Shown here: positions 1 to 64,000 of the stretch, piece after piece | How the letters are laid out: every line of letters begins with the position of its first letter | How positions within the stretch are numbered: position 1 is the stretch's first letter | Source: a virus | Direction: 5' to 3' (one strand) | DNA: 64,000 bases | Virus record (IMG/VR): IMGVR_UViG_3300017598_000263 | Coordinates: 7,047-71,046 of that record | The notes under the pieces: model-generated | What the model was told of the DNA's origin: nothing | The model's input: the letters and a program-made list of their open reading frames with translations, nothing else | Database searches by the model: none | Translations under genes and position numbers: made by a program

Positions 1-1
1 A

Positions 2-826
2 CTTACACCAGAAGTAGCATCTTACTTCAATATAAAATACCAGGTAGATTCAGTTTCATTCTCTCAATTGACTATAAGAAACTTGAGTGAAATGTCAGAT
101 GTAGAACATGGAGGATTTCACAATTCAGCTTTTACTAATATTGAAGATGATAGATTCACTGTCCCATTATCCTGGGATGCAATAGACGCTTTAACAGCAA
201 AAGAACAACTGCAAGTATATAAATACATACTGAGATTGGACATATTTGCTATTAGTGTAACTCACCTTGAATATTACGAAACTGAAGGGTTCATAACGCT
301 GTTTACACTTACACTGAGGGCAATATCCATTTATTCACTTGGATCATCATCTACGTGGACTGAAGCAGCTATAGCGGTGGTTTCAGCATATGCAGTTGGT
401 GAGATAGTAATATATATAGCTGAACAGACAGGTAATCCTACTCTTGCAGCAGTAGTTGGGCTATTAGTTGCTGTTGCTTTAGTTAATCCAGGTCAAATAA
501 ACCTTTCTGAACTTGTTAACCCAGAACAGCTATTAGCTTTAAGTACTAAATTTGCTAATAGTTTAGCTACAGCATATGACACAGTATCTCAGCAGATGAG
601 TGAGGATATAGCATATATCATCAAAACTACTGAAGAACGCTTAGAAGAACATGAGGAAAGTACACCTGATAGTGTAATTGACGTAGAGTTTATGGCTGCT
701 TTAAAGACATTCGATTCAAGCATGTATGATGCCATACAAGGTCAATATGACTTCAACAGAATTTACGACTATGATAGTGTAGTAACAGATTTCTTTAACA
801 ATCGACTCTTAATAGGTGTTGTATAA
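2..826 (+). CDS. Virion structural protein, C-terminal part (N4 gp53-like position); gene begins before the window
   Basis: Frame is open from base 2. Two hydrophobic segments. Precedes the ejection protein/vRNAP block as in N4. Confidence 0.55.
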   Translation, partial: LTPEVASYFNIKYQVDSVSFSQLTIRNLSEMSDVEHGGFHNSAFTNIEDDRFTVPLSWDAIDALTAKEQLQVYKYILRLDIFAISVTHLEYYETEGFITLFTLTLRAISIYSLGSSSTWTEAAIAVVSAYAVGEIVIYIAEQTGNPTLAAVVGLLVAVALVNPGQINLSELVNPEQLLALSTKFANSLATAYDTVSQQMSEDIAYIIKTTEERLEEHEESTPDSVIDVEFMAALKTFDSSMYDAIQGQYDFNRIYDYDSVVTDFFNNRLLIGVV

Positions 827-876
827 TACATAACGTAGTATGATATTGTAAATACGTAAATTTTCGGAGAAATACC

Positions 877-1362
877 ATGTCGGATAGTTTAGCATTTAAT
901 TTTAAACCAGAACCAATTGATTTAGGTATAAATACTAGTAATTGGGAATTTATTAATGGTGAATTTGTAAATACAGCAAACAATGAAATAAATACTAATA
1001 ACTCTAATCTTTCAGATGGATCAGCTATGAATGGTTGGCAAAAAGGTGCTTTAGGTATAAATGCTCTTACTGGTTTAGCTGGTATGTTCAATGCTTACAA
1101 AGACTATGGATTACGAAGTAAACAATTAGCTTTTAATAAAGCATTAGCAAATCGTAATTTAGCTAATTCAGCTGTTACAACAAATCAACAGTTGAAGAAC
1201 CAGGCAATTATGGCTGCTCAGTTAGGTGGTGGACATGATTATGGTACGAATGCAATGATTGAAGCTGCAGATCGTAACTATACTCCTGTCAGTGGTGCTC
1301 CAGTAGGACTAGCTGCACCAAAACAAGTATCTCTACGAGATGAGATTGTAAATCCAGTTTAG
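877..1362 (+). CDS. Small virion/ejection protein (N4 gp52-like)
   Basis: 161 aa, Gly/Ala/Asn-rich, no Cys. GGAG RBS upstream. Syntenic with N4. Confidence 0.55.
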   Translation: MSDSLAFNFKPEPIDLGINTSNWEFINGEFVNTANNEINTNNSNLSDGSAMNGWQKGALGINALTGLAGMFNAYKDYGLRSKQLAFNKALANRNLANSAVTTNQQLKNQAIMAAQLGGGHDYGTNAMIEAADRNYTPVSGAPVGLAAPKQVSLRDEIVNPV

Positions 1363-1371
1363 GAAAATACT

Positions 1372-3156
1372 ATGGCTAATAATATTGCTTGGCAACCTAC
1401 TCAGTTTCAAAATATAAATGTTGATCCTACAAGAGGATTAGCTATTGCTAATGCAGCAGCCAAAAGTATGTCTGACACAATTGCTAAACAGCAAGAAGCT
1501 GAATCTTTAGCTGAATACCGTGGTAGTACACTGGATATTGCCAGACAAAAACAAGCTCATCTTGAAGGTGAAGAAGCTAGAAATATTGCTGCAGAAAAGA
1601 GAGCTATAGCTAATGCACGAGCAGAAGATGCTCACAACTTGAAATTGGCTAATGAGCAGGGATTACTTATCAGTGATATAGTTGCGTCATCAGGTGGTAG
1701 TAACTATGACAAAGTTATGCAAGATCCTAAACTACTAGATGATCCTAGATTTAAAAAAATGTTTGGTGGAAGATTAAATACACAAGATCCTATACTTCAA
1801 AACATTCAAGCTGATTTCAAAAAACAAGCAATAGCTCAAAATAAACGATTATTTTCAGATCCGACTGTTTACCATAATACTGTTTACAAGAAACTACTTG
1901 AATCTAAAAAATTCGGTAGAGAAGATGCTGCAGCTATTGCTACAGAAGAAACTACTAAGTTATTCCCAACATTAGATAAAGAGTTTGCTCTAAAGATGAT
2001 GATGCAACCAGGCAAAGCAACCTATAACATGATGGGTGGTAGCAGTGGTGGAGGTAGCGGAAGTAATAAATTACTATTCGGACAAACTAATCCGAATGAT
2101 GAAAAACAACGTATTGAAGATTTTAAAAATCTACAAGGTATTACTGACGATCAAGCTGAACTTCAACTACCGGAATGGTTAGGTGGAGGAAGACCGTTAG
2201 ATTTCTTTGGCGTAGATTTAAAAGGTAATGATATTGCAACATACCTTGCTGACATGGCAAAAACAGATGATAAAGGTCGTCCAGGTACTAATGTTGCAGA
2301 ATCCATAAAATACTTACAAACACTTACTAGAGGTGGTGTTACAGATTTTCGTATCGATAAGCTATCTCCTGACCAATTAAAAGCTTTCCGTACTGGTGCT
2401 AGAAATATGCAAGCAGCACAGGAACGTACTTATAATTCTAAAGGTGGACAATCAGGAAGTATTTTTGAACAGCAAGCAGCAACTCAAAATATGATGAATG
2501 AGCATAATAAGGGTGTTGTAGCTACGCAAAAAATGGATCAGGGTACTAGGCAGCAACGCATCAACACAATCTTAAGTGGATTGCCTGGGGAACCTGCTAA
2601 AGCTAGTAGTAAAGTTCCTAATAAACTTTTAAATGACAGTATTATAGATATTGGTAAAACAAGTAATTCAACAGACCCAATACTAAATAATTTACGTGAT
2701 GAGCCAATAAATGAAGTTTCAGCTAATAGTAAAATTATGGTAAATCCATCTACTATTCCAGATGTTCCTGCACCACGTTATCCGGGAGATGTAGTAACAG
2801 ACTTTATAGGTGACTCAGCAAGTGCTGCTGGTAATCTGTATAAAAAAGGTGTTGATGATATTATTTCTGCACCAGGCAATGTTGCTAAAGTTCTTGGTAA
2901 CATAGGTGCTTGGGGTGGTGCTAAACTTGCTCAAAAGCATATAAAAGAAGATACAATTAAAGGTAAAAATATAAATACTGTATTAGATGCAGTGAATAGT
3001 GGTGATATATCTAAATTAGATAGTCGTCATGTTCGTTTAGCTATAGAAAATAGTGATTCAGAGAGTGATAAAAAGACACTAGAAAAAGTGTTTAATGCAG
3101 TAGTAAAAAAAGAACGTGAAGGACACAAAGGTTTTTATCCTTCAGTATTTAACTAA
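1372..3156 (+). CDS. Virion ejection protein (N4 gp51-like)
   Basis: 594 aa, no Cys, directly upstream of the vRNAP block. Confidence 0.55.
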   Translation: MANNIAWQPTQFQNINVDPTRGLAIANAAAKSMSDTIAKQQEAESLAEYRGSTLDIARQKQAHLEGEEARNIAAEKRAIANARAEDAHNLKLANEQGLLISDIVASSGGSNYDKVMQDPKLLDDPRFKKMFGGRLNTQDPILQNIQADFKKQAIAQNKRLFSDPTVYHNTVYKKLLESKKFGREDAAAIATEETTKLFPTLDKEFALKMMMQPGKATYNMMGGSSGGGSGSNKLLFGQTNPNDEKQRIEDFKNLQGITDDQAELQLPEWLGGGRPLDFFGVDLKGNDIATYLADMAKTDDKGRPGTNVAESIKYLQTLTRGGVTDFRIDKLSPDQLKAFRTGARNMQAAQERTYNSKGGQSGSIFEQQAATQNMMNEHNKGVVATQKMDQGTRQQRINTILSGLPGEPAKASSKVPNKLLNDSIIDIGKTSNSTDPILNNLRDEPINEVSANSKIMVNPSTIPDVPAPRYPGDVVTDFIGDSASAAGNLYKKGVDDIISAPGNVAKVLGNIGAWGGAKLAQKHIKEDTIKGKNINTVLDAVNSGDISKLDSRHVRLAIENSDSESDKKTLEKVFNAVVKKEREGHKGFYPSVFN

Positions 3157-3182
3157 TAGTTTTATGGAATAGATAAGTAAAA

Positions 3183-6167
3183 ATGCCTAATTATATATTT
3201 GATAAAGCTCCGGGTCCGTATGACTTACCTTCACTGGCTGATAGTAAGTCATTTAAGTTAAATAAAAAGTTAGCAGAAAAGCGTGAAAAACTTACACCTG
3301 CTCCATACCCAACTCCTGAAGAAGTAGCTGCAGCTGAATTATCCTTAGCTGGTGGAGCAAACTCTGGAAGCAATATTCTTGATATGATTGAATCAAGCTT
3401 ATACCAGGGTGCAGGTAATATTGCAGATACATACGCAAATATTCAACAGAATGCATTAGGTAACAAAGATTATGCCCTTTCTCCTGAAGTAGATGCATTA
3501 TCCAATGAAGCTCATTCAGATAGCCTTGCAGGTTACACTGGACGAGGAGCTTACCAACAAAATATTAAAAATTTAACTAACTCAGTATCTGAAGCAGATT
3601 CTATAGGTGACTACTGGGACGTAGCTAAACAAGGATTTGCACTTGGTCCTGAAGCATTAGCGGATTCTGCTGCAAGTGGTGTAGAACTTGGACTTGGTGC
3701 ATTAGGAACTGCTGGTGTTACAGCTTTAGCTGGTCCAGTAGCTGGAGCTGTTACAGGTGGATTACTATTTGGTAAAAAAGTTAAGAAAGCAAAAGAAGCT
3801 GCTGAAAAAGTAGTTAGTTTTACTGATCGTTTAGAAAAAGGTGTTAACGCAGTACCAGGCATGATCGTTAAAAGTGCTGGAAGAACAAGTCTACTAACTG
3901 CAGATATTGTTGAACAAATGCGTCAGGAATATAAAGAAGCTAATAATGGTCAAGAACCTTCAGCAGCTTGGTATGGAACAAATGTACCAATAATAATGGC
4001 ACTGAATGCTTTAGAATTTGGAATAATTTCAAAAGCTATACCTAAAGCTAGTAAGTCTTTTGTTAAAGACATGAAAAAATCAATGAAATTCATGCCTAAA
4101 GGACATGTTAAAGAAGCTGCAAAAAGAATACTTAGCGGTGCAAAAAAAGTTTTCACAACAGCTGGACAAGAAGCCGGTCAAGAATACTTGCAAACTTGGC
4201 ATGAAATACTAGCACCAAAAGTAGATGGAGATACATTAAATACATTAGTTAATTCTGCTGTAAAAGAATTAAATGTAGATAAAAATCAGACAGAAGCTAT
4301 AGTAGGTTCAATACTAGGCTTTAGTGCTGGTGGTACTGCTAAAGGTATTGCTACTGTTCCAACAACTGCCGTAGCTGCTACTGCAGACATAACTGCGGGT
4401 ACTGTTAAAAAAGTAGCTAAAGTAGCAGGGAAAGGTATTCAAAAAGTTCAAACAGCTGCTAACTATAAGTTACTTAGTGAGAAAGATCGTCAAGCTGTAT
4501 CTAACCTAAGTAAGGTTAAGAAAAAAGTGTATGACGAAAAAGTTGAAGTTTTAGACAATCAGATAAATATTATTGAAAATTCTGAAACACATACAGATAT
4601 GTTTGAAGATGAAGAATTATCTACAGTAATTAAAGAATACCAGAAAGCCGGTAGTTTTACTGATGAAGACATGAATGACCCAGGTAGATTAAAGAACTTA
4701 AAAGATAAGCTATTAAGTTCTTATCGTGCTGAAAAAGTATTGTTAAGAACAAAACTTGAAACATCTAACATTGCAGCAATGGGTAAATTAGCAGGTAAAA
4801 ATGTTAAAGATGCTACTGTCGAAGCTGCAGAAAAAACTTTAGCATTCGCTGAAGACGTAATACCCGATGAAGTTGTAGAAAAGGCAATAGTAGCTGCACA
4901 AGTAACTAAGAAACAAGCTGCAAAAATGCTAAAAATTGCACAAGATGTAAAATCTAGTGCTGCATTAGGTGTTATAAATGCTGGACTTACAGCGTCTAAA
5001 GACCAATACAAAACTATTTTAACTGCAGCACGTAACCTTGAAGTAGGTGAACTAGAACGATCAATAGACATTATTAAAGATGCAAATCCAGATCTAGGTA
5101 AAAAATTAAATACATTATTAGAACAAAAGATATCTGTACTACCTAGTCTAGGACAAAGTAACGATACACTTATTAATCAAAAAACAGTATCAAAAGTAAT
5201 TAAAAACTTTGGTTCTAAATCAGTATCAGATGCAAATTTAGCATCAGCAATATTTGAATCTTTAGCAGGAAAAGTTGAAGATAACGAGACATTAGATCAA
5301 ATATCTAAAGCACTTGAACACTATAAAAAATCTGATGCATATAAGAATACAGATGCGGAAGGTCGTATTGATGAAACCAATATGGCTGCATTAGAAGGTA
5401 AAATAGAAAAAGCTTCTGCTAGAATTAATCGCAAGAAGAATGCCGTAGATAAAGTAAAAGATGTTAGTACTAAGGCAAAAGAAAAAGTAACAGAGTATTC
5501 TAAGCCTTTAAAGAAACTTATAAAGAAAGCTAAATTAATAACTGAGAAATTCTCAGAAGCTAATAATAAAGTTCAACTAGCTGCAGCAGCAAAAGAAGGA
5601 CCGGAAGCTGTTAAAAAAGTACAAGCTAAAATTGATAAAGGTATAGCTGACGCTAAAGCTGCCCAGGAAGCAGCTCATAAGCTGGCTAAAGAACAGGAAA
5701 TTACTGTACCTGAAGAAACATTTATTCAAAAAGTTAAACGTAATGTAGAAGACATTAATGAAGCAGTTAAAGAAGGGATAGATACTGCTAATGAAGTTAT
5801 TAAAGAATCAAAACGTGAACCTAAAGTTTTAGAAAAAGGTAGTATCAATGATCTTATAAAAAGTATTTCTAACGAGATTAGTAATACTCCAGAAGCTGCT
5901 AAAAATTACTATAACAAAACTAAAGCTTTAGCTAAAAAATTAAAGCTGATAGGATATGAAAGTGTACAGGATATAGAAGACCTGTCTGTTCAGTTCCCTG
6001 GATTAGCAAAAGATCAGAAACTACTTAACCTATTAAAAGATAACTTTGAAGTAGATGAAATGGTAGTAGAGCAAAAAGATACAAACGAAGATATTGATGA
6101 AGTAGTTAACCCGGTAACTGAAAGAAGTATTTTATCTAGACTAAAAAATAAATTTACAGGATGCTAA
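3183..6167 (+). CDS. Large ejection protein equivalent to the N-terminal (about 1,000 aa) domain of N4 virion RNAP
   Basis: 994 aa with Gly/Ala-rich hydrophobic stretches (GLGALGTAGVTALAGPVAG) and coiled coil. Its only Cys is the last residue. Confidence 0.6.
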   Translation: MPNYIFDKAPGPYDLPSLADSKSFKLNKKLAEKREKLTPAPYPTPEEVAAAELSLAGGANSGSNILDMIESSLYQGAGNIADTYANIQQNALGNKDYALSPEVDALSNEAHSDSLAGYTGRGAYQQNIKNLTNSVSEADSIGDYWDVAKQGFALGPEALADSAASGVELGLGALGTAGVTALAGPVAGAVTGGLLFGKKVKKAKEAAEKVVSFTDRLEKGVNAVPGMIVKSAGRTSLLTADIVEQMRQEYKEANNGQEPSAAWYGTNVPIIMALNALEFGIISKAIPKASKSFVKDMKKSMKFMPKGHVKEAAKRILSGAKKVFTTAGQEAGQEYLQTWHEILAPKVDGDTLNTLVNSAVKELNVDKNQTEAIVGSILGFSAGGTAKGIATVPTTAVAATADITAGTVKKVAKVAGKGIQKVQTAANYKLLSEKDRQAVSNLSKVKKKVYDEKVEVLDNQINIIENSETHTDMFEDEELSTVIKEYQKAGSFTDEDMNDPGRLKNLKDKLLSSYRAEKVLLRTKLETSNIAAMGKLAGKNVKDATVEAAEKTLAFAEDVIPDEVVEKAIVAAQVTKKQAAKMLKIAQDVKSSAALGVINAGLTASKDQYKTILTAARNLEVGELERSIDIIKDANPDLGKKLNTLLEQKISVLPSLGQSNDTLINQKTVSKVIKNFGSKSVSDANLASAIFESLAGKVEDNETLDQISKALEHYKKSDAYKNTDAEGRIDETNMAALEGKIEKASARINRKKNAVDKVKDVSTKAKEKVTEYSKPLKKLIKKAKLITEKFSEANNKVQLAAAAKEGPEAVKKVQAKIDKGIADAKAAQEAAHKLAKEQEITVPEETFIQKVKRNVEDINEAVKEGIDTANEVIKESKREPKVLEKGSINDLIKSISNEISNTPEAAKNYYNKTKALAKKLKLIGYESVQDIEDLSVQFPGLAKDQKLLNLLKDNFEVDEMVVEQKDTNEDIDEVVNPVTERSILSRLKNKFTGC

Positions 6168-6173
6168 AAGATA

Positions 6174-9100
6174 ATGGCTAAATTTTGTTCTATCATAAAC
6201 AACATATTTGATAAGTACATTTATGCAGTTGACCAGATTGCTGAAATACAAAAGCTAAAGGATAAACCTTTACGTTTTAATGTATGGGCAACTGAACAAA
6301 GTCATGTCAAAAATCTATTTAAAAAGAATGGAATAAAAGACCTACCTGCTACTGAAGGTATGGATAATTCTCCACATGTAATAACAAAAATTAAAAATGC
6401 TGTTAGACGTGTAAATGAGTCAGAAGCCTTAGACTCTGCTGAAAAATTTATGGAAGATATTATAGGCAGTGATGACAATATAGAATTATCTATTGCTCTC
6501 CATGAAATTATGGAGTCTGTAAAAGGTGAATCTGATAAAGCTCGTAATCTTGGTATTGATATAGTTGGTATTTCTAAAACATCAGTGCTACCAGTGGTCC
6601 CTATGTCTAGAGTAGCTGCTAGTATTGGTAGAAAAATAGTATTCCAAACAGGCCATAGATTCAGAAGTAACAAGAAAAACAGAGTTACATCTGCAGATAT
6701 TGAAACTCTATATTACACTGCAGGTAAAATGGCATTAGAGATGTTGGCAGAAAAGAAGTACATCAGCATCAACGATACGTTACCTTCTATAAAAGATTAC
6801 TTAACTGAAGCAGAGCTTCGTAAAGAAAGTGCAAATATAAATGCTGTTACCAAAAAAGGTAAAGAAGTTAGAACAGTAGCTTTAAACGAAAAGAAACTTG
6901 GTATAAAAGCTGAAAGCACAGCTAACTACTTTTTAAATAGAACTGAATCAGATTTGGCAGATACTAAACTTGGTGTTATAGCAGATGCATTGAGAGCTGT
7001 ACGAGAAATTACACAGCCATCAACAATTGTTAATCCACACACTGAAGGTAATATTGCATCTGAAGAAGACTTAAGAGATTTGGACGACGACAATGTTAAT
7101 CCAGATCCTATAAGTGATAGTGTGCGTCAAGAACTATACAAAAATCCTTTGTACGTAAATAATTCAATTCACGGACTAATGGGTCTATTGAATCGAGAAG
7201 TCAAAAAGACAGGAGATTCTGGTTCAAAAATCATGAGATCACTGCTAGGAACTAATAGCAAAGGCTTAATTGATTCTTTATTTGGAATCAAAAGATCTGA
7301 TGATTTTTCTAAAGATAAAAAAGAAAGTATTGCTGGACAAAACTTATCCAAAACTACGCCTCTTGATGACCTGGCGGAGAATTATGATGTTATCCAGGGG
7401 GATGGAGCAAATCCAGTAGGATTACATCTTCCTATGAAGCAAGGTCGTAACATACGTTTTTACTATCACAACAGCGTATTAAATCCACATGGGTCCAAGC
7501 ATAGTCGTTATACATTAACGTCTGGCAAGTACACAGTAGATATGAATTCCGCTGACTTTAAAAAACTTGTACACGGTATTTCAGAAGCTATTGGTGACAG
7601 TAAACTGACATTAGATAATTTCGTAGGCAAAACCGATAGTAAATTAAATACTGCATTAAAAGTTTATGAAGATTATAAAGCCTACATCAATAAAGGTAGT
7701 TTAAGCAGTGCAGTAGCTGAAGTAGGTAAATTAGCTAAGATTTTCCCAGGTACTGACTACGTTAGTCTTTTGACCGGGTTACAAGCAGTACAGGACATTC
7801 GTACTACACCTGTCAATGGAAAAATAACTACTGAATTCTTAGGTTCTTCAGATGCTACTGCGTCTGGAGGAACTCAAACATTTATGCAAGCTTTAGGTAC
7901 CAAAGAATCAGTTACAAAATTCTTAAGAAAATTAGGAATGCTTAAGAATGCTGATGGTAACGCTGAAGTAAAAATGAGAGATTTATATGCCATTATGGAA
8001 AATGGTATTAAAGATTTCATTGCTGGAAAAAGTATTGAAGGTTTATCAGGACAAGAACTTAAAGTTGATAAAGATGAAAAATTAACAGGTTCAAGATTGC
8101 TAATGGCTAAAACGGTAGAACTGTTATTTGATAATGGTGACAACCTTAGAAATTTAGCTAAAGATCCAACAATGGTTTTTGTATACAAACAAAGAGAGTT
8201 TGGCGCAGTAGATACAATGGCTCGTAACTTAGCTGATCGTATAGTAGATAATTTAAATAGTAAAAAAGTACGTAGCTACTTATCAACTCTTTTAGACGAT
8301 ACTGAATACGATACTGCTGACATAAAAGATTTAAATAGCAGAACTGGGCTGTATCAAAAAATTGTTACTGCAGTGAAAGACACTGGTCTTACAAGTGACC
8401 TATATAACATTTTGAAAGCTACTGTAGATAACCAATACCTGGAACATTACAATAGTCGTTTGGAGTCTGTATGGAAATTTGTAGAAGATTTAGACTTAGA
8501 TACTAACTTTAAAATTCTTCCTGCTGGAGCAGTATTATCTGGTAAAGAAAATAACATTAATGATCTAAAGCAATTTGGTATGCCAATTTCAAAAGTGCAT
8601 GAAATAGCACATGAAGTCGGGGATACTGGTGATGTGATATTAACTCGTGAACAAAAGTTAGCTAAGTCAGTGGCTGAAGTATCTACTGTGCACAGTATTG
8701 ACTCAGCACAGCTTTACCATGCATTAGATAGAGTAATGAAGAAACCTGAGTTTAAAGGAATGGGAGCTGTAGTTGTACACGATGAAGTACGTGGTCCTGT
8801 ATCTTTAGTGAGAGCTGTAGAAGTAGAGTATAGAAATATTACTAAAGAGATTACTCAGAAATATGATATTCATCAACAGATCTTACTAGCAGTAGCTGCA
8901 TATAATCCTGAAGTAGTTAACGATCCAAAATACAAAGCATTGATGACTGAGATCAATGGACATGTTGAAGAAAAAAATAAAATTATTAGTAATAGTTTTA
9001 ATGAAGACACTGACGCTTTAATTGGTGATAATGCAAAAATTAAAGAATTCGCTGGTGAAGTAGAAGTTGAAACTAAAAAAGAAACAAAGCAGGAAACTAA

Positions 9101-12100
9101 GCCTGAGACTAAAAAAGAAAAGTCAACTCCGGCTAAGAAAGCTTTAAGCATATTAGAAGATCTTGCAGGTGAATCTGAAATAATAGCTAAATTCTTAAAG
9201 TCTGTTAATTCTAGTAAAATAGAAATGGGAGATGATAATAAGTTTTATTCTGGAGATGACCAAATAACTATATCTGGTACCGATATTGGTAGAGGTGCTG
9301 GTGAATCTTTAGATATGTCTAAGCCTGGTGACAGAAAGCTACAGAAAGAACTTATTGAGCATGAGATTACACATGCAAATACAGTAGCTTTAATAGCTAA
9401 AGAATTAAGCAGAGTTGGTCAAAGTGAGACTAAGAGAGAATTACAATACTTTAATAAAGCTATTGAAAATCTAAATAAGCTACTTCCTAATATTATAAAA
9501 AATAGTATAGAAGGTAATTTAAACGATGAGACTTATGATCGTGTTACTTACGTATTAAATCAAAAGAATGAAGCTGATAAATTAGCTGAATTCATAGCTA
9601 TAATGACAACAGAGCCTGAAGTGGCTGCTGATATATATAAAATGCTGTCTAAAGAAAATCCAAATCTACTGGAAAGGATTAAGGCTTTCATTAATAAAGT
9701 TAAAACTGAATACCTGGGTATCAGTGCCAAAGATCTTGATAATGAAATCGACGTAGAAAAGCTATACGGTGCTTTAGTTAATACAGTAGCTACCGGTGAA
9801 ACTCAAAGAGAGCAGCAGTACGCTGAAGCTAAAGTGTGGTTGAGTGCGTATAAAAGAAATTATGGTGCAGGTAATACTGAACAAGTTAAAGCTAATGAAA
9901 AACGTAAAGGTAAACTAAATTACCTTAATTATACTGTAGCCAGTATGATGAATAGCAAACTTGAAAAGAATGGTCAAAGACTTATAGGAAAACTGCATGA
10001 CACAATGAAATCAGTATTTCCTATGTACTTTGATGTTGCTAATAAAATTAATGGTATATACGACAGCTCAGAAGCTCTACAGCAGTTCTATAACACAGTA
10101 ACTGGTGAAGGTTCTGACAAAGTACTTAAAGCAGACTTATTAGCACAAGCTCATAAACTAATGGCTCAACAGACAGCAATTACTAATGACCAGATGGGTA
10201 AATTTAATGAGCTGTTAGGAAAGATGAGTGCTAAAGAAAAAGCTACTATAGGTCGTTTTGTAAATGAAATGCCATTGCATGACTATTTTGTTTTAGCTGA
10301 TGAGTTTAAAACTGAAGAAGCGATAGCGACTGAAGTAACTAAACTAGAAAAGAAAATTAGAAAGCTTAAACAAAAAGAAGCTATTAACGACGTAGATTCT
10401 TTAATTGCCTGGAATGTTCTTCATGATGAAGACACAAAAGGTACAATTTATAATTTAGAAACAAAATATCCTATAAGTGATGATTCTGATTTTGGTATTT
10501 TAGTACGTAAACTATTAGCTTTGAAATCTATACAGGCTATAGAAAAGACTGAGGAAGGTTCTGGTAACTTTGAAAAGCTACTAGAAAATACTGACCTGGT
10601 TAATTTACTTAAAGATACAAGTGTAGCTAATAAACTAAGCCTATTAGAAAATAATGGTACCGGTAGATTAACAGATAGTGGTGTAGCTAATTACTGGAAG
10701 GAACCTTTTGTTACTGAGGTAATTGAACTTAGTGATTTAAAGAGATATGAAAACGGAGAAAATACCGGGTGGAAAGTATTAAGGCATCCTACAACCAATA
10801 GCTTGGGTGTTGTATACAAATATATTATTGATTCTACAAATATTGGTGGTGCATACACAGATGTAAAATTAAAGTCTGCAGATATTACTGTGACCGGTAC
10901 TAAAATGAAATATAAAGAACTAGTTGATGCTCCAGACAAAACTAGAAAACTAAGGTTAACTACAGAAGAGAAAACTGAATTAGGGTTGGTAGATGATTTT
11001 AGTCAGAATTTAGTACGTAGTACATCTCATAGTATGGCTATTCAAGATTCACAAATATTACGTGATGGTATTTTAAGAAAAGAAACCAGAATGGTTATAG
11101 GAAAGAATGTTACTGAATTAGTAGATACTATTAAAGCAGAAAATGTTCATAGTCCCTGGTTCGTACAGTTTGAAGGTGGTGTTTCCTGGGAAGATATTGA
11201 TCCTAGTAGACCTGATTTAGATGAAGCTACTAGAAAACAATACAAGATGATACGAGCTAAGTATAAGCCTGTAGGTAATAGAGCGTCTAATGTAAAAGGT
11301 TTTGATAAAGAAATACATTTAGTTAAAAAAGATATTGCTCATTGGTTGATGGGTGGTAGTTCTCAATCATTATTCAGCAATCCAAAATACAAATGGGCTG
11401 CACGAGTAGTGAAAGATTTAATTGCAGCATCTAAGATTAGTATGGTTGTACTAAATCCATTGAAAATTATAAACGATAATATATCTAATATTGCTTACAT
11501 TGGTGTAATGGGAGCATCTCCATTATTTATAGCTAAAAACTATAAGGATATTACTCGTGATTTCCAAGAGTATTCAGATCTACAACGTCAAATTGTACAG
11601 TTAAAAGTACAGATGGTTGCTAGACCAAATAGTAAAAAGTTAGAAAAGAAAGTTGAAGCATTACGTAAACAAGTAGATAAAAATCCTTTAGCTGGATTAC
11701 AGGATAGAGGTTTCATAAACTCTCTTGGTTCAGATTTGGTAGCTAAAAATGCAGATACACTTTCTGGTTTACAGGCAGATATACATTCAGCATTAGAATA
11801 CCTATTGGTAAATAAAAAAGGTAATAAACGATATATTTCTCACTTTATTGCACAATTACATAGCATAGGCGGTAATGGTGAAGATTTCTTAAAATACTTA
11901 GGAAGTTTAGCCAAGAAAGCTGGCAAAGATGGGAAAGGAGCTGCTAAAGAGCTAGATCAAGTTTATGATCGATTAAAAGAGATTCGTACTGATGAAGATA
12001 TTGTGAATTATGTATCTCAATATACAACAAGTCCTGGTGCTGAAACTGTTCGTATTGGATCTTCTATAACTGATTTAACAGATGTGTTAGCTAAAGAAAC

Positions 12101-12467
12101 TTTGTATCGTCATTTAATGGAAAATGAAAATATGAGTTCTGAAGATGCACGTATAAAAGTTCTTGATTCATTCCCGGATTACAAAGAGAACATGCCTATT
12201 ACTATAAAAGAATTAAGTAATAACGGTATCATTATGTTCCCATCGTTCTGGTTAAGAATTCAGAAAGTTATATACCATACAGTTAAAGACAAGCCAATTA
12301 ACTTAGCTACTGAGATGTTGCTTCAAGATATGGTTGGTAGTAATTTGAATACAATTATGGGAGCAAATGTAGTTAACAAGTACAATGAGTTTGGTGGAAT
12401 ATTCCATACACCATTTGAACCTATGAGTCTTGCTACGTTTGTACCTGTAAACTTATTTAAGTGGTAG
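6174..12467 (+). CDS. Virion-encapsidated single-subunit RNA polymerase with zincin-like HExxH domain and C-terminal domain
   Basis: T7-superfamily motifs: A SSDATASGG (about 7845-7871), B RNLAKDPTMVFVY (about 8148-8186), HSIDS, C VVHDE (about 8772-8786). HEITH at about 9360. Only Cys is residue 5. Confidence 0.85.
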   Translation: MAKFCSIINNIFDKYIYAVDQIAEIQKLKDKPLRFNVWATEQSHVKNLFKKNGIKDLPATEGMDNSPHVITKIKNAVRRVNESEALDSAEKFMEDIIGSDDNIELSIALHEIMESVKGESDKARNLGIDIVGISKTSVLPVVPMSRVAASIGRKIVFQTGHRFRSNKKNRVTSADIETLYYTAGKMALEMLAEKKYISINDTLPSIKDYLTEAELRKESANINAVTKKGKEVRTVALNEKKLGIKAESTANYFLNRTESDLADTKLGVIADALRAVREITQPSTIVNPHTEGNIASEEDLRDLDDDNVNPDPISDSVRQELYKNPLYVNNSIHGLMGLLNREVKKTGDSGSKIMRSLLGTNSKGLIDSLFGIKRSDDFSKDKKESIAGQNLSKTTPLDDLAENYDVIQGDGANPVGLHLPMKQGRNIRFYYHNSVLNPHGSKHSRYTLTSGKYTVDMNSADFKKLVHGISEAIGDSKLTLDNFVGKTDSKLNTALKVYEDYKAYINKGSLSSAVAEVGKLAKIFPGTDYVSLLTGLQAVQDIRTTPVNGKITTEFLGSSDATASGGTQTFMQALGTKESVTKFLRKLGMLKNADGNAEVKMRDLYAIMENGIKDFIAGKSIEGLSGQELKVDKDEKLTGSRLLMAKTVELLFDNGDNLRNLAKDPTMVFVYKQREFGAVDTMARNLADRIVDNLNSKKVRSYLSTLLDDTEYDTADIKDLNSRTGLYQKIVTAVKDTGLTSDLYNILKATVDNQYLEHYNSRLESVWKFVEDLDLDTNFKILPAGAVLSGKENNINDLKQFGMPISKVHEIAHEVGDTGDVILTREQKLAKSVAEVSTVHSIDSAQLYHALDRVMKKPEFKGMGAVVVHDEVRGPVSLVRAVEVEYRNITKEITQKYDIHQQILLAVAAYNPEVVNDPKYKALMTEINGHVEEKNKIISNSFNEDTDALIGDNAKIKEFAGEVEVETKKETKQETKPETKKEKSTPAKKALSILEDLAGESEIIAKFLKSVNSSKIEMGDDNKFYSGDDQITISGTDIGRGAGESLDMSKPGDRKLQKELIEHEITHANTVALIAKELSRVGQSETKRELQYFNKAIENLNKLLPNIIKNSIEGNLNDETYDRVTYVLNQKNEADKLAEFIAIMTTEPEVAADIYKMLSKENPNLLERIKAFINKVKTEYLGISAKDLDNEIDVEKLYGALVNTVATGETQREQQYAEAKVWLSAYKRNYGAGNTEQVKANEKRKGKLNYLNYTVASMMNSKLEKNGQRLIGKLHDTMKSVFPMYFDVANKINGIYDSSEALQQFYNTVTGEGSDKVLKADLLAQAHKLMAQQTAITNDQMGKFNELLGKMSAKEKATIGRFVNEMPLHDYFVLADEFKTEEAIATEVTKLEKKIRKLKQKEAINDVDSLIAWNVLHDEDTKGTIYNLETKYPISDDSDFGILVRKLLALKSIQAIEKTEEGSGNFEKLLENTDLVNLLKDTSVANKLSLLENNGTGRLTDSGVANYWKEPFVTEVIELSDLKRYENGENTGWKVLRHPTTNSLGVVYKYIIDSTNIGGAYTDVKLKSADITVTGTKMKYKELVDAPDKTRKLRLTTEEKTELGLVDDFSQNLVRSTSHSMAIQDSQILRDGILRKETRMVIGKNVTELVDTIKAENVHSPWFVQFEGGVSWEDIDPSRPDLDEATRKQYKMIRAKYKPVGNRASNVKGFDKEIHLVKKDIAHWLMGGSSQSLFSNPKYKWAARVVKDLIAASKISMVVLNPLKIINDNISNIAYIGVMGASPLFIAKNYKDITRDFQEYSDLQRQIVQLKVQMVARPNSKKLEKKVEALRKQVDKNPLAGLQDRGFINSLGSDLVAKNADTLSGLQADIHSALEYLLVNKKGNKRYISHFIAQLHSIGGNGEDFLKYLGSLAKKAGKDGKGAAKELDQVYDRLKEIRTDEDIVNYVSQYTTSPGAETVRIGSSITDLTDVLAKETLYRHLMENENMSSEDARIKVLDSFPDYKENMPITIKELSNNGIIMFPSFWLRIQKVIYHTVKDKPINLATEMLLQDMVGSNLNTIMGANVVNKYNEFGGIFHTPFEPMSLATFVPVNLFKW

Positions 12468-12482
12468 AAAAATTTCTACCAC
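12461..12482. terminator. Hairpin at the convergence of the late and middle transcription units
   Basis: GTGGTAGAAA-aa-TTTCTACCAC perfect 10-bp inverted repeat overlapping the vRNAP stop. Confidence 0.6.
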
Positions 12483-12490
12483 CTTGTAAG

Positions 12491-12673
12491 TTAATCTCGA
12501 TATTCTTTGTCTTTGAATAGTTCATCATAATTGAAGAAGAGGTAGGCAATAAAGCCTACCCCTCCTAGTACAACTAAAAGAAGTAATACATAGGCAAAGT
12601 AGAAAGAAGCAATCAACATACCACCAGCTAGTATAGCGGTAATAATTGATTTAGAGACAGCTTCTACTGCCAT
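12491..12673 (-). CDS. Small membrane protein
   Basis: 60 aa with two hydrophobic helices; last gene of the minus-strand operon. Confidence 0.6.
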   Translation of the reverse strand: MAVEAVSKSIITAILAGGMLIASFYFAYVLLLLVVLGGVGFIAYLFFNYDELFKDKEYRD

Positions 12674-12675
12674 TG

Positions 12676-13371
12676 TTACTCTGCTTCTTTATTCTTACCG
12701 AAACGCTTTTTACCGAAAGCTGGAGCTTTCTTACCACTATCACCACCATCTGTTGGTGTATCACCAGCAGTACCTTCAGGACGACCAGCAGCAATCCAGG
12801 CAGCGATTTGTTCAGGTGTAACACCATTTTTATACGTAATGTTATTTACATACTTTTGATCACCTTCGTAGCCTTTACCAACATCAGACTCATTAACAAT
12901 TTCTTCAGCAGTAGCTTTATCTTCTGCACGATAGAAACCTTTAATAATTTTCTTTTCTTTGATATCACCATTGAAAGCGTCATATTCCATTTGAATACGT
13001 ATTAATACGTCAATGTCAGCCAGGTCTTCAAGAACTGCACAATCCTTCATCTTTTCTTTCTTACCAATAGGTAATTCAGTATCGATAGGATCAGCTACAT
13101 CGTCAACACCTGCAATAATCATTAACTGATTAAAGATTTTTGCACCAATTTTATTAGGTGAATCATCGTTATTAGTAACACGAAGATTTCCATAAACTAT
13201 TTGATTCTGACCATTGTGTTCAACGAACATATCTACTGAAGTAGAACCACCGTTAGATACACTAACAACAGGAGCGATAATATTTACTGGATAAATACCT
13301 GAACCGTTGATGTAGTTTCCACCTGATTGTTTAACGTCTTCAGCTTTCTTACTTGCTTTTGCGAATGCCAT
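12676..13371 (-). CDS. Single-stranded DNA-binding protein (N4 gp45-like)
   Basis: 231 aa with a flexible tail ending in PAFG. Follows a Sak4-like ATPase as in N4 gp44-gp45. GAGG RBS. Confidence 0.65.
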   Translation of the reverse strand: MAFAKASKKAEDVKQSGGNYINGSGIYPVNIIAPVVSVSNGGSTSVDMFVEHNGQNQIVYGNLRVTNNDDSPNKIGAKIFNQLMIIAGVDDVADPIDTELPIGKKEKMKDCAVLEDLADIDVLIRIQMEYDAFNGDIKEKKIIKGFYRAEDKATAEEIVNESDVGKGYEGDQKYVNNITYKNGVTPEQIAAWIAAGRPEGTAGDTPTDGGDSGKKAPAFGKKRFGKNKEAE

Positions 13372-13560
13372 GTTTTTTACCTCACAGAGATTATTAGGGT
13401 TGGCACCCTATGGTTTAAAACGTAATAGCCAAATTACTATTACGAACATTAGATAGCTTACTCAATGGCAAGTAGACATTTTGTGTCGCTTTTCCTGATG
13501 AGTGAAGCTGGAATTAAGTACTAGTCTGTTCCTAGCAGTCAGGGTCTGTAATCGGAGAAA

Positions 13561-14223
13561 TTATAAAGACCATTTTTCAGCTTTACTTTGTTTTTCCATT
13601 AAATGTTCAATATGCTCTTGTAGATTAAATTCTTCAACAGGCATACTGTCTGGAAGATCTGCAGTAGTTGTTCTAGAAACCATTTTAGAATTGCGGAAAT
13701 GAACAATACGCTTTTTACTTTTCAATTCAACAAATATTGCTTCATCAACTTCAGATAACATACCGCCTTTCTTACCGTAGCTTCCACCTGCATTAACCAG
13801 GGAGTAACCAGCTACATCTTCATTATAGATAGCATGAGATACTAAAACGATATTAAAGTTAGGAGCCATATCACGTTCAATGAAATCTACTACTTTTTTA
13901 ATTTCAGTATTAACTTTACCATAAGGAAATGACTTAACCTGTTCCAGTGTATAACCTTCTATATCAAGTAATACTTTAGAGATAGAATCTATAGCAATGG
14001 TCTTAGGTAATTTATCAAATTTTTCTTCATAAGCTTCAACTTTTTCAACAATTATATTTGTGAATTGATCAGCTGAAGTAAAGTCAGGTACGTTTACATG
14101 AGGTTGTTCAAATGGATATTGTTTACCATCTCTGGCAATGACTAAAGTATCAGTCAATGTTTGTAGTAATGTTGTCTTACCAATATTAGGTAAGCTACTT
14201 AATAGTAGTTTTACATTGCTCAT
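13561..14223 (-). CDS. AAA_24/Sak4-like ATPase (N4 gp44-like)
   Basis: Walker A LPNIGKTT, Walker B IAIDSIS, LVSH motif. Confidence 0.8.
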   Translation of the reverse strand: MSNVKLLLSSLPNIGKTTLLQTLTDTLVIARDGKQYPFEQPHVNVPDFTSADQFTNIIVEKVEAYEEKFDKLPKTIAIDSISKVLLDIEGYTLEQVKSFPYGKVNTEIKKVVDFIERDMAPNFNIVLVSHAIYNEDVAGYSLVNAGGSYGKKGGMLSEVDEAIFVELKSKKRIVHFRNSKMVSRTTTADLPDSMPVEEFNLQEHIEHLMEKQSKAEKWSL

Positions 14224-14239
14224 TTTTTATTCCTCTTAT

Positions 14240-14443
14240 TTATGTATTAGCAACATTAGATATTAATGTAGCAACTGTATCGCAATCTGTTGTAGTAATA
14301 ATTACTTCACCATCAGTTAACTTAATAACTGTAGAACCTAAATCTGGTTCAAAAGTTTGAATACTAGCTACATTAATAAAAATACAAATATTACGTTCAT
14401 TTTCACTAAGGTCTACTTTAATAAAACTTACAGGTTTTGACAT
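14240..14443 (-). CDS. Hypothetical protein
   Basis: 67 aa, GAGG RBS, packed in the operon. Confidence 0.55.
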   Translation of the reverse strand: MSKPVSFIKVDLSENERNICIFINVASIQTFEPDLGSTVIKLTDGEVIITTTDCDTVATLISNVANT

Positions 14444-14453
14444 TTTTTGTTCC

Positions 14454-14687
14454 TCAAATAGGTTGAATGATAATTCTTGAAATGTATAAGAATATACTTA
14501 TAAAAATTCCAGCGGTAAGAGCAGTAACCATTCCTTGGAAAGTTCCAAAGAAAAGAAAAGTAAGACCTGCTGAAATAATAATGTCTGCTTGCCAATGATA
14601 TTTGGCAAAGAACTCAAGATTTATCTTAAACATTATTATACCAAATGCTAGTGCTGTTAAAAAGCCAATTCCTAAAGTTTCAAGCAT
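14454..14687 (-). CDS. Small membrane protein
   Basis: 77 aa with three hydrophobic segments; GGAG RBS. Confidence 0.6.
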   Translation of the reverse strand: MLETLGIGFLTALAFGIIMFKINLEFFAKYHWQADIIISAGLTFLFFGTFQGMVTALTAGIFISIFLYISRIIIQPI

Positions 14688-14688
14688 A

Positions 14689-14868
14689 TTATGCTCCAGA
14701 TTTATCAGTTAAATCTACTGGTTTTACTTGACGAGTAGCTTGTTCAGTTACTTCAAAAAATCCTGCTTCTGAATTAGGATCTCGTTGAATTTTCATAGCT
14801 TCTATTGCAGCTTCTTCATGTGAATCAGCTTCAATATCTATAGTCCAACTTACAAGGTAACTTGTCAT
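14689..14868 (-). CDS. Hypothetical protein (59 aa, below the ORF-track cut-off)
   Basis: MTSYLVSWTIDIEADSHEEAAIEAMKIQRDP...; fills the gap exactly, with GGAG upstream. Confidence 0.6.
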   Translation of the reverse strand: MTSYLVSWTIDIEADSHEEAAIEAMKIQRDPNSEAGFFEVTEQATRQVKPVDLTDKSGA

Positions 14869-14869
14869 A

Positions 14870-15667
14870 TCATTCTCCAGTTCTTAAACGAGGATCATGC
14901 CAAATTATATGAGTTAATTCAGGATGCTTCTTAGTAGCTTTTAAACTATCTACACACAGTTCTAATAAGCCTTCAATAAAATCAAAGTCTTCATCCGTAA
15001 CAGTTTCAGTAAGTATAGTAACTTCCGGTGGATATGACTTTAAAGGTTTACCAGTTTTTTCACTAATACCGCCATCAATATGACGATTAACATAAGCCAA
15101 TCGAATACGAGTTGGATTGTATCCTTTAGATTTAAGAATATAACCATACACCAATAGCTGATACTTATAGTAAATAGGAATTGATTTAGGTTTAGTTTTA
15201 GAATTATATGTTTTGTAATCAACAATCATACAATCAGACTTAATACCTTCTATACGATCCAGTGTACCACCAGCGTAATAATCATCTACTAGTTCAACTA
15301 CATGTTGAGTTTCAGCTTCAAGCATTTCATGCTCTAAAACATAGTAGTTAACTAAACATTCAGCCATTAAAGGATACTGATGACGAACTACATCAGGATC
15401 ATAATCATCATGAATATCTAATGAATCAATATATTCTTCAATAATTTTCTTATTTACTTCCTGTTCTTTAGAAACCATCTCTGCACAGTAATGCACAATA
15501 GTCCCAATCACAGTAGATGTATTATGTGTGAAAGGATCTTCCTTTAACACTTCAGAACGGTACCAAGAATGCGGAGTTTGAATAAATTTAGAAAAAGCAC
15601 TAGGACTTATTTTAAATACTGCATTATCAGGCACAGTAGCTGGTACATAAACTAATGGATTAGTCAT
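14870..15667 (-). CDS. PD-(D/E)XK (Cas4/RecB-like) exonuclease
   Basis: ISPS...GTIVH, GTLD, IVDYKT and YQLLVY motifs. Confidence 0.8.
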   Translation of the reverse strand: MTNPLVYVPATVPDNAVFKISPSAFSKFIQTPHSWYRSEVLKEDPFTHNTSTVIGTIVHYCAEMVSKEQEVNKKIIEEYIDSLDIHDDYDPDVVRHQYPLMAECLVNYYVLEHEMLEAETQHVVELVDDYYAGGTLDRIEGIKSDCMIVDYKTYNSKTKPKSIPIYYKYQLLVYGYILKSKGYNPTRIRLAYVNRHIDGGISEKTGKPLKSYPPEVTILTETVTDEDFDFIEGLLELCVDSLKATKKHPELTHIIWHDPRLRTGE

Positions 15668-15942
15668 TTCGTTTTATATCCTTTATCAGTATGAACTCTC
15701 GGATCATGAAAAATTTGATTCATTTCTTTAGGAGTTACGTTTTTACGAAACATTTGCGTATTACCTTGTTTAGGATGATCCATACAAGTAGCAACTGTCA
15801 TTTTTGTAATGTAAATATTAATACGATTATCTTTACGTTCACCATTAGGCTTAGTAAAACTAGCCATACCAATATTTTCTTGGAAAGTTAAAAATTTCCA
15901 ATCATGTTTTTCAGCTAATTCTTTTATTTCATCAATATCCAT
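15664..15942 (-). CDS. Hypothetical protein
   Basis: 92 aa, coupled to both neighbours; HP..G.TQ.FR...PRVHT.KGY motif. Confidence 0.6.
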   Translation of the reverse strand: MDIDEIKELAEKHDWKFLTFQENIGMASFTKPNGERKDNRINIYITKMTVATCMDHPKQGNTQMFRKNVTPKEMNQIFHDPRVHTDKGYKTK

Positions 15943-16202
15943 TAAAAACTCCTTAACAAATTTTTTACATAACGAGTATCAACGGATATATCGTATTTTT
16001 CTTTAAACTGTTCAGCATGATCACGCAATACACCAGCTACACCAGTTGCTTTAGTAGTTTTAATGATATGCCAACCGTTAGGACTCCGAGTGTTAACTTG
16101 ATAAGTCATTTGACCATTAATTATTCTATCTTCAACAACAGTTTGTACGCCAATAGGAAAACGTTGGTCATAAGGTACTTCAGGATCACTTGTAGTAGTC
16201 AT
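15942..16202 (-). CDS. Hypothetical protein
   Basis: 86 aa overlapping the polymerase stop codon. Confidence 0.55.
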   Translation of the reverse strand: MTTTSDPEVPYDQRFPIGVQTVVEDRIINGQMTYQVNTRSPNGWHIIKTTKATGVAGVLRDHAEQFKEKYDISVDTRYVKNLLRSF

Positions 16203-17995
16203 AATGTCTCCAGAATAGCCTGTATCTCATCAGTTGAAGCGTTATTTTTAACTTTATGCAGATCTGCCCAATTAAGACCAATCTCGCCTTCAGCTGTATT
16301 GTGAATAGTCTCAGACTCAAGGTATTGCACACACATAAGCTCAATCAGATTATCATTTACCCACTTAATTATTTCAGAATCTCTATAACACAAGGTATAA
16401 ATACTATCGTAAATAGTGGAATTAACTTTAACCACATCTTGAAGATTTTCTTCACGAATACGATAGTTAAATTCATTAATAGCAATAAGAGTTAAAATGC
16501 TCCAAAATTGGACAGTTGCATTATTTAGAGTACGTATCTGCTGACCAGCATTCCCACAATACAACCTGCAACCCAACCCAAGATGAATATAACCATTACG
16601 GTTTGCCGTTGGAAGAACGTACTTCTCCCGATACTCCGTAATACCTGGGTAAAGTACATTATGATAGTTATCAAAAACTTCTTGAGTAATAACACCACCT
16701 TTGTCTGCATCAGGATACCCTCCATAAGCTAGTTTAAATGTTGGACCTTTGGATTTCTGACGTAAATCACCTAGTACAGCGTGTTTGTCGTCCACCAGAC
16801 GCTTAAATTCCTTAACGTATGACACATTATCCGTATTATCACCCATAACGACTCTAATCAGCTCAGGATAGTAGCCACAGGCATTTAATGAGTGTCCATC
16901 CAACCCTTTAAGGAAGATATTACATTTGTTCTCATCACCAGATAGATTAGCAATTACCCGGTCTTCTAGAGCACCCAGGTCAGCTGTATAAACAATATGG
17001 TTATCAGGAGCCACAAAACACTTTTTAAGTGGTTTAGCGTACACAGATTTAGTACTAGGGGCATTCAGTAGATTAGGACTATTTGACGTATTTCTAAAAC
17101 TCTTAGCACCAAATAGCTTAATGTTTCCATGTAATACACCATCTATTGTGAATTTATCAAAAGCTTTAAGGAAATTGGTTTTAATAATGCTACTTGAAGA
17201 ATAATCAATAAATGCATTAAGGGCATTTAACAAATCACCTTCAGGAGTTTGTCTTTGTACAATTTCTAGTTGATCTCTTCCCCAAGAAGCTTCTCCAGTA
17301 TCTTTACTATGAGCTAATGGTTCAATTTCCTGCATTTCAAAAAATTCTTTCATCTGTTTATTACTGCCTGGATTAAATGCATCCAGAACTACAGGTATTT
17401 CAGCTTTCTCATATCTAGGACGATTCCATAGATCTAGCTTATATTCAGCTAAAGCAACCATGGCATCTTTTACATACTTATTGTCTTTTAATATTCTCTT
17501 ATTGCATAATGCATCAAGAAAAGAATCTTTAAGAAAAATATTATAAGTTTTTAAACTTTTCAAAGTCCATTTATCAGAAATATCTTCTGTTTTTCGAATA
17601 ACCTTTAAATAGGTATTAACTACCCAAGTACGATGTAAAACATCTTTATCGTTAAAGTCTTTTAAATAGTATTCAATTGTTCGTACAGATTGTGTACATT
17701 TTTCAGCATAAGCTTTTTGAGCATACGGTAAACGTTTAAGTTGAAATGCTTTAATAGTTGGATTAGATTCTAATCGTTCAGAAACACTAGCCAATACTTT
17801 TTCAACAGTAATTCGTAAGTCTTCAACAGCTTTTTGATCAATACATAAACCAGTATCCATCATCTGAATCATGTCAGGAATAAAGTGTTTAGCAAAATTA
17901 TTATAGAAAAAATCAGGTTCATCTACACTAGGATCAAAATCCTTTGGCATAGGCATTGGAAGACGATTCCAAGGGCGTATAAATTCATTACTCAC
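16199..17995 (-). CDS. DNA polymerase family A, polymerase domain only
   Basis: Motif [10 protein letters not shown], motif [15 protein letters not shown], motif C variant IYDS; also FNPGSNKQ and SPNLLN. Likely GTG start at 17995 after GGAG. Confidence 0.85.
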
Positions 17996-18527
17996 TTTTA
18001 AATCTCCGGTTGTTTGCCTGTTCTTTCCAAGTAGCCCATCTGCAATTATCTGGTGAGTACCCTTTATCATTATTGATACGATCAATTGTTAAATGTTCTT
18101 CATAACCATTAGCTAAAGCCCATTGATAAAATTTTTCTGAATCATGTCTCCATTCATCACAAACTGTAATACCACGATCTTTATAAATACTTGCTTTATA
18201 TTCTTCACAATTTTCATTGTGACAACGATTTTTCATTGAAGCTAATGTACGTTTTAGTCTAGGATACTTAAACCCTGTATTTCTTCGTCTTATACCTTCT
18301 ATTTCATGCGAACAAGGTTTACAACTATTTATGCTTTTTAAATGCCTAACAGGAGTTTGAAAATTTTGTTCACATACAGGACATTTAACTGATACATATC
18401 GTCTTTTACTTTTTCCATTAGGTTCTAGCATTCCTAAATCTTCAATTATTTGTAATTGAAAATCATCTTGATTAAGTGGTTTAAATTTTTTATTAAAAAG
18501 TAAATTATGAGAAATTTTAATTGTCAT
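17988..18527 (-). CDS. HNH homing endonuclease
   Basis: MKNRC...RGITVCDEW...[28 protein letters not shown], with N-terminal CxxC pairs. Confidence 0.85.
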
Positions 18528-18557
18528 TACATATCCTTAAATAGTTCATATGGACAT

Positions 18558-18585
18558 ATATTAACATATTAAATAAACATGTCAA
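18558..18585 (-). promoter_or_regulatory. Sigma70-type promoter for the HNH gene
   Basis: TTGACA-16-TAATAT with TGn extension. Confidence 0.55.
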
Positions 18586-18610
18586 ATCTTTCATATGGAC
18601 GCATAATTAC

Positions 18611-19277
18611 TCACTCTAATTTAAACTCTTCATTTTTGTTGTGCAAAGTATCAACAGAGCACCCAATAGTTTTCTTAATATTGTTTAACTGTTTATCAGT
18701 GATAACAGCATTATCAATATTCCGTTGTAAAGTTTCTAATTCTAATAGAATTGTTACAACTCTTTTTTCAACTCTTTCTAGAGGACCTCTCATAGAACCT
18801 CCTCACTTATCCCTTCCATCAGGTTCACCATAAAAGCTAATAAGTGCATCGTTTAATGTAGGATAAACACATGCAGATGGTTGTCTATCAAATGATCCAC
18901 CAAAAGTATAAGGCCATGCAATATGTCCTTCCCATCTAATGGTAGGAAAGCTAAGTGGAGAAAGAGATATAGTTAAATGTTTATCTTCTAAACTTCGTAA
19001 ACAAATGTGATAACTTTTAGCACAAGTTACTACCCATTCACCTATAATACCGTCAAAAATATCACCAACAGATAAACTAGTTGTATCAATCATTTTTGTT
19101 CTCCGTTATTGTGTAAAATTGATTATTATATTCACCATAAATATCAATTTGTCTTAATACTTGCATACGATCATAGTTATCCATAAATCGTCTAAATTGA
19201 ATATCAGTTTCAATTATCTCTTGATGTTTAGAACCTTTATAAAAAACTTTTAAAGGAACTTTAAGATTAATATTCAT
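18611..19277 (-). CDS. Three small hypothetical ORFs (18611-18793, 18803-19093, 19086-19277) between the polymerase halves
   Basis: Tightly packed with RBS-like sequences. Confidence 0.55.
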
Positions 19278-19279
19278 TA

Positions 19280-19936
19280 TTACTCTACTCCCATATAACC
19301 TTTAATGTCATACCAAAGTTTAAATGTTGCAGCTCCATCAATACCTGCATATTGCAAGAATTTAGGATCTTTTAAATTATCAGGTTCATATTCATCTACC
19401 AGAACCCACATAGGATCATAGTAAGATCCCATTAAATCTTTCAAACCAACTTTAGATTTCCATACATCAGCATTATTAGTTAAACACTTAGCTAATAGCT
19501 GTGTATCTTCATAGTTAATTGGAAGTGTTCCAACACGGTTATACATAATTTTTAAATCAAATAATGTATTATGGATAAGAAGTAAACCTTTATAGTTAGC
19601 TACCCATTTCCATATCATCATTTCTAATACAGGATCATTACAAATAAGTATTACACTCTCATGATCTGATATACCAAATACAAAATGCGTAACATTAACT
19701 AATGATGGAAAACTTAATCCACTATTAGCTTCTATTTGTAAAGCAATAGCTTTTTTATCTACTGGTATATTTTCTTTTTTCAAGTATTCTCTAGCTTCTT
19801 TACGTTCAGTTTTAGAATAAACACCAGCAGTTTCAGTATCGAAACTCAATGTATAATACGTAGCTAATCTGGCTAATGCTTTACGTATATGCCATTTATT
19901 TGCATATACTTTATGGGTAACTTTAATTATAGACAC
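19280..19936 (-). CDS. Stand-alone DnaQ-like 3'-5' exonuclease (PolA proofreading domain)
   Basis: ExoI FDTET, ExoII HNTLFD, ExoIII YAGID. Confidence 0.85.
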   Translation of the reverse strand: MSIIKVTHKVYANKWHIRKALARLATYYTLSFDTETAGVYSKTERKEAREYLKKENIPVDKKAIALQIEANSGLSFPSLVNVTHFVFGISDHESVILICNDPVLEMMIWKWVANYKGLLLIHNTLFDLKIMYNRVGTLPINYEDTQLLAKCLTNNADVWKSKVGLKDLMGSYYDPMWVLVDEYEPDNLKDPKFLQYAGIDGAATFKLWYDIKGYMGVE

Positions 19937-20074
19937 TACTTATGCCTCTCGATTTCTTGAATATGATATACCTCAGTACAGTAGTACTAACGAGGATACT
20001 TAAGAACAAGGCTTCTCACCCATACGAAGGTTTCGGTTTAGATCATGTTCTTAACTTTTAAGAGAACACTCTTT

Positions 20075-20473
20075 TTATTCTAATAAGCCATCAAGGGAAT
20101 TATCATAAAATGTTCCACTAATGTTTTCATTTAAATACAACGGATCAAATATAGCATCATGATGAAACATTAAAGCAGCTTCTAAATACGTAGCAGCTTT
20201 CTTAGTACTACATTGATAAAGAATTTCTTTAACTTTAATGGTTAACCCACTTGTAGTCTCATGACTACCTTCATATTTCACAAAAGGTAAACGTGTCATT
20301 ATTCTTCGACAACGTTTCTTGCCTTTCAAAGGGGGCTTCTTGCGTTTAGATGCTATACATTTTTTACCAATATATTTTTGTCCATTAGTATATTCAATCA
20401 TGTAAACAAAATCAGTGCACTTAGATAAAAGATCATCGTGACATAATATTTCTTTACCTTTGTAAATCCACAT
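20075..20473 (-). CDS. GIY-YIG family nuclease
   Basis: FVYMIEYTNGQKYIGKK...E...LNENI; likely start MWIYKG at 20473. Confidence 0.7.
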   Translation of the reverse strand: MWIYKGKEILCHDDLLSKCTDFVYMIEYTNGQKYIGKKCIASKRKKPPLKGKKRCRRIMTRLPFVKYEGSHETTSGLTIKVKEILYQCSTKKAATYLEAALMFHHDAIFDPLYLNENISGTFYDNSLDGLLE

Positions 20474-20474
20474 A

Positions 20475-20714
20475 TTATGCATCCAAAAATGTTGAACTAT
20501 AAGTATCATCAATAGGAGTAAAAGATAATTCTTCATCAGGAGTAATGCCATAACCAGATAGTTGATTAAGAATATCTCTATGATCATACATTACTTGATC
20601 AGAAGAACCTTGAAAGTATTCACTAAGATAAACATACTGATTTAATCTAGTATTTTTAACTATATAAGTACCTTCAAGTTTTACTGTAGCAACAGGATGT
20701 TGAAAAGTTGGCAT
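20475..20714 (-). CDS. Hypothetical protein
   Basis: 79 aa, coupled to the primase stop. Confidence 0.55.
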   Translation of the reverse strand: MPTFQHPVATVKLEGTYIVKNTRLNQYVYLSEYFQGSSDQVMYDHRDILNQLSGYGITPDEELSFTPIDDTYSSTFLDA

Positions 20715-22918
20715 TATAATCTCCTTAATGCTGGAGTTACTAAGGTACGTTCAAGACGATTTTCGTCCATTGGTTCAACGTAATAACTATTAATATCTTT
20801 AGCAAGATTCAGAATGTATTCTTCATCAGCTCCCAGGTCGATAGCATAAGCTAATGCCCGGTAGATTTTAACAGAGCGTTCACCCTTATCAGCTTCAAAC
20901 GCAAAACTAAATGTTTCACGAGGATCTTCAAGTTTAAGACTCTTGTCTTTAGCAGGTAGATTTGCAGCAGGTTTAGGTTTATCTTTCATCCGTAAAGCAG
21001 CATTCTCAAGAATGTATTTAGTCTTAATAGTTTTACCTTCCATTTGCATCAAAATATTTCTATCAGCAAATGATAAGAATATTTGACTCTGTGGAAGTAT
21101 ATCAATAACTAAACCTAACTCATTAGCAAGTTCTTCAATAAATGCTTTCCATAAACGTTCATCGATATCAATAATAGAATCTAATTCTAGAATAACTCTA
21201 AATTTAAATTCATTATCAGGATCACTAGTACGAACTACGTAATGATTATACTCATTCAACAAATGATGAGCTTCAACATCTGTAAGCATAGATTTATCAA
21301 TATCTAAAATAACAAACTTAGTACCACCATATAGATTTTCTTTTTTACGTTCACCATAAGTAAACGCAAATGAACAATAGACAGCATTCTCTTTTAACAG
21401 AAACTCAATCTCTTCGAAATTAGTTTCATAAAAGTCATAACCATCACTACAGTTACGAGTCATATAATCTTTTATTTCAGAACCTTTAGTTTCTTTAAGT
21501 TCAAATATTTTATATGACACACCAACAGTATCAGTCTTAACTAATTCCTTATACTGAATACCACCTTCATACATTGTATATGAACCGTTTTCATCATAAC
21601 TATTAGCTAAAGTAATCATTTCTTCAACTTTACTTTTAGATGCACCAGTTCCAGTGATATAAGATAGTTTACGTAATTCATGAAGAGATAAGAAAAATTC
21701 ACCATCATCTGCTTTGTATTTACACATATCAGATAATTGTTCATATGGTTCTTTAACTAATTCCCTTTCAAATTCTGTCATATCAGGAGATAAGAATTCT
21801 ACTGTATTAATAGCATAGGCATAAAGTTCTTCTGTAATACTATCGCTATTACATAAAATTGCATAGGTACCAGCAAGTTTTAAAGCCAACCATTGTTTAT
21901 GTTTACGACTTAATTTAGATATTTGGTACTTACCTGATTCTTCATCAGAAAGAATAGAGTTATATTCTAAATACACATCAAATAGCTTATTAGCTTCAGA
22001 AGTAATAGCCAAAGGTGTTTGAGTAGTTTCCTGAACTAAATCAGATGTTAAAGCATTCAGTTTAATTTGAGCACTTAATACTCTTTTACGTTCAGCTTCT
22101 TTTTTAACATAAAGTTCATCAATAGAACTAATATCCAATTTTTGAGGAGCTTCAGGTGTAAACGTAAAAATACTTCTACGAGCTAACTGTGTATTAAATA
22201 CTAAACGAAATTTATTCTTAATTTCATTATTAAACAGAATAGCTTCTTGTGATCCAAAGAACAAAGCATTTACCGGTAGATTCCTAACTGCACCGGTTTG
22301 GTTTTCAGTAGATTTAACAATCTTTGGAGGAATATTACCAAGGTCATAAGCTACAGCAATGATTTTAATAATATCTACAATAGCACCATTAGTTTGTAAT
22401 TCTGAACCAATTTCAGAACTCAGTATAGATCCAGCACCCATAGGATTCTGAGCTATATCTGCAAAGTGATGCATTAATCCCTCAACTGTACCAAGACCAG
22501 CTTGTAATGGTTTAGGAGCTACATAGTGTTTCTGCCAATCCTCTGGTCCTTCACCTTCCAGTATTGCTACTTTCTCAGCTTTCTCCCTGGCGTATTCTTT
22601 ACGTTGATCTTCAAGTTGATCATAGCCAGTAGCTAATGATTTACGTAAAGTGTTAAGAGATTTATCTTTAGACGTACCTGAAGCACTCAATGCAAATACA
22701 ATAGCATTTGTAGGCACTAAAGTTCCGTCATAAAGTTCAATGGGTTTACGTAGATGAGATGAAAATGTAATTAACTCAGCTAATGTAATAGCTAATTTTA
22801 ATTTAAATGGAACTTCTCCAGATATAGTATTAATACCATTATCAACTATGTCAGGATAAGGACCGAGATTTTTAGTTCTCTTATCAATATAATCTTTTAA
22901 AAGTTTTTTGGTTTCCAT
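20714..22918 (-). CDS. DNA primase (N4 gp43-like): N-terminal P-loop-like domain plus C-terminal AEP-type primase region
   Basis: SASGTSKDKS, SSEIGS, ILDID, VRTS...KFRVIL motifs; 734 aa. Confidence 0.75.
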   Translation of the reverse strand: METKKLLKDYIDKRTKNLGPYPDIVDNGINTISGEVPFKLKLAITLAELITFSSHLRKPIELYDGTLVPTNAIVFALSASGTSKDKSLNTLRKSLATGYDQLEDQRKEYAREKAEKVAILEGEGPEDWQKHYVAPKPLQAGLGTVEGLMHHFADIAQNPMGAGSILSSEIGSELQTNGAIVDIIKIIAVAYDLGNIPPKIVKSTENQTGAVRNLPVNALFFGSQEAILFNNEIKNKFRLVFNTQLARRSIFTFTPEAPQKLDISSIDELYVKKEAERKRVLSAQIKLNALTSDLVQETTQTPLAITSEANKLFDVYLEYNSILSDEESGKYQISKLSRKHKQWLALKLAGTYAILCNSDSITEELYAYAINTVEFLSPDMTEFERELVKEPYEQLSDMCKYKADDGEFFLSLHELRKLSYITGTGASKSKVEEMITLANSYDENGSYTMYEGGIQYKELVKTDTVGVSYKIFELKETKGSEIKDYMTRNCSDGYDFYETNFEEIEFLLKENAVYCSFAFTYGERKKENLYGGTKFVILDIDKSMLTDVEAHHLLNEYNHYVVRTSDPDNEFKFRVILELDSIIDIDERLWKAFIEELANELGLVIDILPQSQIFLSFADRNILMQMEGKTIKTKYILENAALRMKDKPKPAANLPAKDKSLKLEDPRETFSFAFEADKGERSVKIYRALAYAIDLGADEEYILNLAKDINSYYVEPMDENRLERTLVTPALRRL

Positions 22919-23739
22919 TACGCACCTACAGCTTTAGTAATATTCTCAAAGAATTCTATTTCATTAAATTCATTACCAATATTCATTGCACCTTCAAGTT
23001 CAGTAGCTTGACCATAGGTATACGATAAATCACTTCCATACTCTTTTTCTAAAACAGCAAAGAAGAATTTACGCAATAAACGATCATTAACTACACTGGA
23101 CATGATAGATACAGACTTACAATCCTTATGTGAAAATAAAGGAATTGAAGCAAAGTAATTACTACGTGATCTAGTGGATGTAACATTTTTAATAGGAAGT
23201 ACTAAAGTAATCTTAATAAAAATATGTTGACGTTCAAGTTCTTCAATAGTTGCTAGTAATTTAGCTACATTCTTACGAACTTTTTTATTAGTTACGTAAT
23301 GAGGATAGCTAACGCTAATGTATAACTCATAGAAGAAATCAATATATTGACGAGAAGGAGTCATTACACAATCAGGTTCACCATTTGCGTATTTACCAAC
23401 ATCTACGTCTACTTTAGTTCCATCAGTACTGTAACGAAAGTTTTCATAAACTTCTTCAGTAATTAATCCACGTTTATGTAGATTAGAACGAACTAAGTTA
23501 CGAATTGATTGTTGTTCCTTCTTAGGAAAATCAGTTTCACCACGTAAAAGCATACCTAGTGCTTTCTCGTAAGTCATACCGCAATTCTCATCTTCCTTTT
23601 GTTTGATTTGTGACACTTCATGTTGAAAATGATCCAAATTACGGAACATCATAAAGTCTCTTGGACCCATGAATTCAGACCATTCATTTAGAAAAATATC
23701 TGGAAAAGGAAGGTCTAAATTAAAATCAGAAATACTCAT
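22918..23739 (-). CDS. Probable partner of the MoxR-type ATPase (degenerate vWA-like)
   Basis: DVDVGKYANGEPDC motif; directly downstream of the AAA gene. Confidence 0.5.
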   Translation of the reverse strand: MSISDFNLDLPFPDIFLNEWSEFMGPRDFMMFRNLDHFQHEVSQIKQKEDENCGMTYEKALGMLLRGETDFPKKEQQSIRNLVRSNLHKRGLITEEVYENFRYSTDGTKVDVDVGKYANGEPDCVMTPSRQYIDFFYELYISVSYPHYVTNKKVRKNVAKLLATIEELERQHIFIKITLVLPIKNVTSTRSRSNYFASIPLFSHKDCKSVSIMSSVVNDRLLRKFFFAVLEKEYGSDLSYTYGQATELEGAMNIGNEFNEIEFFENITKAVGA

Positions 23740-23763
23740 TATTAATCTCCGTTAAAATGGTTG

Positions 23764-24537
23764 TTATTGACTGTCTCTTTCAAGCTCTAATAATGAAAAT
23801 AGATCTTCTAAAGTTTCACAGTCTGCTTGATCAGCAAATTTAGGTATTTTAGCAACAGCATCTAAATACTTTTCATAAGCTAAATCATTTTTGTTTGTTA
23901 ATCGGTAAACATAATTATCTAATAAATTAAGTTCTTTTCTTTTTTGGTAACGTATAGCATCACGCATAGAAATTACTATTGAAGAATTAAGACTCTTCAT
24001 AACATCACGTAATGCATTAACGTGAGAAAATACATCTAAATCTATTAGTGATTTTTCTAGATTATTATCATGATCTACATCGATTTGATCAAATCTATCT
24101 AGAGTAGCTGCATCTAATTTACTACGACCTACATAATGATCATGTTGGTCTTGAGGATTGGAAGTAGCCATTAAACGAAAATCTTCGTGAAGTTCTATTA
24201 TAGCATCAGGAAAGGATATAAATCCGTTCTCAATAGTATTAAGGCATAGCATTACATTTGCATCACCAGCATCTATTTCATCTAGTAGAAACGCTCCACC
24301 ATTCTCAGCCACTTCACGTAGTTGAGATGGAACATAGGTACCATTAACACTCATAAATCCCAGTAAATGAGATAGCGTTGTTTGACGAGTCATAGATATA
24401 CTAAAAAATGGAATATCCAAATGTTCTGCAACTTGTTTAGCCAGGGTGGTTTTACCACTACCTTTTTCACCAGTTAGTAAAACAGGAATATTAGCGTTAA
24501 CTATTATAGAAACTTCTTCAAATTTATGATGTAGCAT
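23764..24537 (-). CDS. MoxR/CbbQ-like AAA+ ATPase
   Basis: GEKGSGKTT, LLDEID, ATSN and LDAATLDRF motifs. Confidence 0.85.
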   Translation of the reverse strand: MLHHKFEEVSIIVNANIPVLLTGEKGSGKTTLAKQVAEHLDIPFFSISMTRQTTLSHLLGFMSVNGTYVPSQLREVAENGGAFLLDEIDAGDANVMLCLNTIENGFISFPDAIIELHEDFRLMATSNPQDQHDHYVGRSKLDAATLDRFDQIDVDHDNNLEKSLIDLDVFSHVNALRDVMKSLNSSIVISMRDAIRYQKRKELNLLDNYVYRLTNKNDLAYEKYLDAVAKIPKFADQADCETLEDLFSLLELERDSQ

Positions 24538-24539
24538 AA

Positions 24540-25157
24540 TTAATTACCTTGCTTATCAAATTTAGATTTAGTATCAGTGATTAGTATTGCTTTTACAGGT
24601 AAAGGTTTTTCTTGTGTAAAGACAAGCGTGAAAAAATGTACATAGGCAGCTAAGTCATTTTTAGATGTAAAGTTTTTTACAGATCCAGTGTTAGAAAATA
24701 ACTTATACTTTTTAATGTTATTTTCAATTTCTTTAGTCTTATCTTTGAAAAGATCTTCAACAGTAAGAAGTGTAAATTCTTTTGCATTTCCAACATGAAG
24801 ACATATAACTAATAAAAAACTCATAATATCTGCAATTTCAAAATCTTTTAATTCTTCAGATAAACTTTCATAAGCATGTTTTTTAAACAAATGCCGTATA
24901 CTTTGAATTCTTTGATAAAATTTATTTGAAACACGACAATCCTCATATTTAGCTATTAAGTTTTCATAAAGTTTATCAGTTGGTTGATCAGGTAATTCTT
25001 CTGCTGTTTTACGTACAGCAGTAATACCTTTACTTAACACCAAGAAAAATATTGATGTTACAAGTAAGTTATTCAAACCTTTACTACGAGAGATTAAGGT
25101 CTGATATATATAAATAGGGGTAGATTTTTCTACGATAAAAGGTAAAAATTTAGCCAT
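24540..25157 (-). CDS. Hypothetical protein
   Basis: 205-aa ORF in the operon. Confidence 0.55.
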   Translation of the reverse strand: MAKFLPFIVEKSTPIYIYQTLISRSKGLNNLLVTSIFFLVLSKGITAVRKTAEELPDQPTDKLYENLIAKYEDCRVSNKFYQRIQSIRHLFKKHAYESLSEELKDFEIADIMSFLLVICLHVGNAKEFTLLTVEDLFKDKTKEIENNIKKYKLFSNTGSVKNFTSKNDLAAYVHFFTLVFTQEKPLPVKAILITDTKSKFDKQGN

Positions 25158-25179
25158 GACAGTTTCTCTTTACTGAAAT

Positions 25180-25211
25180 AAAAGCCCCTATCTAAATTGA
25201 CAGGGGCTTTT
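25180..25211 (-). terminator. Rho-independent terminator
   Basis: AAAAGCCCCTGTC-aattta-GATAGGGGCTTTT followed by a U-rich tract, downstream of 25231-25575. Confidence 0.75.
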
Positions 25212-25230
25212 AAGATACACCTAGGAAAAC

Positions 25231-25575
25231 TTAGATGTATTCGAACTTAGTACCAGGTGCAACATTAACGAAGAAAGCGTTAGTAGATAACAACTCTTCA
25301 ATTTTCTTGTTAATGATTGTGCCAGGATTCTGTTCACAGTACTCAACTGCCTGAGCTTTAAGTGAAGCAACTTCAGAACGAAGAACAGCTACTTTACCAT
25401 CATCTTCAAGCATGTTAAAAGGCATAGAGCCTTGAGCAGTTGAAACACGAGGTACTTCGATTTCTGCTTCACCGTTACCGTACTTCTCACGAGCACCAGC
25501 AACAACTTCAGCAACAGCAGCTAATTTATCTTCAGCTGACATTTTTTCGTCAGATAGAGTTTTAGTAATAGACAT
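25231..25575 (-). CDS. Hypothetical protein, possibly highly expressed
   Basis: 114 aa, GGAG RBS, followed by its own terminator. Confidence 0.7.
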   Translation of the reverse strand: MSITKTLSDEKMSAEDKLAAVAEVVAGAREKYGNGEAEIEVPRVSTAQGSMPFNMLEDDGKVAVLRSEVASLKAQAVEYCEQNPGTIINKKIEELLSTNAFFVNVAPGTKFEYI

Positions 25576-25653
25576 TTATATTGTCTCCATTAATGGTTAT
25601 TCACAATTTATTTTAAAGCAGTGTGAAAAATCTGCTTATAGAACTCAACAGCA

Positions 25654-25884
25654 CTAAAGCTGTTTTCGTTTAATTCTTTCAATTATTGAATCAAGAAATG
25701 ACTCACCTTTTATAAATTCTGTAAACTTTTTACGCATTTTAAAATCAATACAAGCAATTTTTGCTTTTTCACGTTTTTCAAGTTCTGCATCCATTACACC
25801 AATAACATACAATTTTAATTTATCATCGATAGTAGTATTGGTAATTTTATCAATACCTAACCATCTTCGTAAAAATTTTCTCAT
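25654..25884 (-). CDS. Hypothetical protein
   Basis: 76 aa, ATGA-coupled to the helicase. Confidence 0.55.
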   Translation of the reverse strand: MRKFLRRWLGIDKITNTTIDDKLKLYVIGVMDAELEKREKAKIACIDFKMRKKFTEFIKGESFLDSIIERIKRKQL

Positions 25885-27290
25885 GAGGATTTCCTTAACA
25901 TTCTAGCATTATATAAATTTCTACCAGCTCGACTACAAGCAACATAGTAACAACGATACGCTACTAAATCTTCTTCATCCTTAATACCACCATTATCTCG
26001 TATAGATGTAATCTTAGTATTGAGATCATCAGCAATAGTTACAGTTTCATACTCAAGACCTTTAGAAGTAAACACAGTAGCTATTGTATAACTTGGATCA
26101 GACTTAGTATCTTTTGCTCTCTTGTAGATATCAAATAAATTAATATTTCGTTTACCGAATGACATTAATAATCTAACGGCATTTTGTATTTCAACATCAT
26201 CTACATGTTCAAGTAGATAATGGAAAAATCCAGATTTACTTTTAGGTTGTTCTTGATAGTTTTGATATTCATCCATCAAAAACTTATACTTTTTCTGATA
26301 AGGTTCTTTACCATTTTTAACTGCCATAAGAGCTAATGGACAAGCAAATATATCAGCTGGTTTACGTAATAACTGAAAACTCTTACCAACAGATAATCGT
26401 TCACAAATTTCATTAATAATTAAAGCATTAGTCATTGTACAATATAATGATTTACCATTTTCAACTGGTTCATCAGTACCTACGAATTTAAAATCCTTAG
26501 ATACTTCTTTCTGCATAAATGATTGGATATTTTCTGCAATCTCTTCACTACAACGGAATGATTGAGTTAAATTAAGTAACGGAACATCAGATAACTCTTC
26601 AAATCCATCCACTAAATTTAAAAATTGATATATTGCCTGGTTAGTTTCACCAAGTCCTAATTTCTTAGGAGCATCAATCAATTTAAATATCTCTAAAGCT
26701 ACAGCAGTTGTATCATTTATTTCATCAAGTATAACTAAATCATATTTACAAGAAACACTTTCTTCTACCAGCATTAGATGAAAATACTTTAGCAAGAAAT
26801 TGAAAGTAGGATTAATCTCTCTATTAACCATTTTTTCGATGTACTTTATTGATAAATCAATTATTTGTTGTCCTTGATCATCACCAGCATATCTAAGTTC
26901 CATGAATGTATGCATATCAGTAGATGCCGATACATAAAACATATCAATAGCTTTAATAATTTCATATTTCTTTTTATAGGAAATATTTTCAGTAATACAA
27001 GTATATGTTAAGTCTTCAATCTGTTGACCGGGTTTAACAAATTTATAGGCTAATGCATGTAAAGTTTTACATTCTACATTTGTACCTTTAAATCTATCTA
27101 TACCTTCAGTAACAATAGCTTTATTGAAAGCAGTGTACAAAGCTTTCTTTGGTTGCAATAATTTTGTTACACGTTCAGACATAAAAGACTTACCTGTACC
27201 AGCACCAGCGGATACTAAGAGTATTCCATCATGTTCAGGAATGTAATCCAGAATATCATGCTGTTCTGGTGTGTATTTTACAATAGTCAT
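25881..27290 (-). CDS. SF1 (UvrD/Rep-like) DNA helicase
   Basis: AGAGTGKS, ILDEIND, LGETNQAIY, LTQSFRC, SKGLEY and YVACSRA motifs. Confidence 0.88.
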   Translation of the reverse strand: MTIVKYTPEQHDILDYIPEHDGILLVSAGAGTGKSFMSERVTKLLQPKKALYTAFNKAIVTEGIDRFKGTNVECKTLHALAYKFVKPGQQIEDLTYTCITENISYKKKYEIIKAIDMFYVSASTDMHTFMELRYAGDDQGQQIIDLSIKYIEKMVNREINPTFNFLLKYFHLMLVEESVSCKYDLVILDEINDTTAVALEIFKLIDAPKKLGLGETNQAIYQFLNLVDGFEELSDVPLLNLTQSFRCSEEIAENIQSFMQKEVSKDFKFVGTDEPVENGKSLYCTMTNALIINEICERLSVGKSFQLLRKPADIFACPLALMAVKNGKEPYQKKYKFLMDEYQNYQEQPKSKSGFFHYLLEHVDDVEIQNAVRLLMSFGKRNINLFDIYKRAKDTKSDPSYTIATVFTSKGLEYETVTIADDLNTKITSIRDNGGIKDEEDLVAYRCYYVACSRAGRNLYNARMLRKSS

Positions 27291-27383
27291 TATATTTCCT
27301 AAATTTAAAATTTGAATCCCATTCGACCAGAGCAGGGAATGACTCTGAGAAAACCTGTATGAAATCAGGTGGGTCTTGGCATA

Positions 27384-28280
27384 TTACAAAGTTTTATTAT
27401 CAATCCATCCATGTCTTTGAAATTTTCGTTTTTGATGTTCTTCAGCAGCTTTCTCAAGTTCTGCTTCAGCTTTATTCAATACAGCATTTATTGCATCATA
27501 GTACTCACGATCAATTGTCATTTGATCACGAGTATATATAGTGTGTAAATCATTTAAGTTAGCTCGAATATCTTGCAATATAAATTCAGTTTCAACAGAC
27601 ATAACACACCTCTTATCTTAGTCAGGGTTATCGGAACTACCAACTGCATGTACTAACGTATGTTATAGCTACTTCAACTACTAGTTACGTGTCAATACAC
27701 CATGCCGCACCTACCTTATTTTATTTACGTTTAGCAGTTTTTAAAATATTAGCTACGGTGCCTTCAGATACACCAGTAGTTTTAGCTACCTGGGCTTGAT
27801 TCTGATCAGTATGGTAATAATAAAAATGAACATTTTGTACAAGCTGTTCTCTTGTAGGATATTTACCTGTTTGAGGTTTTCTACCTTTGCTCATTTTAAA
27901 TACCAATTTGTTCTTTAATTTGTGGCAGAACTTCAAGCTCTAGTTCACCCAAAGTAATATCTGGTGGAATATTAGATAATGCTCCGCAGTATAAACTAGC
28001 TGATTTATCTAAACTCATATTATGTTTTTTAGCAGAATAAATAGCATTTTCTACATCAGTTATCCAATTACGCACCATAGATTCTAAGGTTGCTTCAACT
28101 TTTGTTACACTCATCTTCTTTACCTAGCTTATTATTTAAAGCATTTTTATGGTGTTTTAAATACTCATTTAACTTAAAAGGTTTACCATCTTTAGTTGAG
28201 ACATAGGTGTGTGAAGAATCTGACCAACGAACAACACCTTGGTCTTCAAGTTCAATAAGTAAATTTTTCATTGCACCCAT
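27384..28280 (-). CDS. Four small ORFs (27384-27602, HTH protein 27721-27894, 27896-28114, 28095-28280)
   Basis: Packed ORFs; 27721-27894 contains the helix-turn-helix NQAQVAKTTGVSEGTVANIL. Confidence 0.6.
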
Positions 28281-28289
28281 AAGTTTCTC

Positions 28290-28835
28290 CTATGAAATTA
28301 AGTACATTAAATCATTCCATCTTTTACGAAGTAAATCTATATCACCATCATTAATAATAACGTAATCAATAAGTTCTTCATCAAGAGCATTCTCACTTAT
28401 ATGTGTTCCTGCATCACGACATTCACTTGAAGGTCTATCAATGTAGATAACTTTACCACCCATATTATGAATAAGTTCTGCTTCATTATTGAAACGAACA
28501 TCTGTCATAATAGTAGCAACTTTGTGATTATCAATAATTCTACCTTTTGCTAATAAAGTCCATATATCAGAATTAATTAAATTTCTTCCCCATTCAGTAC
28601 CAAGAGTTTGTAGTATTTCACGGTAACTTTTATCTAAACTAGGATGTACAGCATTTTCATTTTTTAATTCTTCTAATTCATCTACCGTAATACAAAGCAT
28701 TGCAGCTATTGCTGACTTAATAGGAGCAGCAAATGAATCTTGTCGATACATTTCAGAATAAAAACTTTCAATATAATTTGCTAACTCATTTTTACCACTA
28801 CCAGCTTTACCAGCTAATCCAATTAATTTAAACAC
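28290..28835 (-). CDS. Deoxynucleoside monophosphate kinase
   Basis: IGLAGKAGSGK, FAAPIK, REILQTLGTEWGR, DVRFNNE and HISE motifs. Confidence 0.88.
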   Translation of the reverse strand: MFKLIGLAGKAGSGKNELANYIESFYSEMYRQDSFAAPIKSAIAAMLCITVDELEELKNENAVHPSLDKSYREILQTLGTEWGRNLINSDIWTLLAKGRIIDNHKVATIMTDVRFNNEAELIHNMGGKVIYIDRPSSECRDAGTHISENALDEELIDYVIINDGDIDLLRKRWNDLMYLIS

Positions 28836-29187
28836 TACAATTTCCTTAATAATTATAATTACCAGAACATACCAATGTACTGTATTCAAGATTAAGAATA
28901 CGACGTATTAAAGTATCTGGTACAGGTTTACCTTCATTATATTCATACATGTTAAATAGCTTAATAGCCACATTTACATTTTCTGAAGGTTTTACTTTTT
29001 TCATAAGTTACTCCTAATACATATATTCAGTAATGAATGACTCTAGTTCTTCACGTTCTTCCATAGGTACGTACATTGGTTCAATATGAATACCAGATTT
29101 AATGATATAAAAGTGATAACCATTACTGCAAATGTCTATACCAAATATACCTTTTTCAGATTCAATTTGAATAGACATAAATTTCTC

Positions 29188-30115
29188 CTAAAATGTAGTC
29201 CATACATCAGAAGGTAGTTGCGGTAAAGATATATAATTACCTTCTTCACCATAACGAATACCATTACAACAATGTCTATCATTAGCAGATGCTACACCTA
29301 TACCTAATACATAAGCTACTGCTGGTTCAGTATATTCTTCTAATATACAAGCTAAAATAGTTTGTTTAACAAAGAAGTATTGTTTAGGGTTATGTTCTTT
29401 ATGTAACCACATTAACTCTTCTAAACTTACAAATACAACATCTTTATATTGTTCTAACACAATAGTTTGATAACGTTGTTTCTTATTTAATGAAGTATCT
29501 AACATAATTATTCCTTTTCTGGTTTAATTACTACTTGAACAATTTTATCTCGTTCAATAACAACACAACCACCATCTGCATATTCAATAGTAAATTTTGG
29601 AGTTGTACCACTAAAATACCATTTAGCGAATCTACGTACATGATGATGTCCACCAAAATTAGGTTCACCTTCATATGTTAAATTTTGTGAAGATTGTCCT
29701 TTCAATACAATCGTCAATATAGATATTTGTGGTGGTTCTTTTTTAGGTTCTTTATTTTTAAATGGATTACCATAAAAAGAAACATAACCATATATAATAA
29801 GTACAAAAAATAAAACAGTTAAAAAATAGTAATCATACATATATCACCTAATTAATGTTTGTAGTTAGTTTTAACAACTTCAGATAGTTCGTCTTTACTG
29901 ATATACCAAAATGGTCTTATACCATTTGAATACTTCATACGACCAAAGTCTGCAGGACGTACAGCAATATGTGCTAATACTCTGAATATGTTTGTTATAT
30001 TTGAATCATCCCATTCTTTAGATCTACGTGCTCTTAAGAATAATAAAAATGGGAAACTAATTAATCCAATAATAAAAACTGATACTACTAAAATAAGTAA
30101 TAATAAATATTCCAT
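29188..30115 (-). CDS. Three hypothetical ORFs (29188-29505, 29508-29840, 29852-30115); two have an N-terminal TM helix
   Basis: Packed ORFs with hydrophobic N-termini. Confidence 0.55.
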
Positions 30116-30288
30116 GCTATTTCCTAGTTTAATTTAAATAACTAATAATTTGAAAAGCACACTACATACGCTTCGGACTTTACAGGTCGTAGGTTATCAC
30201 TTGGGGAACCTTCCCCTACAGTAATGTACTTTTTAAATAAAACTGAGCCAGGGAAGAAATCAGTTAAAAATCTACCTGGCCCAGTAAT

Positions 30289-30369
30289 GCTATTTTGGGT
30301 GATAAGGTATAGCTACCTCACCGACACTTACGCAGCCATAGCTACTGGTTGGAAATAACTCTCGTCATT
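30289..30369 (-). pseudogene. tmRNA (ssrA)-like remnant: tag reading frame NDESYFQPVAMAA* plus downstream pseudoknot
   Basis: The tag resembles ANDENYALAA. It is followed by GGTGAGGT/ACCTTATCACC and GCTAT/ATAGC pairings. No tmRNA tRNA-like domain was found. Confidence 0.55.
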
Positions 30370-30814
30370 TTACGTGTTTCCAGCTTCTGCGCTTTACAAT
30401 GTATTGCACAGCTGAGCCGGTTAAATTGTATTTTTCACCTAACGCTTTATACGTTATTTTTCCTTTGGCATGTTCTTCACGAATATCCTTTACTTGCTGT
30501 TCAGTAATTTTATTGTTTGTAATTACTCGACCTTTATCAGCATTATTTTCTGCTTGAGTACCTATTTTTAGATGTTCGGGGTTGCCACATTTTCTGTTGT
30601 TGCACATGTGTCTAACAACTTCACCTGGTTCAATTTTACGAATAAATAATTCAGCCATGGCTCTATGTATCAATATTCCTTTTTTATCAGCATCTCGTGA
30701 ATGCCCATATCCATCTTTATTACAATGACCGGTCCATTCTCTACAGCCTGTAATTTCATTAGTTTCCAGTTTAGCCAGAAGTCTTTCTTCTAACGTTCTT
30801 GATGGTCGTCCCAT
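30365..30814 (-). CDS. HNH homing endonuclease with C-terminal HTH
   Basis: GCREWTG..GYG...HR...VVRHMCNNRKCGNPEHLKIGTQAENNAD. Confidence 0.88.
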   Translation of the reverse strand: MGRPSRTLEERLLAKLETNEITGCREWTGHCNKDGYGHSRDADKKGILIHRAMAELFIRKIEPGEVVRHMCNNRKCGNPEHLKIGTQAENNADKGRVITNNKITEQQVKDIREEHAKGKITYKALGEKYNLTGSAVQYIVKRRSWKHVK

Positions 30815-30844
30815 ACATTACCCCTAAAGTTAATAGTAAGGGCA

Positions 30845-30873
30845 AGTATATGCTTTTACTTTTATACTGTCAA
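30845..30873 (-). promoter_or_regulatory. Near-consensus sigma70 promoter of the HNH gene
   Basis: TTGACA-17-TATACT. Confidence 0.75.
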
Positions 30874-30955
30874 CTACGCACCACTGGTAATTAAAACCCC
30901 AATGCCAACGCTAGTAAAACAAAGGGGATAAGGATTATATCCTTTTTCTTTTTAT

Positions 30956-31093
30956 CTACAAAGGTTTTTGACCAGGTTCGAGATACCAAGGTATTTCTAA
31001 TTGGCAATCAGTGCAGATTTTAATATTTTGAGTAGCTATATGTACAAGATGAGTATTACCACATTTAGGACATATTTTAGTAGTTTGTTTCAT
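30956..31093 (-). CDS. 45-aa zinc-ribbon protein (below the track cut-off)
   Basis: MKQTTKICPKCGNTHLVHIATQNIKICTDCQLEIPWYLEPGQKPL; two CxxC motifs, ATGA-coupled. Confidence 0.6.
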   Translation of the reverse strand: MKQTTKICPKCGNTHLVHIATQNIKICTDCQLEIPWYLEPGQKPL

Positions 31094-31594
31094 TTGTTAA
31101 GATGCTCATATGCCCAATTAATAAATTCTTGTTGGTTAAATATAAATACTTCACGTTTTTGATATGAAAGAGCTTCACGAATAGATTCTCTTGTAGTTGG
31201 ACATTCAAAATACAATCTATCATTAGTTAAACAATCTAAATATTTAAATCCAGCTTGTTTATTAGCTTGATTAACAACAAGTATTGCTACTGAAGCTTCT
31301 GTCTTATACGCAATAATTTGCTTATCTCCAGGAGAATAGCTATTTAAGTACATAACTTCAGATTCGGGTATTGGCTCTTTAAGAATTCTTTTCATTATTT
31401 GCTCCCAGTAGATTAGTAGGTGGAATAATATAACCACCACTACTTCTAGAATAAGCAATGGCATCAGATTCATGCGTATACCTACATACACACATTTGTT
31501 TACCGGGACTGTCATTTACAACAGTAAATTTATACTTATGTCCTAAATTTGTAGAATCCCTAGATAATGCTTTTTCTTGATGCCATGTTGCCAT
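31090..31594 (-). CDS. Two hypothetical ORFs (likely starts MKRILKEP and MATWHQEK)
   Basis: Internal starts with RBS within track ORFs 31090-31515 and 31379-31651. Confidence 0.5.
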
Positions 31595-31604
31595 TAGTTT
31601 TTCC

Positions 31605-32456
31605 TTATACAGAGAATGGAAAATTAATAGGATCGTGATGAGTATACCCAACTACTTCAAAATCATCCAAAGTAACCCAAGTTTCTAAATCCTTTAATGA
31701 TTTAATATCAGGGTTAATCTTTAGCTTTGGTAATGGATATGGTTCACGTTCCATCTGTACATCCCGTAGAAGCTCTAATTGATCTTCGTAGATATGCGCA
31801 TTAACAATCTTCTGGTAAGCGATACCAGGCTTATTACCTGTAATCTGAGCCATAATAGCCAGGAAGAAATATATCTGAACTTGGTTAAAATTCTGTCCTA
31901 AAGGTACATCACAAGAACGTTGGTAACTTGTTAAATACAAAGTACCATCAAGCAATGAAAATGTATGTGTATGAACACAAGGACGTAAACAACCCATATG
32001 AAATTCACCTGGGTTATAAAAACTCAATATTTCAGCACGATCATCGATACCATTAGAAAGGTTATCAACAATTTTTTGTAATTGATCAATTGCACCACCA
32101 TCAGCTTTAATCCATGAACGACCTTGGACACCATATACTCGTCCCATATCATCTTCACCTTTACGATGAGGGTTATTCAGCCAGGCTTCATTATCATTAG
32201 CATTAGCATTCCAAGTATTGGTACCTAATCTACGGAAGTCTGCAGCATTGTCATATCCACGAATATAGCCCAGAAATTCAGCTATAGCCGACTTCCAGTA
32301 GCTTTTACGGGTAGTTATGAGTGGAAACTCATTAGCACCAACGTCATACTCCATATCAGCGTTAATGACCGTTAAACAGCGTTTACCGGTACGTTTATTC
32401 TCTATCCAATGACCTTCATTAATAATACGGTGACATAAGTCTAAATACTGTTTCAT
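31605..32456 (-). CDS. thyA: Thymidylate synthase
   Basis: [18 protein letters not shown] and AHIYEDQ motifs; 283-aa Vibrio/Shewanella/Pasteurellaceae-type form. Confidence 0.95.
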
Positions 32457-32893
32457 TATAGTTTCTCAAAAAGTTCAAGTTGTTCTTCAGCATAGGTAGA
32501 AGCATCAAGATGATTCATACCTTTATCAATTCCTGCGTTATACATAGTTAACAGAAATTCACGATTTTTTAATTCATCCATATGTTTTTCTAAAATCAAT
32601 CCCAGGTGATGAACAATACTATTAGCTTCACGTCCAGATCCATCAGGAATAATATACTTACCCTTTGGATCAAAGGTATTCTTCATATCATCAATAATAC
32701 TAGCTACAGGGGCACCATTACTGACCTGTCTTGAAAAAGAAGTCATTAAAGCAGTGATCCATTGAAAATTACTCATTTCTTTACTATTAACAAAGAAAGC
32801 TGTTGGATTAGTATCACCAACAATAGTGAAATAAGCAGTTTGTTCCTCTTCACCTGGAACTTTTAATTTATATGTTCTACTAGATACACGCAT
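32456..32893 (-). CDS. NrdJb/TSCPD-like domain protein (class II RNR accessory fragment)
   Basis: TYKLK...FFVNSK.M..FQWITAL...FDPKG pattern resembles the NrdJb core; no Cys. Confidence 0.6.
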
Positions 32894-33052
32894 TGTTTTA
32901 TACCGATTGTGTTTGAAAATAATTAATTATATTAATGCACTTAACACAATGATCGAAAGTATCATTATGAGAAATAATGCATGAAAGGCATGGATTTTGA
33001 TTTTCTAAATAAGAAGGTTTCTTCATATACTTAGTATTTTTAGGATATGTCT

Positions 33053-36000
33053 TCAAGAGTCATCCCTAGCTTTATCAATAGATTTGATAGTAGCTTCCAT
33101 ATCAGCAAAAGCATCATCCAAAACTGAATTAATACCGTTTAATACTGCTATAGGATCATGTTTAGTATGATCAAAGCTATTTATAAATTCTTTTACAAAT
33201 CCAGCTACAATTCCCCAATCTTGACCTCTTTTAGCTGCTTTATTATATTCCTCAACGGAATAAGCTATTTTATGTACTTTACCCATAATCAATCCCTACC
33301 ACCAAGTTTTCTACTTAATCTATGAAGTAATTGTTTGCTACGTTTATGTTCAATGTCCATAACACCATTAGCTATCCAAATCTTTTTCCACATAGTTTGA
33401 ATAATTTGTAAATATTCACGACAATACTGAATTTGCATAACTACTCCATATAAAATACATAATCTGCCCAATAACCCCGATAGCGAATAAGAACGCTATA
33501 CCAAGGTGTATTAAAAAGCTGGTTTGTTTGTCAGTCATTTTTCATCATCCAAATCCAACTTAGCGGCTAACATTGCGTCAGCATAAGCATAAGCAAATTT
33601 AGCACTATACTTTTCATCGCCAATGTTTTCATGTATTAGTGCAGTTGATGCCGCCATAGCAAACTGATCTCTTAGAGATACTCGATAAACATCAACTGCT
33701 TCACGTAGCATTTTATTTTCTTTGATTAATTCATCTCTTGATGGTGATTTGCCGCTCATTTCATTTCTCCTAAATCTATACGAGCATTGCGGATTGCATC
33801 TAAGGTAAAGTCACTGTAGTTATAATCGCTCTCTTCATCGCAATACGCTTCGGAACATTTATCAACCTGCTTATCAATAATTGCCTGAACTTCTGCGCGG
33901 GTGTATTCTTTCTGATTTATGCCTTGATAAGCATCTTTACCTTCTTCGCCTATATACATTCACTCACCCTCCTTAATTAAGGTACATCCGATATTTACAC
34001 GCTCTATACCTTCATCGTAAACAAAAACAATTAAGTAAACTCTGTAACATACTTCCTCTTGAAAACGCAATTCATCATCAACACGCGGGACAATAGTAAT
34101 ATCTTTTATACTTATTATTTTGTCGTCATCATCTTCTATAAAATGCGCTCTTATACTCATTGCTATCTCCAAATGCTGCTTTGATTGCATGAATTATTGC
34201 ATTGCCTGCACTAACAGTAATATCTACTTCAACGAAATCGCCTATCAATTCAATAACTTCTTCCCTCTGCTCCTTCATCAGCTTTTCATGTTCTTCAATT
34301 GAGATGCTGGCGCGGGTGTCAATATGCTGCTTCATCTGAGTAAATACTTGCGCAGCACTTAGCTCATTACAGGCAATCTTATTTTCTATTTCGTTAATTT
34401 CCATCGCCCTCTCCAAAGGCTGCCTTGATTGCTCTTTCGACAGATTCAAATATATTGCAATCTCCATCCCATCCCCAGCTATGCCTATCTATAGCTTCCT
34501 CAACCTCACTCAAAACCTTTTCTTTGCGCTCAACCTTCTCAGCATCAACCTTAGACTTGAGGATGTATTCAGTTACAGGCATTGCAGGGTGATCTATTGG
34601 TTTATTAAAATAAATACCACCATCTGTACGACCTTGCCAGGGTTTTGCATAAATAACACCAGATTTATTGTCCATACATAGTTCCTTAAGATAGAGTAAT
34701 AACAGAACTTTTAGATTCAAGTTCCTGTCTTACTTCTTCTAAAAAATCATCAGAACATATTGGTAATACATCAATACCACATGTAAATATTCCAAGTATG
34801 TCAAATTGTTTGGTATCACGAATGTAACTAAAGGCAATTGTAAAAGAGATATCTTTAATAACTAATTCTTTAAGTTTACTCATATTTCATCCCACACTTC
34901 TTTAAATTCAGCTTCAAGTTCTTTATCTTCTTGAATACGATCATAAGCATCTCTAGCTTCTTTAGGCGTAGGTGAATAACACTCACTTCTTTTGATATTA
35001 GGTAGTTCATTAACAGCATTTTCAGGAATTACTAAATTCTCTTCTTCATATGATTTGGGCATATTGTTTCCTCAAAGCTTCAACAACTAAGAACTTTAAT
35101 TTTTTCATTTGATAAGGTCTTAACATCTTCTCAGCCATCTGAATAACATACACTAAATGAATAGAATTTAGCTTAGTTTGTTCAATAATATTATCAGAAA
35201 TCTGTTCAATTATCCTCAATTCGGTATGTTTCATGTTACTAACCTCATGTGTACACAGAGTATACAAAAATAGACTAAATAAAGAAGTTAAAGTGTAGAC
35301 ATTTAATTTATGGCCAAGTTTGCTGTATTGGATGTATCAGTAGATATTGCTGAATACAAAAATTCATTTCTGCTACAGATAAATCAAACATAGTTGATAG
35401 TACAAATAAGGTACCTACTTCAGCTTGATCCCAGGCAGTTCCTACAGTCATATAAAATGGCATTAGAAATCCTTTGTTAAAAATTTATAAGGAGCTACTG
35501 GATAACCAGTAGTTTCCCATTTTGTAACAAGAAGTTCATATCCAAGTTTTTTAGTAAAATGCTTAGATAACTCTGCATATACTACGTGTAATACAGTTTC
35601 ATTTGTAATACTACGTTTTGCTGTAGCAAAGAAATGAATACCTTTATAAGTAACCGTAATTGAATAATTCATAATGATAATGTCTCAATATACTTAACTT
35701 TAGCTTTTTGAAGAAAATCCAGCATATTCAATGATTCTGTAACGATATCAAAATCAGATACATCAGTTGGAAAATATACAGATGATAATTTTCTCCATTC
35801 ATAATAAGGTGTTCCATGGCATTGAGATCGTCCTGAATACATTCTTACAGGACAACCGAAACAGTCATCTACGTCCTCAGCATTATCATTCATATGATCT
35901 ACAGTTACGCATAATGGACAGTGTTCGTATCGAACACCTTCATTAAGTGCTGTTTTTTTCCAATACTCAATAGATAGAGTCAAGGAATCTAATAATCGTT

Positions 36001-36228
36001 TACTCATTAGTTTAAATCCTTCATATAATTAATATCATCTTTACGACGGATATAAATACCCCACATAGGTATACGTATAAATACCCAACCTTCAGGTAAT
36101 TCTGCTTCTGGAACTGGATAAGGTGATGCAGAATCATGCCATCTACCTTTGTATGGATGCTTAATACCGTACCCATCTTCATGACGGATCTGAGTAGCTT
36201 CACATTCTTTAATAGTTAAAGTAATCAT
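33053..36228 (-). CDS. Cluster of about 14 small hypothetical early ORFs
   Basis: Packed 60-112-aa ORFs with RBS. 33535-33759 carries the widespread phage motif LRD.FA...AY..ADAML. 35669-36007 is Cys-rich. Confidence 0.55.
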
Positions 36229-36320
36229 TAATTGTGTACCTCATAGTCTCTCCCCAAAGGGTTGTAGAGCGTGTACTGACGCCTCGTTGTTCATTATACA
36301 AAGATAACTACACTATGAGC

Positions 36321-36470
36321 AGCGAACAGGAGGGGTCGAACCTCCGATAGTCAGGTACCTTAGACCTCTACTGAATAGCTCTTTCAATAAAGTTAACCGG
36401 TATTTAACTAAGGTAAATTCCTAATGCACCTGAGTATCAGTCAGGCCGCTATGCCACCGCGTATGTTCGC
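36321..36470 (-). ncRNA. tRNA-like RNA (anticodon GAU, Ile-type) with an 83-nt variable region
   Basis: Acceptor GCGAACA/TGTTCGC, D arm CGC/GCG with GG in the loop, anticodon arm CCTGA-CTGATAC-TCAGG, T arm GGAGG-TTCGACC-CCTCC. No encoded CCA. Confidence 0.75.
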
Positions 36471-36474
36471 ACAA

Positions 36475-36660
36475 TTAACCTATGTTCAAACCCATAAGTT
36501 CAAATAAAGCTTTATCACGTTCAGCTATTGTAGCTTTACGCCATTTAGTCCAAACAAAATCACCTGGACCCATAGCAGGTACAGATTTACGTACATAAAG
36601 TACATGCTTACCGGTAAAGGTAGTTTTGAGGGTATATTGAATACCAATTGAGCTAGGCAT
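36475..36660 (-). CDS. Hypothetical protein
   Basis: 61 aa, GGAG RBS. Confidence 0.55.
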   Translation of the reverse strand: MPSSIGIQYTLKTTFTGKHVLYVRKSVPAMGPGDFVWTKWRKATIAERDKALFELMGLNIG

Positions 36661-36668
36661 AAAGACTC

Positions 36669-37217
36669 CTACTTAAGTTTTTTATTTACTAATTTAATCA
36701 TGGCATCACGTACACCACGGCGACCTTTAGGATGGAATGACATGCCATAATTTACTAAGTGCAAATCAAACATATCTGCTTCTTTCTCAGGCAAACTGAA
36801 TGTATAAGCACGATCACCACCTTCAGCACCTTCGCCTTTAGCAGGATTCTTACTAGTAAAGTCTTTATATCGTTTAATAAAGGTTTTTACAGATAATTTA
36901 CGTGTCATATCCAGCAAGCCAAATCGGAAATCTTTCCAGCTAATAGCAGCCAGGATTTCTTTACACTGAATTTTTGTATAGCCAAATTTCTCAATAGCAT
37001 TAACAACAGCAGTGTAGCTATACACAGTAGATATATTCATTTTTACATGAGTTCTACAGAAGCCTTTCCAGCCACGATATTTAGTCAATTTCCAAACAAT
37101 TACATTCTTTGCACGATGCAAAGTAAATGCAGCTGCTAATTTAGCATTAGACAGGTTTGTTACAGATACAGTCACTTCAGCAATTATTTCCTGTATCAAT
37201 TTTTCTTCTTTAGTCAT
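36669..37217 (-). CDS. Hypothetical basic protein
   Basis: 182 aa, GGAG RBS. Confidence 0.65.
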   Translation of the reverse strand: MTKEEKLIQEIIAEVTVSVTNLSNAKLAAAFTLHRAKNVIVWKLTKYRGWKGFCRTHVKMNISTVYSYTAVVNAIEKFGYTKIQCKEILAAISWKDFRFGLLDMTRKLSVKTFIKRYKDFTSKNPAKGEGAEGGDRAYTFSLPEKEADMFDLHLVNYGMSFHPKGRRGVRDAMIKLVNKKLK

Positions 37218-37239
37218 ACCTTTTCTCCGGTATTGGTTA

Positions 37240-37660
37240 ATGAAAACTAATATAAAAGCATACTAGCGGGAAATCGTTCTCTCCAAGAGGCGGTCTGTTT
37301 CTCGACTACCTACGATTCTCGTCAGCCAAAAGGCAAGTTTTTACTACTAGTATACTTTTAAATTAGCCCTGGTATTTCAACCAGGGTCGTCTGTGGACTA
37401 AGGTGGTCTACCATCGGAATATAGTGAATCTCCTTAATTAAGTTACATTTTTAAAACTACCGGAGGAGAATCCAGTAGCTTTAAAAGTGACTCTCATTGG
37501 ATATAGGGAAAGAGTGGCCCTAATTCGATTCTTTAAAGTTATTGAGGTGGTCATACTGCATCACTTGCGGTCCATAAAATGGTTATCCGTTTTAGTGAAT
37601 TAAGTATGATCGGTGCCTTTTGCCAGGGTTTACTGGTGCACACACACCTCAATACCAATA
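37240..37660 (-). ncRNA. Cluster of structured non-coding elements
   Basis: About 420 nt with no convincing ORF and several long stems (see findings). Confidence 0.5.
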
Positions 37661-37663
37661 CAA

Positions 37664-37990
37664 CTATGCCGCCATAGCTTTAAGAGCCTGATGCATTTCA
37701 TCTTCAGACGCATTATCAGCAAAGGCATCGTTGTATTCTTGCTCAAGTTGATCTTCAGGCTCAAGAGCACTGAACTTAACCAACCCTTCAACGTACCAGC
37801 GTTGACCTTTAACATGATCAGACATAGCTGAATCATCTTCAGCAGCTTTAGCAACAGCTAACTGCTCAATCAACGCTTCAATGGCATCTTCATCCATTTC
37901 AGGTGTTATTGCTAACTCCTTAATCTTCAGAATTTTGCCTTTACACTTCTTAAAAGCCAGTGCTAGTGCTTGTGGATTTTTATCCATCAT
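37664..37990 (-). CDS. Acidic hypothetical early protein
   Basis: Likely start MMDKNPQ after GGAGG; D/E-rich; ends in AMAA. Confidence 0.65.
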   Translation of the reverse strand: MMDKNPQALALAFKKCKGKILKIKELAITPEMDEDAIEALIEQLAVAKAAEDDSAMSDHVKGQRWYVEGLVKFSALEPEDQLEQEYNDAFADNASEDEMHQALKAMAA

Positions 37991-38212
37991 ATGAATTTTC
38001 CCTCCATATAAGATCCTCTGATAGGGCGGATCGATACCCTTGGTTTTTTCACTCAAGCGAGTGTATCGAGCAAGAAAAAAACGTCGGATCTGGGGTCTTA
38101 AAATATGGTTTAAAAAGTCATCTAAAACACCTATACAACAACCTAACATAGCAAACTCACCAACTGGGATGAGCATATTTAATTGCATAGTTAGACTGAT
38201 TATGTACAGATA

Positions 38213-38794
38213 CTACTTAGACAACAAATTATCTGCTCTGAGAACCAAAGCAGAATACAACGCAGGATTTGATTGCTGATACTCAGCAGCCACTTCCATT
38301 ACAACACCGTACTTAAACTCACAATACGCAATATGAGCCAACTCAGGTGTGGCATATAAACCAAGGTACACAGACTCACCTGTATTATTACAGCAAGCAG
38401 CTCTGTATTTATCGCCTGTGTGAGGTTTATTAACACCTAAAGGATACTTGCCACGAGTTTTGCCACTAAGAGTAAAAAGGTTATTCACCCTAGCAGAAAC
38501 AAATACACAAAACTTAGGTGAGTAATGTTTATTGCCTTCTACTAAAATATCCTTATCCAGATGCATACCTTCCCAATCCTGATCTTGCATCCAGGCTCTA
38601 TAAACAGAAAAGGTAAGCCACTCATCACACATAGTAGTACCTATGTAATGAGGGTGTTTAGCATGAAATTTAGCGTCATAACAACGTTTAAGCATACCTT
38701 GCCACGAGACATAATAAGGACATTTAACGCCATTAACTGAAACAGGTGTAGTACTATCATTAATACCAACACCACATACAATATTACTCGGCAT
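38213..38794 (-). CDS. HNH-type homing endonuclease with AP2-like C-terminus
   Basis: GVGIND..WQGMLKRCY...CDEWLTFS...HLDKD...GNKHYSP..CVF...YLGLY.TPE.AH; GGAGG RBS. Confidence 0.75.
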   Translation of the reverse strand: MPSNIVCGVGINDSTTPVSVNGVKCPYYVSWQGMLKRCYDAKFHAKHPHYIGTTMCDEWLTFSVYRAWMQDQDWEGMHLDKDILVEGNKHYSPKFCVFVSARVNNLFTLSGKTRGKYPLGVNKPHTGDKYRAACCNNTGESVYLGLYATPELAHIAYCEFKYGVVMEVAAEYQQSNPALYSALVLRADNLLSK

Positions 38795-38862
38795 AATTGC
38801 CTCCAGTTTTAAATTAAAAGAATGCCATCCTTGGCAATAAATCCTTAGAAAACAACACCTCC

Positions 38863-40818
38863 TCAAGGCATAAGAAAATTAAAAGAATCATTGATAGTAT
38901 TAGGACCATCCCCTATTACTAACTTAAATGGTGGGATGTCATAAGGTGAACGTTCAATTATTTCATCTATAATAGATTGATAAAAGTTAGTTTCAAACAT
39001 CTCATTAAATACTCCTCTAGCTGCTTCAGTAACTACAGGTAGAGCACTAGGACCACTAATAAAATCATCGTGTTTAAGAAGTATTGGCCTACCACTATCA
39101 AGAATAGCTGTAGTTACTTTACGTAACATGTATGCGTCAATCGAGTGAGTTGCGTTAGCAAACAGACCACGTTTCTTCTGCTCAACATGGTAAATAACAC
39201 CACCAACATTAACTTCCTTGCCAAAGTAAGGAAATCCATTCTTATCCTCTAACCAAGGCATATCACTAATGATTACATGGCTTGTATAGTCTCCCTTGTA
39301 ACTTGCAGAGGCAACATATACTAATACCGGTACAGACTTGTAATAAGCCCGTGAACAAGCTGAGAATCCGTCAGGCATAGTCCAACGAAGGTCTACCTGT
39401 TCATTACCAATAACCTTAGTACCCCAATCAGCAATCCTGGGAATATTCTCCACAGGTTTACCATAGGCATTCTCGTTATAGGCATGAACATCAGCTTCAG
39501 TCACATCATCACCCACAGTCTCTGAAATAGTCTTAGCAATGCTACTAATAGCAGAGCCATGCATCAGCCCCATATGAATCTTCTTGATGTCACTACGCTC
39601 AAGAGGAAGATCATAAGCACTACCAAAGGCAGTATGAGAGTCAACGACATCATGTTCAGCACCAATATTGCCAGCTTTCATCATCTTCTCAGACCTGAAT
39701 GACACACCACTCATCAACAACCCAGAGTTAGTGAAATCATAGCCAAACATAAACTTACTAAGCTTACCTTCACGAGAATCCTTCAACGCTTGAGCAGCCT
39801 TATTCAGCAATATAGTTTCACCAAATGCTTCCTCAGTCTCCTGAACCATAGGATCTCTATACTGGGCAATAAGCAAGTCTTCAGCACTAATCCTTGCAAC
39901 AGCCTCATCAACAGATACACGACCATGCAAAGTAACGTAGATTATGTGCTGTAACACCCTAGAATCGTCCTCAGTCAATTCAAACGGTACAGCAGCATCA
40001 ATCATCAAAGTCTCCCACAACTTGCCGTGTGGCTTAATACCTTCAAGCCTAGCAGCCTCGTAGTAAACACGATCACGACCACAATACTTAGCCGGTAAAT
40101 AAAATACAGGCATAGCCTTAACCTGATCAACAGCTACATCTGCATACTTTTCGAAACGCTTTCTACGAACAATAGGATCTTCAGGCAATGTCTTACCATG
40201 CTTATCTACCTTTCTACCCCAATCAGTCTTCAAGCTATATCCCTTAAGCAACAGCTCCTTAGTACACATCTCAGTAATACAAAACGGTACTGAAGACACC
40301 TTACGAAGAAATGATTTCTCAGTTGAACTCAACTTCCAACCATTAACCTCTTTCTGATTAACAACACCAGGCTTATTTTCATAACCCTTAAGCAGATTCT
40401 TCTCATGAGATCCACCAAGCTGTAAATACAGACGAGTATGAAACTTCTTCTGATGATTAACAGTCACTGATTCGACACGCTTATCTACTGTAAGCGAACC
40501 ATTATCTATCATCACCTGAGTAATCAATGAACTAGCAATAAGTCTTGCTCGTTTCTTATCATACTCATGCAATTTAAGACCCATATGAAGGTTTGGCAGC
40601 TTATTAACAAGCTTACCAATGAAAGTCTGAACCAACAGCTCATCATTACGATCAACAATGGAATTGACAGCCTTAAGCACACGCTTACCGTGTGTTTCCA
40701 AGAACCCAGACTCAAGCAGATACTTGTGCACCTGCATAGTCAGAAACTCCATCTTGTTACCCATCTTTTCTTCAAGTTTAACGAATGCAGCTAGTGTTTT
40801 AGTAGTTTCGATGTTCAT
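38863..40818 (-). CDS. Single-chain T7-type RNA polymerase (N4 RNAPII equivalent)
   Basis: GRDRVYY, motif A YDFTNSG, motif B R..IKKIHMGLMHG, THSIDAY, motif C KHDDF; 651 aa. Confidence 0.85.
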   Translation of the reverse strand: MNIETTKTLAAFVKLEEKMGNKMEFLTMQVHKYLLESGFLETHGKRVLKAVNSIVDRNDELLVQTFIGKLVNKLPNLHMGLKLHEYDKKRARLIASSLITQVMIDNGSLTVDKRVESVTVNHQKKFHTRLYLQLGGSHEKNLLKGYENKPGVVNQKEVNGWKLSSTEKSFLRKVSSVPFCITEMCTKELLLKGYSLKTDWGRKVDKHGKTLPEDPIVRRKRFEKYADVAVDQVKAMPVFYLPAKYCGRDRVYYEAARLEGIKPHGKLWETLMIDAAVPFELTEDDSRVLQHIIYVTLHGRVSVDEAVARISAEDLLIAQYRDPMVQETEEAFGETILLNKAAQALKDSREGKLSKFMFGYDFTNSGLLMSGVSFRSEKMMKAGNIGAEHDVVDSHTAFGSAYDLPLERSDIKKIHMGLMHGSAISSIAKTISETVGDDVTEADVHAYNENAYGKPVENIPRIADWGTKVIGNEQVDLRWTMPDGFSACSRAYYKSVPVLVYVASASYKGDYTSHVIISDMPWLEDKNGFPYFGKEVNVGGVIYHVEQKKRGLFANATHSIDAYMLRKVTTAILDSGRPILLKHDDFISGPSALPVVTEAARGVFNEMFETNFYQSIIDEIIERSPYDIPPFKLVIGDGPNTINDSFNFLMP

Positions 40819-40850
40819 ATCATATTCTCCTATGATAATTAGTGATTAAA

Positions 40851-41465
40851 TTAAATTAAATTATCTGCTCTTAAAATTAGAGCAGAATACAGCTTTGGAT
40901 TAGTATGCTCATAAGACTGAGCAGCTTTCTTAATAAGATTTCCCTTAAAAGAACAATAAGCAATGTGTGCTTCTTCAGGTGTATCAAATAACCCAACATG
41001 CTTGGGTGATCCACCATCACGACACTTAGCTAAAAACCTACCACTAGGAGCTTTAGTAACACCTAATGGATAGCCCGTAGTATTACTACGCCCAGTAGCT
41101 AACAGTAAATTCAAACTACTAGGGATATACACACATGTTTCAGGTGAATAAACTTTATTACCTTCAACAAGTGCATCCTTATCAAGATGCATACCCTGCC
41201 AGTTTTGAGACTTCATCCATTCTCTAAATACTGAAAATGTCAGCCACTCGTCACACACAATACAGTCTAAATAAGCCTTATTAGTACCTGCATAGCAACG
41301 ATTTATCATACTTTTCCAAGTAACATAGTAAGGACATTGCAGACTCTTGCCATCAACCTTACGCCTAGTGGAATAAGAAACATCATTAATGCCAACACCC
41401 TGAATAGGTCGTCTTTGAGCTAAAGCTTTCACCGTAGCTGGTACCTCGATAAAATTTTCCATCAT
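40851..41465 (-). CDS. HNH-type homing endonuclease, paralog of 38213-38794
   Basis: Same motif series: GVGIND, CPYY..W..M..RCY, CDEWLTFS, GMHLDKD, GNK.YSP. Confidence 0.75.
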   Translation of the reverse strand: MMENFIEVPATVKALAQRRPIQGVGINDVSYSTRRKVDGKSLQCPYYVTWKSMINRCYAGTNKAYLDCIVCDEWLTFSVFREWMKSQNWQGMHLDKDALVEGNKVYSPETCVYIPSSLNLLLATGRSNTTGYPLGVTKAPSGRFLAKCRDGGSPKHVGLFDTPEEAHIAYCSFKGNLIKKAAQSYEHTNPKLYSALILRADNLI

Positions 41466-41595
41466 TATTCTCCTAATTTGAACAGTTAATATGCGAGAAC
41501 ATGCCTCCGAGTAATACGGAAATCTACTGTCCTCTGTTGCGGTAAATGAGTATTTACCCGGTAACACTCTCCTCAAGAGTGCTACAAGTTAAATA

Positions 41596-42668
41596 CTAAA
41601 TAGATAATCTGATACCAGTTTCTTCAGCCCACTGTCGAGCTTCATTCTTAGCACCTTTATCCGTTGGATAACGACCAAAGCCAGTATCATAAGGCTCCCA
41701 GAACCCACCAAACTCTTCATTCCACTGCATATGAACAGCAAAGTAGCCACTCATACCGTTTGTTACAGTAATGTAATCAGTACGATCAGGTGATACATCA
41801 ACAACAGCTCCACAATCAGGACAGCAAAGCATATCTATAAAGCCTTGCTCATGCTTCCATCCCGATTGATGGTTTGTATCAGTAGCCCAAGCTACCAATT
41901 TAGTTATTGGTGGATTTGGATGTGTACATATAGTCATAGTATTCTCCTATGGTGTAATAAAACCTACCATTACAATAGTAAATGGAATAGCTGCTAATGC
42001 TGTCAACAACAGTTGAAGCAATACTTTCTTACGTGCTTTAAACTTCCTACGCTTATAAAAAGACATAGGTTTAAAAGTTCTAGTTGCCTGAATCATTAGC
42101 TGTGTCCTATTGAGTATTTAAGTTGCATAGTTTCACAATAGTTCATCAGGAATACTAAGAATGTCCTTGAACAATCAAACACAAACTTGTCTCCTTCAAC
42201 AGCTACTACAAACTTACCCTCAATACCTGGAAAACCTACCATCATAGTAGGACGCAACAGCTCCTGTACCCACTCAAGGTCAGGATGAGCTGAACGCAAT
42301 TCTTTAACAACACTGCGAATAGACCCATTAAACTCACTTGTGAGTGTTACACCTTTAAGAGGCAACAACCCCTTCATACCAACTCGTAGCTTAGTAGTCA
42401 TTTCACACCACCTTCGAGGACTATCTCCTCTGGATATATAATTTCAAGTTCCATAGTATTTCTCCACTTATACGTGAGCAGTATTACCCACAAGTCAGCA
42501 CCCTGTTACCAAGGCACTGAGTTGTAGTTAATAAATGTCAAAGGTTGCCCATGACACCCATGCAGTCCATACATCAGGATCATCATCAAGAAGCCATTCC
42601 GTAAATACGCATAGAATGACAGGTAGGAAACACACCCAGGCAAAGATAAATCTGAATAAACTCTTCAT
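41596..42668 (-). CDS. Small early ORFs (41596-41937, 42096-42401, 42528-42668 and shorter ones)
   Basis: GGAG RBS upstream of several; packed arrangement. Confidence 0.55.
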
Positions 42669-42710
42669 TTAATTCTCCAATAGTTATGCACATCCTTGTG
42701 CAGGTAGTCC

Positions 42711-43115
42711 TTACTTATTAAGTTCAGCTTCTAGCTCTGCTATATAAGCTGCTTGCTCCTTTTCAAGGTCTGATCTGTCGTCAGTGTCATCATCATCTTC
42801 GAGTAGTGTGTGGATACCTGCACCACCTAATAATGCTATTTGTCGAACCGTTACGCTTACTTCCTGCTCTACGATACGGAAAGCCTTGTCGTGTGCCTCC
42901 TGTGGATCTACGCCATCTGCCACGTAGTAGCCCTCACCTGCTGTGAATGGTGAGGCTAACAATTCCTTTGCTACCTCTGGAGTGGCTACCACACCTTTAG
43001 CCAATAACTGCAAGCCATCAGCTATGAGTTTTGTGCTCACTGCTACTGTGCCAGTTGTTGCTGATACTGTGCTGCCTACTGCTTCTTTGATGTTTTTAAG
43101 GTTACTATTGCTCAT
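42711..43115 (-). CDS. First early gene (N4 gp1-like position)
   Basis: 134 aa, Thr/Val/Ala-rich N-terminus, acidic tail, GGAG RBS; first gene left of the divergence point. Confidence 0.55.
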   Translation of the reverse strand: MSNSNLKNIKEAVGSTVSATTGTVAVSTKLIADGLQLLAKGVVATPEVAKELLASPFTAGEGYYVADGVDPQEAHDKAFRIVEQEVSVTVRQIALLGGAGIHTLLEDDDDTDDRSDLEKEQAAYIAELEAELNK

Positions 43116-43290
43116 TGTATTTCTCCGATTTAATGGGTCCCATCCGCGAAAGTGCGGGGGGTACTCCAGTTGATATAGCCAAGTTGCTATATACTGCGTC
43201 TACACAAAATTTTTAAAAATTGCACATGGCTTTTGGTATATTATTTGATACTATGATAAAGTAACTTTTATTTAACCAAAGGAGATACCC

Positions 43291-43506
43291 ATGACAGGTC
43301 CATGTAACAGTGAAATTATGAAGTTTTTCGAATATGAGCATTTGCCTATAGAATTACAAAAAATTTCAGCAACCCTTTGTGAAGCTGCAGTAGATTTGAA
43401 TAATAAGCTTCCAGATGGTGAAGAAAAATATGCTGGATTGAGAAAGTTGCTAGAAGCCAAAGATTGCTTTGTTCGAGCTGCTTACCTTAAAAGTTCTGGA
43501 GAATAA
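43291..43506 (+). CDS. Small helical-hairpin protein, possible nucleotide-signal sponge (Acb2/Tad1-like)
   Basis: FF.Y.HLP..LQ...LP...EK..GLRKLLEAKDCFVRA motif. Confidence 0.45.
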   Translation: MTGPCNSEIMKFFEYEHLPIELQKISATLCEAAVDLNNKLPDGEEKYAGLRKLLEAKDCFVRAAYLKSSGE

Positions 43507-43507
43507 T

Positions 43508-43699
43508 ATGGACAATAGATCTGAATTGAAATCGATGGAATTAATGATTTTAGGTCATATATCAAAAATGCCAGAGGAAGAAAAACAGGCAGTAATGGAT
43601 ATGGTAAAAGAATTAAAAGAAGTACACAGTAGATATAAGGAAAATACCGCTAATACAGCTTTGGCTTTATATCAGTGTGAAGTGGGTCTTGCACAATAG
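43508..43699 (+). CDS. Hypothetical protein
   Basis: ATG at 43508 after GGAG. Confidence 0.55.
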   Translation: MDNRSELKSMELMILGHISKMPEEEKQAVMDMVKELKEVHSRYKENTANTALALYQCEVGLAQ

Positions 43700-44061
43700 G
43701 CTAAGAATACCCAGTAGATTTCGGTAATACGAAGTTTGGTGCTTATATAGTTAAATATTTTATTCGAAGGAAGTTTAGTTCACCGTACAGCCTGGAGTTC
43801 CGGCTTTGCCGGGACGTAGGGATGTGTGAACTAAAGTTACAAGAATAAATATATTTACGTAGGTAGTTATACAAAGTAAATCCTGAGTAACGACACCACC
43901 GGTGTCGGGACGTGTGTTTCGGCGAAACACCAGGAGTTACGGTTACTGCTTAACTTATATTGCTTGTAGTAATTATGCTCACTGCGTTCGCCCCTATATA
44001 CATAGTTAATAATACAAAAGTTGTAAGTTACTGATTTTAAAGAGTTTATTTTTTCAATCTA

Positions 44062-44147
44062 TATACAAATAGCTAACGGTAGAAGTAGCTATTTATATAT
44101 AGCGCAGTTAGCTATTTGTATACATGTAGTAATATAGCTAATAGCTA
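44062..44147. repeat. 16-bp inverted repeat plus five TAGCTA palindromes in an AT-rich tract
   Basis: TATACAAATAGCTAAC (44062-44077) / GTTAGCTATTTGTATA (44107-44122); TAGCTA at 44070, 44086, 44109, 44135 and 44142. Confidence 0.8.
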
Positions 44148-44156
44148 ATTAGCATA

Positions 44157-44185
44157 TTGATAACTAAAATATATACGTTTATAAT
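44157..44185 (+). promoter_or_regulatory. Sigma70-type promoter
   Basis: TTGATA-17-TATAAT upstream of 44223. Confidence 0.65.
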
Positions 44186-44222
44186 TAATGCTTAATAATT
44201 TATTAATAGAGGAATAACCGAC

Positions 44223-44669
44223 ATGCAGAATCATTTTATTGCGTATTACCAACATATAGCTAAATTAGCGCAAGTAGCTAATAAACAAACAATTTTCCTG
44301 GCTTATGTGCTTTATCACATGGAATTTGATAGTGATAAAAAACAGTATTATGCAGATCTTAGTACCGCTAAAAAAATAGAAATAATGAAGAAAGTAAGTC
44401 CTGAAGTAGATTCAGATAAATTACTTAATCTATCAAATCAGTATATTAATAAGTTAAAGAAAGCAGATTTAATAAAAAGTTGGGGCAGAGGAGTTTGGGG
44501 AGTTAATCCTATATGCTATGGTGCTCAAAGACCTATTAGTAAAAGTCTTAGAGAAGAAAATGTAAAAGTGTATTCTACTGCAGTATTTACAAAAAATGGA
44601 CTAGAAACAGTTGATACAAAAGTAGTAGATGAAGAAGGAAAAATTTTAAATGACATAGAAAATACTTAA
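44223..44669 (+). CDS. RepL-like winged-helix protein
   Basis: INKLKKADLIKSWGRGVWGVNP resembles the RepL wHTH wing. Confidence 0.5.
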   Translation: MQNHFIAYYQHIAKLAQVANKQTIFLAYVLYHMEFDSDKKQYYADLSTAKKIEIMKKVSPEVDSDKLLNLSNQYINKLKKADLIKSWGRGVWGVNPICYGAQRPISKSLREENVKVYSTAVFTKNGLETVDTKVVDEEGKILNDIENT

Positions 44670-44695
44670 TAAGATTTCTGTAAACACTAAATAAA

Positions 44696-44929
44696 ATGGA
44701 AAATAATATGACTATATGCAACAAAATGTGGTTTGACAGAAGGAAAGATGCAGAAGCATATATTGCTACAACTAAAGCAGGTAGAAAAAAGGTACCGAAA
44801 GCTTATGCAAATAAGAAATTAAAAGTTTATACCTGCAGTGTATGTGGAAAATACCACATCACTTCTAAGGAAAGGCAGAAAGGTAAGAGGTTGAAAATAC
44901 GTAAAAAGGAAATTCAGAAGAGTAAATAA
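44696..44929 (+). CDS. Small basic zinc-finger protein
   Basis: C.K..F...A...VYTCSVCGKYHITS motif. Confidence 0.6.
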   Translation: MENNMTICNKMWFDRRKDAEAYIATTKAGRKKVPKAYANKKLKVYTCSVCGKYHITSKERQKGKRLKIRKKEIQKSK

Positions 44930-44942
44930 GAATATTACATAT

Positions 44943-44972
44943 TTGACACTGAAAGGTAACACAGACTATACT
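44943..44972 (+). promoter_or_regulatory. Sigma70-type promoter
   Basis: TTGACA-18-TATACT just upstream of 44980, so the mRNA may be nearly leaderless. Confidence 0.6.
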
Positions 44973-44979
44973 GCCGAAC

Positions 44980-45216
44980 ATGCAAAACTCAAATATTGAA
45001 GAATACCTACAAATCTCAGAATCTAAAGCAGTAGATGTGCTGCTTTGGTTACTGAAGAATCGTGACAAAGACAATAAGATTTATACGACCCTGGATACAA
45101 TAGCCCTAGAATGTAAAGTTACTAAGGTTACTGTAAACAGGGTTTTTCAACGCCTATACGAAAAAGAATTTTTAACTAAGATCAGAAATGGTCAATATAA
45201 GTTAAATAAGGTATGA
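44980..45216 (+). CDS. RepL-like HTH protein
   Basis: LLWLLKNRD..N....TLDTIALECKVTKVTVNRVFQRLYEKEFL.KIRNGQYKLN. Confidence 0.65.
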   Translation: MQNSNIEEYLQISESKAVDVLLWLLKNRDKDNKIYTTLDTIALECKVTKVTVNRVFQRLYEKEFLTKIRNGQYKLNKV

Positions 45217-45497
45217 GTAATATACGCGGAATAATAAGGTCTGATAAATGGAGACCGAAACCTTTCATAATTATTGATGACTTAGAGGAAAATATAATGA
45301 CGAGTACAGTAACTGTTACTGCCCATTGTGCAGAAGATAAAGAAGTTGTTATTAACGTAGCTGAACAAAGTGAAACCAGTGGAAGTAATGGAGTTTACAT
45401 TCTTCAAGATGGTGAAACCTGGGAAGATGTCGTATATGACAATCGTGAAATAACTGTAAAAGAACGAGTTCAAGAAACAGGCAAAGTAGACGTATAA
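45213..45497 (+). CDS. Hypothetical protein (possible start at 45297, MTSTVTVTAHC)
   Basis: ORF with an internal GAGG RBS. Confidence 0.55.
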   Translation: MSNIRGIIRSDKWRPKPFIIIDDLEENIMTSTVTVTAHCAEDKEVVINVAEQSETSGSNGVYILQDGETWEDVVYDNREITVKERVQETGKVDV

Positions 45498-45522
45498 TTT
45501 AAATAGAGTACAGGAAAATACC

Positions 45523-46083
45523 ATGGTAAAAAGTAAAGCAGTTAAACGAGTAGCTAAAGCAATTGCACGTAAAAAATCTAAAACAGTAGATATTTGGGTT
45601 AAAGCTAAATCTTATGTAGGTCTTAAAGAAATTTCAGCAGTTCCTATGACTCGTGGAAACTATTGCAAATTTAAAGGCTGGAATATTCCTGCTGAAGAAA
45701 ATTCGAAAGATAAAGGCTATATTGTAAAATATCCCGACGGTTATATTAGCTGGAGTCCTACTGAACAATTTGAACTTGCTTATCAAGAATCTGGCAATAT
45801 GAGTTTCTCTGCTGCAGTTTTCTTAATGAAAAAAGGTTATAAATTAGCACGAGCAGGTTGGAACGGTAAAGGTATGTGGTGCATGTATGTACCGGGCACT
45901 AAAAAAGCTGAGTTACGTCCTGGTACTCCATATGCAACTGCATTACCTAAGCGTAAATCGATTGAGATTTTGCCTCATTTCGATATGTTCACTGTAAATG
46001 CATCTGGTCGTCGTGCGATGTTGCCAGGCTGGTTAGCATCTCAAAGTGATTTAGATAGCTCTGACTGGATGGTTGTAAAGTAA
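45523..46083 (+). CDS. DUF2829 (Tad2-family sponge) domain fused to an N-terminal YxGxK...SWSP domain
   Basis: MSFSAA...KKG....RAGWNGKGM...WLASQSDL.SSDW is the DUF2829 signature. Confidence 0.75.
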   Translation: MVKSKAVKRVAKAIARKKSKTVDIWVKAKSYVGLKEISAVPMTRGNYCKFKGWNIPAEENSKDKGYIVKYPDGYISWSPTEQFELAYQESGNMSFSAAVFLMKKGYKLARAGWNGKGMWCMYVPGTKKAELRPGTPYATALPKRKSIEILPHFDMFTVNASGRRAMLPGWLASQSDLDSSDWMVVK

Positions 46084-46085
46084 CC

Positions 46086-46132
46086 TTTACACAATTACCA
46101 ACCTTCTGTTAACATATTAGCAGGAGGTTGGT
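46086..46132 (+). promoter_or_regulatory. Promoter embedded in an RBS-sequestering hairpin of the HNH gene
   Basis: TTTACA-18-TAACAT (TGn). The stem ACCAACCTTCTGTTAA/TTAGCAGGAGGTTGGT covers GGAGG. Confidence 0.7.
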
Positions 46133-46135
46133 TTT

Positions 46136-46717
46136 ATGAATTACGATCAAATTGAAGTTACGGTAAATAGTACTACTTTAAAATGGTATATAGAAAAAGG
46201 ATATGAAATACCTACGTACACAAGACAGTTATGGGCTAATTTAAAACGTGGTAGAGTAAAAAATGGTGTAAAGGTAGGAGTAAAAAGAGGAACTAAAATT
46301 ACTGTAAAAATAAAAGATTTACCTCCAGAATCAGGTGAACAAATAACAAGGTTATGTACCTCTTGCAGTAATGAATTTAGTACAACTTATGGAGCATGGC
46401 TAAAAAAAGAACAATCAGATAGATGTGTAACATGTGCAAAGAAAAAAGTTAAAGGTGATGGGTCACATGGTTATTGGGTTAATAAGTTAATAGCAAATAA
46501 CACAAACGCTAAATGTGACATATCAAATGAAACTGATAAAAGATTTTTAGTGCTCCACCACCTAGACTCACGTACAGGAGGTGGAAGAAATACGCCAGAT
46601 AATTATGTTGTGTTATCTGCTAACTACCATTTAGCCTTTCATAACTGGAATGGTGGAATGAATATACGATGTACAAAGGAACAATATAATGAATTTAAAA
46701 AACAAGAACTTGGATAA
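46136..46717 (+). CDS. HNH endonuclease
   Basis: CxxC pairs and LVLHHLD...N...NYVVLSANYHLAFH. Confidence 0.7.
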   Translation: MNYDQIEVTVNSTTLKWYIEKGYEIPTYTRQLWANLKRGRVKNGVKVGVKRGTKITVKIKDLPPESGEQITRLCTSCSNEFSTTYGAWLKKEQSDRCVTCAKKKVKGDGSHGYWVNKLIANNTNAKCDISNETDKRFLVLHHLDSRTGGGRNTPDNYVVLSANYHLAFHNWNGGMNIRCTKEQYNEFKKQELG

Positions 46718-46766
46718 ATCTCAATCAGATATGGCTGCAGAAGATTGGTGTATTGTAGAATAATAA

Positions 46767-47180
46767 ATGTCCTTTTTTAAACGACAAGATATAGGCCGGG
46801 TATATGTCATTAAAATGATATTGCCCGGTAATGTCGTTATTCACAAGATTGGGATGTGTAATTCCAGTAGATCGACGGATCGCATGATGGAAATTTTACG
46901 GTCCTGGTTTACTAAATTCAGATTTGTACCTTATACTGAATTGAAATTAGATATGGAAACTGGGTATCCAAAAGAAATTGAAGAACATATGCATAAATGC
47001 TTAGAACATAAGCAATTTATACCTAATGAAAAAGTTAGTGGTGGTACAGAAATGTTTACAGATATTGATGAATTTAGAATCATACAGTATTTAAAACAAT
47101 GCAATGATAATCTATTTGCAGAACCACTAAATCTGTCTAAAAAAGATTATAAAAATTTAGGGCAATTTTTGTCCCCATAG
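46767..47180 (+). CDS. T5orf172/GIY-YIG-like domain protein
   Basis: VYVI...KIG...R...E..MH...GGTEMF motif. Confidence 0.65.
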   Translation: MSFFKRQDIGRVYVIKMILPGNVVIHKIGMCNSSRSTDRMMEILRSWFTKFRFVPYTELKLDMETGYPKEIEEHMHKCLEHKQFIPNEKVSGGTEMFTDIDEFRIIQYLKQCNDNLFAEPLNLSKKDYKNLGQFLSP

Positions 47181-47189
47181 GTAAGCAGA

Positions 47190-47903
47190 ATGCCCAAAGA
47201 ATTAACACTTGAATTAGTACAGTCACAACTAAAGCCAAATCAACGGCTAACAATAAGTGAAGATACAGTAGCTGAAATACAAAAATTAGCTGAAGATCCT
47301 GACTATGGTGAAGAATTTCTTGATTGCTACTTAGATCACCTAAATATCTTTAAAGAAAATCCACGTAGATCTCATAACCAATATTTGAGTGCTATTAAAT
47401 TTTTTAGCCTGGTTGAATCAGATAATAGTCTGACTGACGCTTATATAAAAACATTCCCAGAAAGATTTAATGCTCGGTGTAAAACAAAATTTGGAGAACC
47501 TCCTGCAGACAAATCTATCATGCGAGGTGAGGCCAGTAGATATAACGCTTCAGTGATGGTTTCTGAAATACGCAGGGTAGCTGGAGTACCTGTACAACTT
47601 GTCCATAGACATTTATTGCATGAAGCAATATTGGCACAAGCTGATTTAATGCGTAATGCAAGAAGTGAAATGGTACGTCAGAAAGCTGGTCAAACATTAA
47701 TACAAGAATTGAAACCTGCTGAAGACCAGGTACTTAAAGTGGAAGTTGATGATGGTACAACATCTGTTATCAGTGAATTACACAAAGCAGCAGAAGCATT
47801 AGCTGCAGCTGAACATCGAACTGTTATGGCTGGTACTCCGTTGAAAGATGTAGCAGAATCAAAAGTAATAGAAGCAGAAGTGATAGAAGATGACGACGAC
47901 TAA
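47190..47903 (+). CDS. N4 gp69-like protein (putative terminase small subunit)
   Basis: Immediately upstream of TerL; AYIKTFPERF and ARSEMVRQKA motifs. Confidence 0.7.
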   Translation: MPKELTLELVQSQLKPNQRLTISEDTVAEIQKLAEDPDYGEEFLDCYLDHLNIFKENPRRSHNQYLSAIKFFSLVESDNSLTDAYIKTFPERFNARCKTKFGEPPADKSIMRGEASRYNASVMVSEIRRVAGVPVQLVHRHLLHEAILAQADLMRNARSEMVRQKAGQTLIQELKPAEDQVLKVEVDDGTTSVISELHKAAEALAAAEHRTVMAGTPLKDVAESKVIEAEVIEDDDD

Positions 47904-49566
47904 TAAAAAAATGGATCTAGATGAAAGGCTTAATCACGTAGATTATAGCTACTTTGGTGACAAATATGTTCCTACTACATTTGCCTTCAAATTTATCGCA
48001 TTCATAAAATTAGTTAACGGGGCTGAAGGAGAAGAGAATAAATCTCCAATAATTCACTATGACATGTTGGATCAAGTAGTAAAAGCTGCAGAAGAATCCA
48101 AAGGTGACAATAAACGCTTTATTCAGAATCTATATGTATCATTTCGTGGATCAGCAAAAACTACTGCATTACATGAGTATATGTTTTTGTATATTGCTGT
48201 TTATGGTGAGGTACCTGGGTTTGGCCGAGTAGATGTAGCTATGTATATAAGTGACACCATTGATAACGGTGTTAAATCTATGAGAACTAACCTGGAATAC
48301 AGATGGAATAATAGTGAATTCCTGCAGAAGTATGTTCCTAAAATGCTTATGACATCTACCGATAGACTAGAAGGTAAAGGAAAAGCAGAAACAAAATTTA
48401 CAGATGTAAGATGGGAATTTGTTAACCTTGATGGTAAAAAATTCTGTGTACGAGGATTTGGTGCAAGTACAGGTGTTCGTGGATTTAAAGAATACGGAAA
48501 AAGACCAAATTGGTTAGGCTTAGACGATTTGATGTCTGATAAAAATGCAGAATCTGCAACAATTGTTAGAGACATCAAACACATTATTTACAAAGCTGCT
48601 CGTCAGGCAATGCATCCCAAAAAACGTATGACTATTTGGACCGGTACACCATTCAATAAATCTGATCCATTATACGAAGCCGCTGGAAGTAGATCTTGGA
48701 ATACCAGAGTGTATCCTATATGTGAAAAATTCCCATGTGAGAAAAAAGATTTCGTTGGTGCCTGGGAAGATCGATTCGATTATGATTTTGTGAAACATGA
48801 GTATGATAGTCTTTTAGAAGATGGTGAAATATCTTCATTCAACCAGGAGCTTATGTTGAGAATTACAAGTGACGATGATCGTCTGGTACAAGATACTGAC
48901 ATAGTTTGGTATTCAAGAGATAAAGTTATTCAGAACCGCAGTAGATATAATTTCTACATAACTACGGATTTTGCTACTTCAGATAAAGCTAAAGCTGATT
49001 ACAGTGTCATATCTGTATGGGCTTATACAAATAATAAAGATTGGCTGCTTGTTGATGGTGTATGTAGACGACAATTAATGGATGCTAATATAAATGATCT
49101 ATTCCGTTTTGTTTCTATATATAAACCTTTAAGTGTTGGTATAGAAATTAATGGTCAACAAGGCGGATTTATACAATGGCTGAAAGACCAAATGATCACC
49201 AGAAACGTATTCTTTAACCTGGCTGGTAAAGGTAAAACTGAAGGTATTCGCAGAACAGGTAGCAAAATTGAGCATTTTAAACTATTTGTGCCTACAATTA
49301 AGGCTAAGAAGATGTGGCTACCTGAAGAACTTAAGGAAAAACCATTAGTTGCAGAATTTACTGAAGAGTTGAGATTTGCTACAGAAGAAGGATTTAAATC
49401 GAAACATGACGACGTTTGTGATACAGCATCTATGCTATTAGAGATACCAGCATTTGCTCCTAGCCAGGAAGCTACACCTGAATACGTAGAAAATGAAGCA
49501 GGTACATTCGGTTTTATGCATGAAGAAGAAGATAACGATAGCTATAATGGCAGTACAATTTTTTAA
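47890..49566 (+). CDS. terL: Terminase large subunit (N4 gp68-like)
   Basis: FRGSAKTT, GVRG, LDDL, GTPF, TTDFATS and HDDVCD motifs. Confidence 0.92.
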   Translation: MTTTNKKMDLDERLNHVDYSYFGDKYVPTTFAFKFIAFIKLVNGAEGEENKSPIIHYDMLDQVVKAAEESKGDNKRFIQNLYVSFRGSAKTTALHEYMFLYIAVYGEVPGFGRVDVAMYISDTIDNGVKSMRTNLEYRWNNSEFLQKYVPKMLMTSTDRLEGKGKAETKFTDVRWEFVNLDGKKFCVRGFGASTGVRGFKEYGKRPNWLGLDDLMSDKNAESATIVRDIKHIIYKAARQAMHPKKRMTIWTGTPFNKSDPLYEAAGSRSWNTRVYPICEKFPCEKKDFVGAWEDRFDYDFVKHEYDSLLEDGEISSFNQELMLRITSDDDRLVQDTDIVWYSRDKVIQNRSRYNFYITTDFATSDKAKADYSVISVWAYTNNKDWLLVDGVCRRQLMDANINDLFRFVSIYKPLSVGIEINGQQGGFIQWLKDQMITRNVFFNLAGKGKTEGIRRTGSKIEHFKLFVPTIKAKKMWLPEELKEKPLVAEFTEELRFATEEGFKSKHDDVCDTASMLLEIPAFAPSQEATPEYVENEAGTFGFMHEEEDNDSYNGSTIF

Positions 49567-49606
49567 AGACCCATGTTAGTATTACCAAAATTTGACGGAG
49601 TTCTCC

Positions 49607-50227
49607 ATGATTGTCAGTGAAGCAATTGATTTACTTCAAAAAGGTGAGTTAAAACAGCTCAACATAAAAGACGATACTGCTGCGATTATAGGATTTATAA
49701 ATTTAGGTATCCTAGAATTGTATAAACGTTTTCCTTTGTGGGAAGCTGAAGCAACTATTACACAAGCTACTGGTGTGTCTACTTACACACTAGAAGAAGC
49801 AGATGCTAATGTAGATATTGACCTTAGTGATCACAGCTTGATAAAAATTCAGAAAGTATATGATGAAGACGATCTTCCATACGTTATAAACAACGAAAAA
49901 GATGAAGATAGTATAAGTACTCCAAAATACAATCAGATAAAAGTAGCTACTATAGTTCCTGATTATGAGATGAATGTTATTTACCGGGCTTCTCCTATAT
50001 TCCTTACAACAGTACGACAAACCATTCCATTACCATCACAATTCTATGAAGCACTATTTCTGTACGTAGCATTCAAAGGTCAATTATCTGTAAAATCTGG
50101 GATAAAAGAGGAAAACAATACTCACTATATCCGGTTTGAAGCTAGTTGTGACAGAATTAAAATGGAAGGACTTGGTGTAGAAAATGACATGGAATCTTCT
50201 AAATTTGAACAAAGAGGATTTGTATAA
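49607..50227 (+). CDS. Head-tail adaptor (N4 gp67-like)
   Basis: INLGILELYKRF...LP..F.EAL..YVA...KFEQRGFV; follows TerL. Confidence 0.7.
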   Translation: MIVSEAIDLLQKGELKQLNIKDDTAAIIGFINLGILELYKRFPLWEAEATITQATGVSTYTLEEADANVDIDLSDHSLIKIQKVYDEDDLPYVINNEKDEDSISTPKYNQIKVATIVPDYEMNVIYRASPIFLTTVRQTIPLPSQFYEALFLYVAFKGQLSVKSGIKEENNTHYIRFEASCDRIKMEGLGVENDMESSKFEQRGFV

Positions 50228-50589
50228 TGGCTAAAGAACTACCAGCTATAGCAGGTGAATGTGACTTAATAACAAATGCTGCTACTGATAGAACAATACA
50301 ATTTACTCAAAAGATAAATGATGTTGGTATAGATTTTACACACGCTGACTACACAGAATTTACTTTTGTAGTTAAAGCAACTGCTACCTCTGGTACAGCA
50401 ATACTTACAAAAACACTAACTGATAGTGGTGGTATTGAAGTAGATGCACTTGGAAATATTAACGTAACTTTCACTGATGAAGATTTAGATTTAGATGATG
50501 TTAGTTATGAATACAGCTTAACGTATGTACTGAGAGGATTAGTTATTCCTTTAATGATCGGTGCATTTATACTTAAGGCTAGAGCATGA
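50227..50589 (+). CDS. Ig-like tail-fibre attachment protein
   Basis: 120 aa, beta-rich, precedes the fibre gene. Confidence 0.5.
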   Translation: MAKELPAIAGECDLITNAATDRTIQFTQKINDVGIDFTHADYTEFTFVVKATATSGTAILTKTLTDSGGIEVDALGNINVTFTDEDLDLDDVSYEYSLTYVLRGLVIPLMIGAFILKARA

Positions 50590-52844
50590 GTGTAACTGTA
50601 GAAATTATTGAATCCACCGTAGATGTTACTATTGGAAATTCAACAACTTCAGTAGTTGTAGCTAATGCTACATCAGCAGTAAGTGTCAGTAGTGTTTCTT
50701 CATATGACTCCAGTATTTTAGGTGATCTATCTGCAGCAGAAGCTAATGCTGAAGCACAAGCTGGATACGCTGAAGAATGGGCATCTTCTGATAGTGATGT
50801 TTCAGTAGAAGCTGGTGGTGGAGTTGGAATTAATTCAGCCAAAACAGAAGCTGAAGCAGCAGCTGCAGATGCCGTTTTAACAGCCGCAGATGTTGTGTCT
50901 ACCGGATTAGATGTAGTTGCTACAAATGCTGACGTAGTTTCTACTAACGCTGACGTTGTACTGACAAATGCTGATGTAGTTGCTACCGGTAATGACCTTA
51001 CAGCAACCAACCAAGACACAGTAGATACAGCAGCTGATGTGGTATTAACAAATGCTGATGCTGTATCAACAGGAAATGATGTTACTTCCTGTAGTAATTC
51101 AGCTTCTGCAGCAACAACAGCCCAAGGTTTAGCAGAAGATGCTCAAGGATTTGCCGAAGACGCACAGACAGCAGCTGAAGCAGCTCAAGCAGCAGCAGAA
51201 GACGCAGCAGATTCTACAGGTACATCTGTTTCAAGTGTTCTAATTGGTACAGGTGCTAAATCATTTGAAACCCAAGCAGATAAATATTGGGTAACTGGGC
51301 ATTCATTAAAAATAGTAAGTGATGCTGACCCAACCGTAGATTATATGATCTGTGTAGTTACTAGTTATTCTGGTACTACTTTAAATGTAACAGTATCAGA
51401 TGCATATGGTTCTGGGACTCATACTGATTGGACAATATCGATGGGGGCATCTGATCACAATCATGATACTGATTATTTAGCCCTTTCTGGTGGTACTTTA
51501 ACTGGTGATTTAGACGTACCTAATGTTTCAGTTTCTGGTGTCGTTAATGCAGCAGGTGGTGTTGATGTCGGGGACCCTGGGTTTGAAGCATCTGGTATTA
51601 ATATTAATGGTGTTACATACACTACTGGATTACGCGTAAATGATATTGGTGGTTCTAACGCTGCCCAAATGGTTATACACCGTCATAGCACAACATTACA
51701 GCCATTATTACTTGGTGCAAGATCGAATACTAATGATAATACACATGCAGCAGTGACAACTGGACAAAGTTTATTTACAACTTTTGCATCAGGATGGACT
51801 GCCAGTCATTATGATTTATTTGGTTCTTCTGACTTTAAAGTAGGTACAGGTACTGTAAGTGCAACTTCAAGCCCAGGTAAATGGGTATTAAGTTTGACCC
51901 CTGATGGGAGTAATTTACCCACAGCATGTATAACTGTTGACTCAGATAAATCAGCAGTATTTGCTGGAGATATTAGTGGTACTAACTTATCTGGTACAAA
52001 TACTGGTGACCAGGATAAAGCTAATATTGATGCATTAGGAATAGAAGCTTCCTCATTATCTGGATTAAACTCTACTGTAGCTGATTTAAATGTGTTTACT
52101 GAACTAGCTCCGTATGCTTCAGCTACCCCAGATACGTACATAAATGTTACTGCAGGTTCAGTACTTTCAGCAGGTTCTGGTCAAATAACTACTGTAGCAG
52201 AAGGTACTCAGGTTGCTGGCAAAACAGGTTTTGTAGCGGATACCTACAGTGCTTTAAATGTTATATACATGGATACTGATGGGGATTTGTATCTATTCCC
52301 TGGTGCAAGTACAACTGGCACACCAGTAATACCTAGAATACCCTACGGAACTATAGCTATATGCGCCATTCTTGAAACTGGCCCTAGTGATACTATAGTT
52401 GAAACAGCTGATATAACAGATTTGAGAAAGTACAATTTCTCATCTCTTATGGAACGACAAATATTAACTACTAATATTGAAAACTTAGATGCAACTGCTT
52501 CAGAATTAAACGTAAAAGAGTACATAATAGATGTAACATTAGGTACTTCTAAAACAGAGTATGTAAAAATTCTTTGGCCCTGTACAGTTACTAGAATTGA
52601 TAGCGTTATAGACGGTGCTCTTTCAGGTACAGACGAAACACTAACATTTAAAGATGATAGTAATAACGATATGGACTCAGTTATGACAATAGCTGTAGCC
52701 TCATCTACTGGTGGTACAGATGATACAGTTTTGCCATCTACAAATAACACTTTTTCTGCTAATGACATACTTAAAATAGCTATTGGTGGTGAAAATAGTA
52801 ACGCAGTAAAAGCACGAATTACTATAAGAATGGATCTTGGATAG
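50586..52844 (+). CDS. Tail fibre protein
   Basis: Heptad xADVVxT repeats (about 50860-51085), HNHD..YL.LSGGTLTG, NLSGTNTGDQ. Confidence 0.75.
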   Translation: MSVTVEIIESTVDVTIGNSTTSVVVANATSAVSVSSVSSYDSSILGDLSAAEANAEAQAGYAEEWASSDSDVSVEAGGGVGINSAKTEAEAAAADAVLTAADVVSTGLDVVATNADVVSTNADVVLTNADVVATGNDLTATNQDTVDTAADVVLTNADAVSTGNDVTSCSNSASAATTAQGLAEDAQGFAEDAQTAAEAAQAAAEDAADSTGTSVSSVLIGTGAKSFETQADKYWVTGHSLKIVSDADPTVDYMICVVTSYSGTTLNVTVSDAYGSGTHTDWTISMGASDHNHDTDYLALSGGTLTGDLDVPNVSVSGVVNAAGGVDVGDPGFEASGININGVTYTTGLRVNDIGGSNAAQMVIHRHSTTLQPLLLGARSNTNDNTHAAVTTGQSLFTTFASGWTASHYDLFGSSDFKVGTGTVSATSSPGKWVLSLTPDGSNLPTACITVDSDKSAVFAGDISGTNLSGTNTGDQDKANIDALGIEASSLSGLNSTVADLNVFTELAPYASATPDTYINVTAGSVLSAGSGQITTVAEGTQVAGKTGFVADTYSALNVIYMDTDGDLYLFPGASTTGTPVIPRIPYGTIAICAILETGPSDTIVETADITDLRKYNFSSLMERQILTTNIENLDATASELNVKEYIIDVTLGTSKTEYVKILWPCTVTRIDSVIDGALSGTDETLTFKDDSNNDMDSVMTIAVASSTGGTDDTVLPSTNNTFSANDILKIAIGGENSNAVKARITIRMDLG

Positions 52845-52909
52845 GAATAAAATTGTTTATATACTAATAACACTATAGACTTAACACAAATAAATAATTG
52901 AGGTGATGT

Positions 52910-53122
52910 ATGGCTGGTAAAGGTGATGGTATATATGTTTGGGCAGGTGCTGGTACTGACGGTGGTGATGAACATAAAAAAACTGGTGAAAAATCTCTTG
53001 GTATACCGATAGGCACTATTGGATTTAATAATGATGGTGCTTCTACAGCTAATGTATATATATGGACCGGTGTAATTTGGGCTGATACTACTCAAACAGT
53101 TGCTGGATTTTTTGGAGTATAA
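52910..53122 (+). CDS. Small Gly-rich structural protein
   Basis: 70 aa, GAGGTG RBS. Confidence 0.6.
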   Translation: MAGKGDGIYVWAGAGTDGGDEHKKTGEKSLGIPIGTIGFNNDGASTANVYIWTGVIWADTTQTVAGFFGV

Positions 53123-53125
53123 GAT

Positions 53126-54889
53126 ATGCCCTCTGCTGCATTAGCTCATTTGCTGAAAAGAAAAGGTATCATAGTTCCTACAGGAGCTAGTGCAATAGAT
53201 TTCTATGCTCCTTTAATAAACTCATTAATACCTAATAAAGGTATTGGTTCATATACAAATACTCGTAATGATGCAGATGCTACTTTTGTTGACTATGAAG
53301 ATAAAATAATTCAAGTAGCTGCCAATGAAGCAAGATTTCCTGGATTGCGTAGAGTATCTAACCATATACCTGACAGTTCTGATGTATCACCAACTAATAC
53401 TGCATTCAGTTGGTTATTCTCTATTGATGGTGGAGCAGTAGCAGCACCTGATAGTTCTTTAACAGCTAGACGTATTACACCTCACACAATCGGTATACTT
53501 GGTTGGACATGTAGTAGCTTACATCCTATTGGATCTACTGCATTAAATAGTCTATGGGTAAGAACTAATATGTCTTCTCTTGGATTTATTAATGGTCATA
53601 ATGGAGGAATAGCAGATAATATAACTGTGACTCCTAATGTATGGCAAAGAATAACAGCTGATTACGCTATTGTAACTGCTACAGGTGCTTTTGGTTTATC
53701 TATGTCAGGTCTAAATCCTGCTTCTGACTGGATTGAAGTATGGCATCCACAAGCTGAAACTATATCAGGTGCTATAAATGATAATCCTAGTGAGTATGTT
53801 GATACTAATATAGACCATGGTACAGGTACTAATCACTCTAAGTATTTTACAGTTACTAATCCAAATGAAGTAACAGATAATATTATTACTGAAACAGTAT
53901 CATCAACAGCTATTACAGGTGCTCCAGGCTATCTAACAGAAGCCAATAGTGAGAATATGGTTCTTCAATCAGAAGACTTTACTACTACTTGGGTAGATAC
54001 TTGGGGTAGTGGTGTTACGGTCACTGCTGATGATACTACTGCACCGAACGGTGAAACTACTGCAGATAAAATTGCTAGAGATGGATCTTCTGGAGATGCC
54101 GTTAATCAAATTATAAGCTTAGCTACAGACACAAAATATTTTTTAAGCCTTTATGTAAAGAATGTCGATGCTAACCAGAGCAGATTGCATCTATGGGATA
54201 ATACTGCAGCTGCTTCAGCAGGATATGTACAAATAAACTGGTCCGGTACAACTCCAACATTACCTGGCGGTTCTCCTGCTGGAGCAAGGATTGTTGCTTT
54301 AATAGATGACTGGTATAGAGTAGAAGTTCCTTTTACTACTACTAATACTGGCGATCACAGATTCTTGTTTATGCCTCAGTCTACAGGTGGAGCAGGTTGG
54401 AATGGTTCTAGTGTATATGTATGGGGTGCACAACTAGAAACTGAAGCAGTTTCATCTTACATACCTACTACAACAGCTTCTGTTGTTAGAGCCAGAGATT
54501 ACACAGGATACGATTTTGCTAATCTTAATGTAAACGAAGGTAGTATGACATTAACAGTTACACCTCACGTAGATGTAACTGACTTTAGTGGTAATTGCAG
54601 AGTTATAAAAGGTGATAGTGCTGAATATGAAGCAATTATAGGACTTAGTAATACTACAGGTAAATATTTTATAGACTCTGATGATACTCTTAATGCTTCA
54701 TCAACAGTAGATGCTACTCCGCATATAACAGTATCCATAGCAGTAACTTGGTCAGTTACAGCTGGTACAATAAGTATTAGTGTAGATGGTGAAACACCTG
54801 TTGAAGTTTCAGGATTCATCGGTTTTGACTACACTGAATTTAATATTGGTGATGGTCTATTCAGTGGAACTGTTAGAGGAATCGATTAG
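53126..54889 (+). CDS. Tail/head-spike protein with carbohydrate-binding and C-terminal LamG-like domains
   Basis: N....SEDF, WYR, VWGAQLE...SSYIPTT..V.RA.D motifs; ends GLFSGTVRGID. Confidence 0.7.
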   Translation: MPSAALAHLLKRKGIIVPTGASAIDFYAPLINSLIPNKGIGSYTNTRNDADATFVDYEDKIIQVAANEARFPGLRRVSNHIPDSSDVSPTNTAFSWLFSIDGGAVAAPDSSLTARRITPHTIGILGWTCSSLHPIGSTALNSLWVRTNMSSLGFINGHNGGIADNITVTPNVWQRITADYAIVTATGAFGLSMSGLNPASDWIEVWHPQAETISGAINDNPSEYVDTNIDHGTGTNHSKYFTVTNPNEVTDNIITETVSSTAITGAPGYLTEANSENMVLQSEDFTTTWVDTWGSGVTVTADDTTAPNGETTADKIARDGSSGDAVNQIISLATDTKYFLSLYVKNVDANQSRLHLWDNTAAASAGYVQINWSGTTPTLPGGSPAGARIVALIDDWYRVEVPFTTTNTGDHRFLFMPQSTGGAGWNGSSVYVWGAQLETEAVSSYIPTTTASVVRARDYTGYDFANLNVNEGSMTLTVTPHVDVTDFSGNCRVIKGDSAEYEAIIGLSNTTGKYFIDSDDTLNASSTVDATPHITVSIAVTWSVTAGTISISVDGETPVEVSGFIGFDYTEFNIGDGLFSGTVRGID

Positions 54890-55905
54890 TGAAAATATAC
54901 AATAAAACATTCTCCGAGGATTCGTTAAGAACTTTATCAGGATGGGATGGTACTCCAGATCCTGCACAATTTTGTACATACTTTCCAAGTCTAATACACT
55001 GTGATGATTTTAATGGATTAACTACAGGTGAACTGGATGATGAAACTGCTTATGACAGTTTTTACACTAACTTAAGTGGAGCAGAAGTTAAAGGCTCATT
55101 ATGGAAAGAAGACACAGGTGGTTATTCTAATAGTACTTATGCTGACACAGGATGTCTTAAGTACTTATTAAACTCGGTAGATAGAAATGAATATCCAATG
55201 GAAACTATGCACCCACACCCAGGGTTAGATAGTACAGAAGACGTACTTTACTTTGGTTGTATGATTTATATATCAGCAGACATACTGTCTAAAATTTCTG
55301 GTCCTGATGGAGGTTTGCTTGGAGCTGGTTCTAAGCTAATGGCATTTCCTGCTTTAAATGGACAAGAAGCACGACCTATTGTATTTATGCAAACTATTCC
55401 TGACACAAGAGATGAACATCCAAATAGTGTTGTAACAACTAATCCAACAGATACTACACCAGTTTATTGGATACCAATGCTATCTCCCACAGCATCTCAA
55501 ACTAATGCCAGGGACGAAGAGAACAATTTTGAAAGAAGTGGTGCTGTTGGTTATTACAATGGTGGAGATTTGCATGGATTTACGTTTAATGACTATGTAG
55601 ATCAATGGATCTATGTAGAAATGCGAGTAGCTAAGACTGTTGCTGCTAACTCTAACCATGAGCTATATATATACACACAAGATGGTGTATATCAAGGTGC
55701 TCATTTCGCTACTTATGGTGCAGATACACCAATGATTGAATGCGCTAGTGAAACAATATCAGCATCTCACGGAAATTGGGATAGGCCGAGTTTCATGTAT
55801 TGGATAGAGTATCATAGAGGTGCTACTGCAGAAACTTATACAAAACTTGATAATGTAAGAATATCAACTACGTTTATGGGACCACCTGAAGGATTTGTAG
55901 TATGA
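54889..55905 (+). CDS. Beta-sandwich (lectin/lyase-like) putative receptor-binding protein
   Basis: GTG start overlapping the upstream stop with AGAGGA RBS; DQWIYVEMRV and LDNVRIST motifs. Confidence 0.55.
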   Translation: MKIYNKTFSEDSLRTLSGWDGTPDPAQFCTYFPSLIHCDDFNGLTTGELDDETAYDSFYTNLSGAEVKGSLWKEDTGGYSNSTYADTGCLKYLLNSVDRNEYPMETMHPHPGLDSTEDVLYFGCMIYISADILSKISGPDGGLLGAGSKLMAFPALNGQEARPIVFMQTIPDTRDEHPNSVVTTNPTDTTPVYWIPMLSPTASQTNARDEENNFERSGAVGYYNGGDLHGFTFNDYVDQWIYVEMRVAKTVAANSNHELYIYTQDGVYQGAHFATYGADTPMIECASETISASHGNWDRPSFMYWIEYHRGATAETYTKLDNVRISTTFMGPPEGFVV

Positions 55906-56390
55906 GTATATATAGTGCAATAGTAGCAGTTCATCCAGATGTTGAATCAGAATTCGTAGATGAGAATGCTTTAAATGAAATGCCTGTTGAAATGAGACAA
56001 GCAGTTGAAGGTAGAAATAAAGCAGGATTAACCGGGCTAGCAGTACATAGTATTACTTACCCGTGTTATTTAGTTTGGGGTTCTATTGAAGGTCTAGGAG
56101 CTGCTCAACTAAGATGGGGTGATAACCTCATAGTTATGGATACCTGGACAAAAAATGGTACAAGAGCTGGTACTTACTACGAAAACGAAATTGATACTTC
56201 AGATCCAATGAATCCTATTGTAAATAGGGTACTGGTAGGTGAGCCGGTAAGAGAACGTCATCCACAATTAATGAATATTCTTCCTGATGTTATTCTATAT
56301 GATGCCGATGGTAATGAATTTGGAAGAAGTAGACCAACAGACTTTTCTACATTACCTACTATATTAGGTCATGGAATAAGAGAAGTATGA
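55902..56390 (+). CDS. Hypothetical tail-associated protein
   Basis: 162 aa, ATGA-coupled on both sides. Confidence 0.55.
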   Translation: MSIYSAIVAVHPDVESEFVDENALNEMPVEMRQAVEGRNKAGLTGLAVHSITYPCYLVWGSIEGLGAAQLRWGDNLIVMDTWTKNGTRAGTYYENEIDTSDPMNPIVNRVLVGEPVRERHPQLMNILPDVILYDADGNEFGRSRPTDFSTLPTILGHGIREV

Positions 56391-57070
56391 AAGTTTATAA
56401 TAAAGCTTTGGAAGGAACTTTTTTACAGTATGCTTCTGTTGTTGGAGGTAGACCAACATCCGGGGCTACTATAATACATGATACTTTTACTGATGATGAT
56501 GCAACAATTCTAGACGGAAGAAAACCAGACATAATAAATTTACTAAATTCTGCCTGGATAAAAGCAAATACTTACGATATGGAAATTAGTGGAAATGAGT
56601 TAGTGTACATTCCTGCGGCAGAAACAGCTGAATATAAAGATAATGACCATATTATTGACACTACGCTAACTGCTTTAACAATTGAAGTTGATGTAAGAGT
56701 TAGCAATATGGATGAAATTATTTACCATAGTGTTGTTATTAGGTATATCGATAATTTAAACTCAACAGTTGTTCAATGGCAGTCAGCTGCTGGTATTGCT
56801 CATAGTTTACAAATCAAAGAACAAGTAGATGCTGAAGGATCTAGTGATATAGGTGGAGAAGGTGGAGGTCACACATTTGCTAATACAGATAATCTCGGTG
56901 AAAAGCACACTATGAGAATAGTAGATGATGGAAATACAATTACAGCTACGTTGTTAGGAGAAACAGTAACAGCAAATTCATCAAACCATACCGAATCTAC
57001 ATCAGTAGGAATAAGAACAAGTGAGCGTCCTGGTCAAGCCTGGGATAACTTTATAGTTAGTAAAACATAA
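56387..57070 (+). CDS. Concanavalin-like beta-sandwich tail-associated protein
   Basis: DTFT...HTMRIVDDGNTITA...VGIR...WDNFIV. Confidence 0.55.
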   Translation: MKVYNKALEGTFLQYASVVGGRPTSGATIIHDTFTDDDATILDGRKPDIINLLNSAWIKANTYDMEISGNELVYIPAAETAEYKDNDHIIDTTLTALTIEVDVRVSNMDEIIYHSVVIRYIDNLNSTVVQWQSAAGIAHSLQIKEQVDAEGSSDIGGEGGGHTFANTDNLGEKHTMRIVDDGNTITATLLGETVTANSSNHTESTSVGIRTSERPGQAWDNFIVSKT

Positions 57071-57079
57071 GGAAAATAC

Positions 57080-57349
57080 ATGAACAGCTTCATAACGTGG
57101 ATATTCAGAATACTTATATCAGTAGACCAGTTTTTCAATGTTTTATTAGCTCCAGTATGGCCCTTAGTATTCTGGGGATCAAAGGGTTGGGGTGCTCCAG
57201 ACGAAACCATTAGCTCAGTATTAGGAAAAAACTATAAGCCATGTAGAGCCTGTAGATTTATGTGCAGAATAATATCTAGATTTGACTTTGCTTCTTCAAA
57301 GCATTGTAGGGATAATATCGAAAAAGACGAAGGCATAAAACAAAAATAA
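57080..57349 (+). CDS. Conserved small phage protein
   Basis: DQ..N....G.PDETISS..G....C....HC motif. Confidence 0.65.
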   Translation: MNSFITWIFRILISVDQFFNVLLAPVWPLVFWGSKGWGAPDETISSVLGKNYKPCRACRFMCRIISRFDFASSKHCRDNIEKDEGIKQK

Positions 57350-57371
57350 ACTACATACAGAGATTTCTATC

Positions 57372-57818
57372 ATGTCAGATGAAAAAGTGTACACAGAAAT
57401 TGAGTTCAAGCAGGCTATAATTGAGAATAAATTAGTTAGTATTGAAGCAAACACTGCAGCTCATATAAAAGAAGAAGGAGAGCAATGGCAGAAGCAAAAT
57501 GCAAAGCTTGAAAACGTAGAGGATATGGTACGAAAATTTCCTGAACAGATGGCTACTTGTAGGAATAATATGGAAAAAGACTTACGTGGAGAATTCATAT
57601 CTAGAACTGAAGTCAAACAAATGGAAGAACGATTAGACTTGAGAATTGATGAAGTACCAAAAGTAGTTGGTGCTCAAATCCAAACAATGACAACTAATTT
57701 AAAAAACAATCAAGAAGCAACAATAAGTGCTGCCCTTAAACGTATTTTAGTTTATATAGGAATTGGCTTCGGTGCTGCAGTTTCAGTTCTTTCATTAGTA
57801 ATGAAATTAACAGGATAG
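57372..57818 (+). CDS. Coiled-coil protein with C-terminal TM helix (lysis-region membrane protein)
   Basis: 148 aa with one C-terminal TM segment. Confidence 0.55.
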   Translation: MSDEKVYTEIEFKQAIIENKLVSIEANTAAHIKEEGEQWQKQNAKLENVEDMVRKFPEQMATCRNNMEKDLRGEFISRTEVKQMEERLDLRIDEVPKVVGAQIQTMTTNLKNNQEATISAALKRILVYIGIGFGAAVSVLSLVMKLTG

Positions 57819-57820
57819 AT

Positions 57821-58015
57821 ATGCGTATACCAACAGGAAAAGGTGATAGCTCAGTAACTCTATTTTTAGTTGTATGTGGATTACTTGTCCTATCGTATAC
57901 AGTATACAAACAGGCTGAAACAGTAGATATACAATCAATAGGCATAGCCTGGGCTGCTATATCATCTATCTGGGTTGGTCGTGAATGGAAGAAGGCTCAC
58001 TATGCAGGAGAATAA
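57821..58015 (+). CDS. Putative holin
   Basis: 64 aa, two TM segments, basic C-terminus, in the lysis cluster. Confidence 0.55.
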   Translation: MRIPTGKGDSSVTLFLVVCGLLVLSYTVYKQAETVDIQSIGIAWAAISSIWVGREWKKAHYAGE

Positions 58016-58403
58016 TCCAGATAAGCACGTAGTCTACGAACGTAGATTAGGACCGGGTTATCGCTTCTTAGTTCGAGCTGTGGTTTTTATTCTATCTGCT
58101 ACATTTTTTACGTTTGCTGGTATGACTTGGGTTAAATTAGAGCATAGTCAAAATACAACTGAAGTATTAAAACTAGATAGTGTTATCGAAGCTGAAATAA
58201 GGAAACAAGATGAAGAACTACTTGCTGAAGGTAAGACCTTCCTTAAACACAATCGCCCTTATGATGCTAATGGTTCTCCCACTCGTAAGTGGTTGCGGTA
58301 CTTGGACCGCCAGAGGACAATTGCGAGGGCAAGGGCTAACGGAGCCACTCTCAGTGAAAAAGCCACCTATTTGTATAGACAAGTCGAAAGAGTGTGGGAT
58401 TGA
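58002..58403 (+). CDS. i-spanin (Rz-like)
   Basis: N-terminal TM followed by a helical domain; overlapped by a lipoprotein ORF. Confidence 0.6.
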   Translation: MQENNPDKHVVYERRLGPGYRFLVRAVVFILSATFFTFAGMTWVKLEHSQNTTEVLKLDSVIEAEIRKQDEELLAEGKTFLKHNRPYDANGSPTRKWLRYLDRQRTIARARANGATLSEKATYLYRQVERVWD

Positions 58404-58485
58404 ATACGCTATATGGGAACTTGAACAAATTATTGAAGCTGGCAGTGCTAATGCAAGATTTCAACATTTAGAAGATGGACAATAA
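58210..58485 (+). CDS. o-spanin (Rz1-like lipoprotein)
   Basis: Signal peptide with lipobox LVSG-C, overlapping the i-spanin in another frame. Confidence 0.65.
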   Translation: MKNYLLKVRPSLNTIALMMLMVLPLVSGCGTWTARGQLRGQGLTEPLSVKKPPICIDKSKECGIEYAIWELEQIIEAGSANARFQHLEDGQ

Positions 58486-58604
58486 AGTTTTAAGTAGTAT
58501 ACTAAAGTATACCAAATAATTGGTACAACTAACCGGAGTAAAAACATGATTGCATTTATACTTGAACTTTTAGCTACAGCTCTACTGATGTTGATAACAG
58601 CTTA

Positions 58605-59048
58605 ATGCCACACTTTGGTAAAAGATCTAGTGACCAACTGAAGACTTGTTCATGGAAATGGCAAGTAATTCTTCAGGAGGTCATTAAATATTATGATTGT
58701 ACTGTGCTCGAAGGTCATCGAGGTGAAGAAGCACAACATAAGAATTTTATTGATGAAGTTTCTCAAGTAGATTGGCCTGATGGTAAACATAATGCCTATC
58801 CTTCTGAAGCAGTAGATGTTACTCCATTCCCTATTCCAGAGGATTGGGGTGCATTAAATAAAAACATGACAATAAAGCAGCGTGATAATGCCTGGAAAGA
58901 AAGACTAAAGTTTTATCAATTAGCTGCTATTATAAAATTTGTAGCTTCATCAAAAGGAATAGAAGTTCGTTGGGGTGGAGATTGGAACAGAGATGGAGAT
59001 TACAGAAATAACAAATTTGAAGATTTAGTTCACTTTGAACTTTTGTAA
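58605..59048 (+). CDS. Endolysin, peptidase M15 (L-Ala-D-Glu type)
   Basis: EGHR...Q, KHN..PSEAVD, RWGGDW and DLVHFEL motifs. Confidence 0.88.
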   Translation: MPHFGKRSSDQLKTCSWKWQVILQEVIKYYDCTVLEGHRGEEAQHKNFIDEVSQVDWPDGKHNAYPSEAVDVTPFPIPEDWGALNKNMTIKQRDNAWKERLKFYQLAAIIKFVASSKGIEVRWGGDWNRDGDYRNNKFEDLVHFELL

Positions 59049-59092
59049 TTCGTATCGTACAATGCGGTTAACTACTTATATTGGTATACATA

Positions 59093-61033
59093 ATGAATGA
59101 AGAACCGAAGCGTAAAACAAAAGCTCAATTACTAAAAGCTTTTAAAGGTGATCTCAAATCAGCTGACACTCTTCGTTTAGAAGCCGTAGCTAAAAGGGAT
59201 GACTGGAGAGATCAATATAATGGTGAACTCTATGGTAATGAAGTAGACGGTAAATCTAAAATTGTATCAAGAGACATTAAACGTCAGGATGAGTGGCAAC
59301 ATGCCTCAGTCAAAGATCCCTTTGTGTCTGATCAAGATATTATAAAATGTAATCCAATAACATTTGAAGACAAAGAATCAGCTAAACAAAATGAGTTAGT
59401 GTTAAATTACCAATTTACCAGGCAATTTAATCGCTATAAATTTATCACTGATGTAATTAAACTTTATTACTCAGAAGGTACTGTAATTGTAAAAACTGGA
59501 TGGGATTACGAAGACGAGGAAGAAGAAGTTGAAATTCCTGAGTTTGCACTTCATCCACGTACTCAAGAACCAGTACAAGTCGGTTCAAGACTATCTAAAC
59601 AACTAAAAGTAATAACAAATAAACCTGATGGTGAGATATGTAGATTAGAGGATACTTATCTAGATCCAACAGCTGAAGGTGATGTAGGAAAAGCACAATT
59701 TATAATTCACAGATATGAATCTGACATAAGTAGTTTACGTAAAGCTAAAAAGTATAAGAATCTACTTAAGTTAGCTAAAACTTTACGAGAAGAAGATACG
59801 AGTTCTCCTAGTAGAGGTGGAGATGACTTTGATCCTACAGATGATACTGAATTTGTATTTGCTGATGTTGCTCGTAAAAAATTAATTGTTTATGAATACT
59901 GGGGAAATTATGACATTAAAAATACAGGTATTACTACACCAATAGTTTGTACCTGGGTTGATGACGTAATGATTCAGTTAGAAGATAATCCTCTTCCCGG
60001 TCAAGAGCTTCCATTTATAGTATTAGCTAATAACTCAATACCATTCAAGTTATACGGTGAAGCAAATGCTGAATTGATAGGTGATAACCAAAAGGTTAAT
60101 ACAGCTATTAAACGTGGAATATTAGATAACATGTCTAACTCTAATAACTCCCAGAAGGGTATAAAGATAGCTTCGTTAGACCCACTGAATAAAAAACGTT
60201 TCCTTAATGGTAAGAACTTCGAATTTAATGGAAGTCCTACAGATTTCTATGAAGGTAGTTATAACAGCATACCTGCTAGTGTATTCAACGTTATGGAAAT
60301 GATTAATGGTGAAACTGACTCTATGACAGGAGTTAAAGGATTCACTGGTGGAATCGATGGAGGTGCTTTAGGAAGTACAGCCAGAGCTGCTGGAGGAGTC
60401 CTTGATGCTGTATCTGTACGTAGATTAGACATCGTAAGGAATATAGCTGAAAACCTTATAAAACCTCTTATGCGTAAGTGGATGGCTTATAACAGCGAAT
60501 TCCTACGTCCTGAAGAAATTATCCGGGTAACTAATGATGAGTTTGTTCCTATTAGACGTGATGATCTAAAGGGCAACATAGATATAAATATTCACGTATC
60601 TACTGCTGAAGATAATGATGCTAAAGCTAAAGAATTAGCATTCATGCTGCAGACAGGTCAGCAAACAATGGACCCTGGCTCACTAAAGTTGATTCAGATT
60701 GAACTATTCCGTTTAAAGAAAATGCCTGAATTAGCTAAAGCATTAGGAGAATATAAACCTGAACCTGATCCATATGTTGAAGAAATGAAAGAACTTGAGA
60801 AGGAAAAACTCAAATCTGAAATTCGTGAACGTAATTCAAGAGCTACTGAAAATGCTGTTGATATCCGTGCTAAAAATGCTAAAGCTGCATTGGATGAAGC
60901 ACGAGTAAGAAACTTAGATTCAGATACAGATACTAAAGACTTAGATTTTATACGTAAGTCTGAAGGTACAGAGTTTGAAGAAGAAATTGATAAGAAAGTT
61001 ATTGATAGTGAATTATCAAGATCTGTTCAGTAA
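59093..61033 (+). CDS. Portal protein (N4 gp59-like)
   Basis: SKIVSRDIKRQ.EW, VYEYWG, GVKGF.GG and STAE..AK.L.FMLQT motifs. Confidence 0.9.
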   Translation: MNEEPKRKTKAQLLKAFKGDLKSADTLRLEAVAKRDDWRDQYNGELYGNEVDGKSKIVSRDIKRQDEWQHASVKDPFVSDQDIIKCNPITFEDKESAKQNELVLNYQFTRQFNRYKFITDVIKLYYSEGTVIVKTGWDYEDEEEEVEIPEFALHPRTQEPVQVGSRLSKQLKVITNKPDGEICRLEDTYLDPTAEGDVGKAQFIIHRYESDISSLRKAKKYKNLLKLAKTLREEDTSSPSRGGDDFDPTDDTEFVFADVARKKLIVYEYWGNYDIKNTGITTPIVCTWVDDVMIQLEDNPLPGQELPFIVLANNSIPFKLYGEANAELIGDNQKVNTAIKRGILDNMSNSNNSQKGIKIASLDPLNKKRFLNGKNFEFNGSPTDFYEGSYNSIPASVFNVMEMINGETDSMTGVKGFTGGIDGGALGSTARAAGGVLDAVSVRRLDIVRNIAENLIKPLMRKWMAYNSEFLRPEEIIRVTNDEFVPIRRDDLKGNIDINIHVSTAEDNDAKAKELAFMLQTGQQTMDPGSLKLIQIELFRLKKMPELAKALGEYKPEPDPYVEEMKELEKEKLKSEIRERNSRATENAVDIRAKNAKAALDEARVRNLDSDTDTKDLDFIRKSEGTEFEEEIDKKVIDSELSRSVQ

Positions 61034-61128
61034 ATCAAAAAGTTGACTAAACAGTAAAGTATGTTTTAGTATATAGACTGATTTAGTTAACCGGACTCAG
61101 AAATGAGTAACCAAAAAGGTAATATTAG

Positions 61129-61464
61129 ATGAACGAACAAACAGAGTTAGAAACAATTGATACAGAACATCACCTGCTAATGGGTGAAGCATTAAACCGT
61201 TTACGTAAAAATGAAGATTTTCAAAAAGTAATTCTAAACGGTTATTTACAGGATAAAGTTTTAGCATCTGTCAGTTTACTAGGTGTACCTCAGATTAGTG
61301 AGCATGGTAAACGACCAGGTGTTATGGAAGATTTAGTATCTGCTAGTAATCTTCAATACTTTTTCACAACAATAGAAAATTTTTATGAAGGTTGTAAAAA
61401 TCCTATTCTATCTGATGAAGAAGAAGCAGAGTTAGCAGCAGAGCAGGAAAAAGGAACTAACTAA
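61129..61464 (+). CDS. N4 gp58-like protein
   Basis: AL.RL..N.DF.KVIL.GY motif, between portal and scaffold. Confidence 0.65.
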   Translation: MNEQTELETIDTEHHLLMGEALNRLRKNEDFQKVILNGYLQDKVLASVSLLGVPQISEHGKRPGVMEDLVSASNLQYFFTTIENFYEGCKNPILSDEEEAELAAEQEKGTN

Positions 61465-62639
61465 TGGCTAAAGAACTTTCTGAAGAAGAGGTATTTGCAA
61501 ACGACATCGATCCATTAGATGCTATTCGTGAAATCAGAAAAGAAGAAGGTGTTGCAGAAGAAGATCTTATAGTTTCTGATTCTGATACTTCTTCTCAGGA
61601 AGATTCTGTCGAAGACGACGATGAAGATGAATTAGAAAATCTTCAAGAAGAATCGGAATCAAACACTGATACTGATGATAATCAAGATTCAGTAGAGGAT
61701 AACCTTGATACTGAATCTGAACAAAATTCAGATGAAGATGAAGGCCAGGAAGAATTATCAGATGATCCTGATGAAGATGCCGAAAGTGATTCTGATGATA
61801 AAGATACTGAAACTCCTGAAGCTACAAAACGTAAGTTTACAGCTGATGGTAAAGAGTATGAATTTACAGAACAAGAAATGCTTGATCAATTCGAAGTAGT
61901 ATTTGGTCAAGCTGTTAACTTTACACAAAAGACACAAAAGATGGCTCCATTCAGAAAAATGATTTCTGCTTTAGAGTCTGAAGATATATCTGCTGAACAA
62001 CTAAATGTAGCTATCGATGCACTAAAAGGTAATAAGCAAGCTCTACAAACATTGATGAAAGACAATAATATTGATGCTTATGACATAAATGATGGTGAAG
62101 ATAGTGAAAAAGATTCGTATACTCCTACGGATTATGGTAAAAATGACACACAGCTAGATATTGAAGAAGTAATTGGTAAGATTTCCAGTGATACTGAGTA
62201 TCCCGTTACTGTAAACGTCATTGACGAACAGTGGGACGATAACTCCAGAAAAGTTATTCGCAACAACCCTAATATTATATCGGGCTTGCACAATGACATT
62301 AAATCTGGGGTATACGACAAAGTTGCTCCTGTCGCTATGAAAATGAAAGTGCTAGATGGAAATACGAAGTCAGATCTTGAATACTACATGCTTGCAGGTG
62401 AAAAGGTACTATCAGCAGATACACAGAATTCAGCAAATGCTGAACAGACTGTAGCTGAAATGAACCAGGAAGCACAAGGTGCAGATGACAAATTTGACCA
62501 AGCATCATCAGAAGCTCAACGTAAGCGATCATCGTCTTCCACAAGAAAACGATCAGATCGTAAAGCCGTCACCAACTATTTAGATGATGACGATGAAGCA
62601 TACGATGCATGGTATAAAAACCTCCAGGCATCTCAATGA
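61464..62639 (+). CDS. Scaffolding protein (N4 gp57-like)
   Basis: Very acidic N-terminal half, FTADGKEY, upstream of the capsid gene. Confidence 0.75.
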   Translation: MAKELSEEEVFANDIDPLDAIREIRKEEGVAEEDLIVSDSDTSSQEDSVEDDDEDELENLQEESESNTDTDDNQDSVEDNLDTESEQNSDEDEGQEELSDDPDEDAESDSDDKDTETPEATKRKFTADGKEYEFTEQEMLDQFEVVFGQAVNFTQKTQKMAPFRKMISALESEDISAEQLNVAIDALKGNKQALQTLMKDNNIDAYDINDGEDSEKDSYTPTDYGKNDTQLDIEEVIGKISSDTEYPVTVNVIDEQWDDNSRKVIRNNPNIISGLHNDIKSGVYDKVAPVAMKMKVLDGNTKSDLEYYMLAGEKVLSADTQNSANAEQTVAEMNQEAQGADDKFDQASSEAQRKRSSSSTRKRSDRKAVTNYLDDDDEAYDAWYKNLQASQ

Positions 62640-62654
62640 TGAGGATTAGTCAAA

Positions 62655-63971
62655 ATGGCTGATAATATTTACGGCACAACTAGCCGAGCGACTGGTGATT
62701 CTACTCACGGTCAAAACACAATCATTCACTATTATGACAAAGCTGGTGTAAAAGCTGCTAATGCAGTAGCTCTTTATGCTCAATTTGCTGATAGACGTTC
62801 TATGCCCCTTAAAATGGGTACAACATACAAAGTAAGTAAGTGGTTACACATCTTTGATCGTGCAACTAGTCATGGTGACTTTGATACTAAAGGTTACTTA
62901 TCTTCTCGCAATATTGCTGATGTTTCCTCTGGTTTAGCTGATGATGCGGCACTTGCTGAAGGTGCTGGTGCAGTAAATAAGCAGACAATCACTAAAGTAA
63001 CTATCACCACAGATTTTGCTCGTTATGGTGAAATGCTTGATTACACCGATGAAATTGAAATGTTTGCTGAAGACGCAGTTCAGGTGCATTACCGTGAAGA
63101 GTTAGGTTTACTAGCTAATCGTCGTGCTGAAGATCTAGTTCAGTTAGATATGCTTTCATCTACTAACGAAATGTTTGTAGATACAGCTTCATCTCTAGAT
63201 GAAGTTGGTGAAGGTACAACTAATGCTGCTGGTACCGATGACGATGATTCACGAGTTAACTACGATCTAATCCGTAAGGGTGTTCGTCGTTTAGTTCGTA
63301 ATCGTGCTGAGAAAAATACTTCTATTATCACTGGTTCAACTAAAGTTGATACTCGTGTAGTCAATAAAGCGTTCTACGCTATTATTGGTCCAGAAGTAAA
63401 GTATGACCTTGAGACAGTAGTTAAAGGTGAAGTTACTGCTGGTGGTGTTGCTGAATATGCATATATTCCTGCATACAAGTACGCTGATGCTGCTAACCTG
63501 GCTGAAGGTGAAGTTGGTGCAATGAATGATGTACGTTTCATTGAATCAGAATCTGCAGTTATCTACGCTGGTCGTGGTGCTGTTGTTTCTCCATCAGAAG
63601 CTGCTGATACTTACACAGGCACTTTATCTACTACTACTTTTGCTAGTGGTGCTGCTGCTGCAACTGCTCGTGATGACGCTGTTACTGGCGTATATGATCG
63701 CGTAGGTGATGCATATGGTGCAGCTGGTGACGGTACTGATGCTCTTGAGTACTTTGATGTATTCCCAATCCTTTTCCCAACTAAAGGCTCTTTCGCTACA
63801 GTTGGTCTTAAAGGTCACGGTAAAATCAAGTTTAATGCTCAAGCACCAAGTAAGCTTGAATTAAGTAATCCTTATGGAACTACTGGATTCTTCTCTTACA
63901 ACATGTGGTATGCCGGTCTTATTCTTCGTGAAGAACGTTTACTGAAGATACTGGTTTGTGCATCTGCATAA
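62655..63971 (+). CDS. Major capsid protein (N4 gp56 family)
   Basis: MPLKMG, EGAGAVN, GSTKVDT, KYADA...GEVG and NPYG.TGF.S..WY motifs. Confidence 0.93.
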   Translation: MADNIYGTTSRATGDSTHGQNTIIHYYDKAGVKAANAVALYAQFADRRSMPLKMGTTYKVSKWLHIFDRATSHGDFDTKGYLSSRNIADVSSGLADDAALAEGAGAVNKQTITKVTITTDFARYGEMLDYTDEIEMFAEDAVQVHYREELGLLANRRAEDLVQLDMLSSTNEMFVDTASSLDEVGEGTTNAAGTDDDDSRVNYDLIRKGVRRLVRNRAEKNTSIITGSTKVDTRVVNKAFYAIIGPEVKYDLETVVKGEVTAGGVAEYAYIPAYKYADAANLAEGEVGAMNDVRFIESESAVIYAGRGAVVSPSEAADTYTGTLSTTTFASGAAAATARDDAVTGVYDRVGDAYGAAGDGTDALEYFDVFPILFPTKGSFATVGLKGHGKIKFNAQAPSKLELSNPYGTTGFFSYNMWYAGLILREERLLKILVCASA

Positions 63972-64000
63972 TATTGCAACTGACTAAGTAGAACCCCCGA

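Follow-up and report, generated by a model that had tools for sequence, protein, structure and literature searches.

The window analysed here, a stretch of 64,000 nucleotides of viral DNA, carries two consecutive genes whose products have their only Cys residues at the ends that face each other. The genes and features concerned are the following:

877..1362, + strand: small ejection-type protein of 161 aa with 0 Cys, placed as the counterpart of N4 gp52 by position and size only
1372..3156, + strand: ejection-type protein of 594 aa with 0 Cys, in the position of N4 gp51
3183..6167, + strand: N-module protein of 994 aa, taken to correspond to the N-terminal domain and linker of gp50
6162..6164, + strand: TGC codon of Cys994, the final residue ahead of the TAA stop (6165–6167)
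6174..12467, + strand: polymerase protein of 2097 aa, which begins MAKFC
6174..9062, + strand: single-subunit RNA polymerase module, approximately residues 1–963 (AF2 model, Foldseek and VIA-align)
6186..6188, + strand: TGT codon of Cys5 of the polymerase protein
9063..9137, + strand: low-complexity linker between the polymerase and C-terminal modules, residues 964–988 (pLDDT <50)
9138..12467, + strand: C-terminal module, approximately residues 989–2097, with an invariant HExxH at 1063–1067 (phrog_2206)

The ORF pair described in a preliminary description of this DNA is real: the 994-aa protein ends KFTGC, the 2097-aa protein starts MAKFC, and they share a reading frame, with TAA and 6 nt between them. 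A count by script over the 3,091 aa returned Cys at residues 994 and 5 alone, and none in the upstream 161- and 594-aa proteins, just as that description had claimed. Since the background in the 41 window ORFs of at least 150 aa is 114 Cys in 14,584 aa (0.78 %), about 24 Cys would be expected in the junction pair, as against the 2 observed, both at the junction. The 161-aa protein matches phrog_2646 (E 5.9e-07), a family of unknown function, and the 594-aa protein gave no match in Pfam or PHROG.

We identify the 2097-aa protein as a virion RNA polymerase (vRNAP) of the N4 type, with its C-terminal domain. When the AF2 model of the polymerase module (pLDDT 83.1, pTM 0.81; low pLDDT in residues 1–24, which hold Cys5) was searched with Foldseek, the top match was the N4 mini-vRNAP 2po4 (E 3.3e-14, TM 0.52/0.49), and the leading matches (2po4, 3c3l, 3c46, 3c2p and 9pnq) had E values of 3e-14 to 1e-12, with T7 and mitochondrial RNA polymerases coming next. 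VIA-align superposed residues 1–954 of the model on 2po4 (Z 18.3, 740 aligned, rmsd 6.9), a match equalled in Z by the T7 and mitochondrial enzymes, and residues 12–954 on gp50 1028–2061 in 9pnq (Z 16.9, 759 aligned, rmsd 7.1). In N4 gp50, a linker spans residues 907–1006, the polymerase domain starts at residue 1007 and a second linker of 23 aa lies at 2102–2123 (PMC13434306); the window's polymerase protein begins where the gp50 polymerase domain does, which supports the earlier suggestion that the split sits at an N4 domain boundary.

At the sequence level, the A3 profile matched T7 RNA polymerase at residues 584–717 (E 2.7e-4). The residues D560, K663, Y671 and D870, which we take to be those of polymerase motifs A, B and C, are invariant in 44 polymerase homologs, as are H1063, E1064 and H1067 of the C-terminal module. 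The phrog_2206 profile, 'virion RNA polymerase', matched residues 1769–2075 (profile positions 3133–3385 of 3406, E 4.8e-32), and tblastn gave matches to vRNAPs of N4-like Pseudomonas phages, at their C-terminal ends (E 1e-6 to 7e-9). BLASTP gave no significant pairwise similarity between the 2097-aa protein and N4 gp50, searches of the PDB by sequence (P0002, P0001 and the A1 profile) returned nothing relevant, the profiles of alignments A6 and A4 gave only coiled-coil noise against solved structures, and megablast of window positions 5000–8000 against phages gave no match. Searches of viral contigs for related loci with the single proteins P0002, P0053 and P0003 found none, while a scan of genome contigs yielded one 2.8-kb MAG fragment, which was left out of the analysis. 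From homology and gene position, the polymerase protein would be carried within the virion and enter the host by ejection.

The N-module protein had no Pfam or PHROG match and no significant similarity to gp50, and we take it to correspond to the N-terminal domain of gp50 from its position and its fused relatives. Its AF2 model is all-helical and of low confidence (pLDDT 58.6), with a disordered tail (958–979 and 992–994), and the protein has a hydrophobic stretch, rich in Gly and Ala, near residues 160–197. In alignment A6, which comprises 23 N-module proteins with 14–49 % identity, the only invariant columns are M1, G379 and C994. Relatives of the protein adjoin the polymerase gene in 34 sources, and in 33/33 loci the ORF that directly precedes the N-module gene encodes no Cys. 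Prediction of a complex between N-module residues 870–994 and polymerase residues 1–400 gave a score of 0.04 and a mark of 0.32, evidence neither way.

We then surveyed breaks between the N-module and the polymerase in 44 sources (the window and 43 loci), nine of the loci being cut at the 5' end and one being a three-piece form. At all 34 junctions (34/34) each protein held exactly one Cys, 0–4 residues from the C-terminus upstream and at position 3–6 downstream, so the Cys are conserved in split homologs, as the preliminary description had supposed. In the 25 non-redundant pairs, which amount to 78,648 aa, there are 50 Cys, every one at a junction. C5 is one of 32 invariant columns among the 44 polymerase homologs, which share 21–50 % identity, and of 70 database representatives 65 match [MV]x(1-6)C at their start, while the remaining five are fragments or the fused form.

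The Cys pair was found to move with the break point. At breaks between the polymerase and the C-terminal domain where both genes were seen, the pair was present in 6/6 cases (L016, L045, L046, L047, L048 and AltAD45-P1), the modules being named with HMMs derived from the same loci as those counted. Residues 964–988, the linker of the window's protein, are the site of this break in three-piece and type-B relatives, and both kinds of break fall in disordered linkers of the models, matching the two linkers of N4. Among 27 relatives of P0053, in which the N-module is fused to the polymerase in those matched by the polymerase model, 25 have a Cys 0–4 residues from the C-terminus and lack one at the fused junction; 24 of these 25 have no other Cys. 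The downstream C-terminal-domain proteins of L045, L046, L048 and AltAD45-P1 carry Cys3–4, and stand-alone C-terminal-domain proteins have a single Cys in 12/12 cases, at position 6 or 9. Three-piece forms hold the Cys of both breaks (P0003, Cys 4 and 1027 of 1030; P0006, Cys 3 and 1008 of 1011; and L016), while no Cys occurs in the fully fused forms, which are P0090, a 2885-aa protein with all three modules, and N4 gp50. Thus terminal Cys go with splits and are missing where the modules are fused, as had been anticipated. A search for fused forms among the longer homologs of P0001 found none, which is weak evidence.

A few proteins depart from this pattern or were set aside. In the distant lineage L049, a 1300-aa protein is followed by a stand-alone 1078-aa polymerase, both with 0 Cys, and no C-terminal module follows the polymerase. 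Cys are also absent from P0086 (1120 aa, N-module only, possibly cut) and from P0042 (1705 aa, with its start within the polymerase module), and P0052, P0055 and P0084 have one extra Cys each. Phage pSb-1, with three vRNAP ORFs and 0 Cys, was considered as a further split and read as the product of likely, not proven, sequencing breaks, because its SSB is also in two pieces and its second break lies inside the C-terminal module. The break between the N-module and the polymerase in L047 consists of two overlapping frames with no start codon; it was read as an indel or frameshift and not counted as a split.

Repeated origin of the split forms was examined with FastTree on a fast alignment of 96 polymerase modules, a tree whose deep branches and root are unsure and in which the three-piece form arises twice within the crown clade of the window (supports 100 and 99) and the fully fused P0090 is the sister of a split form. 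In independent contrasts, the split between polymerase and C-terminal domain goes with a C-terminal Cys in 6/6 (sign test, p 0.031), and the corresponding figure for the split between N-module and polymerase is 2/2.

These analyses establish the Cys pattern and the polymerase fold, and they show that the pattern is conserved, that it moves with the break and that it is absent when the modules are fused. The window is best explained as carrying the operon for the ejection proteins of a distant N4-like podophage, with the virion RNA polymerase broken in its first linker. We consider it probable, at about 0.7, that the junction Cys form an inter-chain disulfide in the virion that replaces the peptide link and keeps the pieces as one ejectable thread; for the window, we infer from the sequences a hetero-disulfide between its two proteins. 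The one-chain N4 layout (N-terminal domain, linker, polymerase, linker, C-terminal domain) is here divided over two genes, all other Cys having been purged, as in all N4-like ejection proteins, and one kept at each facing end. The cytoplasm in which phages assemble is reducing, and for this reason the disulfide would most likely form late, once the particle reaches oxidising water; no thiol oxidase was detected among the seven CxxC ORFs of the window (Pfam, no match above the cut-off). Since the disulfide would substitute for the missing peptide link, the pieces would stay joined as one almost linear thread, in which just 0–4 and 2–5 residues overhang, and this thread may be drawn through the narrow tail with the N-module leading, followed by the polymerase and then by the C-terminal module. 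The existence of the bond, its timing and its threading role are inferences.

Four other explanations were weighed. Each terminal Cys might function without a bond to the other, by forming homodimers, by joining another virion partner or by sharing a metal ion. One exposed Cys per chain could dimerise, hetero- and homo-pairs look alike in sequence, and invariance proves selection and not the identity of the partner. However, the Cys are always paired across the break and move together with it, the remaining ejection proteins offer no Cys as a partner, two thiols with no conserved His beside them fall short of a usual metal site, and a like-placed pair in the virion of cyanophage A4 is a hetero-disulfide (PMC12002296), so that we regard this explanation as unlikely. 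Slightly less probable again is that the pieces are held by non-covalent contacts alone and that the Cys serve a transient step (assembly, portal docking or sensing) with no stable bond. This would suit assembly in a reducing cytoplasm and the two polypeptides of AltAD45 that run separately on gels, under conditions that are not stated (PMC3821669); it fits poorly with the strong purifying selection that acts on the two Cys, in proteins otherwise free of Cys that enter oxidising water, where two close free thiols would oxidise, and with the A4 precedent (PMC12002296).

Read-through of the stop codon, which the preliminary description had offered as an alternative, or a programmed frameshift would yield one fused chain in which the Cys are incidental. 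The window ORFs are in frame with a single TAA between them, and so are the ORFs of 17/33 pairs; yet the remaining 16/33 are out of frame or overlap by 1–8 nt, the gaps over the whole set range from −8 to +16 nt, and in L016 the polymerase gene is separated from that of the C-terminal domain by three unrelated genes. For AltAD45-P1, moreover, the stop codon has been checked by re-sequencing, and gels showed two polypeptides (PMC3821669). Because the frame relation varies in this way, read-through is in effect excluded, and it would leave the Cys unexplained. That the TAA is a sequencing error, also raised earlier, is very unlikely given both the AltAD45-P1 result and the conservation of the split down to 14–25 % identity; a search for sequencing runs over window positions 5600–6800 gave none, whether of DNA or RNA. 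A true peptide bond made by thiol chemistry (trans-splicing or a reaction resembling native chemical ligation), which uses a Cys near each end, is as improbable as read-through, given that Pfam detected no intein or Hint family in either protein (E up to 0.01), that 2–5 residues precede the downstream Cys and 0–4 follow the upstream Cys, with poorly conserved flanks, and that AltAD45 shows two separate polypeptides (PMC3821669).

If the pieces are joined by an inter-chain disulfide, one may speculate that cytoplasmic reductants then cut the bond and free the polymerase. A redox-gated coupling, in which the disulfide holds the thread through the tail and host thioredoxin or glutathione then cuts it, is a tentative and rather doubtful extension. 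Were it true, the polymerase in window-type phages would be freed from a membrane-anchored N-module, and in those with second-linker breaks the C-terminal domain would be detached, a domain that in N4 inhibits the polymerase (PMC13434306). Gene splitting together with a Cys clasp would then have evolved repeatedly as an on-switch for the injected enzyme.

A Cys pair is present at nearly every such break in distant relatives and absent from one-piece versions, so that a disulfide inside the virus particle probably links the pieces end to end. Among the main texts searched, we found no paper stating this junction-Cys rule for split vRNAPs. N4-like phages inject an enzyme of 3,500 residues via a tail about 35 Å wide. 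In the current model of ejection, it passes as an unfolded "beads on a string" thread with the N-terminal domain first (PMC13434306). In the phages described here the string was cut at one or both linkers many times, with exactly two Cys kept per cut, and since they were kept in proteins otherwise intolerant of Cys, the comparison gives strong evidence that it matters for the thread to be covalently continuous. The idea is simple to test because cultured Alteromonas phages have both kinds of break, and it corrects the practice of annotating such gene pairs as frameshifts or merging them as read-through products.

Known systems close to that of the window include those of N4 and other Schitoviridae. 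The polymerase fold of N4 gp50 and of vRNAPs such as gp71 of Pseudomonas phage DEV is shared across the entire module, the module order is the same, and two Cys-free ejection proteins precede the gene. In N4 these are gp52 (150 aa) and gp51 (644 aa), with 0 Cys each, and the claim that gp50 is Cys-free was confirmed (0 in 3500 aa); purging of Cys is a known trait of the N4-like ejection operon (PMC11445570). In contrast to N4 and DEV, whose enzyme is a single chain of approximately 3,400–3,500 aa with 0 Cys, the window has two chains with one Cys per facing end, and the breaks are located at what are flexible linkers in N4 (PMC13434306).

The break and Cys pair of the window are shared by Alteromonas phages PT11-V19 and R22Y at about 29 % identity. 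Another relative, AltAD45-P1, in which the polymerase module was detected by HMM, is broken at the second linker, with a 2481-aa protein (Cys 2 residues from the end) followed by a 1409-aa protein (Cys4). The split vRNAP of AltAD45-P1 to P4 (ORF127/ORF126) has been published, and its authors took Cys as a sign against injection (PMC3821669); its genes are labelled 'potential frameshift' in GenBank, and a later survey merged these ORFs and guessed at read-through for split vRNAPs (PMC10654107). The junction Cys pair goes unremarked in the accessible text of these accounts.

A parallel for the bond itself comes from cyanopodophage A4 (Anabaena phage A-4L), where cryo-EM of the virion showed Cys1715 of gp27 disulfide-bonded to Cys5 of gp26 (PMC12002296), the products of consecutive ejection-protein genes. 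A4 differs in belonging to the Saffermanviridae and in its 41.7-kb genome, and in the accessible text of its paper no polymerase is described and the term 'RNA polymerase' is absent (PMC12002296). Comparison of gp27 and gp26 with the N-, polymerase and C-terminal modules gave no hmmscan match at E<=10 and no significant BLASTP match, and hhalign gave a probability of 0.1–0.2 %; with no detectable homology, the A4 structure serves as an analogy only. In its authors' account the disulfide serves to stabilise a helix-in-cleft contact and does not stand in for a peptide link (PMC12002296). The window nevertheless has an A4-like layout: in A-4L, gp27 (1717 aa) has its sole Cys at 1715 and gp26 (1114 aa) at 5, and in the window the sole Cys are residue 994 of 994 and Cys5.

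Four consecutive ORFs span the first 12.5 kb of the window:

877-1362, + strand, first ORF, 161-aa protein matching phrog_2646 of unknown function (PHROGs)
1372-3156, + strand, second ORF, 594-aa protein
3183-6167, + strand, third ORF, P0001, 994 aa, ending ...KFTGC and followed by TAA
6174-12467, + strand, fourth ORF, P0002, 2097 aa, beginning MAKFC six bases past the P0001 TAA

A script count located the only cysteine of P0001 at residue 994 and the only one of P0002 at residue 5, and none in the 161-aa and 594-aa upstream proteins, exactly as the preliminary description had reported. At the background rate of the window (114 Cys in 14,584 aa, or 0.78%, over 41 ORFs of at least 150 aa), about 24 would be expected in the 3,091 aa of P0001 and P0002. 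The G+C content of the window is 34.7%, and no clear Shine-Dalgarno sequence precedes the polymerase start (6165-6176, TAAAAGATAATG).

Pfam detected no family in any of the four proteins, and sequence searches of solved structures and BLASTP against gp50, the virion RNA polymerase (vRNAP) of phage N4, gave no significant match. Residues 1769-2075 of P0002 matched the last part of the PHROGs family phrog_2206, annotated 'virion RNA polymerase' (E 4.8e-32). Residues 1-1020 of P0002 were modelled with AlphaFold2 from 23 homologs (pLDDT 83.1, pTM 0.81), with residues 1-24 and 964-988 disordered. The top Foldseek matches were crystal structures of the N4 mini-vRNAP and gp50 cryo-EM models from 2025 (E 3e-14 to 5e-12; TM about 0.5 for the N4 entries, covering almost the whole of both structures), followed by T7 and mitochondrial RNA polymerases. 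VIA-align gave Z 18.3 against 2po4 (model 1-954) and Z 16.9 against 9pnq (model 12-954 on gp50 1028-2061), scores as high as which are also reached by T7-type enzymes. Because of the phrog_2206 match and the fold comparisons, we conclude that P0002 comprises, in this order, a polymerase module, a linker and a C-terminal module like that of gp50. The described layout of gp50 comprises an N-terminal domain (1-906), a 100-residue low-complexity linker (907-1006), the RNAP (1007-2101), a 23-residue linker (2102-2123) and a C-terminal domain (PMC13434306). The first residues of P0002 correspond to about gp50 residue 1015, against an RNAP start at 1007, and the proposed location of the split at the N4 domain boundary thus holds. 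P0001, whose model was poor (pLDDT 58.6), all-helical and disordered in its tail, was assigned as the N-terminal counterpart from its position, its hydrophobic Gly/Ala-rich stretch and relatives in which this module is fused to the polymerase.

Downstream in P0002, an HExxH motif (EHEITH, window 9360-9374, residues 1063-1067) was invariant in 44 homologs, and its region weakly matched the solved 'Internal virion protein' 9sfn_G with a profile of the P0002 family (E 0.035). A zinc-binding motif has been predicted in the same part of gp71, the vRNAP of Pseudomonas phage DEV (PMC11445570), and this stretch of the C-terminal domain may form a zincin-like module.

At about 29% identity, Alteromonas phages PT11-V19 and R22Y were the nearest phage records; in both, an N-terminal module of 1000 or 1008 aa, its sole Cys 3-4 residues before the end, is followed by a polymerase protein of 2082 or 2083 aa whose sole Cys is residue 6. 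A phmmer search of 1.84 billion cluster representatives with P0002 residues 1-1100 returned 70 matches, 65 of them starting [MV]x(1-6)C; the remaining five were fragments beginning inside the protein, or a fused protein, P0053. Among 44 full-length homologs (21-50% identity), C5 was one of 32 invariant columns, together with D560, K663, Y671, D870 and the HExxH motif, and 42 had no further Cys. Scanning IMG/VR with this alignment gave 41 loci, and we compiled 44 sources, taking in IMG/VR loci, the window, the two Alteromonas records and one further locus (L003), with modules named by HMMs and not by the presence of Cys. The junction between N-terminal and polymerase modules (N|POL) was visible in 34 sources, nine of the others being cut at the 5' contig end and one (L016) being in three pieces. 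In all 34, each protein had exactly one Cys, 0-4 residues from the upstream C-terminus or at position 3-6 downstream. After removal of eight near-identical loci from 33 pairs, the 25 non-redundant pairs held 50 Cys in 78,648 residues, every one at the junction. In the alignment of 23 N-terminal modules (14-49% identity) only M1, G379 and C994 were invariant, and the ORF immediately upstream of the N-module gene lacked Cys in 33/33 loci. Locus L022 was the only one, among those listed, with Cys in the gp52-position protein (L022:3615-4079, 154 aa, positions 3 and 10). P0071, a 567-aa C-terminal-module fragment, carried the usual Cys6 and five more at 523-548, in a tail that looks out of frame.

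That the stop is a sequencing error is countered by the conservation of the split across the whole family. In the Alteromonas AltAD45 phages, whose vRNAP split was published in 2013, the stop was re-sequenced, and gels run under conditions that are not given showed two polypeptides, of 270 and 175 kDa; the authors took Cys as a sign of a non-injected protein (PMC3821669). Read-through, as suggested in a 2023 survey that joined split ORFs (PMC10654107), is ruled out by the frame relation of the N|POL pairs, 17 of 33 being in frame and 16 not, with gaps of -8 to +16 nt. RefSeq marks both AltAD45-P1 vRNAP genes as 'potential frameshift' misc_feature without CDS (NC_021532, 6624-18306), and its 2481-aa protein has one Cys by our count versus two stated in the paper (PMC3821669).

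The cysteines also followed breaks at other positions. P0053 (1877 aa) fuses the N-terminal and polymerase modules (BLASTP 1.6e-34 and 1.9e-34 to the two protein kinds), and lacks Cys where they are fused; its only one lies 3 residues from its C-terminus. Searching with it gave 26 more proteins; 24 of these 27 carried a single Cys, placed 0-4 residues before the C-terminus, P0084 had this Cys and another, and the remaining two were Cys-free (P0090, and P0086, which is possibly truncated). The C-terminal Cys was among 23 invariant columns in 22 of these proteins (17-25% identity). In four loci broken between polymerase and C-terminal modules (POL|CTD; L045, L046, L048 and AltAD45-P1), the partner gene lies directly downstream and its protein starts with a Cys near the N-terminus, and three-piece forms (P0003, P0006, L016) have a polymerase with Cys at both ends.

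Cysteines at POL|CTD breaks and in three-piece polymerases
L045: upstream 2128 aa, Cys 1 from end; downstream 940 aa, Cys3
L046: upstream 2322 aa, Cys 2 from end; downstream 1337 aa, Cys3
L048: upstream 2432 aa, Cys 4 from end; downstream Cys3
AltAD45-P1 (cultured): upstream 2481 aa, Cys 2 from end; downstream 1409 aa, Cys4
P0003: three-piece polymerase, Cys 4 and Cys 1027 of 1030
P0006: three-piece polymerase, Cys 3 and Cys 1008 of 1011

All 12 stand-alone C-terminal-module proteins had a single Cys (position 6 in 11, position 9 in one), and five new polymerase-plus-C-terminal proteins from the same search had only the N-terminal Cys. In L016, the polymerase has the C-terminus ...CLAN and the C-terminal-module protein the N-terminus MALKGC, with three unrelated Cys-containing ORFs (737, 595 and 413 aa; L016:3858-9120) between their genes; the genes for vRNAP pieces can therefore lie apart. 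P0090 (2885 aa) carries all three modules in one chain with no Cys; N4 gp50 and the other N4 ejection proteins gp51 and gp52 lack it too, and near-absence of Cys has been described across 191 Schitoviridae ejection operons (PMC11445570).

A FastTree phylogeny of 96 polymerase modules, made on a fast alignment and unsure in its deep nodes and N4 root, placed P0003 as sister to the two-piece L005 (support 100) and grouped P0006 and L016 with the two-piece L015 and P0007 (support 99), both inside the crown clade of the window; fused P0090 was sister to split P0078 (support 99). The POL|CTD split and the C-terminal Cys changed together in 6/6 phylogenetically independent contrasts (sign test, p 0.031), and the N|POL split and the N-terminal Cys in 2/2, too few for a test.

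Several cases depart, or seem to depart, from this pattern. An apparent extra N|POL break without Cys in L047 (11600-12100) is most likely an indel or frameshift in an otherwise fused gene, since the two frames overlap with no start codon. The vRNAP of Shigella phage pSb-1 is annotated as three ORFs, all Cys-free, whose breaks we read as probable sequencing breaks. In the far relative L049, a stand-alone 1078-aa polymerase lies behind a 1300-aa protein, both Cys-free; the N-module HMM did not match the latter, and no C-terminal module was found near the polymerase. L049 differs in the architecture of its injected polymerase, and separate ejected pieces without such a clasp therefore exist outside the vRNAP family of the window. 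The polymerase is the last of six + strand ORFs of at least 150 aa in a Cys-free block (L049:193-11671). One extra Cys each was present in P0052, P0055 and P0084.

The expected co-occurrence of terminal and N-proximal Cys in split versions, and their absence from fused ones, was borne out (34/34 N|POL junctions; none in P0090 or N4 gp50). The simplest reading is that the facing cysteines of P0001 and P0002 would form an inter-chain disulfide, restoring the ancestral single thread. The support for this proposal of the preliminary description is comparative, in that the pair tracks the breaks; the bond in split N4-type vRNAPs is one that we infer from sequence. Both residues sit within a few positions of the termini, in tails modelled as disordered, and a terminal bond would produce hardly any branching, in keeping with transit through a narrow channel. 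The purge of other cysteines, explained in the literature by passage through the periplasm (PMC11445570, PMC3821669), would also block wrong pairings. Because the cytoplasm is reducing, the bond could form only after assembly, and later reduction might, speculatively, free the polymerase; no thiol oxidase was found among the seven CxxC ORFs of the window.

We did not find the junction-Cys rule for split N4-type polymerases in the article texts searched. In the virion of cyanophage A4, gp27 Cys1715 is disulfide-bonded to gp26 Cys5 (PMC12002296), and in the A-4L record these are the sole cysteines of the 1717-aa gp27 and the 1114-aa gp26. Neither protein has detectable homology to the N-terminal, polymerase or C-terminal modules. 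The A4 pair resembles the split vRNAPs in its facing terminal cysteines and differs in phage family; for both the chemistry and the geometry, another family of phages therefore offers an experimental precedent.

What the first reader, a model, noticed from the sequence alone, without database searches (positions are those of the whole stretch)
36321..36470. tRNA-like RNA with all four canonical arms plus an 83-nt branched variable arm
Seen: a perfect 7-bp acceptor stem, U8-A9, a 3-bp D stem with GG in the loop, a 5-bp anticodon stem with loop CU-GAU-AC, and a canonical T arm. The variable region (36428-36346) is 83 nt and itself folded: TTAGG/CCTGA and TACCTTAG/CTAAGGTA close short inner hairpins (GTTAA/TTAAC, CTTT/AAAG). 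CCTGACT occurs twice, so TCAGG has two possible partners, which could make a switch. U73 and C38 depart from tRNA-Ile identity, and no CCA is encoded. Known: class II variable regions are only about 10-24 nt, and the insert is too short for a group I/II intron. Inference: an undescribed tRNA-mimic ncRNA, such as a decoy for anticodon nucleases or synthetases or a tRNA scaffold displaying an RNA domain. tRNA scanners would probably miss it.
Basis: partly seen in the sequence, partly recalled or inferred. Interest (0 to 1): 0.85.

Follow-up and report, generated by a model that had tools for sequence, protein, structure and literature searches.

The report
Phage tRNA gene with 83-base insert
A marine phage carries one gene shaped like a complete transfer RNA but with 83 extra bases where a few normally sit; I found no relative of it, so whether it is a working oddity or a recently damaged tRNA gene remains open.

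Summary
On the minus strand, 36470-36321 forms a complete tRNA frame with 83 nt (36428-36346) between the anticodon stem and the T stem: a perfect 7-bp acceptor stem, U8, a 3-bp D stem with GG, a perfect 5-bp anticodon stem with loop CUGAUAC, and a canonical T arm. Rfam's tRNA model scores it 31.9 bits (cut-off 29) only in a short permissive search; default scanners miss it. A frame scanner of my own finds it once in the 71-kb genome and never in 200 shuffled genomes.

It is a singleton. DNA patterns, BLAST, a covariance model and syntenic loci gave no homologue, and relatives lack any tRNA at that site. ARAGORN's alternative reading, tRNA-Ser with a 59-nt intron, is worthless as evidence, because the same mode calls an intron tRNA in 209 of 300 shuffled-insert versions.

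The identity marks conflict: a glycine-type acceptor end, an isoleucine anticodon, and G14 instead of A14. The "switch" has only weak to moderate support.

My best reading is a structurally intact, insert-retaining tRNA-shaped RNA of an N4-like marine phage. A freshly disrupted tRNA gene is a serious rival. The scan has noted giant-armed tRNA-like genes on other DNA before, and this one fits neither of the two families I could compare it with.

The parts
36321..36470 (-). whole tRNA-shaped gene, 150 nt including the discriminator U; no CCA encoded
   Evidence: Rfam tRNA 31.9 bits; frame scanner: 1 hit in the genome, 0 in 200 shuffles
36464..36470 (-). acceptor stem, 5' strand GCGAACA (G1 C2 G3 are glycine-type)
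   Evidence: (I3, 100% complementary)
36447..36461 (-). D arm: 3-bp stem CGC/GCG, 9-nt loop with GG; G at position 14 where A is near-universal
   Evidence: A at that position in 35 of 37 distinct host-lineage tRNAs
36429..36445 (-). anticodon arm: perfect 5-bp stem, 7-nt loop CUGAUAC, anticodon GAU at 36438-36436
36346..36428 (-). 83-nt insert in the variable region; single copy in the genome
   Evidence: z -2.38; no other copy
36366..36392 (-). most robust element of the insert: 10-bp hairpin (nt 79-88/96-105) with 7-nt loop AGAGCUA
   Evidence: pair probabilities 0.81-0.99 with the cloverleaf enforced
36346..36363 (-). 3' arm of the 18-nt inverted repeat; contains the second CCUGACU and UAUC, and can pair with the anticodon and the 3' strand of the anticodon stem (partner arm 36421-36438)
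   Evidence: (I1, 83% complementary)
36329..36345 (-). T arm GGAGG-UUCGACC-CCUCC
36321..36328 (-). acceptor stem 3' strand UGUUCGC plus discriminator U73
36475..36660 (-). upstream 61-aa ORF whose stop codon ends 4 nt before G1 of the RNA; 70% identical homologue in L005, where no tRNA follows

Best explanation
This is a real, structurally intact tRNA-type gene of an N4-like marine podovirus whose host is probably a marine gammaproteobacterium of the Alteromonas kind. Its variable region has grown to 83 nt. Shown: the full 7/5 cloverleaf frame with 20 of 20 Watson-Crick stem pairs; the position of the insert; its single-copy, lineage-specific status; and its place inside a leftward run of small early or middle genes, with no promoter or terminator hit of its own. 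Inferred: it is transcribed with its neighbours. RNase P cuts it free at G1, 4 nt after the upstream stop codon. The 3' end is trimmed and host enzymes add CCA. The result is a roughly 150-nt tRNA-shaped RNA that keeps the insert, which projects from the variable-region side as in class II tRNAs. Its core is a 10-bp hairpin, and its 3' end can alternatively pair with the anticodon and the 3' strand of the anticodon stem. Because the charging marks conflict (glycine-type acceptor end, isoleucine anticodon, G14), I think it more likely acts as a non-standard or non-decoding tRNA look-alike than as a mainstream isoleucine tRNA. That could mean an RNase P processing site, or a decoy or ligand for tRNA-binding proteins. 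What it does is not shown.
For: Rfam tRNA 31.9 bits against cut-off 29, full model 1-71. Frame scanner: 1 hit in the genome, 0 hits in 200 shuffles. No mismatch or G-U in the 7+3+5+5 stem pairs, which argues against long decay. The cloverleaf is only 2.1 kcal/mol above the minimum-energy fold (-48.7 against -50.8). No promoter-like or terminator-like site on the minus strand in 35900-37700. The insert is not a repeat and matches no Rfam family. No RNA ligase or splicing enzyme in the 29 window ORFs scanned against Pfam. Identity: U73, G1-C72, C2-G71 and G3-C70 are the four bacterial Gly acceptor determinants (Table 1 of PMC9976931), and this signature occurs in 2 of 37 distinct tRNAs of a host-lineage genome, both of them Gly. 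Of the Ile determinants, only G34, A35, U36 and A37 are present. Engineered tRNAs with hairpin aptamers on the V-arm stay active in E. coli (PMC7590224, abstract and sections 2.6 and 3), so an enlarged arm need not kill a tRNA. Two related phages carry their own aberrant tRNA-like elements (L004:6743-6820, 28.4 bits; a 168-nt closed frame in PP212876.1).
Against: There is no homologue anywhere I could search, so no covariation and no evidence of selection on the insert. The four syntenic relatives with downstream sequence (L004-L007) lack any tRNA at that site. The insert alone folds only modestly better than shuffles (z -2.38; 5 of 200 shuffles as good) and has several competing folds. In the thermodynamic ensemble the anticodon stem has P 0.024. 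G14 breaks the near-universal U8-A14 contact. There is no RNA evidence of any kind. The aberrant elements in relatives share no detectable sequence homology or position with this one, so they may just show that tRNA genes decay in this phage group.
Confidence: 0.45

Rival explanations
1. It is a dead or dying gene. An ordinary phage tRNA gene was recently hit by an insertion or a local rearrangement of about 80 nt, for example a template-switch event that made an inverted copy of the neighbouring anticodon-arm sequence. The product has no function.
For: A singleton with no homologue. Absent at the syntenic site of relatives. The insert's 3' end is an 83%-complementary inverted copy of the adjacent anticodon-arm region (I1), as a replication template switch would leave. 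The fold of the insert is only weakly non-random. Identity marks conflict and A14 is lost. Relatives hold other defective-looking tRNA-like elements.
Against: All 20 stem pairs of the four arms are intact, and the anticodon and T loops are canonical, so any disruption must be very recent. No insert-free version was found to show what was disrupted. The insert is not a repeated mobile element in this genome.
Confidence: 0.3
2. The insert is removed or cut after transcription. It would be either an intervening sequence excised by a double-strand-specific RNase, leaving a nicked two-piece tRNA, or an unknown kind of intron, giving a normal-sized tRNA with anticodon GAU.
For: The long, nearly continuous hairpin of the minimum-energy fold is the sort of helix RNase III cuts (established knowledge, not tested here). 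With the insert deleted in silico, ARAGORN calls a tRNA-Ile at up to 110-115% of its default thresholds.
Against: The insert is too short for a group I or II intron and has no Rfam match. The host is probably bacterial, so no splicing endonuclease of the archaeal kind is expected. No ligase or RtcB-like gene in the 29 ORFs scanned. No RNA data.
Confidence: 0.1
3. It is a class II tRNA-Ser(GCU) with a 59-nt intron after G34 in the anticodon loop. This is ARAGORN's intron-mode reading.
For: ARAGORN -i reports it over the same 150 nt. The 3-bp D stem is typical of class II tRNAs. The in-silico spliced form passes ARAGORN at up to 110%.
Against: ARAGORN -i reports a whole-frame intron tRNA in 209 of 300 versions with a shuffled insert, so the call is uninformative. 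The reading needs a 4-bp anticodon stem with a C-U mismatch and a poorly paired 24-nt variable region. The unspliced fold that enforces it costs 18.4 kcal/mol (-32.4 against -50.8). Ser determinants G73, G2-C71 and C11-G24 are not met. No splicing mechanism for such an intron is known in bacteria.
Confidence: 0.03
4. There is no gene: the cloverleaf is a chance pattern.
For: Default scanners do not call it.
Against: Rfam E 5.8e-05 locally. Scaled to the whole window by my own arithmetic, that is about 0.01. No frame in 200 shuffled genomes.
Confidence: 0.02

Closest known systems
Class II bacterial tRNAs (Ser, Leu, Tyr; Rfam RF00005)
   Same: Full cloverleaf, a 3-bp D stem, and an extra arm leaving the core between the anticodon stem and the T stem.
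   Different: This one is 83 nt and branched, does not start with a clean stem next to position 44/45, has 10 unpaired nt before the T stem, and carries the class I anticodon GAU.
allo-tRNAs and (8/4) phage tRNAs (Mukai et al. 2017, PMC5389517; passages read)
   Same: Non-canonical long-armed tRNAs of bacteria and phages with unexpected anticodons. A long V-arm with G73 or U73 is read there as a sign of serine charging, and this RNA has U73.
   Different: allo-tRNAs have an 8/4 or 9/3 acceptor/T-stem layout and a tRNA-Sec-like D arm. This RNA is 7/5 with a 3-bp D stem, and its arm is several times longer.
Engineered aptamer-tagged tRNAs with a pseudo-anticodon V-arm (Mukai 2020, PMC7590224; abstract and sections 2.6 and 3 read)
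   Same: A tRNA body displaying a foreign hairpin domain on the variable arm, still usable in translation or sequestered by a binding protein.
   Different: Those are designed constructs with single hairpins on an allo-tRNA chassis. This is a natural gene with a branched 83-nt insert and no known partner.
Giant-armed tRNA-like genes noted earlier in this scan (Asp-type, Bacteroidota and their phages, e1-2167918 and e1-5807363; Lys-type gut-phage family, e1-3451191)
   Same: A tRNA frame with a 68-120-nt domain at the variable-arm position, missed by standard finders, also phage-borne.
   Different: Those are AI notes whose sequences I could not see. They describe conserved families with GUC or UUU anticodon loops. 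This RNA has GAU, a probable gammaproteobacterial host, no look-alike in the scan's index and no family.
Phage tRNA-Ile with two anticodon arms (UAU plus GAU), noted earlier in this scan (e1-126203, e1-1192678)
   Same: A phage tRNA that displays a GAU anticodon-type hairpin plus extra structure between the D and T arms.
   Different: Those are 93-104 nt with a UAU arm followed by a GAU arm. Here the GAU arm sits in the canonical place, there is no UAU hairpin, and the only other anticodon-shaped hairpin (loop AUACCGG) is thermodynamically improbable (P 0.06 or less).

Membership tests
tRNA (Rfam RF00005) | Four-armed cloverleaf scoring at or above the gathering cut-off of 29 bits | tested here: met
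   31.9 bits, model 1-71. Only in a 401-nt permissive search; not reached.
tRNA (Rfam RF00005) | Conserved core bases U8, A14, G18-G19 and the T-loop UUCRA | tested here: inconclusive
   U8, GG and UUCGA are present. Position 14 is G, whereas A stands there in 35 of 37 distinct host-lineage tRNAs.
tRNA (class I or class II) | Variable region of 4-5 nt (class I) or a single arm of 10 nt or more (class II) | tested here: not met
   83 nt, with several competing helices. Size classes from PMC7609411.
Bacterial tRNA-Ile(GAU) | Identity set A73, C4-G69, U12-A23, C29-G41, G34, A35, U36, A37, A38 (Table 1 of PMC9976931; the D-loop determinants G16, U20 and U21 were left unscored) | tested here: not met
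   Present: G34, A35, U36, A37. Absent: U73, A4-U69, C12-G23, U29-A41, C38. The body is the least similar of all to the host-lineage tRNA-Ile(GAU) (score 3 against a best of 15).
Bacterial tRNA-Gly | U73, G1-C72, C2-G71, G3-C70 and C35, C36 | tested here: not met
   All four acceptor-end determinants are present (signature unique to the 2 Gly species among 37 host-lineage tRNAs), but the anticodon has A35 U36.
Bacterial tRNA-Ser (ARAGORN intron reading) | G73, G2-C71, C11-G24, a large variable arm, and a real intron | tested here: not met
   U73, C2-G71, G11-C24. The intron call recurs in 209 of 300 shuffled-insert controls.
allo-tRNA | 8/4 or 9/3 acceptor/T-stem layout | tested here: not met
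   7-bp acceptor stem and 5-bp T stem. Definition from PMC5389517.
Group I or group II intron in a tRNA gene | A ribozyme core of some 200 nt or more (size recalled), usually in the anticodon loop | tested here: not met
   The insert is 83 nt, lies in the variable region, and has no Rfam intron or ribozyme match at E up to 10.
tmRNA | A tRNA-Ala-like domain with G3-U70 plus a tag reading frame | tested here: not met
   ARAGORN -m finds none. G3-C70. The only tmRNA-type Rfam hit is a 12-bit match on the opposite strand.
Scan's Asp-type giant-armed tRNA-like family (Bacteroidota and their phages) | An Asp-type GUC anticodon loop, a Bacteroidota or Bacteroidota-phage setting, and sequence kinship | tested here: not met
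   Anticodon GAU. ThyA and the nearest cultured phages point to marine Gammaproteobacteria. No look-alike in the scan's index.

The most novel reading that the evidence does not exclude
The RNA is a maintained tRNA mimic with split identity, a glycine-type acceptor end joined to an isoleucine anticodon. Its giant arm would act as an intramolecular mask: the 3' end of the insert pairs with the anticodon and the 3' strand of the anticodon stem. The RNA would then toggle between a tRNA shape and a closed rod, and serve the phage as a decoy or regulator for host tRNA-binding enzymes (synthetases, anticodon nucleases, modification enzymes) or as a deliberately mis-charging tRNA.
Probability: 0.1. 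Interest if true: 0.8.

Novelty: new variant of a known kind. Interest (0 to 1): 0.4.

Why it matters
If the 150-nt RNA is made and stable, it would be a natural case of a tRNA body carrying a large extra domain. In the papers I read, only engineered tRNAs with enlarged variable arms were described. It would add to the growing set of non-canonical phage tRNA-like genes that standard annotation misses. Its mixed charging marks would make it a useful probe of how synthetases and tRNA-targeting defences read tRNAs. If it is a freshly broken gene, it is a snapshot of how phage tRNA genes decay, and of little wider interest. With a single copy and no relatives, the sequence alone cannot decide between the two.

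Tried and rejected
**Homologue hunts that found nothing**
- blastn of the 1.2-kb region and of the 191-nt element against 50,697 phage records: no match, and only hits with E of 2 or more.
- Exact IMG/VR patterns from the anticodon arm, the T arm plus acceptor, and the D arm: 0 hits each.
- A loops-only IMG/VR pattern: 3 hits, all without a tRNA frame.
- Protein-guided scans of IMG/VR: the RNAP gave L001-L003, 38% identical, with no tRNA by ARAGORN or Rfam. The 182-aa neighbour profile gave none, and the 61-aa neighbour gave none.
- A JGI metagenome scan with the 182-aa profile gave 5 loci, L004-L008. Four have downstream sequence and none has a tRNA at the syntenic site. L008 ends at the gene.
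- Covariance model R1 of the 150 nt found only itself in 145,388 bases of window and loci. In 151 genomes sampled from the order of G003 it found only ordinary tRNAs and spans of tandem tRNA arrays at 35 bits or less. ARAGORN on 5 of the 8 returned loci showed tandem tRNA-Arg(ACG) arrays under the long spans.

**Sequencing runs.** None was listed, and no RNA holder was listed.

**Tests that did not discriminate or support**
- ARAGORN thresholds did not separate the two 'mature' readings; both pass at about 110%.
- The insert has no second copy in the genome.
- The ACC 'second anticodon arm' idea is thermodynamically unsupported (P 0.06 or less) and post hoc, so I kept it only inside the novel reading.
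- The body is not close to any of the 37 distinct host-lineage tRNAs (best score 15 of about 50, for Arg(ACG) and Gly(UCC)).
- The cassette-2 region has no Rfam family at E up to 10.
- Supplementary files of the papers were not opened.

Full report
**What is there.** On the minus strand, 36470-36321 reads as a complete tRNA:
- a 7-bp acceptor stem with no mismatch (also pair I3);
- U8 A9;
- a 3-bp D stem closing a 9-nt loop with GG;
- one connector G;
- a perfect 5-bp anticodon stem with the 7-nt loop CUGAUAC (U33, anticodon GAU, A37);
- 83 nt (36428-36346);
- a canonical T arm (5-bp stem, loop UUCGACC);
- the 3' acceptor strand and a U discriminator. No CCA follows.

Rfam's tRNA model aligns the whole stretch end to end at 31.9 bits (cut-off 29, E 5.8e-05) and treats the extra bases as one insertion in the variable region, but only when 401 nt are searched with permissive filters.

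I wrote a simple scanner that looks for a T arm directly followed by an acceptor 3' strand, a complementary 5' strand followed by U8, and a D arm with GG. It finds this frame once in the 71,046-nt genome and never in 200 block-shuffled genomes.

**Setting.** The window is part of a 71-kb viral record with direct terminal repeats. Its genes indicate an N4-like podovirus: DNA polymerase, primase, helicase, RNA polymerase pieces, terminase, major head protein and a 2,097-aa protein.
- The nearest cultured relatives are two Alteromonas podoviruses of 68-71 kb, with the RNAP 38-39% identical.
- The phage's thymidylate synthase is 77-86% identical to those of the 80 best genome contigs matches, nearly all marine Gammaproteobacteria.
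- A bacterial host, probably of that group, is therefore likely, and an archaeal-type splicing system is not expected.
- The gene lies in a leftward run of small ORFs. The upstream 61-aa ORF ends 4 nt before G1, the next ORF starts about 90 nt after the discriminator, and no promoter-like or terminator-like site was found on that strand.
- It is the only tRNA-like gene in the genome.

**Two readings of the same 150 nt.** ARAGORN in intron mode calls the stretch a class II tRNA-Ser(GCU) with a 59-nt intron after G34. I discount this for four reasons:
- The same mode calls a whole-frame intron-containing tRNA in 209 of 300 versions in which only the insert was shuffled, so the call is not evidence.
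- The reading needs a 4-bp anticodon stem with a C-U mismatch and a badly paired 24-nt variable region.
- Enforcing it on the unspliced RNA costs 18.4 kcal/mol (-32.4 against -50.8).
- Serine determinants G73, G2-C71 and C11-G24 are absent.

Threshold titration of ARAGORN on the in-silico 'mature' forms did not separate the readings, since both pass at up to about 110%. The contiguous, perfect GAU arm is the parsimonious anticodon arm.

**The insert.**
- It is single-copy in the genome. Apart from the self-match, there are only short chance-level matches of 17 nt or less.
- It matches no Rfam family at E up to 10.
- On its own it folds only modestly better than shuffles (z -2.38; 5 of 200 shuffles as good).
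- With the cloverleaf enforced, its one robust element is a 10-bp hairpin (nt 79-88/96-105, pair probabilities 0.81-0.99).

**The 'switch'.** CCTGACT does occur twice (D2). By my own estimate a single 7-mer repeat in 191 nt is about what chance gives. More telling is an 18-nt, 83%-complementary inverted repeat (I1). It lets the 3' end of the insert pair with the anticodon, A37 and the 3' strand of the anticodon stem, and this long hairpin is the minimum-energy fold. In the ensemble the anticodon stem has P 0.024 and its 3' strand pairs into the insert with P 0.966. Only 1.7% of 300 shuffled inserts reach that value. Against this, the energy gap between the minimum-energy fold and the cloverleaf (-2.1 kcal/mol) equals the shuffle mean (-2.09), and 12% of shuffles depress the anticodon stem as much. 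Support for a switch is therefore weak to moderate, and the same repeat could be the scar of a template-switch rearrangement.

**Identity marks.** Table 1 of Giege and Eriani 2023 (PMC9976931, passages read) lists these bacterial determinants:
- Ile: A73, C4-G69, U12-A23, G16, U20, U21, C29-G41, C/G34, A35, U36, A37 and A38.
- Gly: U73, G1-C72, C2-G71, G3-C70, C35 and C36.

This RNA has only G34, A35, U36 and A37 of the Ile set. It has all four acceptor-end Gly determinants but not C35 or C36. I did not score the D-loop determinants G16, U20 and U21, because the D loop cannot be numbered with confidence.

I then took a complete genome of the likely host lineage, with 67 tRNA genes and 37 distinct sequences. 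In it, the G1-C2-G3, matching 3' strand and U73 signature occurs in the 2 Gly species and in none of the other 35, and position 14 is A in 35 of 37, where this RNA has G. The body resembles none of those tRNAs closely: the best score is 15 of about 50, for Arg(ACG) and Gly(UCC), and tRNA-Ile(GAU) scores 3. Mukai 2017 reads a long V-arm plus G73 or U73 as a sign of serine charging in allo-tRNAs (PMC5389517). That is a third possible identity, although this RNA lacks the 8/4 or 9/3 layout that defines allo-tRNAs. Which amino acid, if any, is attached cannot be told from the sequence.

**No relatives.** Every route failed.
- blastn against the phage collection.
- Three exact DNA patterns and one loops-only pattern against IMG/VR.
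- The covariance model R1 against all fetched loci and against 151 genomes sampled from the order of G003. There the only long 'hits' checked were tandem tRNA-Arg(ACG) copies closing on each other.
- The 182-aa neighbour has only 3 homologues among 5.8 billion clustered proteins.
- IMG/VR gave three distant RNAP relatives without tRNAs.
- The metagenome scan gave five loci. L005 keeps both the 182-aa gene and the 61-aa gene (70% identical), and its next ORF starts about 40 nt after the latter. L006 and L007 run straight into ORFs, L004 has no tRNA after the shared gene, and L008 ends at the gene.

No sequencing run was listed.

**Odd tRNA-like elements in relatives.**
- L004 has a 78-nt element at 6743-6820 that scores 28.4 bits for tRNA, with an 11-13-nt anticodon loop, a shifted acceptor register and an encoded CCA.
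- Alteromonas phage R22Y (PP212876.1, 38392-38559, minus strand) has a 168-nt closed frame: a perfect 7-bp acceptor-type helix, a good D arm with A14, GG and A21, a canonical T arm, and a long branched interior that contains a second T-arm-like hairpin.

Neither shares detectable sequence homology or position with the window's RNA, and R22Y's element matched only its own record in the phage collection. Either this phage group tolerates or uses non-canonical tRNA-shaped RNAs, or its tRNA genes decay often. I cannot tell which.

**Earlier notes of this scan** (AI notes, used as leads only). Giant-armed tRNA-like genes have been noted before on other DNA: an Asp-type family of Bacteroidota and their phages, a Lys-type gut-phage family, and phage tRNA-Ile genes with UAU and GAU arms in tandem. 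This RNA fits neither of the two families I could compare it with, the Asp-type and the two-arm Ile type. Its anticodon is GAU, its host is probably gammaproteobacterial, it has no UAU arm, and the index holds no look-alike outside this window. I did not compare it with the Lys-type family.

**In print.** Five full-text searches turned up no description of a natural tRNA or phage tRNA-like gene with a variable region of this size. The review of non-canonical natural tRNAs gives class I as 4-5 nt and class II as 10 or more (PMC7609411, passages). The nearest precedent is engineered: tRNAs with hairpin aptamers or a pseudo-anticodon arm on the V-arm remain active or can be sequestered in E. coli (PMC7590224, abstract and sections 2.6 and 3). 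Subscription journals and supplements were not searched.

**Verdict.**
- Best reading (0.45): a structurally intact, insert-retaining tRNA-shaped RNA, released from the operon transcript by RNase P and 3' processing, and more likely a non-standard tRNA look-alike than a normal isoleucine decoder.
- Main rival (0.30): a recently disrupted tRNA gene. The intact 20 of 20 stem pairs speak against long decay. The singleton status, G14, the conflicting identity marks and the scar-like inverted repeat speak for an accident.
- Excision of the insert (0.10), the Ser-intron reading (0.03) and chance (0.02) are less likely.

No RNA ligase or splicing enzyme was found among the 29 window ORFs scanned against Pfam. 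I rate it a new variant of a known kind, with moderate interest (0.4) because nothing can yet show that the insert is kept by selection.

Noticed in passing
PP212876.1 38392-38559, minus strand (= L091:1392-1559): Alteromonas phage vB_AmeP-R22Y, an unannotated record, holds a 168-nt closed tRNA frame. It has a perfect 7-bp acceptor-type helix, a D arm with A14, GG and A21, a canonical T arm and A73 followed by CCU. A long branched interior contains a second T-arm-like hairpin. Rfam scores only parts of it (19.5 and 13.4 bits). No other phage record in the collection matched it.
   Followed up: partly
L004:6743-6823: A metagenomic relative carries a 78-nt tRNA-like element just under Rfam's cut-off (28.4 against 29 bits). 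It has an 11-13-nt anticodon loop, an acceptor stem that pairs only in a shifted register, and an encoded CCA. ARAGORN misses it.
   Followed up: partly
Cassette 2 lies in the 446-nt gap upstream of the conserved 182-aa gene and holds hammerhead-core-like words. No Rfam family matches 37180-37680 at E up to 10. Cassette 1 lies about 130 nt downstream of an HNH endonuclease gene.
   Followed up: partly
window 20075-20587 (-) and 30365-30814 (-): Two homing-endonuclease-type genes: a SegE-like GIY-YIG gene (Pfam PF19835, E 2.2e-15) between the primase and the polymerase exonuclease genes, and an HNH gene (PF13392, E 6.4e-08) downstream of thyA. No group I intron was detected by Rfam in the window.
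   Followed up: no
window 31605-32456 (-): The phage thymidylate synthase is 77-86% identical to those of the 80 best genome contigs matches, nearly all marine Gammaproteobacteria (Colwellia, Photobacterium, Pseudidiomarina, Bermanella and others). This suggests a recent host-derived gene and gives a host hint.
   Followed up: partly
genomes of the order of G003, e.g. L123-L125, L129, L130: Tandem arrays of 3-6 identical tRNA-Arg(ACG) genes flanked by tRNA-Ser(GCU). A covariance model with a long internal insert matches across two neighbouring copies, which is a trap when searching for long-armed tRNA-like genes.
   Followed up: yes

Follow-up and report, generated by a model that had tools for sequence, protein, structure and literature searches.

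In an uncultured marine N4-like phage, the source of the window analysed here (the whole stretch of 64,000 nucleotides), a tail-fibre gene stops just before the last β-strand of its terminal LamG/ConA-like domain, and it is the following gene that opens with this strand. Because of this arrangement, the fibre probably receives its enzyme-like tip protein by plug-in docking rather than by fusion. We favour, with modest confidence, a selected split of the fibre gene by a stop, a Shine-Dalgarno (SD) sequence and a start codon, after which the two products would dock non-covalently by strand completion. The coordinates and ORF sequences given in an earlier sequence-only reading of this DNA agree with our direct reading of it.

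A tail-fibre protein that ends before the closing strand of its last domain

53126..54889, + strand: ORF1, a 587-aa tail-fibre protein ending ...GLFSGTVRGID
ORF1 residues about 1-260: conserved N-terminal region
ORF1 residues about 265-441: CBM4/16-like middle domain
54449..54886, + strand: truncated LamG/ConA-like C-terminal domain of ORF1, residues 442-587

ORF1 has 127 homologues at E<=0.001, the nearest of which are 31-32% identical to it. It also matches the 'tail protein' family phrog_5939 (E 2.4e-26; residues 267-579 on profile positions 408-732 of 801), and this match likewise stops before the end of the profile. The middle domain matches the RcGTA head spike fibre 6tb9 (E 2e-44) and Pa193 gp46 / E217 gp45, with Z scores of 21.1 and 17.7. 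A Pfam search of ORF1 recovered 0 families at E<=1, and thus no LamG family or PF13385 (Laminin_G_3) match, so that the label 'LamG-like' rests on fold matches and homologues; a precomputed PF13385 match is present in 6 of the 120 listed homologues (P0023, P0050, P0052, P0086, P0088 and P0120). Fold matches of the last domain that extend to residue 587 (VIA) include CBM66 (4b1m, Z 12.8), AbnA domain 4 (Z 11.9-12.2), laminin LG4-5 (Z 11.9) and the pentraxins (Z 11.9-12.0), with superpositions covering 126-144 residues at an rmsd of 2.6-3.2 Å. In the structural model (pLDDT 45-78), residues 442-587 are thereby predicted to form a two-sheet jelly-roll sandwich of the LG/pentraxin/CBM66 type.

The completeness of this domain was measured on a family profile of 160 positions, a domain being called complete if it reached position 155 or more. 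By this measure 103 of the 105 other proteins with the LamG-like domain are complete, and 95 of these 103 end within 4 residues of the profile end, while two (P0077 and P0096) are fused forms that continue for about 115-125 residues after the domain. ORF1 ends at about position 142, some 18 residues short, and lacks the closing strand and a short helix; the sequence-only reading was thus right that the last LamG-like strand is missing from 53126-54889. All 20 of the aligned homologues extend 17-25 residues beyond the end of ORF1 ('G.IRNV-RIYkkaLtdaql..LTT'). As for the two homologues that do not reach position 155, P0062 has a domain extending to position 154, and P0071 matches positions 2-29 only, the protein ending 21 residues later. 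Within the family the closing strand is therefore missing in ORF1 and P0071 only. The earlier reading had also suggested looking for the split in relatives, and among the 106 family members examined it was seen in ORF1 only.

The following gene begins with the missing segment

54875..54880, + strand: SD sequence AGAGGA of ORF2, 8 nt before the GTG and formed by Arg-Gly codons of ORF1
54887..54892, + strand: junction 1, TAGTGA, the consecutive in-frame ORF1 stops TAG and TGA, overlapping the ORF2 GTG (54889-91)
54889..55905, + strand: ORF2, 338 aa, in which the plug is followed by a linker, extending to about residue 30, and by a ConA-like jelly roll (about residues 33-338)
54889..54939, + strand: plug 1, (M/V)KIYNKTFSEDSLRTLS (ORF2 residues 1-17), a homologue of the segment that forms the closing strand and helix in proteins of the ORF1 family

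The N-terminus of ORF2 reads (M/V)KIYNKTFS. A scripted join of ORF1 and ORF2 aligns to positions 2-159 of the family profile, with ORF2 residues 1-17 on positions 143-159 and two surplus residues at the junction relative to the profile. Ranked as a completer of the ORF1 domain, the ORF2 N-terminus came first among 194 ORFs, with gains of 6.3 and 4.6 bits on the two profiles used. The best local match of the ORF2 plug in hhalign, not significant alone, falls on A1 columns 599-615; the 17-residue closing motif by itself lies below statistical significance in profile comparisons.

Several observations bear on the relation of this tag to the rest of ORF2. The monomer model (pLDDT 74.6, pTM 0.82) has a pLDDT below 50 over residues 1-25, and the fold matches begin at residues 28-33. 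The 17 homologues of ORF2, mostly bacterial secreted proteins, are matched from ORF2 residue 17-60 onward and none of them has the tag; the five best carry signal peptides or other sequence in its place. Judged from the model and from this comparison of homologues, the tag is outside ORF2's own fold. The body has no Pfam or PHROG match, and its fold matches (Foldseek E 1e-6 to 4e-6, at 9-12% sequence identity) are headed by TtX122A (VIA Z 17.0), Cip1 (16.4) and the PL20 glucuronan lyase (16.0), followed by GH131 (15.8), PL14 alginate lyase (15.3) and PL36 (14.2). Residues 33-338 of the model thus appear to share the polysaccharide lyase / glycanase jelly-roll fold (PL14, PL20, PL36, GH131; TtX122).

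The TAG of ORF1 occupies 54887-89, and the ORF2 GTG begins at 54889 in the -1 frame, with one base in common. The ribosome-binding site ascribed to ORF2 in the sequence-only reading is indeed in place at 54875-80, and is typical of this phage: AGAGGA with identical spacing also precedes the gene at 50227, and the remaining structural genes have sites of the AGGA/GAGG type. Long ORFs contain 15,378 internal codons in the -1 frame, of which 212 are starts; an SD core accompanies 12 of the 212 starts, and a strong SD accompanies 1. With starts behind an SD core so rare (12 of the 15,378 codons), the stop-SD-start layout of junction 1 is very unlikely to have come from an unselected frame break.

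A second junction of the same geometry

55902..56390, + strand: ORF4, a 162-aa orphan whose last 8 residues, LGHGIREV, read as the part of the LamG family motif just ahead of the closing strand
56387..56390, + strand: junction 2, ATGA, where the ORF4 stop overlaps the ORF5 start, with the K[IV]YNK motif positioned as in junction 1
56387..57070, + strand: ORF5, 227 aa, with a plug-like N-terminus ahead of a lectin-type domain (about residues 24-227) that is ConA-like and possibly DUF1080-like
56387-56437, + strand: plug-like N-terminus of ORF5, MKVYNKALEGTFLQYAS, the protein starting MKVYNKALE

The frame relation at junction 2 is -1, like that at junction 1. ORF4 has no Pfam or PHROG family and no match in phages; beyond its last 8 residues it shows no similarity to the LamG family profile. 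Its Atlas model is poor (pLDDT 0.39) and not sandwich-like, with weak matches (TM <0.4) to ACT-like and other folds. The last 8 residues of ORF4 and residues 2-14 of ORF5 together read as an uninterrupted closing motif (profile positions 136-156; 0.2 bits, not significant). This continuation of the motif from ORF4 into ORF5 had been overlooked in the first reading of the sequence.

ORF5 has no Pfam match at E<=1 and no sequence homologues in the collections searched; its Atlas model (pTM 0.79) matches clusters of the DUF1080 / 3-keto-disaccharide-hydrolase type (PF06439) at TM 0.65-0.70, from residues 23-26 onward, which makes that family a tentative lead. By similarity of their N-termini, ORF2 and ORF5 rank second among 18,721 ORF pairs, and in BLASTP the only notable segment pairs residues 1-23 of both (9/23 identical, E 0.18). 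Both tags keep the consensus positions K, I/V, Y, K, A/T, L/F and then L, and the bodies that follow have no sequence relation. The expectation that different domains follow the shared N-termini is thus borne out, a lyase-like jelly roll in ORF2 and a ConA-like domain in ORF5. A short N-terminal peptide common to otherwise unrelated proteins is also what is found in branched RBP systems.

The sequence-only reading had both proteins beginning with the missing strand and docking onto the same fibre. For ORF2 the first part stands. For ORF5 the fit is weaker: as an ORF1 completer its tag ranked 5/194 on the 103-sequence profile and gained 0.6 bits, not significant, on the 20-sequence profile. Its role as a second tip on the ORF1 socket is made less likely by the modest profile fit and by the piece of the motif at the end of ORF4. 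Because ORF4, directly upstream, ends with this preceding piece, ORF5 may have ORF4 as its partner, or it may be a relic of recombination.

Genomic setting

No close relatives were found in any collection searched, and ORF1, ORF2, ORF4 and ORF5 each form a singleton cluster. None of 78 terminase-related loci (44-72% identity) has a relative of ORF2, ORF4 or ORF5, and the closest cultured relative differs in gene content at the position of the fibre module, which is hypervariable. The terminase aligns in a single piece to cultured relatives over 99% of its length. A related N4-like contig has a fibre of the ORF1 family with the closing strand complete and without tip genes after it; therefore, the tip genes of the present phage are an addition at the closing strand.

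A proposed plug and socket, and its alternatives

In the mechanism that we propose, the distal LamG/ConA-like domain of ORF1 is encoded minus its closing β-strand and short helix, and ribosomes would start ORF2 independently, using its AGAGGA site and the GTG overlapping the ORF1 double stop. Given this arrangement, expression of the two is probably coupled, at roughly 1:1. ORF2 consists of a 17-residue N-terminal tag that represents the missing segment, a short linker and the polysaccharide-lyase-like jelly roll; the tag would insert into the incomplete ORF1 sandwich, a plug completing the sheet of its socket, and in this way the fibre end would gain, by non-covalent attachment, a candidate glycan-degrading tip. 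ORF5 probably uses a plug of the same kind, for which the socket may be ORF1, making ORF5 an alternative tip, or ORF4.

It is unlikely, in our estimate, that ORF1 and ORF2 are instead one fibre gene of 925 codons (anchor, CBM, LamG and lyase-like tip) interrupted by a small indel that lies between 54877 and 54889 and that would be either an artefact of assembly or sequencing or a mutation that arose recently in the sampled population, with the RBS and GTG being coincidental. Such a break would account for the -1 difference between the frames and for a join that runs through the family profile end to end, and the two fused homologues as well as frame breaks in the fibre gene of a related contig speak for it. 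Yet it would have to place exactly at the break a start with an SD that is so rare in the -1 frame, at the spacing used by this phage and with two stops present; moreover, a second junction of equal geometry and motif position lies 1.5 kb downstream, and the terminase of the same phage is intact. Programmed frameshifts are known in phage tail genes, and ORF2 does overlap the ORF1 stop in the -1 frame, but a programmed -1 ribosomal frameshift, hop or transcriptional slip fusing ORF1 to ORF2 in some products strikes us as most improbable. Because of a TAG at 54874-76 in the frame of ORF2, only 54877-54889 is permissive for a -1 frameshift, and this stretch, AGAGGAATCGATTAG, contains no X XXY YYZ heptamer or homopolymer run before the ORF1 stop, the A4 run being downstream of it. 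The sequence before junction 2, GGAATAAGAGAAGTATGA, likewise has no slippery heptamer or homopolymer, and an SD with a start codon is a simpler route to ORF2.

A further explanation, to which we give a small probability, takes the tags as the scar of module exchange: recombination within the conserved closing-strand sequence of fibre genes ending in LamG would have brought in ORF2 and ORF5. Both proteins would then be made separately and carry vestigial tags, the tips would be free enzymes or lectins or be attached elsewhere, and ORF1 would function with an incomplete or differently closed domain. The hypervariability of the module, the absence of ORF2, ORF4 and ORF5 relatives from the terminase-related loci, the different genes of the closest cultured relative and the bacterial relatives of the ORF2 body all fit such an origin, as does ORF4, which ends in a motif fragment yet shows no LamG similarity, resembling a carried-over junction. 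Nevertheless, both tags retain the family consensus positions despite lying outside the folds of their proteins, and the precise overlap of stop and start at each junction is suggestive of tuned co-expression; the closing strand is also apparently needed, because only ORF1 and the partially matching P0071 lack it. A rival to the 'alternative tips' part of our proposal only is that there are two separate split pairs, ORF2 plugging into ORF1 and ORF5 into ORF4. The uninterrupted copy of the closing motif across ORF4 and ORF5, their ATGA overlap and the poorer fit of the ORF5 tag to the ORF1 family point this way, but the lack of LamG-profile similarity in the rest of ORF4, the 0.2-bit motif match and the poor, non-sandwich model of ORF4 make it improbable.

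For the selected split as such, the second junction with its same geometry and motif position, and the resemblance of the tags, count in favour. That the ORF2 and ORF5 tips share the one ORF1 socket is a tentative and rather doubtful extension; if true, a single fibre could end in the lyase-like ORF2 or in the lectin-like ORF5, perhaps with both kinds of tip on the same virion, and two glycan specificities would be available without DNA inversion or gene duplication. Also speculative, and on balance doubtful, is the generalization that the strand-less LamG domain is a general-purpose socket, the K[IV]YNK[AT][LF] peptide a portable plug and the stop-SD-start cassette a recurrent selected joint. 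If this were true, fibre tips would be exchangeable by recombination at a 50-nt conserved joint before the LamG closing strand.

Comparison with known systems

One point of reference is given by the intact family members, namely P0003 to P0105, the tail proteins of RcapMu and of a Nonlabens phage, RcGTA 6tb9 and Pa193 gp46 / E217 gp45. These have a CBM-like middle and a complete C-terminal LamG-like domain, and have the N-terminal region, the middle and most of the last domain in common with ORF1. In contrast to them, the closing strand has here moved into the next gene, which adds a body of 310 residues.

In chaperone-usher pili, donor-strand complementation and exchange join Ig-like pilins into head-to-tail polymers, and a chaperone and an usher are needed. 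Strand exchange between contractile-sheath subunits is described in PMC13266070. The principle that these systems have in common with the present case is a fold encoded minus one strand, which a terminal extension of another polypeptide supplies. The fold here, unlike that of the pilins, is a lectin-type jelly roll, and the proposed complex would be a 1:1 heteromer. Complementation of the chaperone-usher type was considered and set aside, given the lectin-type jelly roll and no chaperone or usher family among the neighbouring genes by Pfam and PHROG; the principle alone is in common.

Branched RBP systems, for which Latka et al. 2019 (PMC6872550) is reportedly a source, offer another comparison. 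Examples given in PMC13352976 are the Klebsiella phages KP32, K11 and KP34, K1-5, and gp66/gp63.1 of the N4-like G7C. The features common to those systems and the present one are adjacent genes, the N4-like group and, for the present phage as a possibility, two specificities without DNA rearrangement. In them the interaction is validated, whereas here it is predicted, with an incomplete LamG-like domain as the putative socket and a piece of that same domain as the peptide. A T4gp10-like (XD2/XD3) branching domain was not detected by Pfam, which recovered no family in ORF1 or in the 752-aa neighbour.

A solved analogue is the BppU-BppA pair in the baseplate tripod of the Lactococcus phage Tuc2009, in which an accessory carbohydrate-binding protein is attached by completing a β-sheet, and the composite domain resembles an ordinary single-chain fold (Legrand et al. 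2016, mBio, PMC4742702). In Tuc2009 a 25-residue hairpin at the C-terminus of the structural protein acts as donor to a small titin/Ig-like domain in the accessory protein; in the present phage the accessory protein would donate its N-terminal strand and helix, and the LamG/ConA-like sandwich of the fibre would accept them. The two cases differ further in that both pieces here clearly descend from one continuous domain, and in that the Tuc2009 complex is solved and ours proposed.

The fibre protein lacks the end of its last domain

The genes on which the analysis rests are as follows.

Features of the split fibre locus (window coordinates)
47890-49566: terminase, 68% identical to those of Alteromonas phages vB_AmeP_PT11-V19 and R22Y
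53126-54889: ORF1, tail-fibre protein of 587 aa, ending GGA ATC GAT TAG TGA
54889-55905: ORF2, 338 aa, -1 frame, its GTG start sharing the G of ORF1's TAG
55902-56390: ORF4, orphan of 162 aa, its stop overlapping the ORF5 start (ATGA)
56387-57070: ORF5, 227 aa, starting in the ATGA overlap with ORF4 and reading MKVYNKALEGTFLQYAS

The C-terminal domain of ORF1 is truncated. The protein ends in GTVRGID, followed by two stops in succession, and its match to phrog_5939 'tail protein' (E 2.4e-26) stops at profile position 732 of 801. Among 8,000 candidates scored, 127 homologues were recovered at E<=0.001, the nearest being 31-32% identical; all 20 of those aligned, chosen as covering most of the length of ORF1, run 17-25 residues beyond its end in a segment of the form 'G.IRNV-RIYkkaLtdaql..LTT'. 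A profile of 160 positions, built for the C-terminal domain from these 20 homologues and run on the proteins collected, detected the domain in 105 proteins besides ORF1. Position 155 or beyond is reached by 103 of them, and in 95 of the 103 the end of the domain is also that of the protein (within 4 residues); the remaining eight carry tails of 7-124 residues, which exceed 100 residues only in P0077 and P0096. Position 155 is not reached by P0062, which stops at position 154, or by P0071, which matches positions 2-29 only and ends 21 residues on. The local alignment of ORF1 to this profile ends at position 128, with 11 residues remaining. The sequence-only reading had described a LamG-like domain without its last strand, and the homologues bear this out. 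No Pfam family is found in ORF1 at E<=1; PF13385 Laminin_G_3 is carried by six of its homologues.

The AlphaFold2 model of ORF1 has a mean pLDDT of 59.9. Its CBM4/16-like middle domain is modelled confidently and is related by sequence to the RcGTA head spike fibre 6tb9 (E 2e-44), and also to Pa193 gp46 / E217 gp45. The C-terminal sandwich, modelled with lower confidence (pLDDT 45-78), superposes on CBM66, AbnA domain 4, laminin LG4-5 and pentraxins with Z of about 12. On AbnA domain 4 the ORF1 model aligns up to chain residue 829 and the complete jelly roll of ORF2 to residue 845, and the family profile, tail included, stops no more than 5 residues short of the chain end (E 5e-4); these comparisons offer only a hint as to the missing end of ORF1.

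The missing segment stands at the head of ORF2

The junction of ORF1 and ORF2 is the sequence TAGTGA (54887-54892). ORF2 reads (M/V)KIYNKTFSEDSLRTLS from the GTG at 54889, with AGAGGA 8 nt upstream, in keeping with the earlier description of a following frame that opens in the manner of MKIYNKTFS behind its own AGAGGA. When ORF1 and ORF2 are joined in silico, the alignment extends over profile positions 2-159, residues 1-17 of ORF2 occupying positions 143-159 after a two-residue insertion at the joint, and scores 58.1 bits, against 51.8 before the joining. As a control, the first 40 residues of each of 194 ORFs of the genome (>=50 aa) were appended to ORF1: the median gain was -0.5 bits and the 95th percentile +1.2, and ORF2 ranked first of 194 at +6.3. 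With a broader profile of 103 domains it again ranked first (+4.6). A 25-residue profile of the tail alone placed the ORF2 frame 4th of 2,478 six-frame peptides (E 1.5), neither ORF2 nor ORF5 being significant among them, and hhalign placed ORF2 1-17 on alignment columns 599-615 with a probability below 1%. The evidence for the tag is positional, since so short a motif does not reach significance by itself: judged by profile score, the best-fitting N-terminus of the genome stands exactly at the break point of the domain.

The tag lies outside the fold of ORF2 itself. In the model of ORF2 (pLDDT 74.6, pTM 0.82) residues 1-25 have pLDDT below 50, and the jelly roll begins at about residue 33. 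An exhaustive search yielded 17 other proteins at E<=0.001; alignments to the best five begin at ORF2 residue 17-60 and fall on their C-terminal parts, for instance residues 285-583 of a 584-aa protein. None of these five has the tag, their N-termini being signal/lipoprotein-like sequences or other domains. The body resembles TtX122A (Z 17.0), Cip1 (16.4), PL20 glucuronan lyase (16.0) and GH131 (15.8), together with the alginate lyases PL14 (Z 15.3) and PL36 (Z 14.2); given this resemblance to polysaccharide-lyase/glycanase folds, ORF2 is a candidate glycan-degrading or glycan-binding tip. Neurotoxin binding domains also appeared among the fold matches and were set aside, the generic lectin jelly roll being the sole likeness.

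The body of ORF2 (window 54985-55902) and the homologous proteins P0122-P0138 form one family without a name, Pfam or PHROG match, marked by an invariant C-terminal signature, 'YTQDG ... FMGPPxGF'. Its members are mostly bacterial proteins, secreted or of lipoprotein-like type, and in some of them Calx-beta-like or Asp-rich repeat regions stand in front.

A second tagged gene

A six-frame search of the genome for K[IVL]YN[KR] gave three occurrences, two of them at the starts of ORF2 and ORF5. The MKVYNK-type opening attributed to the second gene is read from the ATGA overlap (56387-56390) onward. The likeness of ORF2 and ORF5 is confined to residues 1-23 of each (9/23 identical, E 0.18), and their best fold matches differ, as the proposal of different domains behind the two tags had it. 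Residues 2-13 of the two rank second of 18,721 ORF pairs, and with top scores of 41, 25, 24 and 21 their likeness is extreme and not an outlier. The one pair with more similar N-termini (score 41, compared with 25 for ORF2/ORF5) consists of two ORFs upstream of the window, at window coordinates -6336 and -3564 on the + strand, which may be paralogues.

Homologue searches, near and wider, and tblastn found no sequence homologue of ORF5. Its Atlas model (pTM 0.79) gives ConA-like matches of the DUF1080 / 3-keto-disaccharide-hydrolase type from residues 23-26 onward, so that its first ~23 residues would also be an appendage. ORF4 gave a poor model, and no likeness to the LamG profile, no family and no match in phage records was found for it. 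Its last eight residues, LGHGIREV, followed by ORF5 residues 2-14, continue without a gap over profile positions 136-156 (0.2 bits, non-significant), so that both junctions interrupt this motif at one and the same point. Both have a -1 frame relation with a stop overlapping a start (TAGTGA, ATGA).

Selected split or accident

We lean slightly towards a selected split in which ORF2 docks on ORF1 by strand completion, a reading drawn from one uncultured genome without relatives. ORF1 would be anchored through its conserved N-terminal region and would present a distal sandwich without a closing strand; ORF2, presumably produced in step with ORF1, would bring in strand and helix with the tag at its N-terminus and would thereby become the tip of the fibre. 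ORF5 bears a similar tag, and the sequence-only reading had proposed the two proteins as possible swappable tips. The truncated domain and an ORF2 that starts with the missing piece support that interpretation in part. The idea of two swappable tips fares less well: ORF5 is a modest completer of ORF1 (fifth of 194, at +2.9 bits by the broader profile and only +0.6 by the narrow one), and we consider it doubtful that ORF2 and ORF5 are two alternative tips on one socket. That ORF5 pairs with ORF4 rather than with the socket of ORF1 is a live alternative. A complex prediction of ORF1 436-587, ORF4 and ORF5, with ORF5 as the partner, scored 0.01 against a mark of 0.32, which speaks neither for nor against binding.

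An indel that broke a single gene at the first junction would leave the same two halves, and would require the start and the Shine-Dalgarno (SD) sequence to be there by chance. Five codons are available from the last -1-frame stop (TAG 54874-76) to the stop of ORF1, and the 15,378 internal -1-frame codons of ORFs >=150 aa include 212 starts, of which 12 have an SD core and 1 a strong SD; from these figures the chance of a start with SD at the break is of the order of 0.4%, or ~1% if the Val of the motif could be GTG anyway. The ORF2 site is, moreover, of the type and spacing used by the phage: AGAGGA stands at the same 8-nt spacing before gene 50227, and most structural genes have AGGA/GAGG-type ribosome-binding sites. 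The SD is encoded by Arg-Gly codons in place of the Arg/Lys-Asn of the family, two successive stops end ORF1, the second junction has the same design, and the terminase aligns to its relatives in one piece. Taken together, the SD, the double stop, the second junction and the intact terminase count against an unselected indel, which we regard as unlikely. That the tags are vestigial seems improbable. A programmed frameshift joining ORF1 and ORF2, the fusion that had been entertained earlier, is barely credible, as the 13-nt permissive stretch contains no slippery site. Reassignment of the stop codon was rejected, given that the TAG is followed by an in-frame TGA and that the following frame differs.

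Switching by an invertible segment or shufflon was likewise rejected, in line with the earlier supposition that no DNA inversion is involved: 52800-57400 contains no long direct or inverted repeats, the best being of 38 nt (71%) and 30 nt (70%). What the two junctions share at the DNA level is the coding motif only.

Genomic setting and history of the joint

The source virus record, from JGI/IMG, has 71,046 bp, the window being its bases 7047-71046. Its first 30 bases (G000 1-30) are repeated at 70925-70954, ~122 bases from its end, a recurrence that would fit either a terminal repeat or the overlapping ends of a circular assembly. The terminase is also ~50% identical to those of many N4-like phages, and the genes run in the order terminase, gp67-like protein, fibre genes, portal (59081) and capsid (62655). 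On the strength of this order and of the terminase kinship, the phage is taken to be marine and N4-like (Schitoviridae-type), with the split fibre in its variable module for host recognition. The terminase relatives point to an Alteromonas-like host.

In 78 related viral contigs both the terminase (44-72% identity) and the gene next to it recur; none of these loci has a relative of ORF2, ORF4 or ORF5, and ORF1 finds weak matches only in L026 and L074. In the closest cultured relative, other genes occupy the position of the split fibre. The related-locus search found no relatives of ORF1, ORF2 or ORF4 in viral contigs, and the one locus it related to ORF5 (L079) was dismissed as a chance 'MKVYNKAL' at the head of an unrelated helical protein. 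No match was obtained by tblastn of ORF2, ORF4 and ORF5 against 50,697 phage records, by blastn with the DNA of the locus, or, in metagenome contigs from which the window's own records may be missing, with a gapped DNA pattern spanning the first junction. The proteins of ORF1, ORF2, ORF4 and ORF5 are recorded on 2-3 contigs.

Several neighbours were recorded in passing. A 752-aa protein (window 50586-52844) has an Ala/Val/Thr-rich repeat region, 'NADVV.T', at about residues 90-175, which is all that it has in common with fibre genes on related contigs (in most sharing loci 40-110 residues at 45-76% identity, in two 191 residues at ~29%), the remainder being unique. The tip genes are followed by an 89-aa Cys-rich membrane-type protein (57080-57349; phrog_3342, E 4.6e-17) and a 148-aa protein that combines a coiled coil with a membrane helix at its C-terminus (57372-57818; phrog_7090, E 2.5e-8), both of function-unassigned families. 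Two ORFs of 994 and 2097 aa were seen in 3183-12467.

In a complete N4-like relative of 76,976 bp (G001) the fibre belongs to the same family, but its LamG-like domain retains the full closing strand and ends in FTDAEVVAL and a stop; small membrane-protein genes follow directly, without tip genes. This fibre (L082 1498-3585, - strand; G001:C1:46579-50163) is broken in frame at least twice, perhaps owing to assembly quality: one frame, of 904 aa, runs at its end into hydrophobic sequence that looks out of frame, and the CBM part is read in a different frame from the LamG part, with 2 TAA inside the match. Only 2 of 103 family members are fused forms that continue into an extra domain after the closing strand. 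The simplest path would then be either that a tip domain was added behind the closing strand and the gene later cut ahead of that strand, or that tip cassettes were captured by recombination inside the conserved strand-coding sequence.

Implications and comparison with known systems

If the proposed docking by strand completion is right, it would embody a structural rule by which some phages mount exchangeable tips, receptor-binding or depolymerase, on a constant fibre: a lectin-type domain is cut before its last strand and that strand is placed at the head of each tip gene. Such a rule would explain how recombination within a very short, conserved joint can exchange tip cassettes, would make partners predictable from sequence alone, and would offer a small natural tag-and-socket pair for mounting cargo on the fibres of laboratory phages. 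For annotation, 'frameshifted' fibre genes of this kind should not be merged or discarded automatically.

Our searches of the literature on donor strands and strand complementation in phage fibres and receptor-binding proteins found no LamG domain split between fibre genes, and the paper on the Alteromonas schitovirus A5 makes no mention of LamG. Branched receptor-binding-protein systems have a branching domain, which Pfam did not detect in ORF1 or its 752-aa neighbour. Pili employ donor-strand complementation, with which the ORF1/ORF2 pair would have the principle alone in common. Strand exchange occurs between the subunits of contractile sheaths (PMC13266070), and what the sheath and the split fibre would share is again the principle alone.
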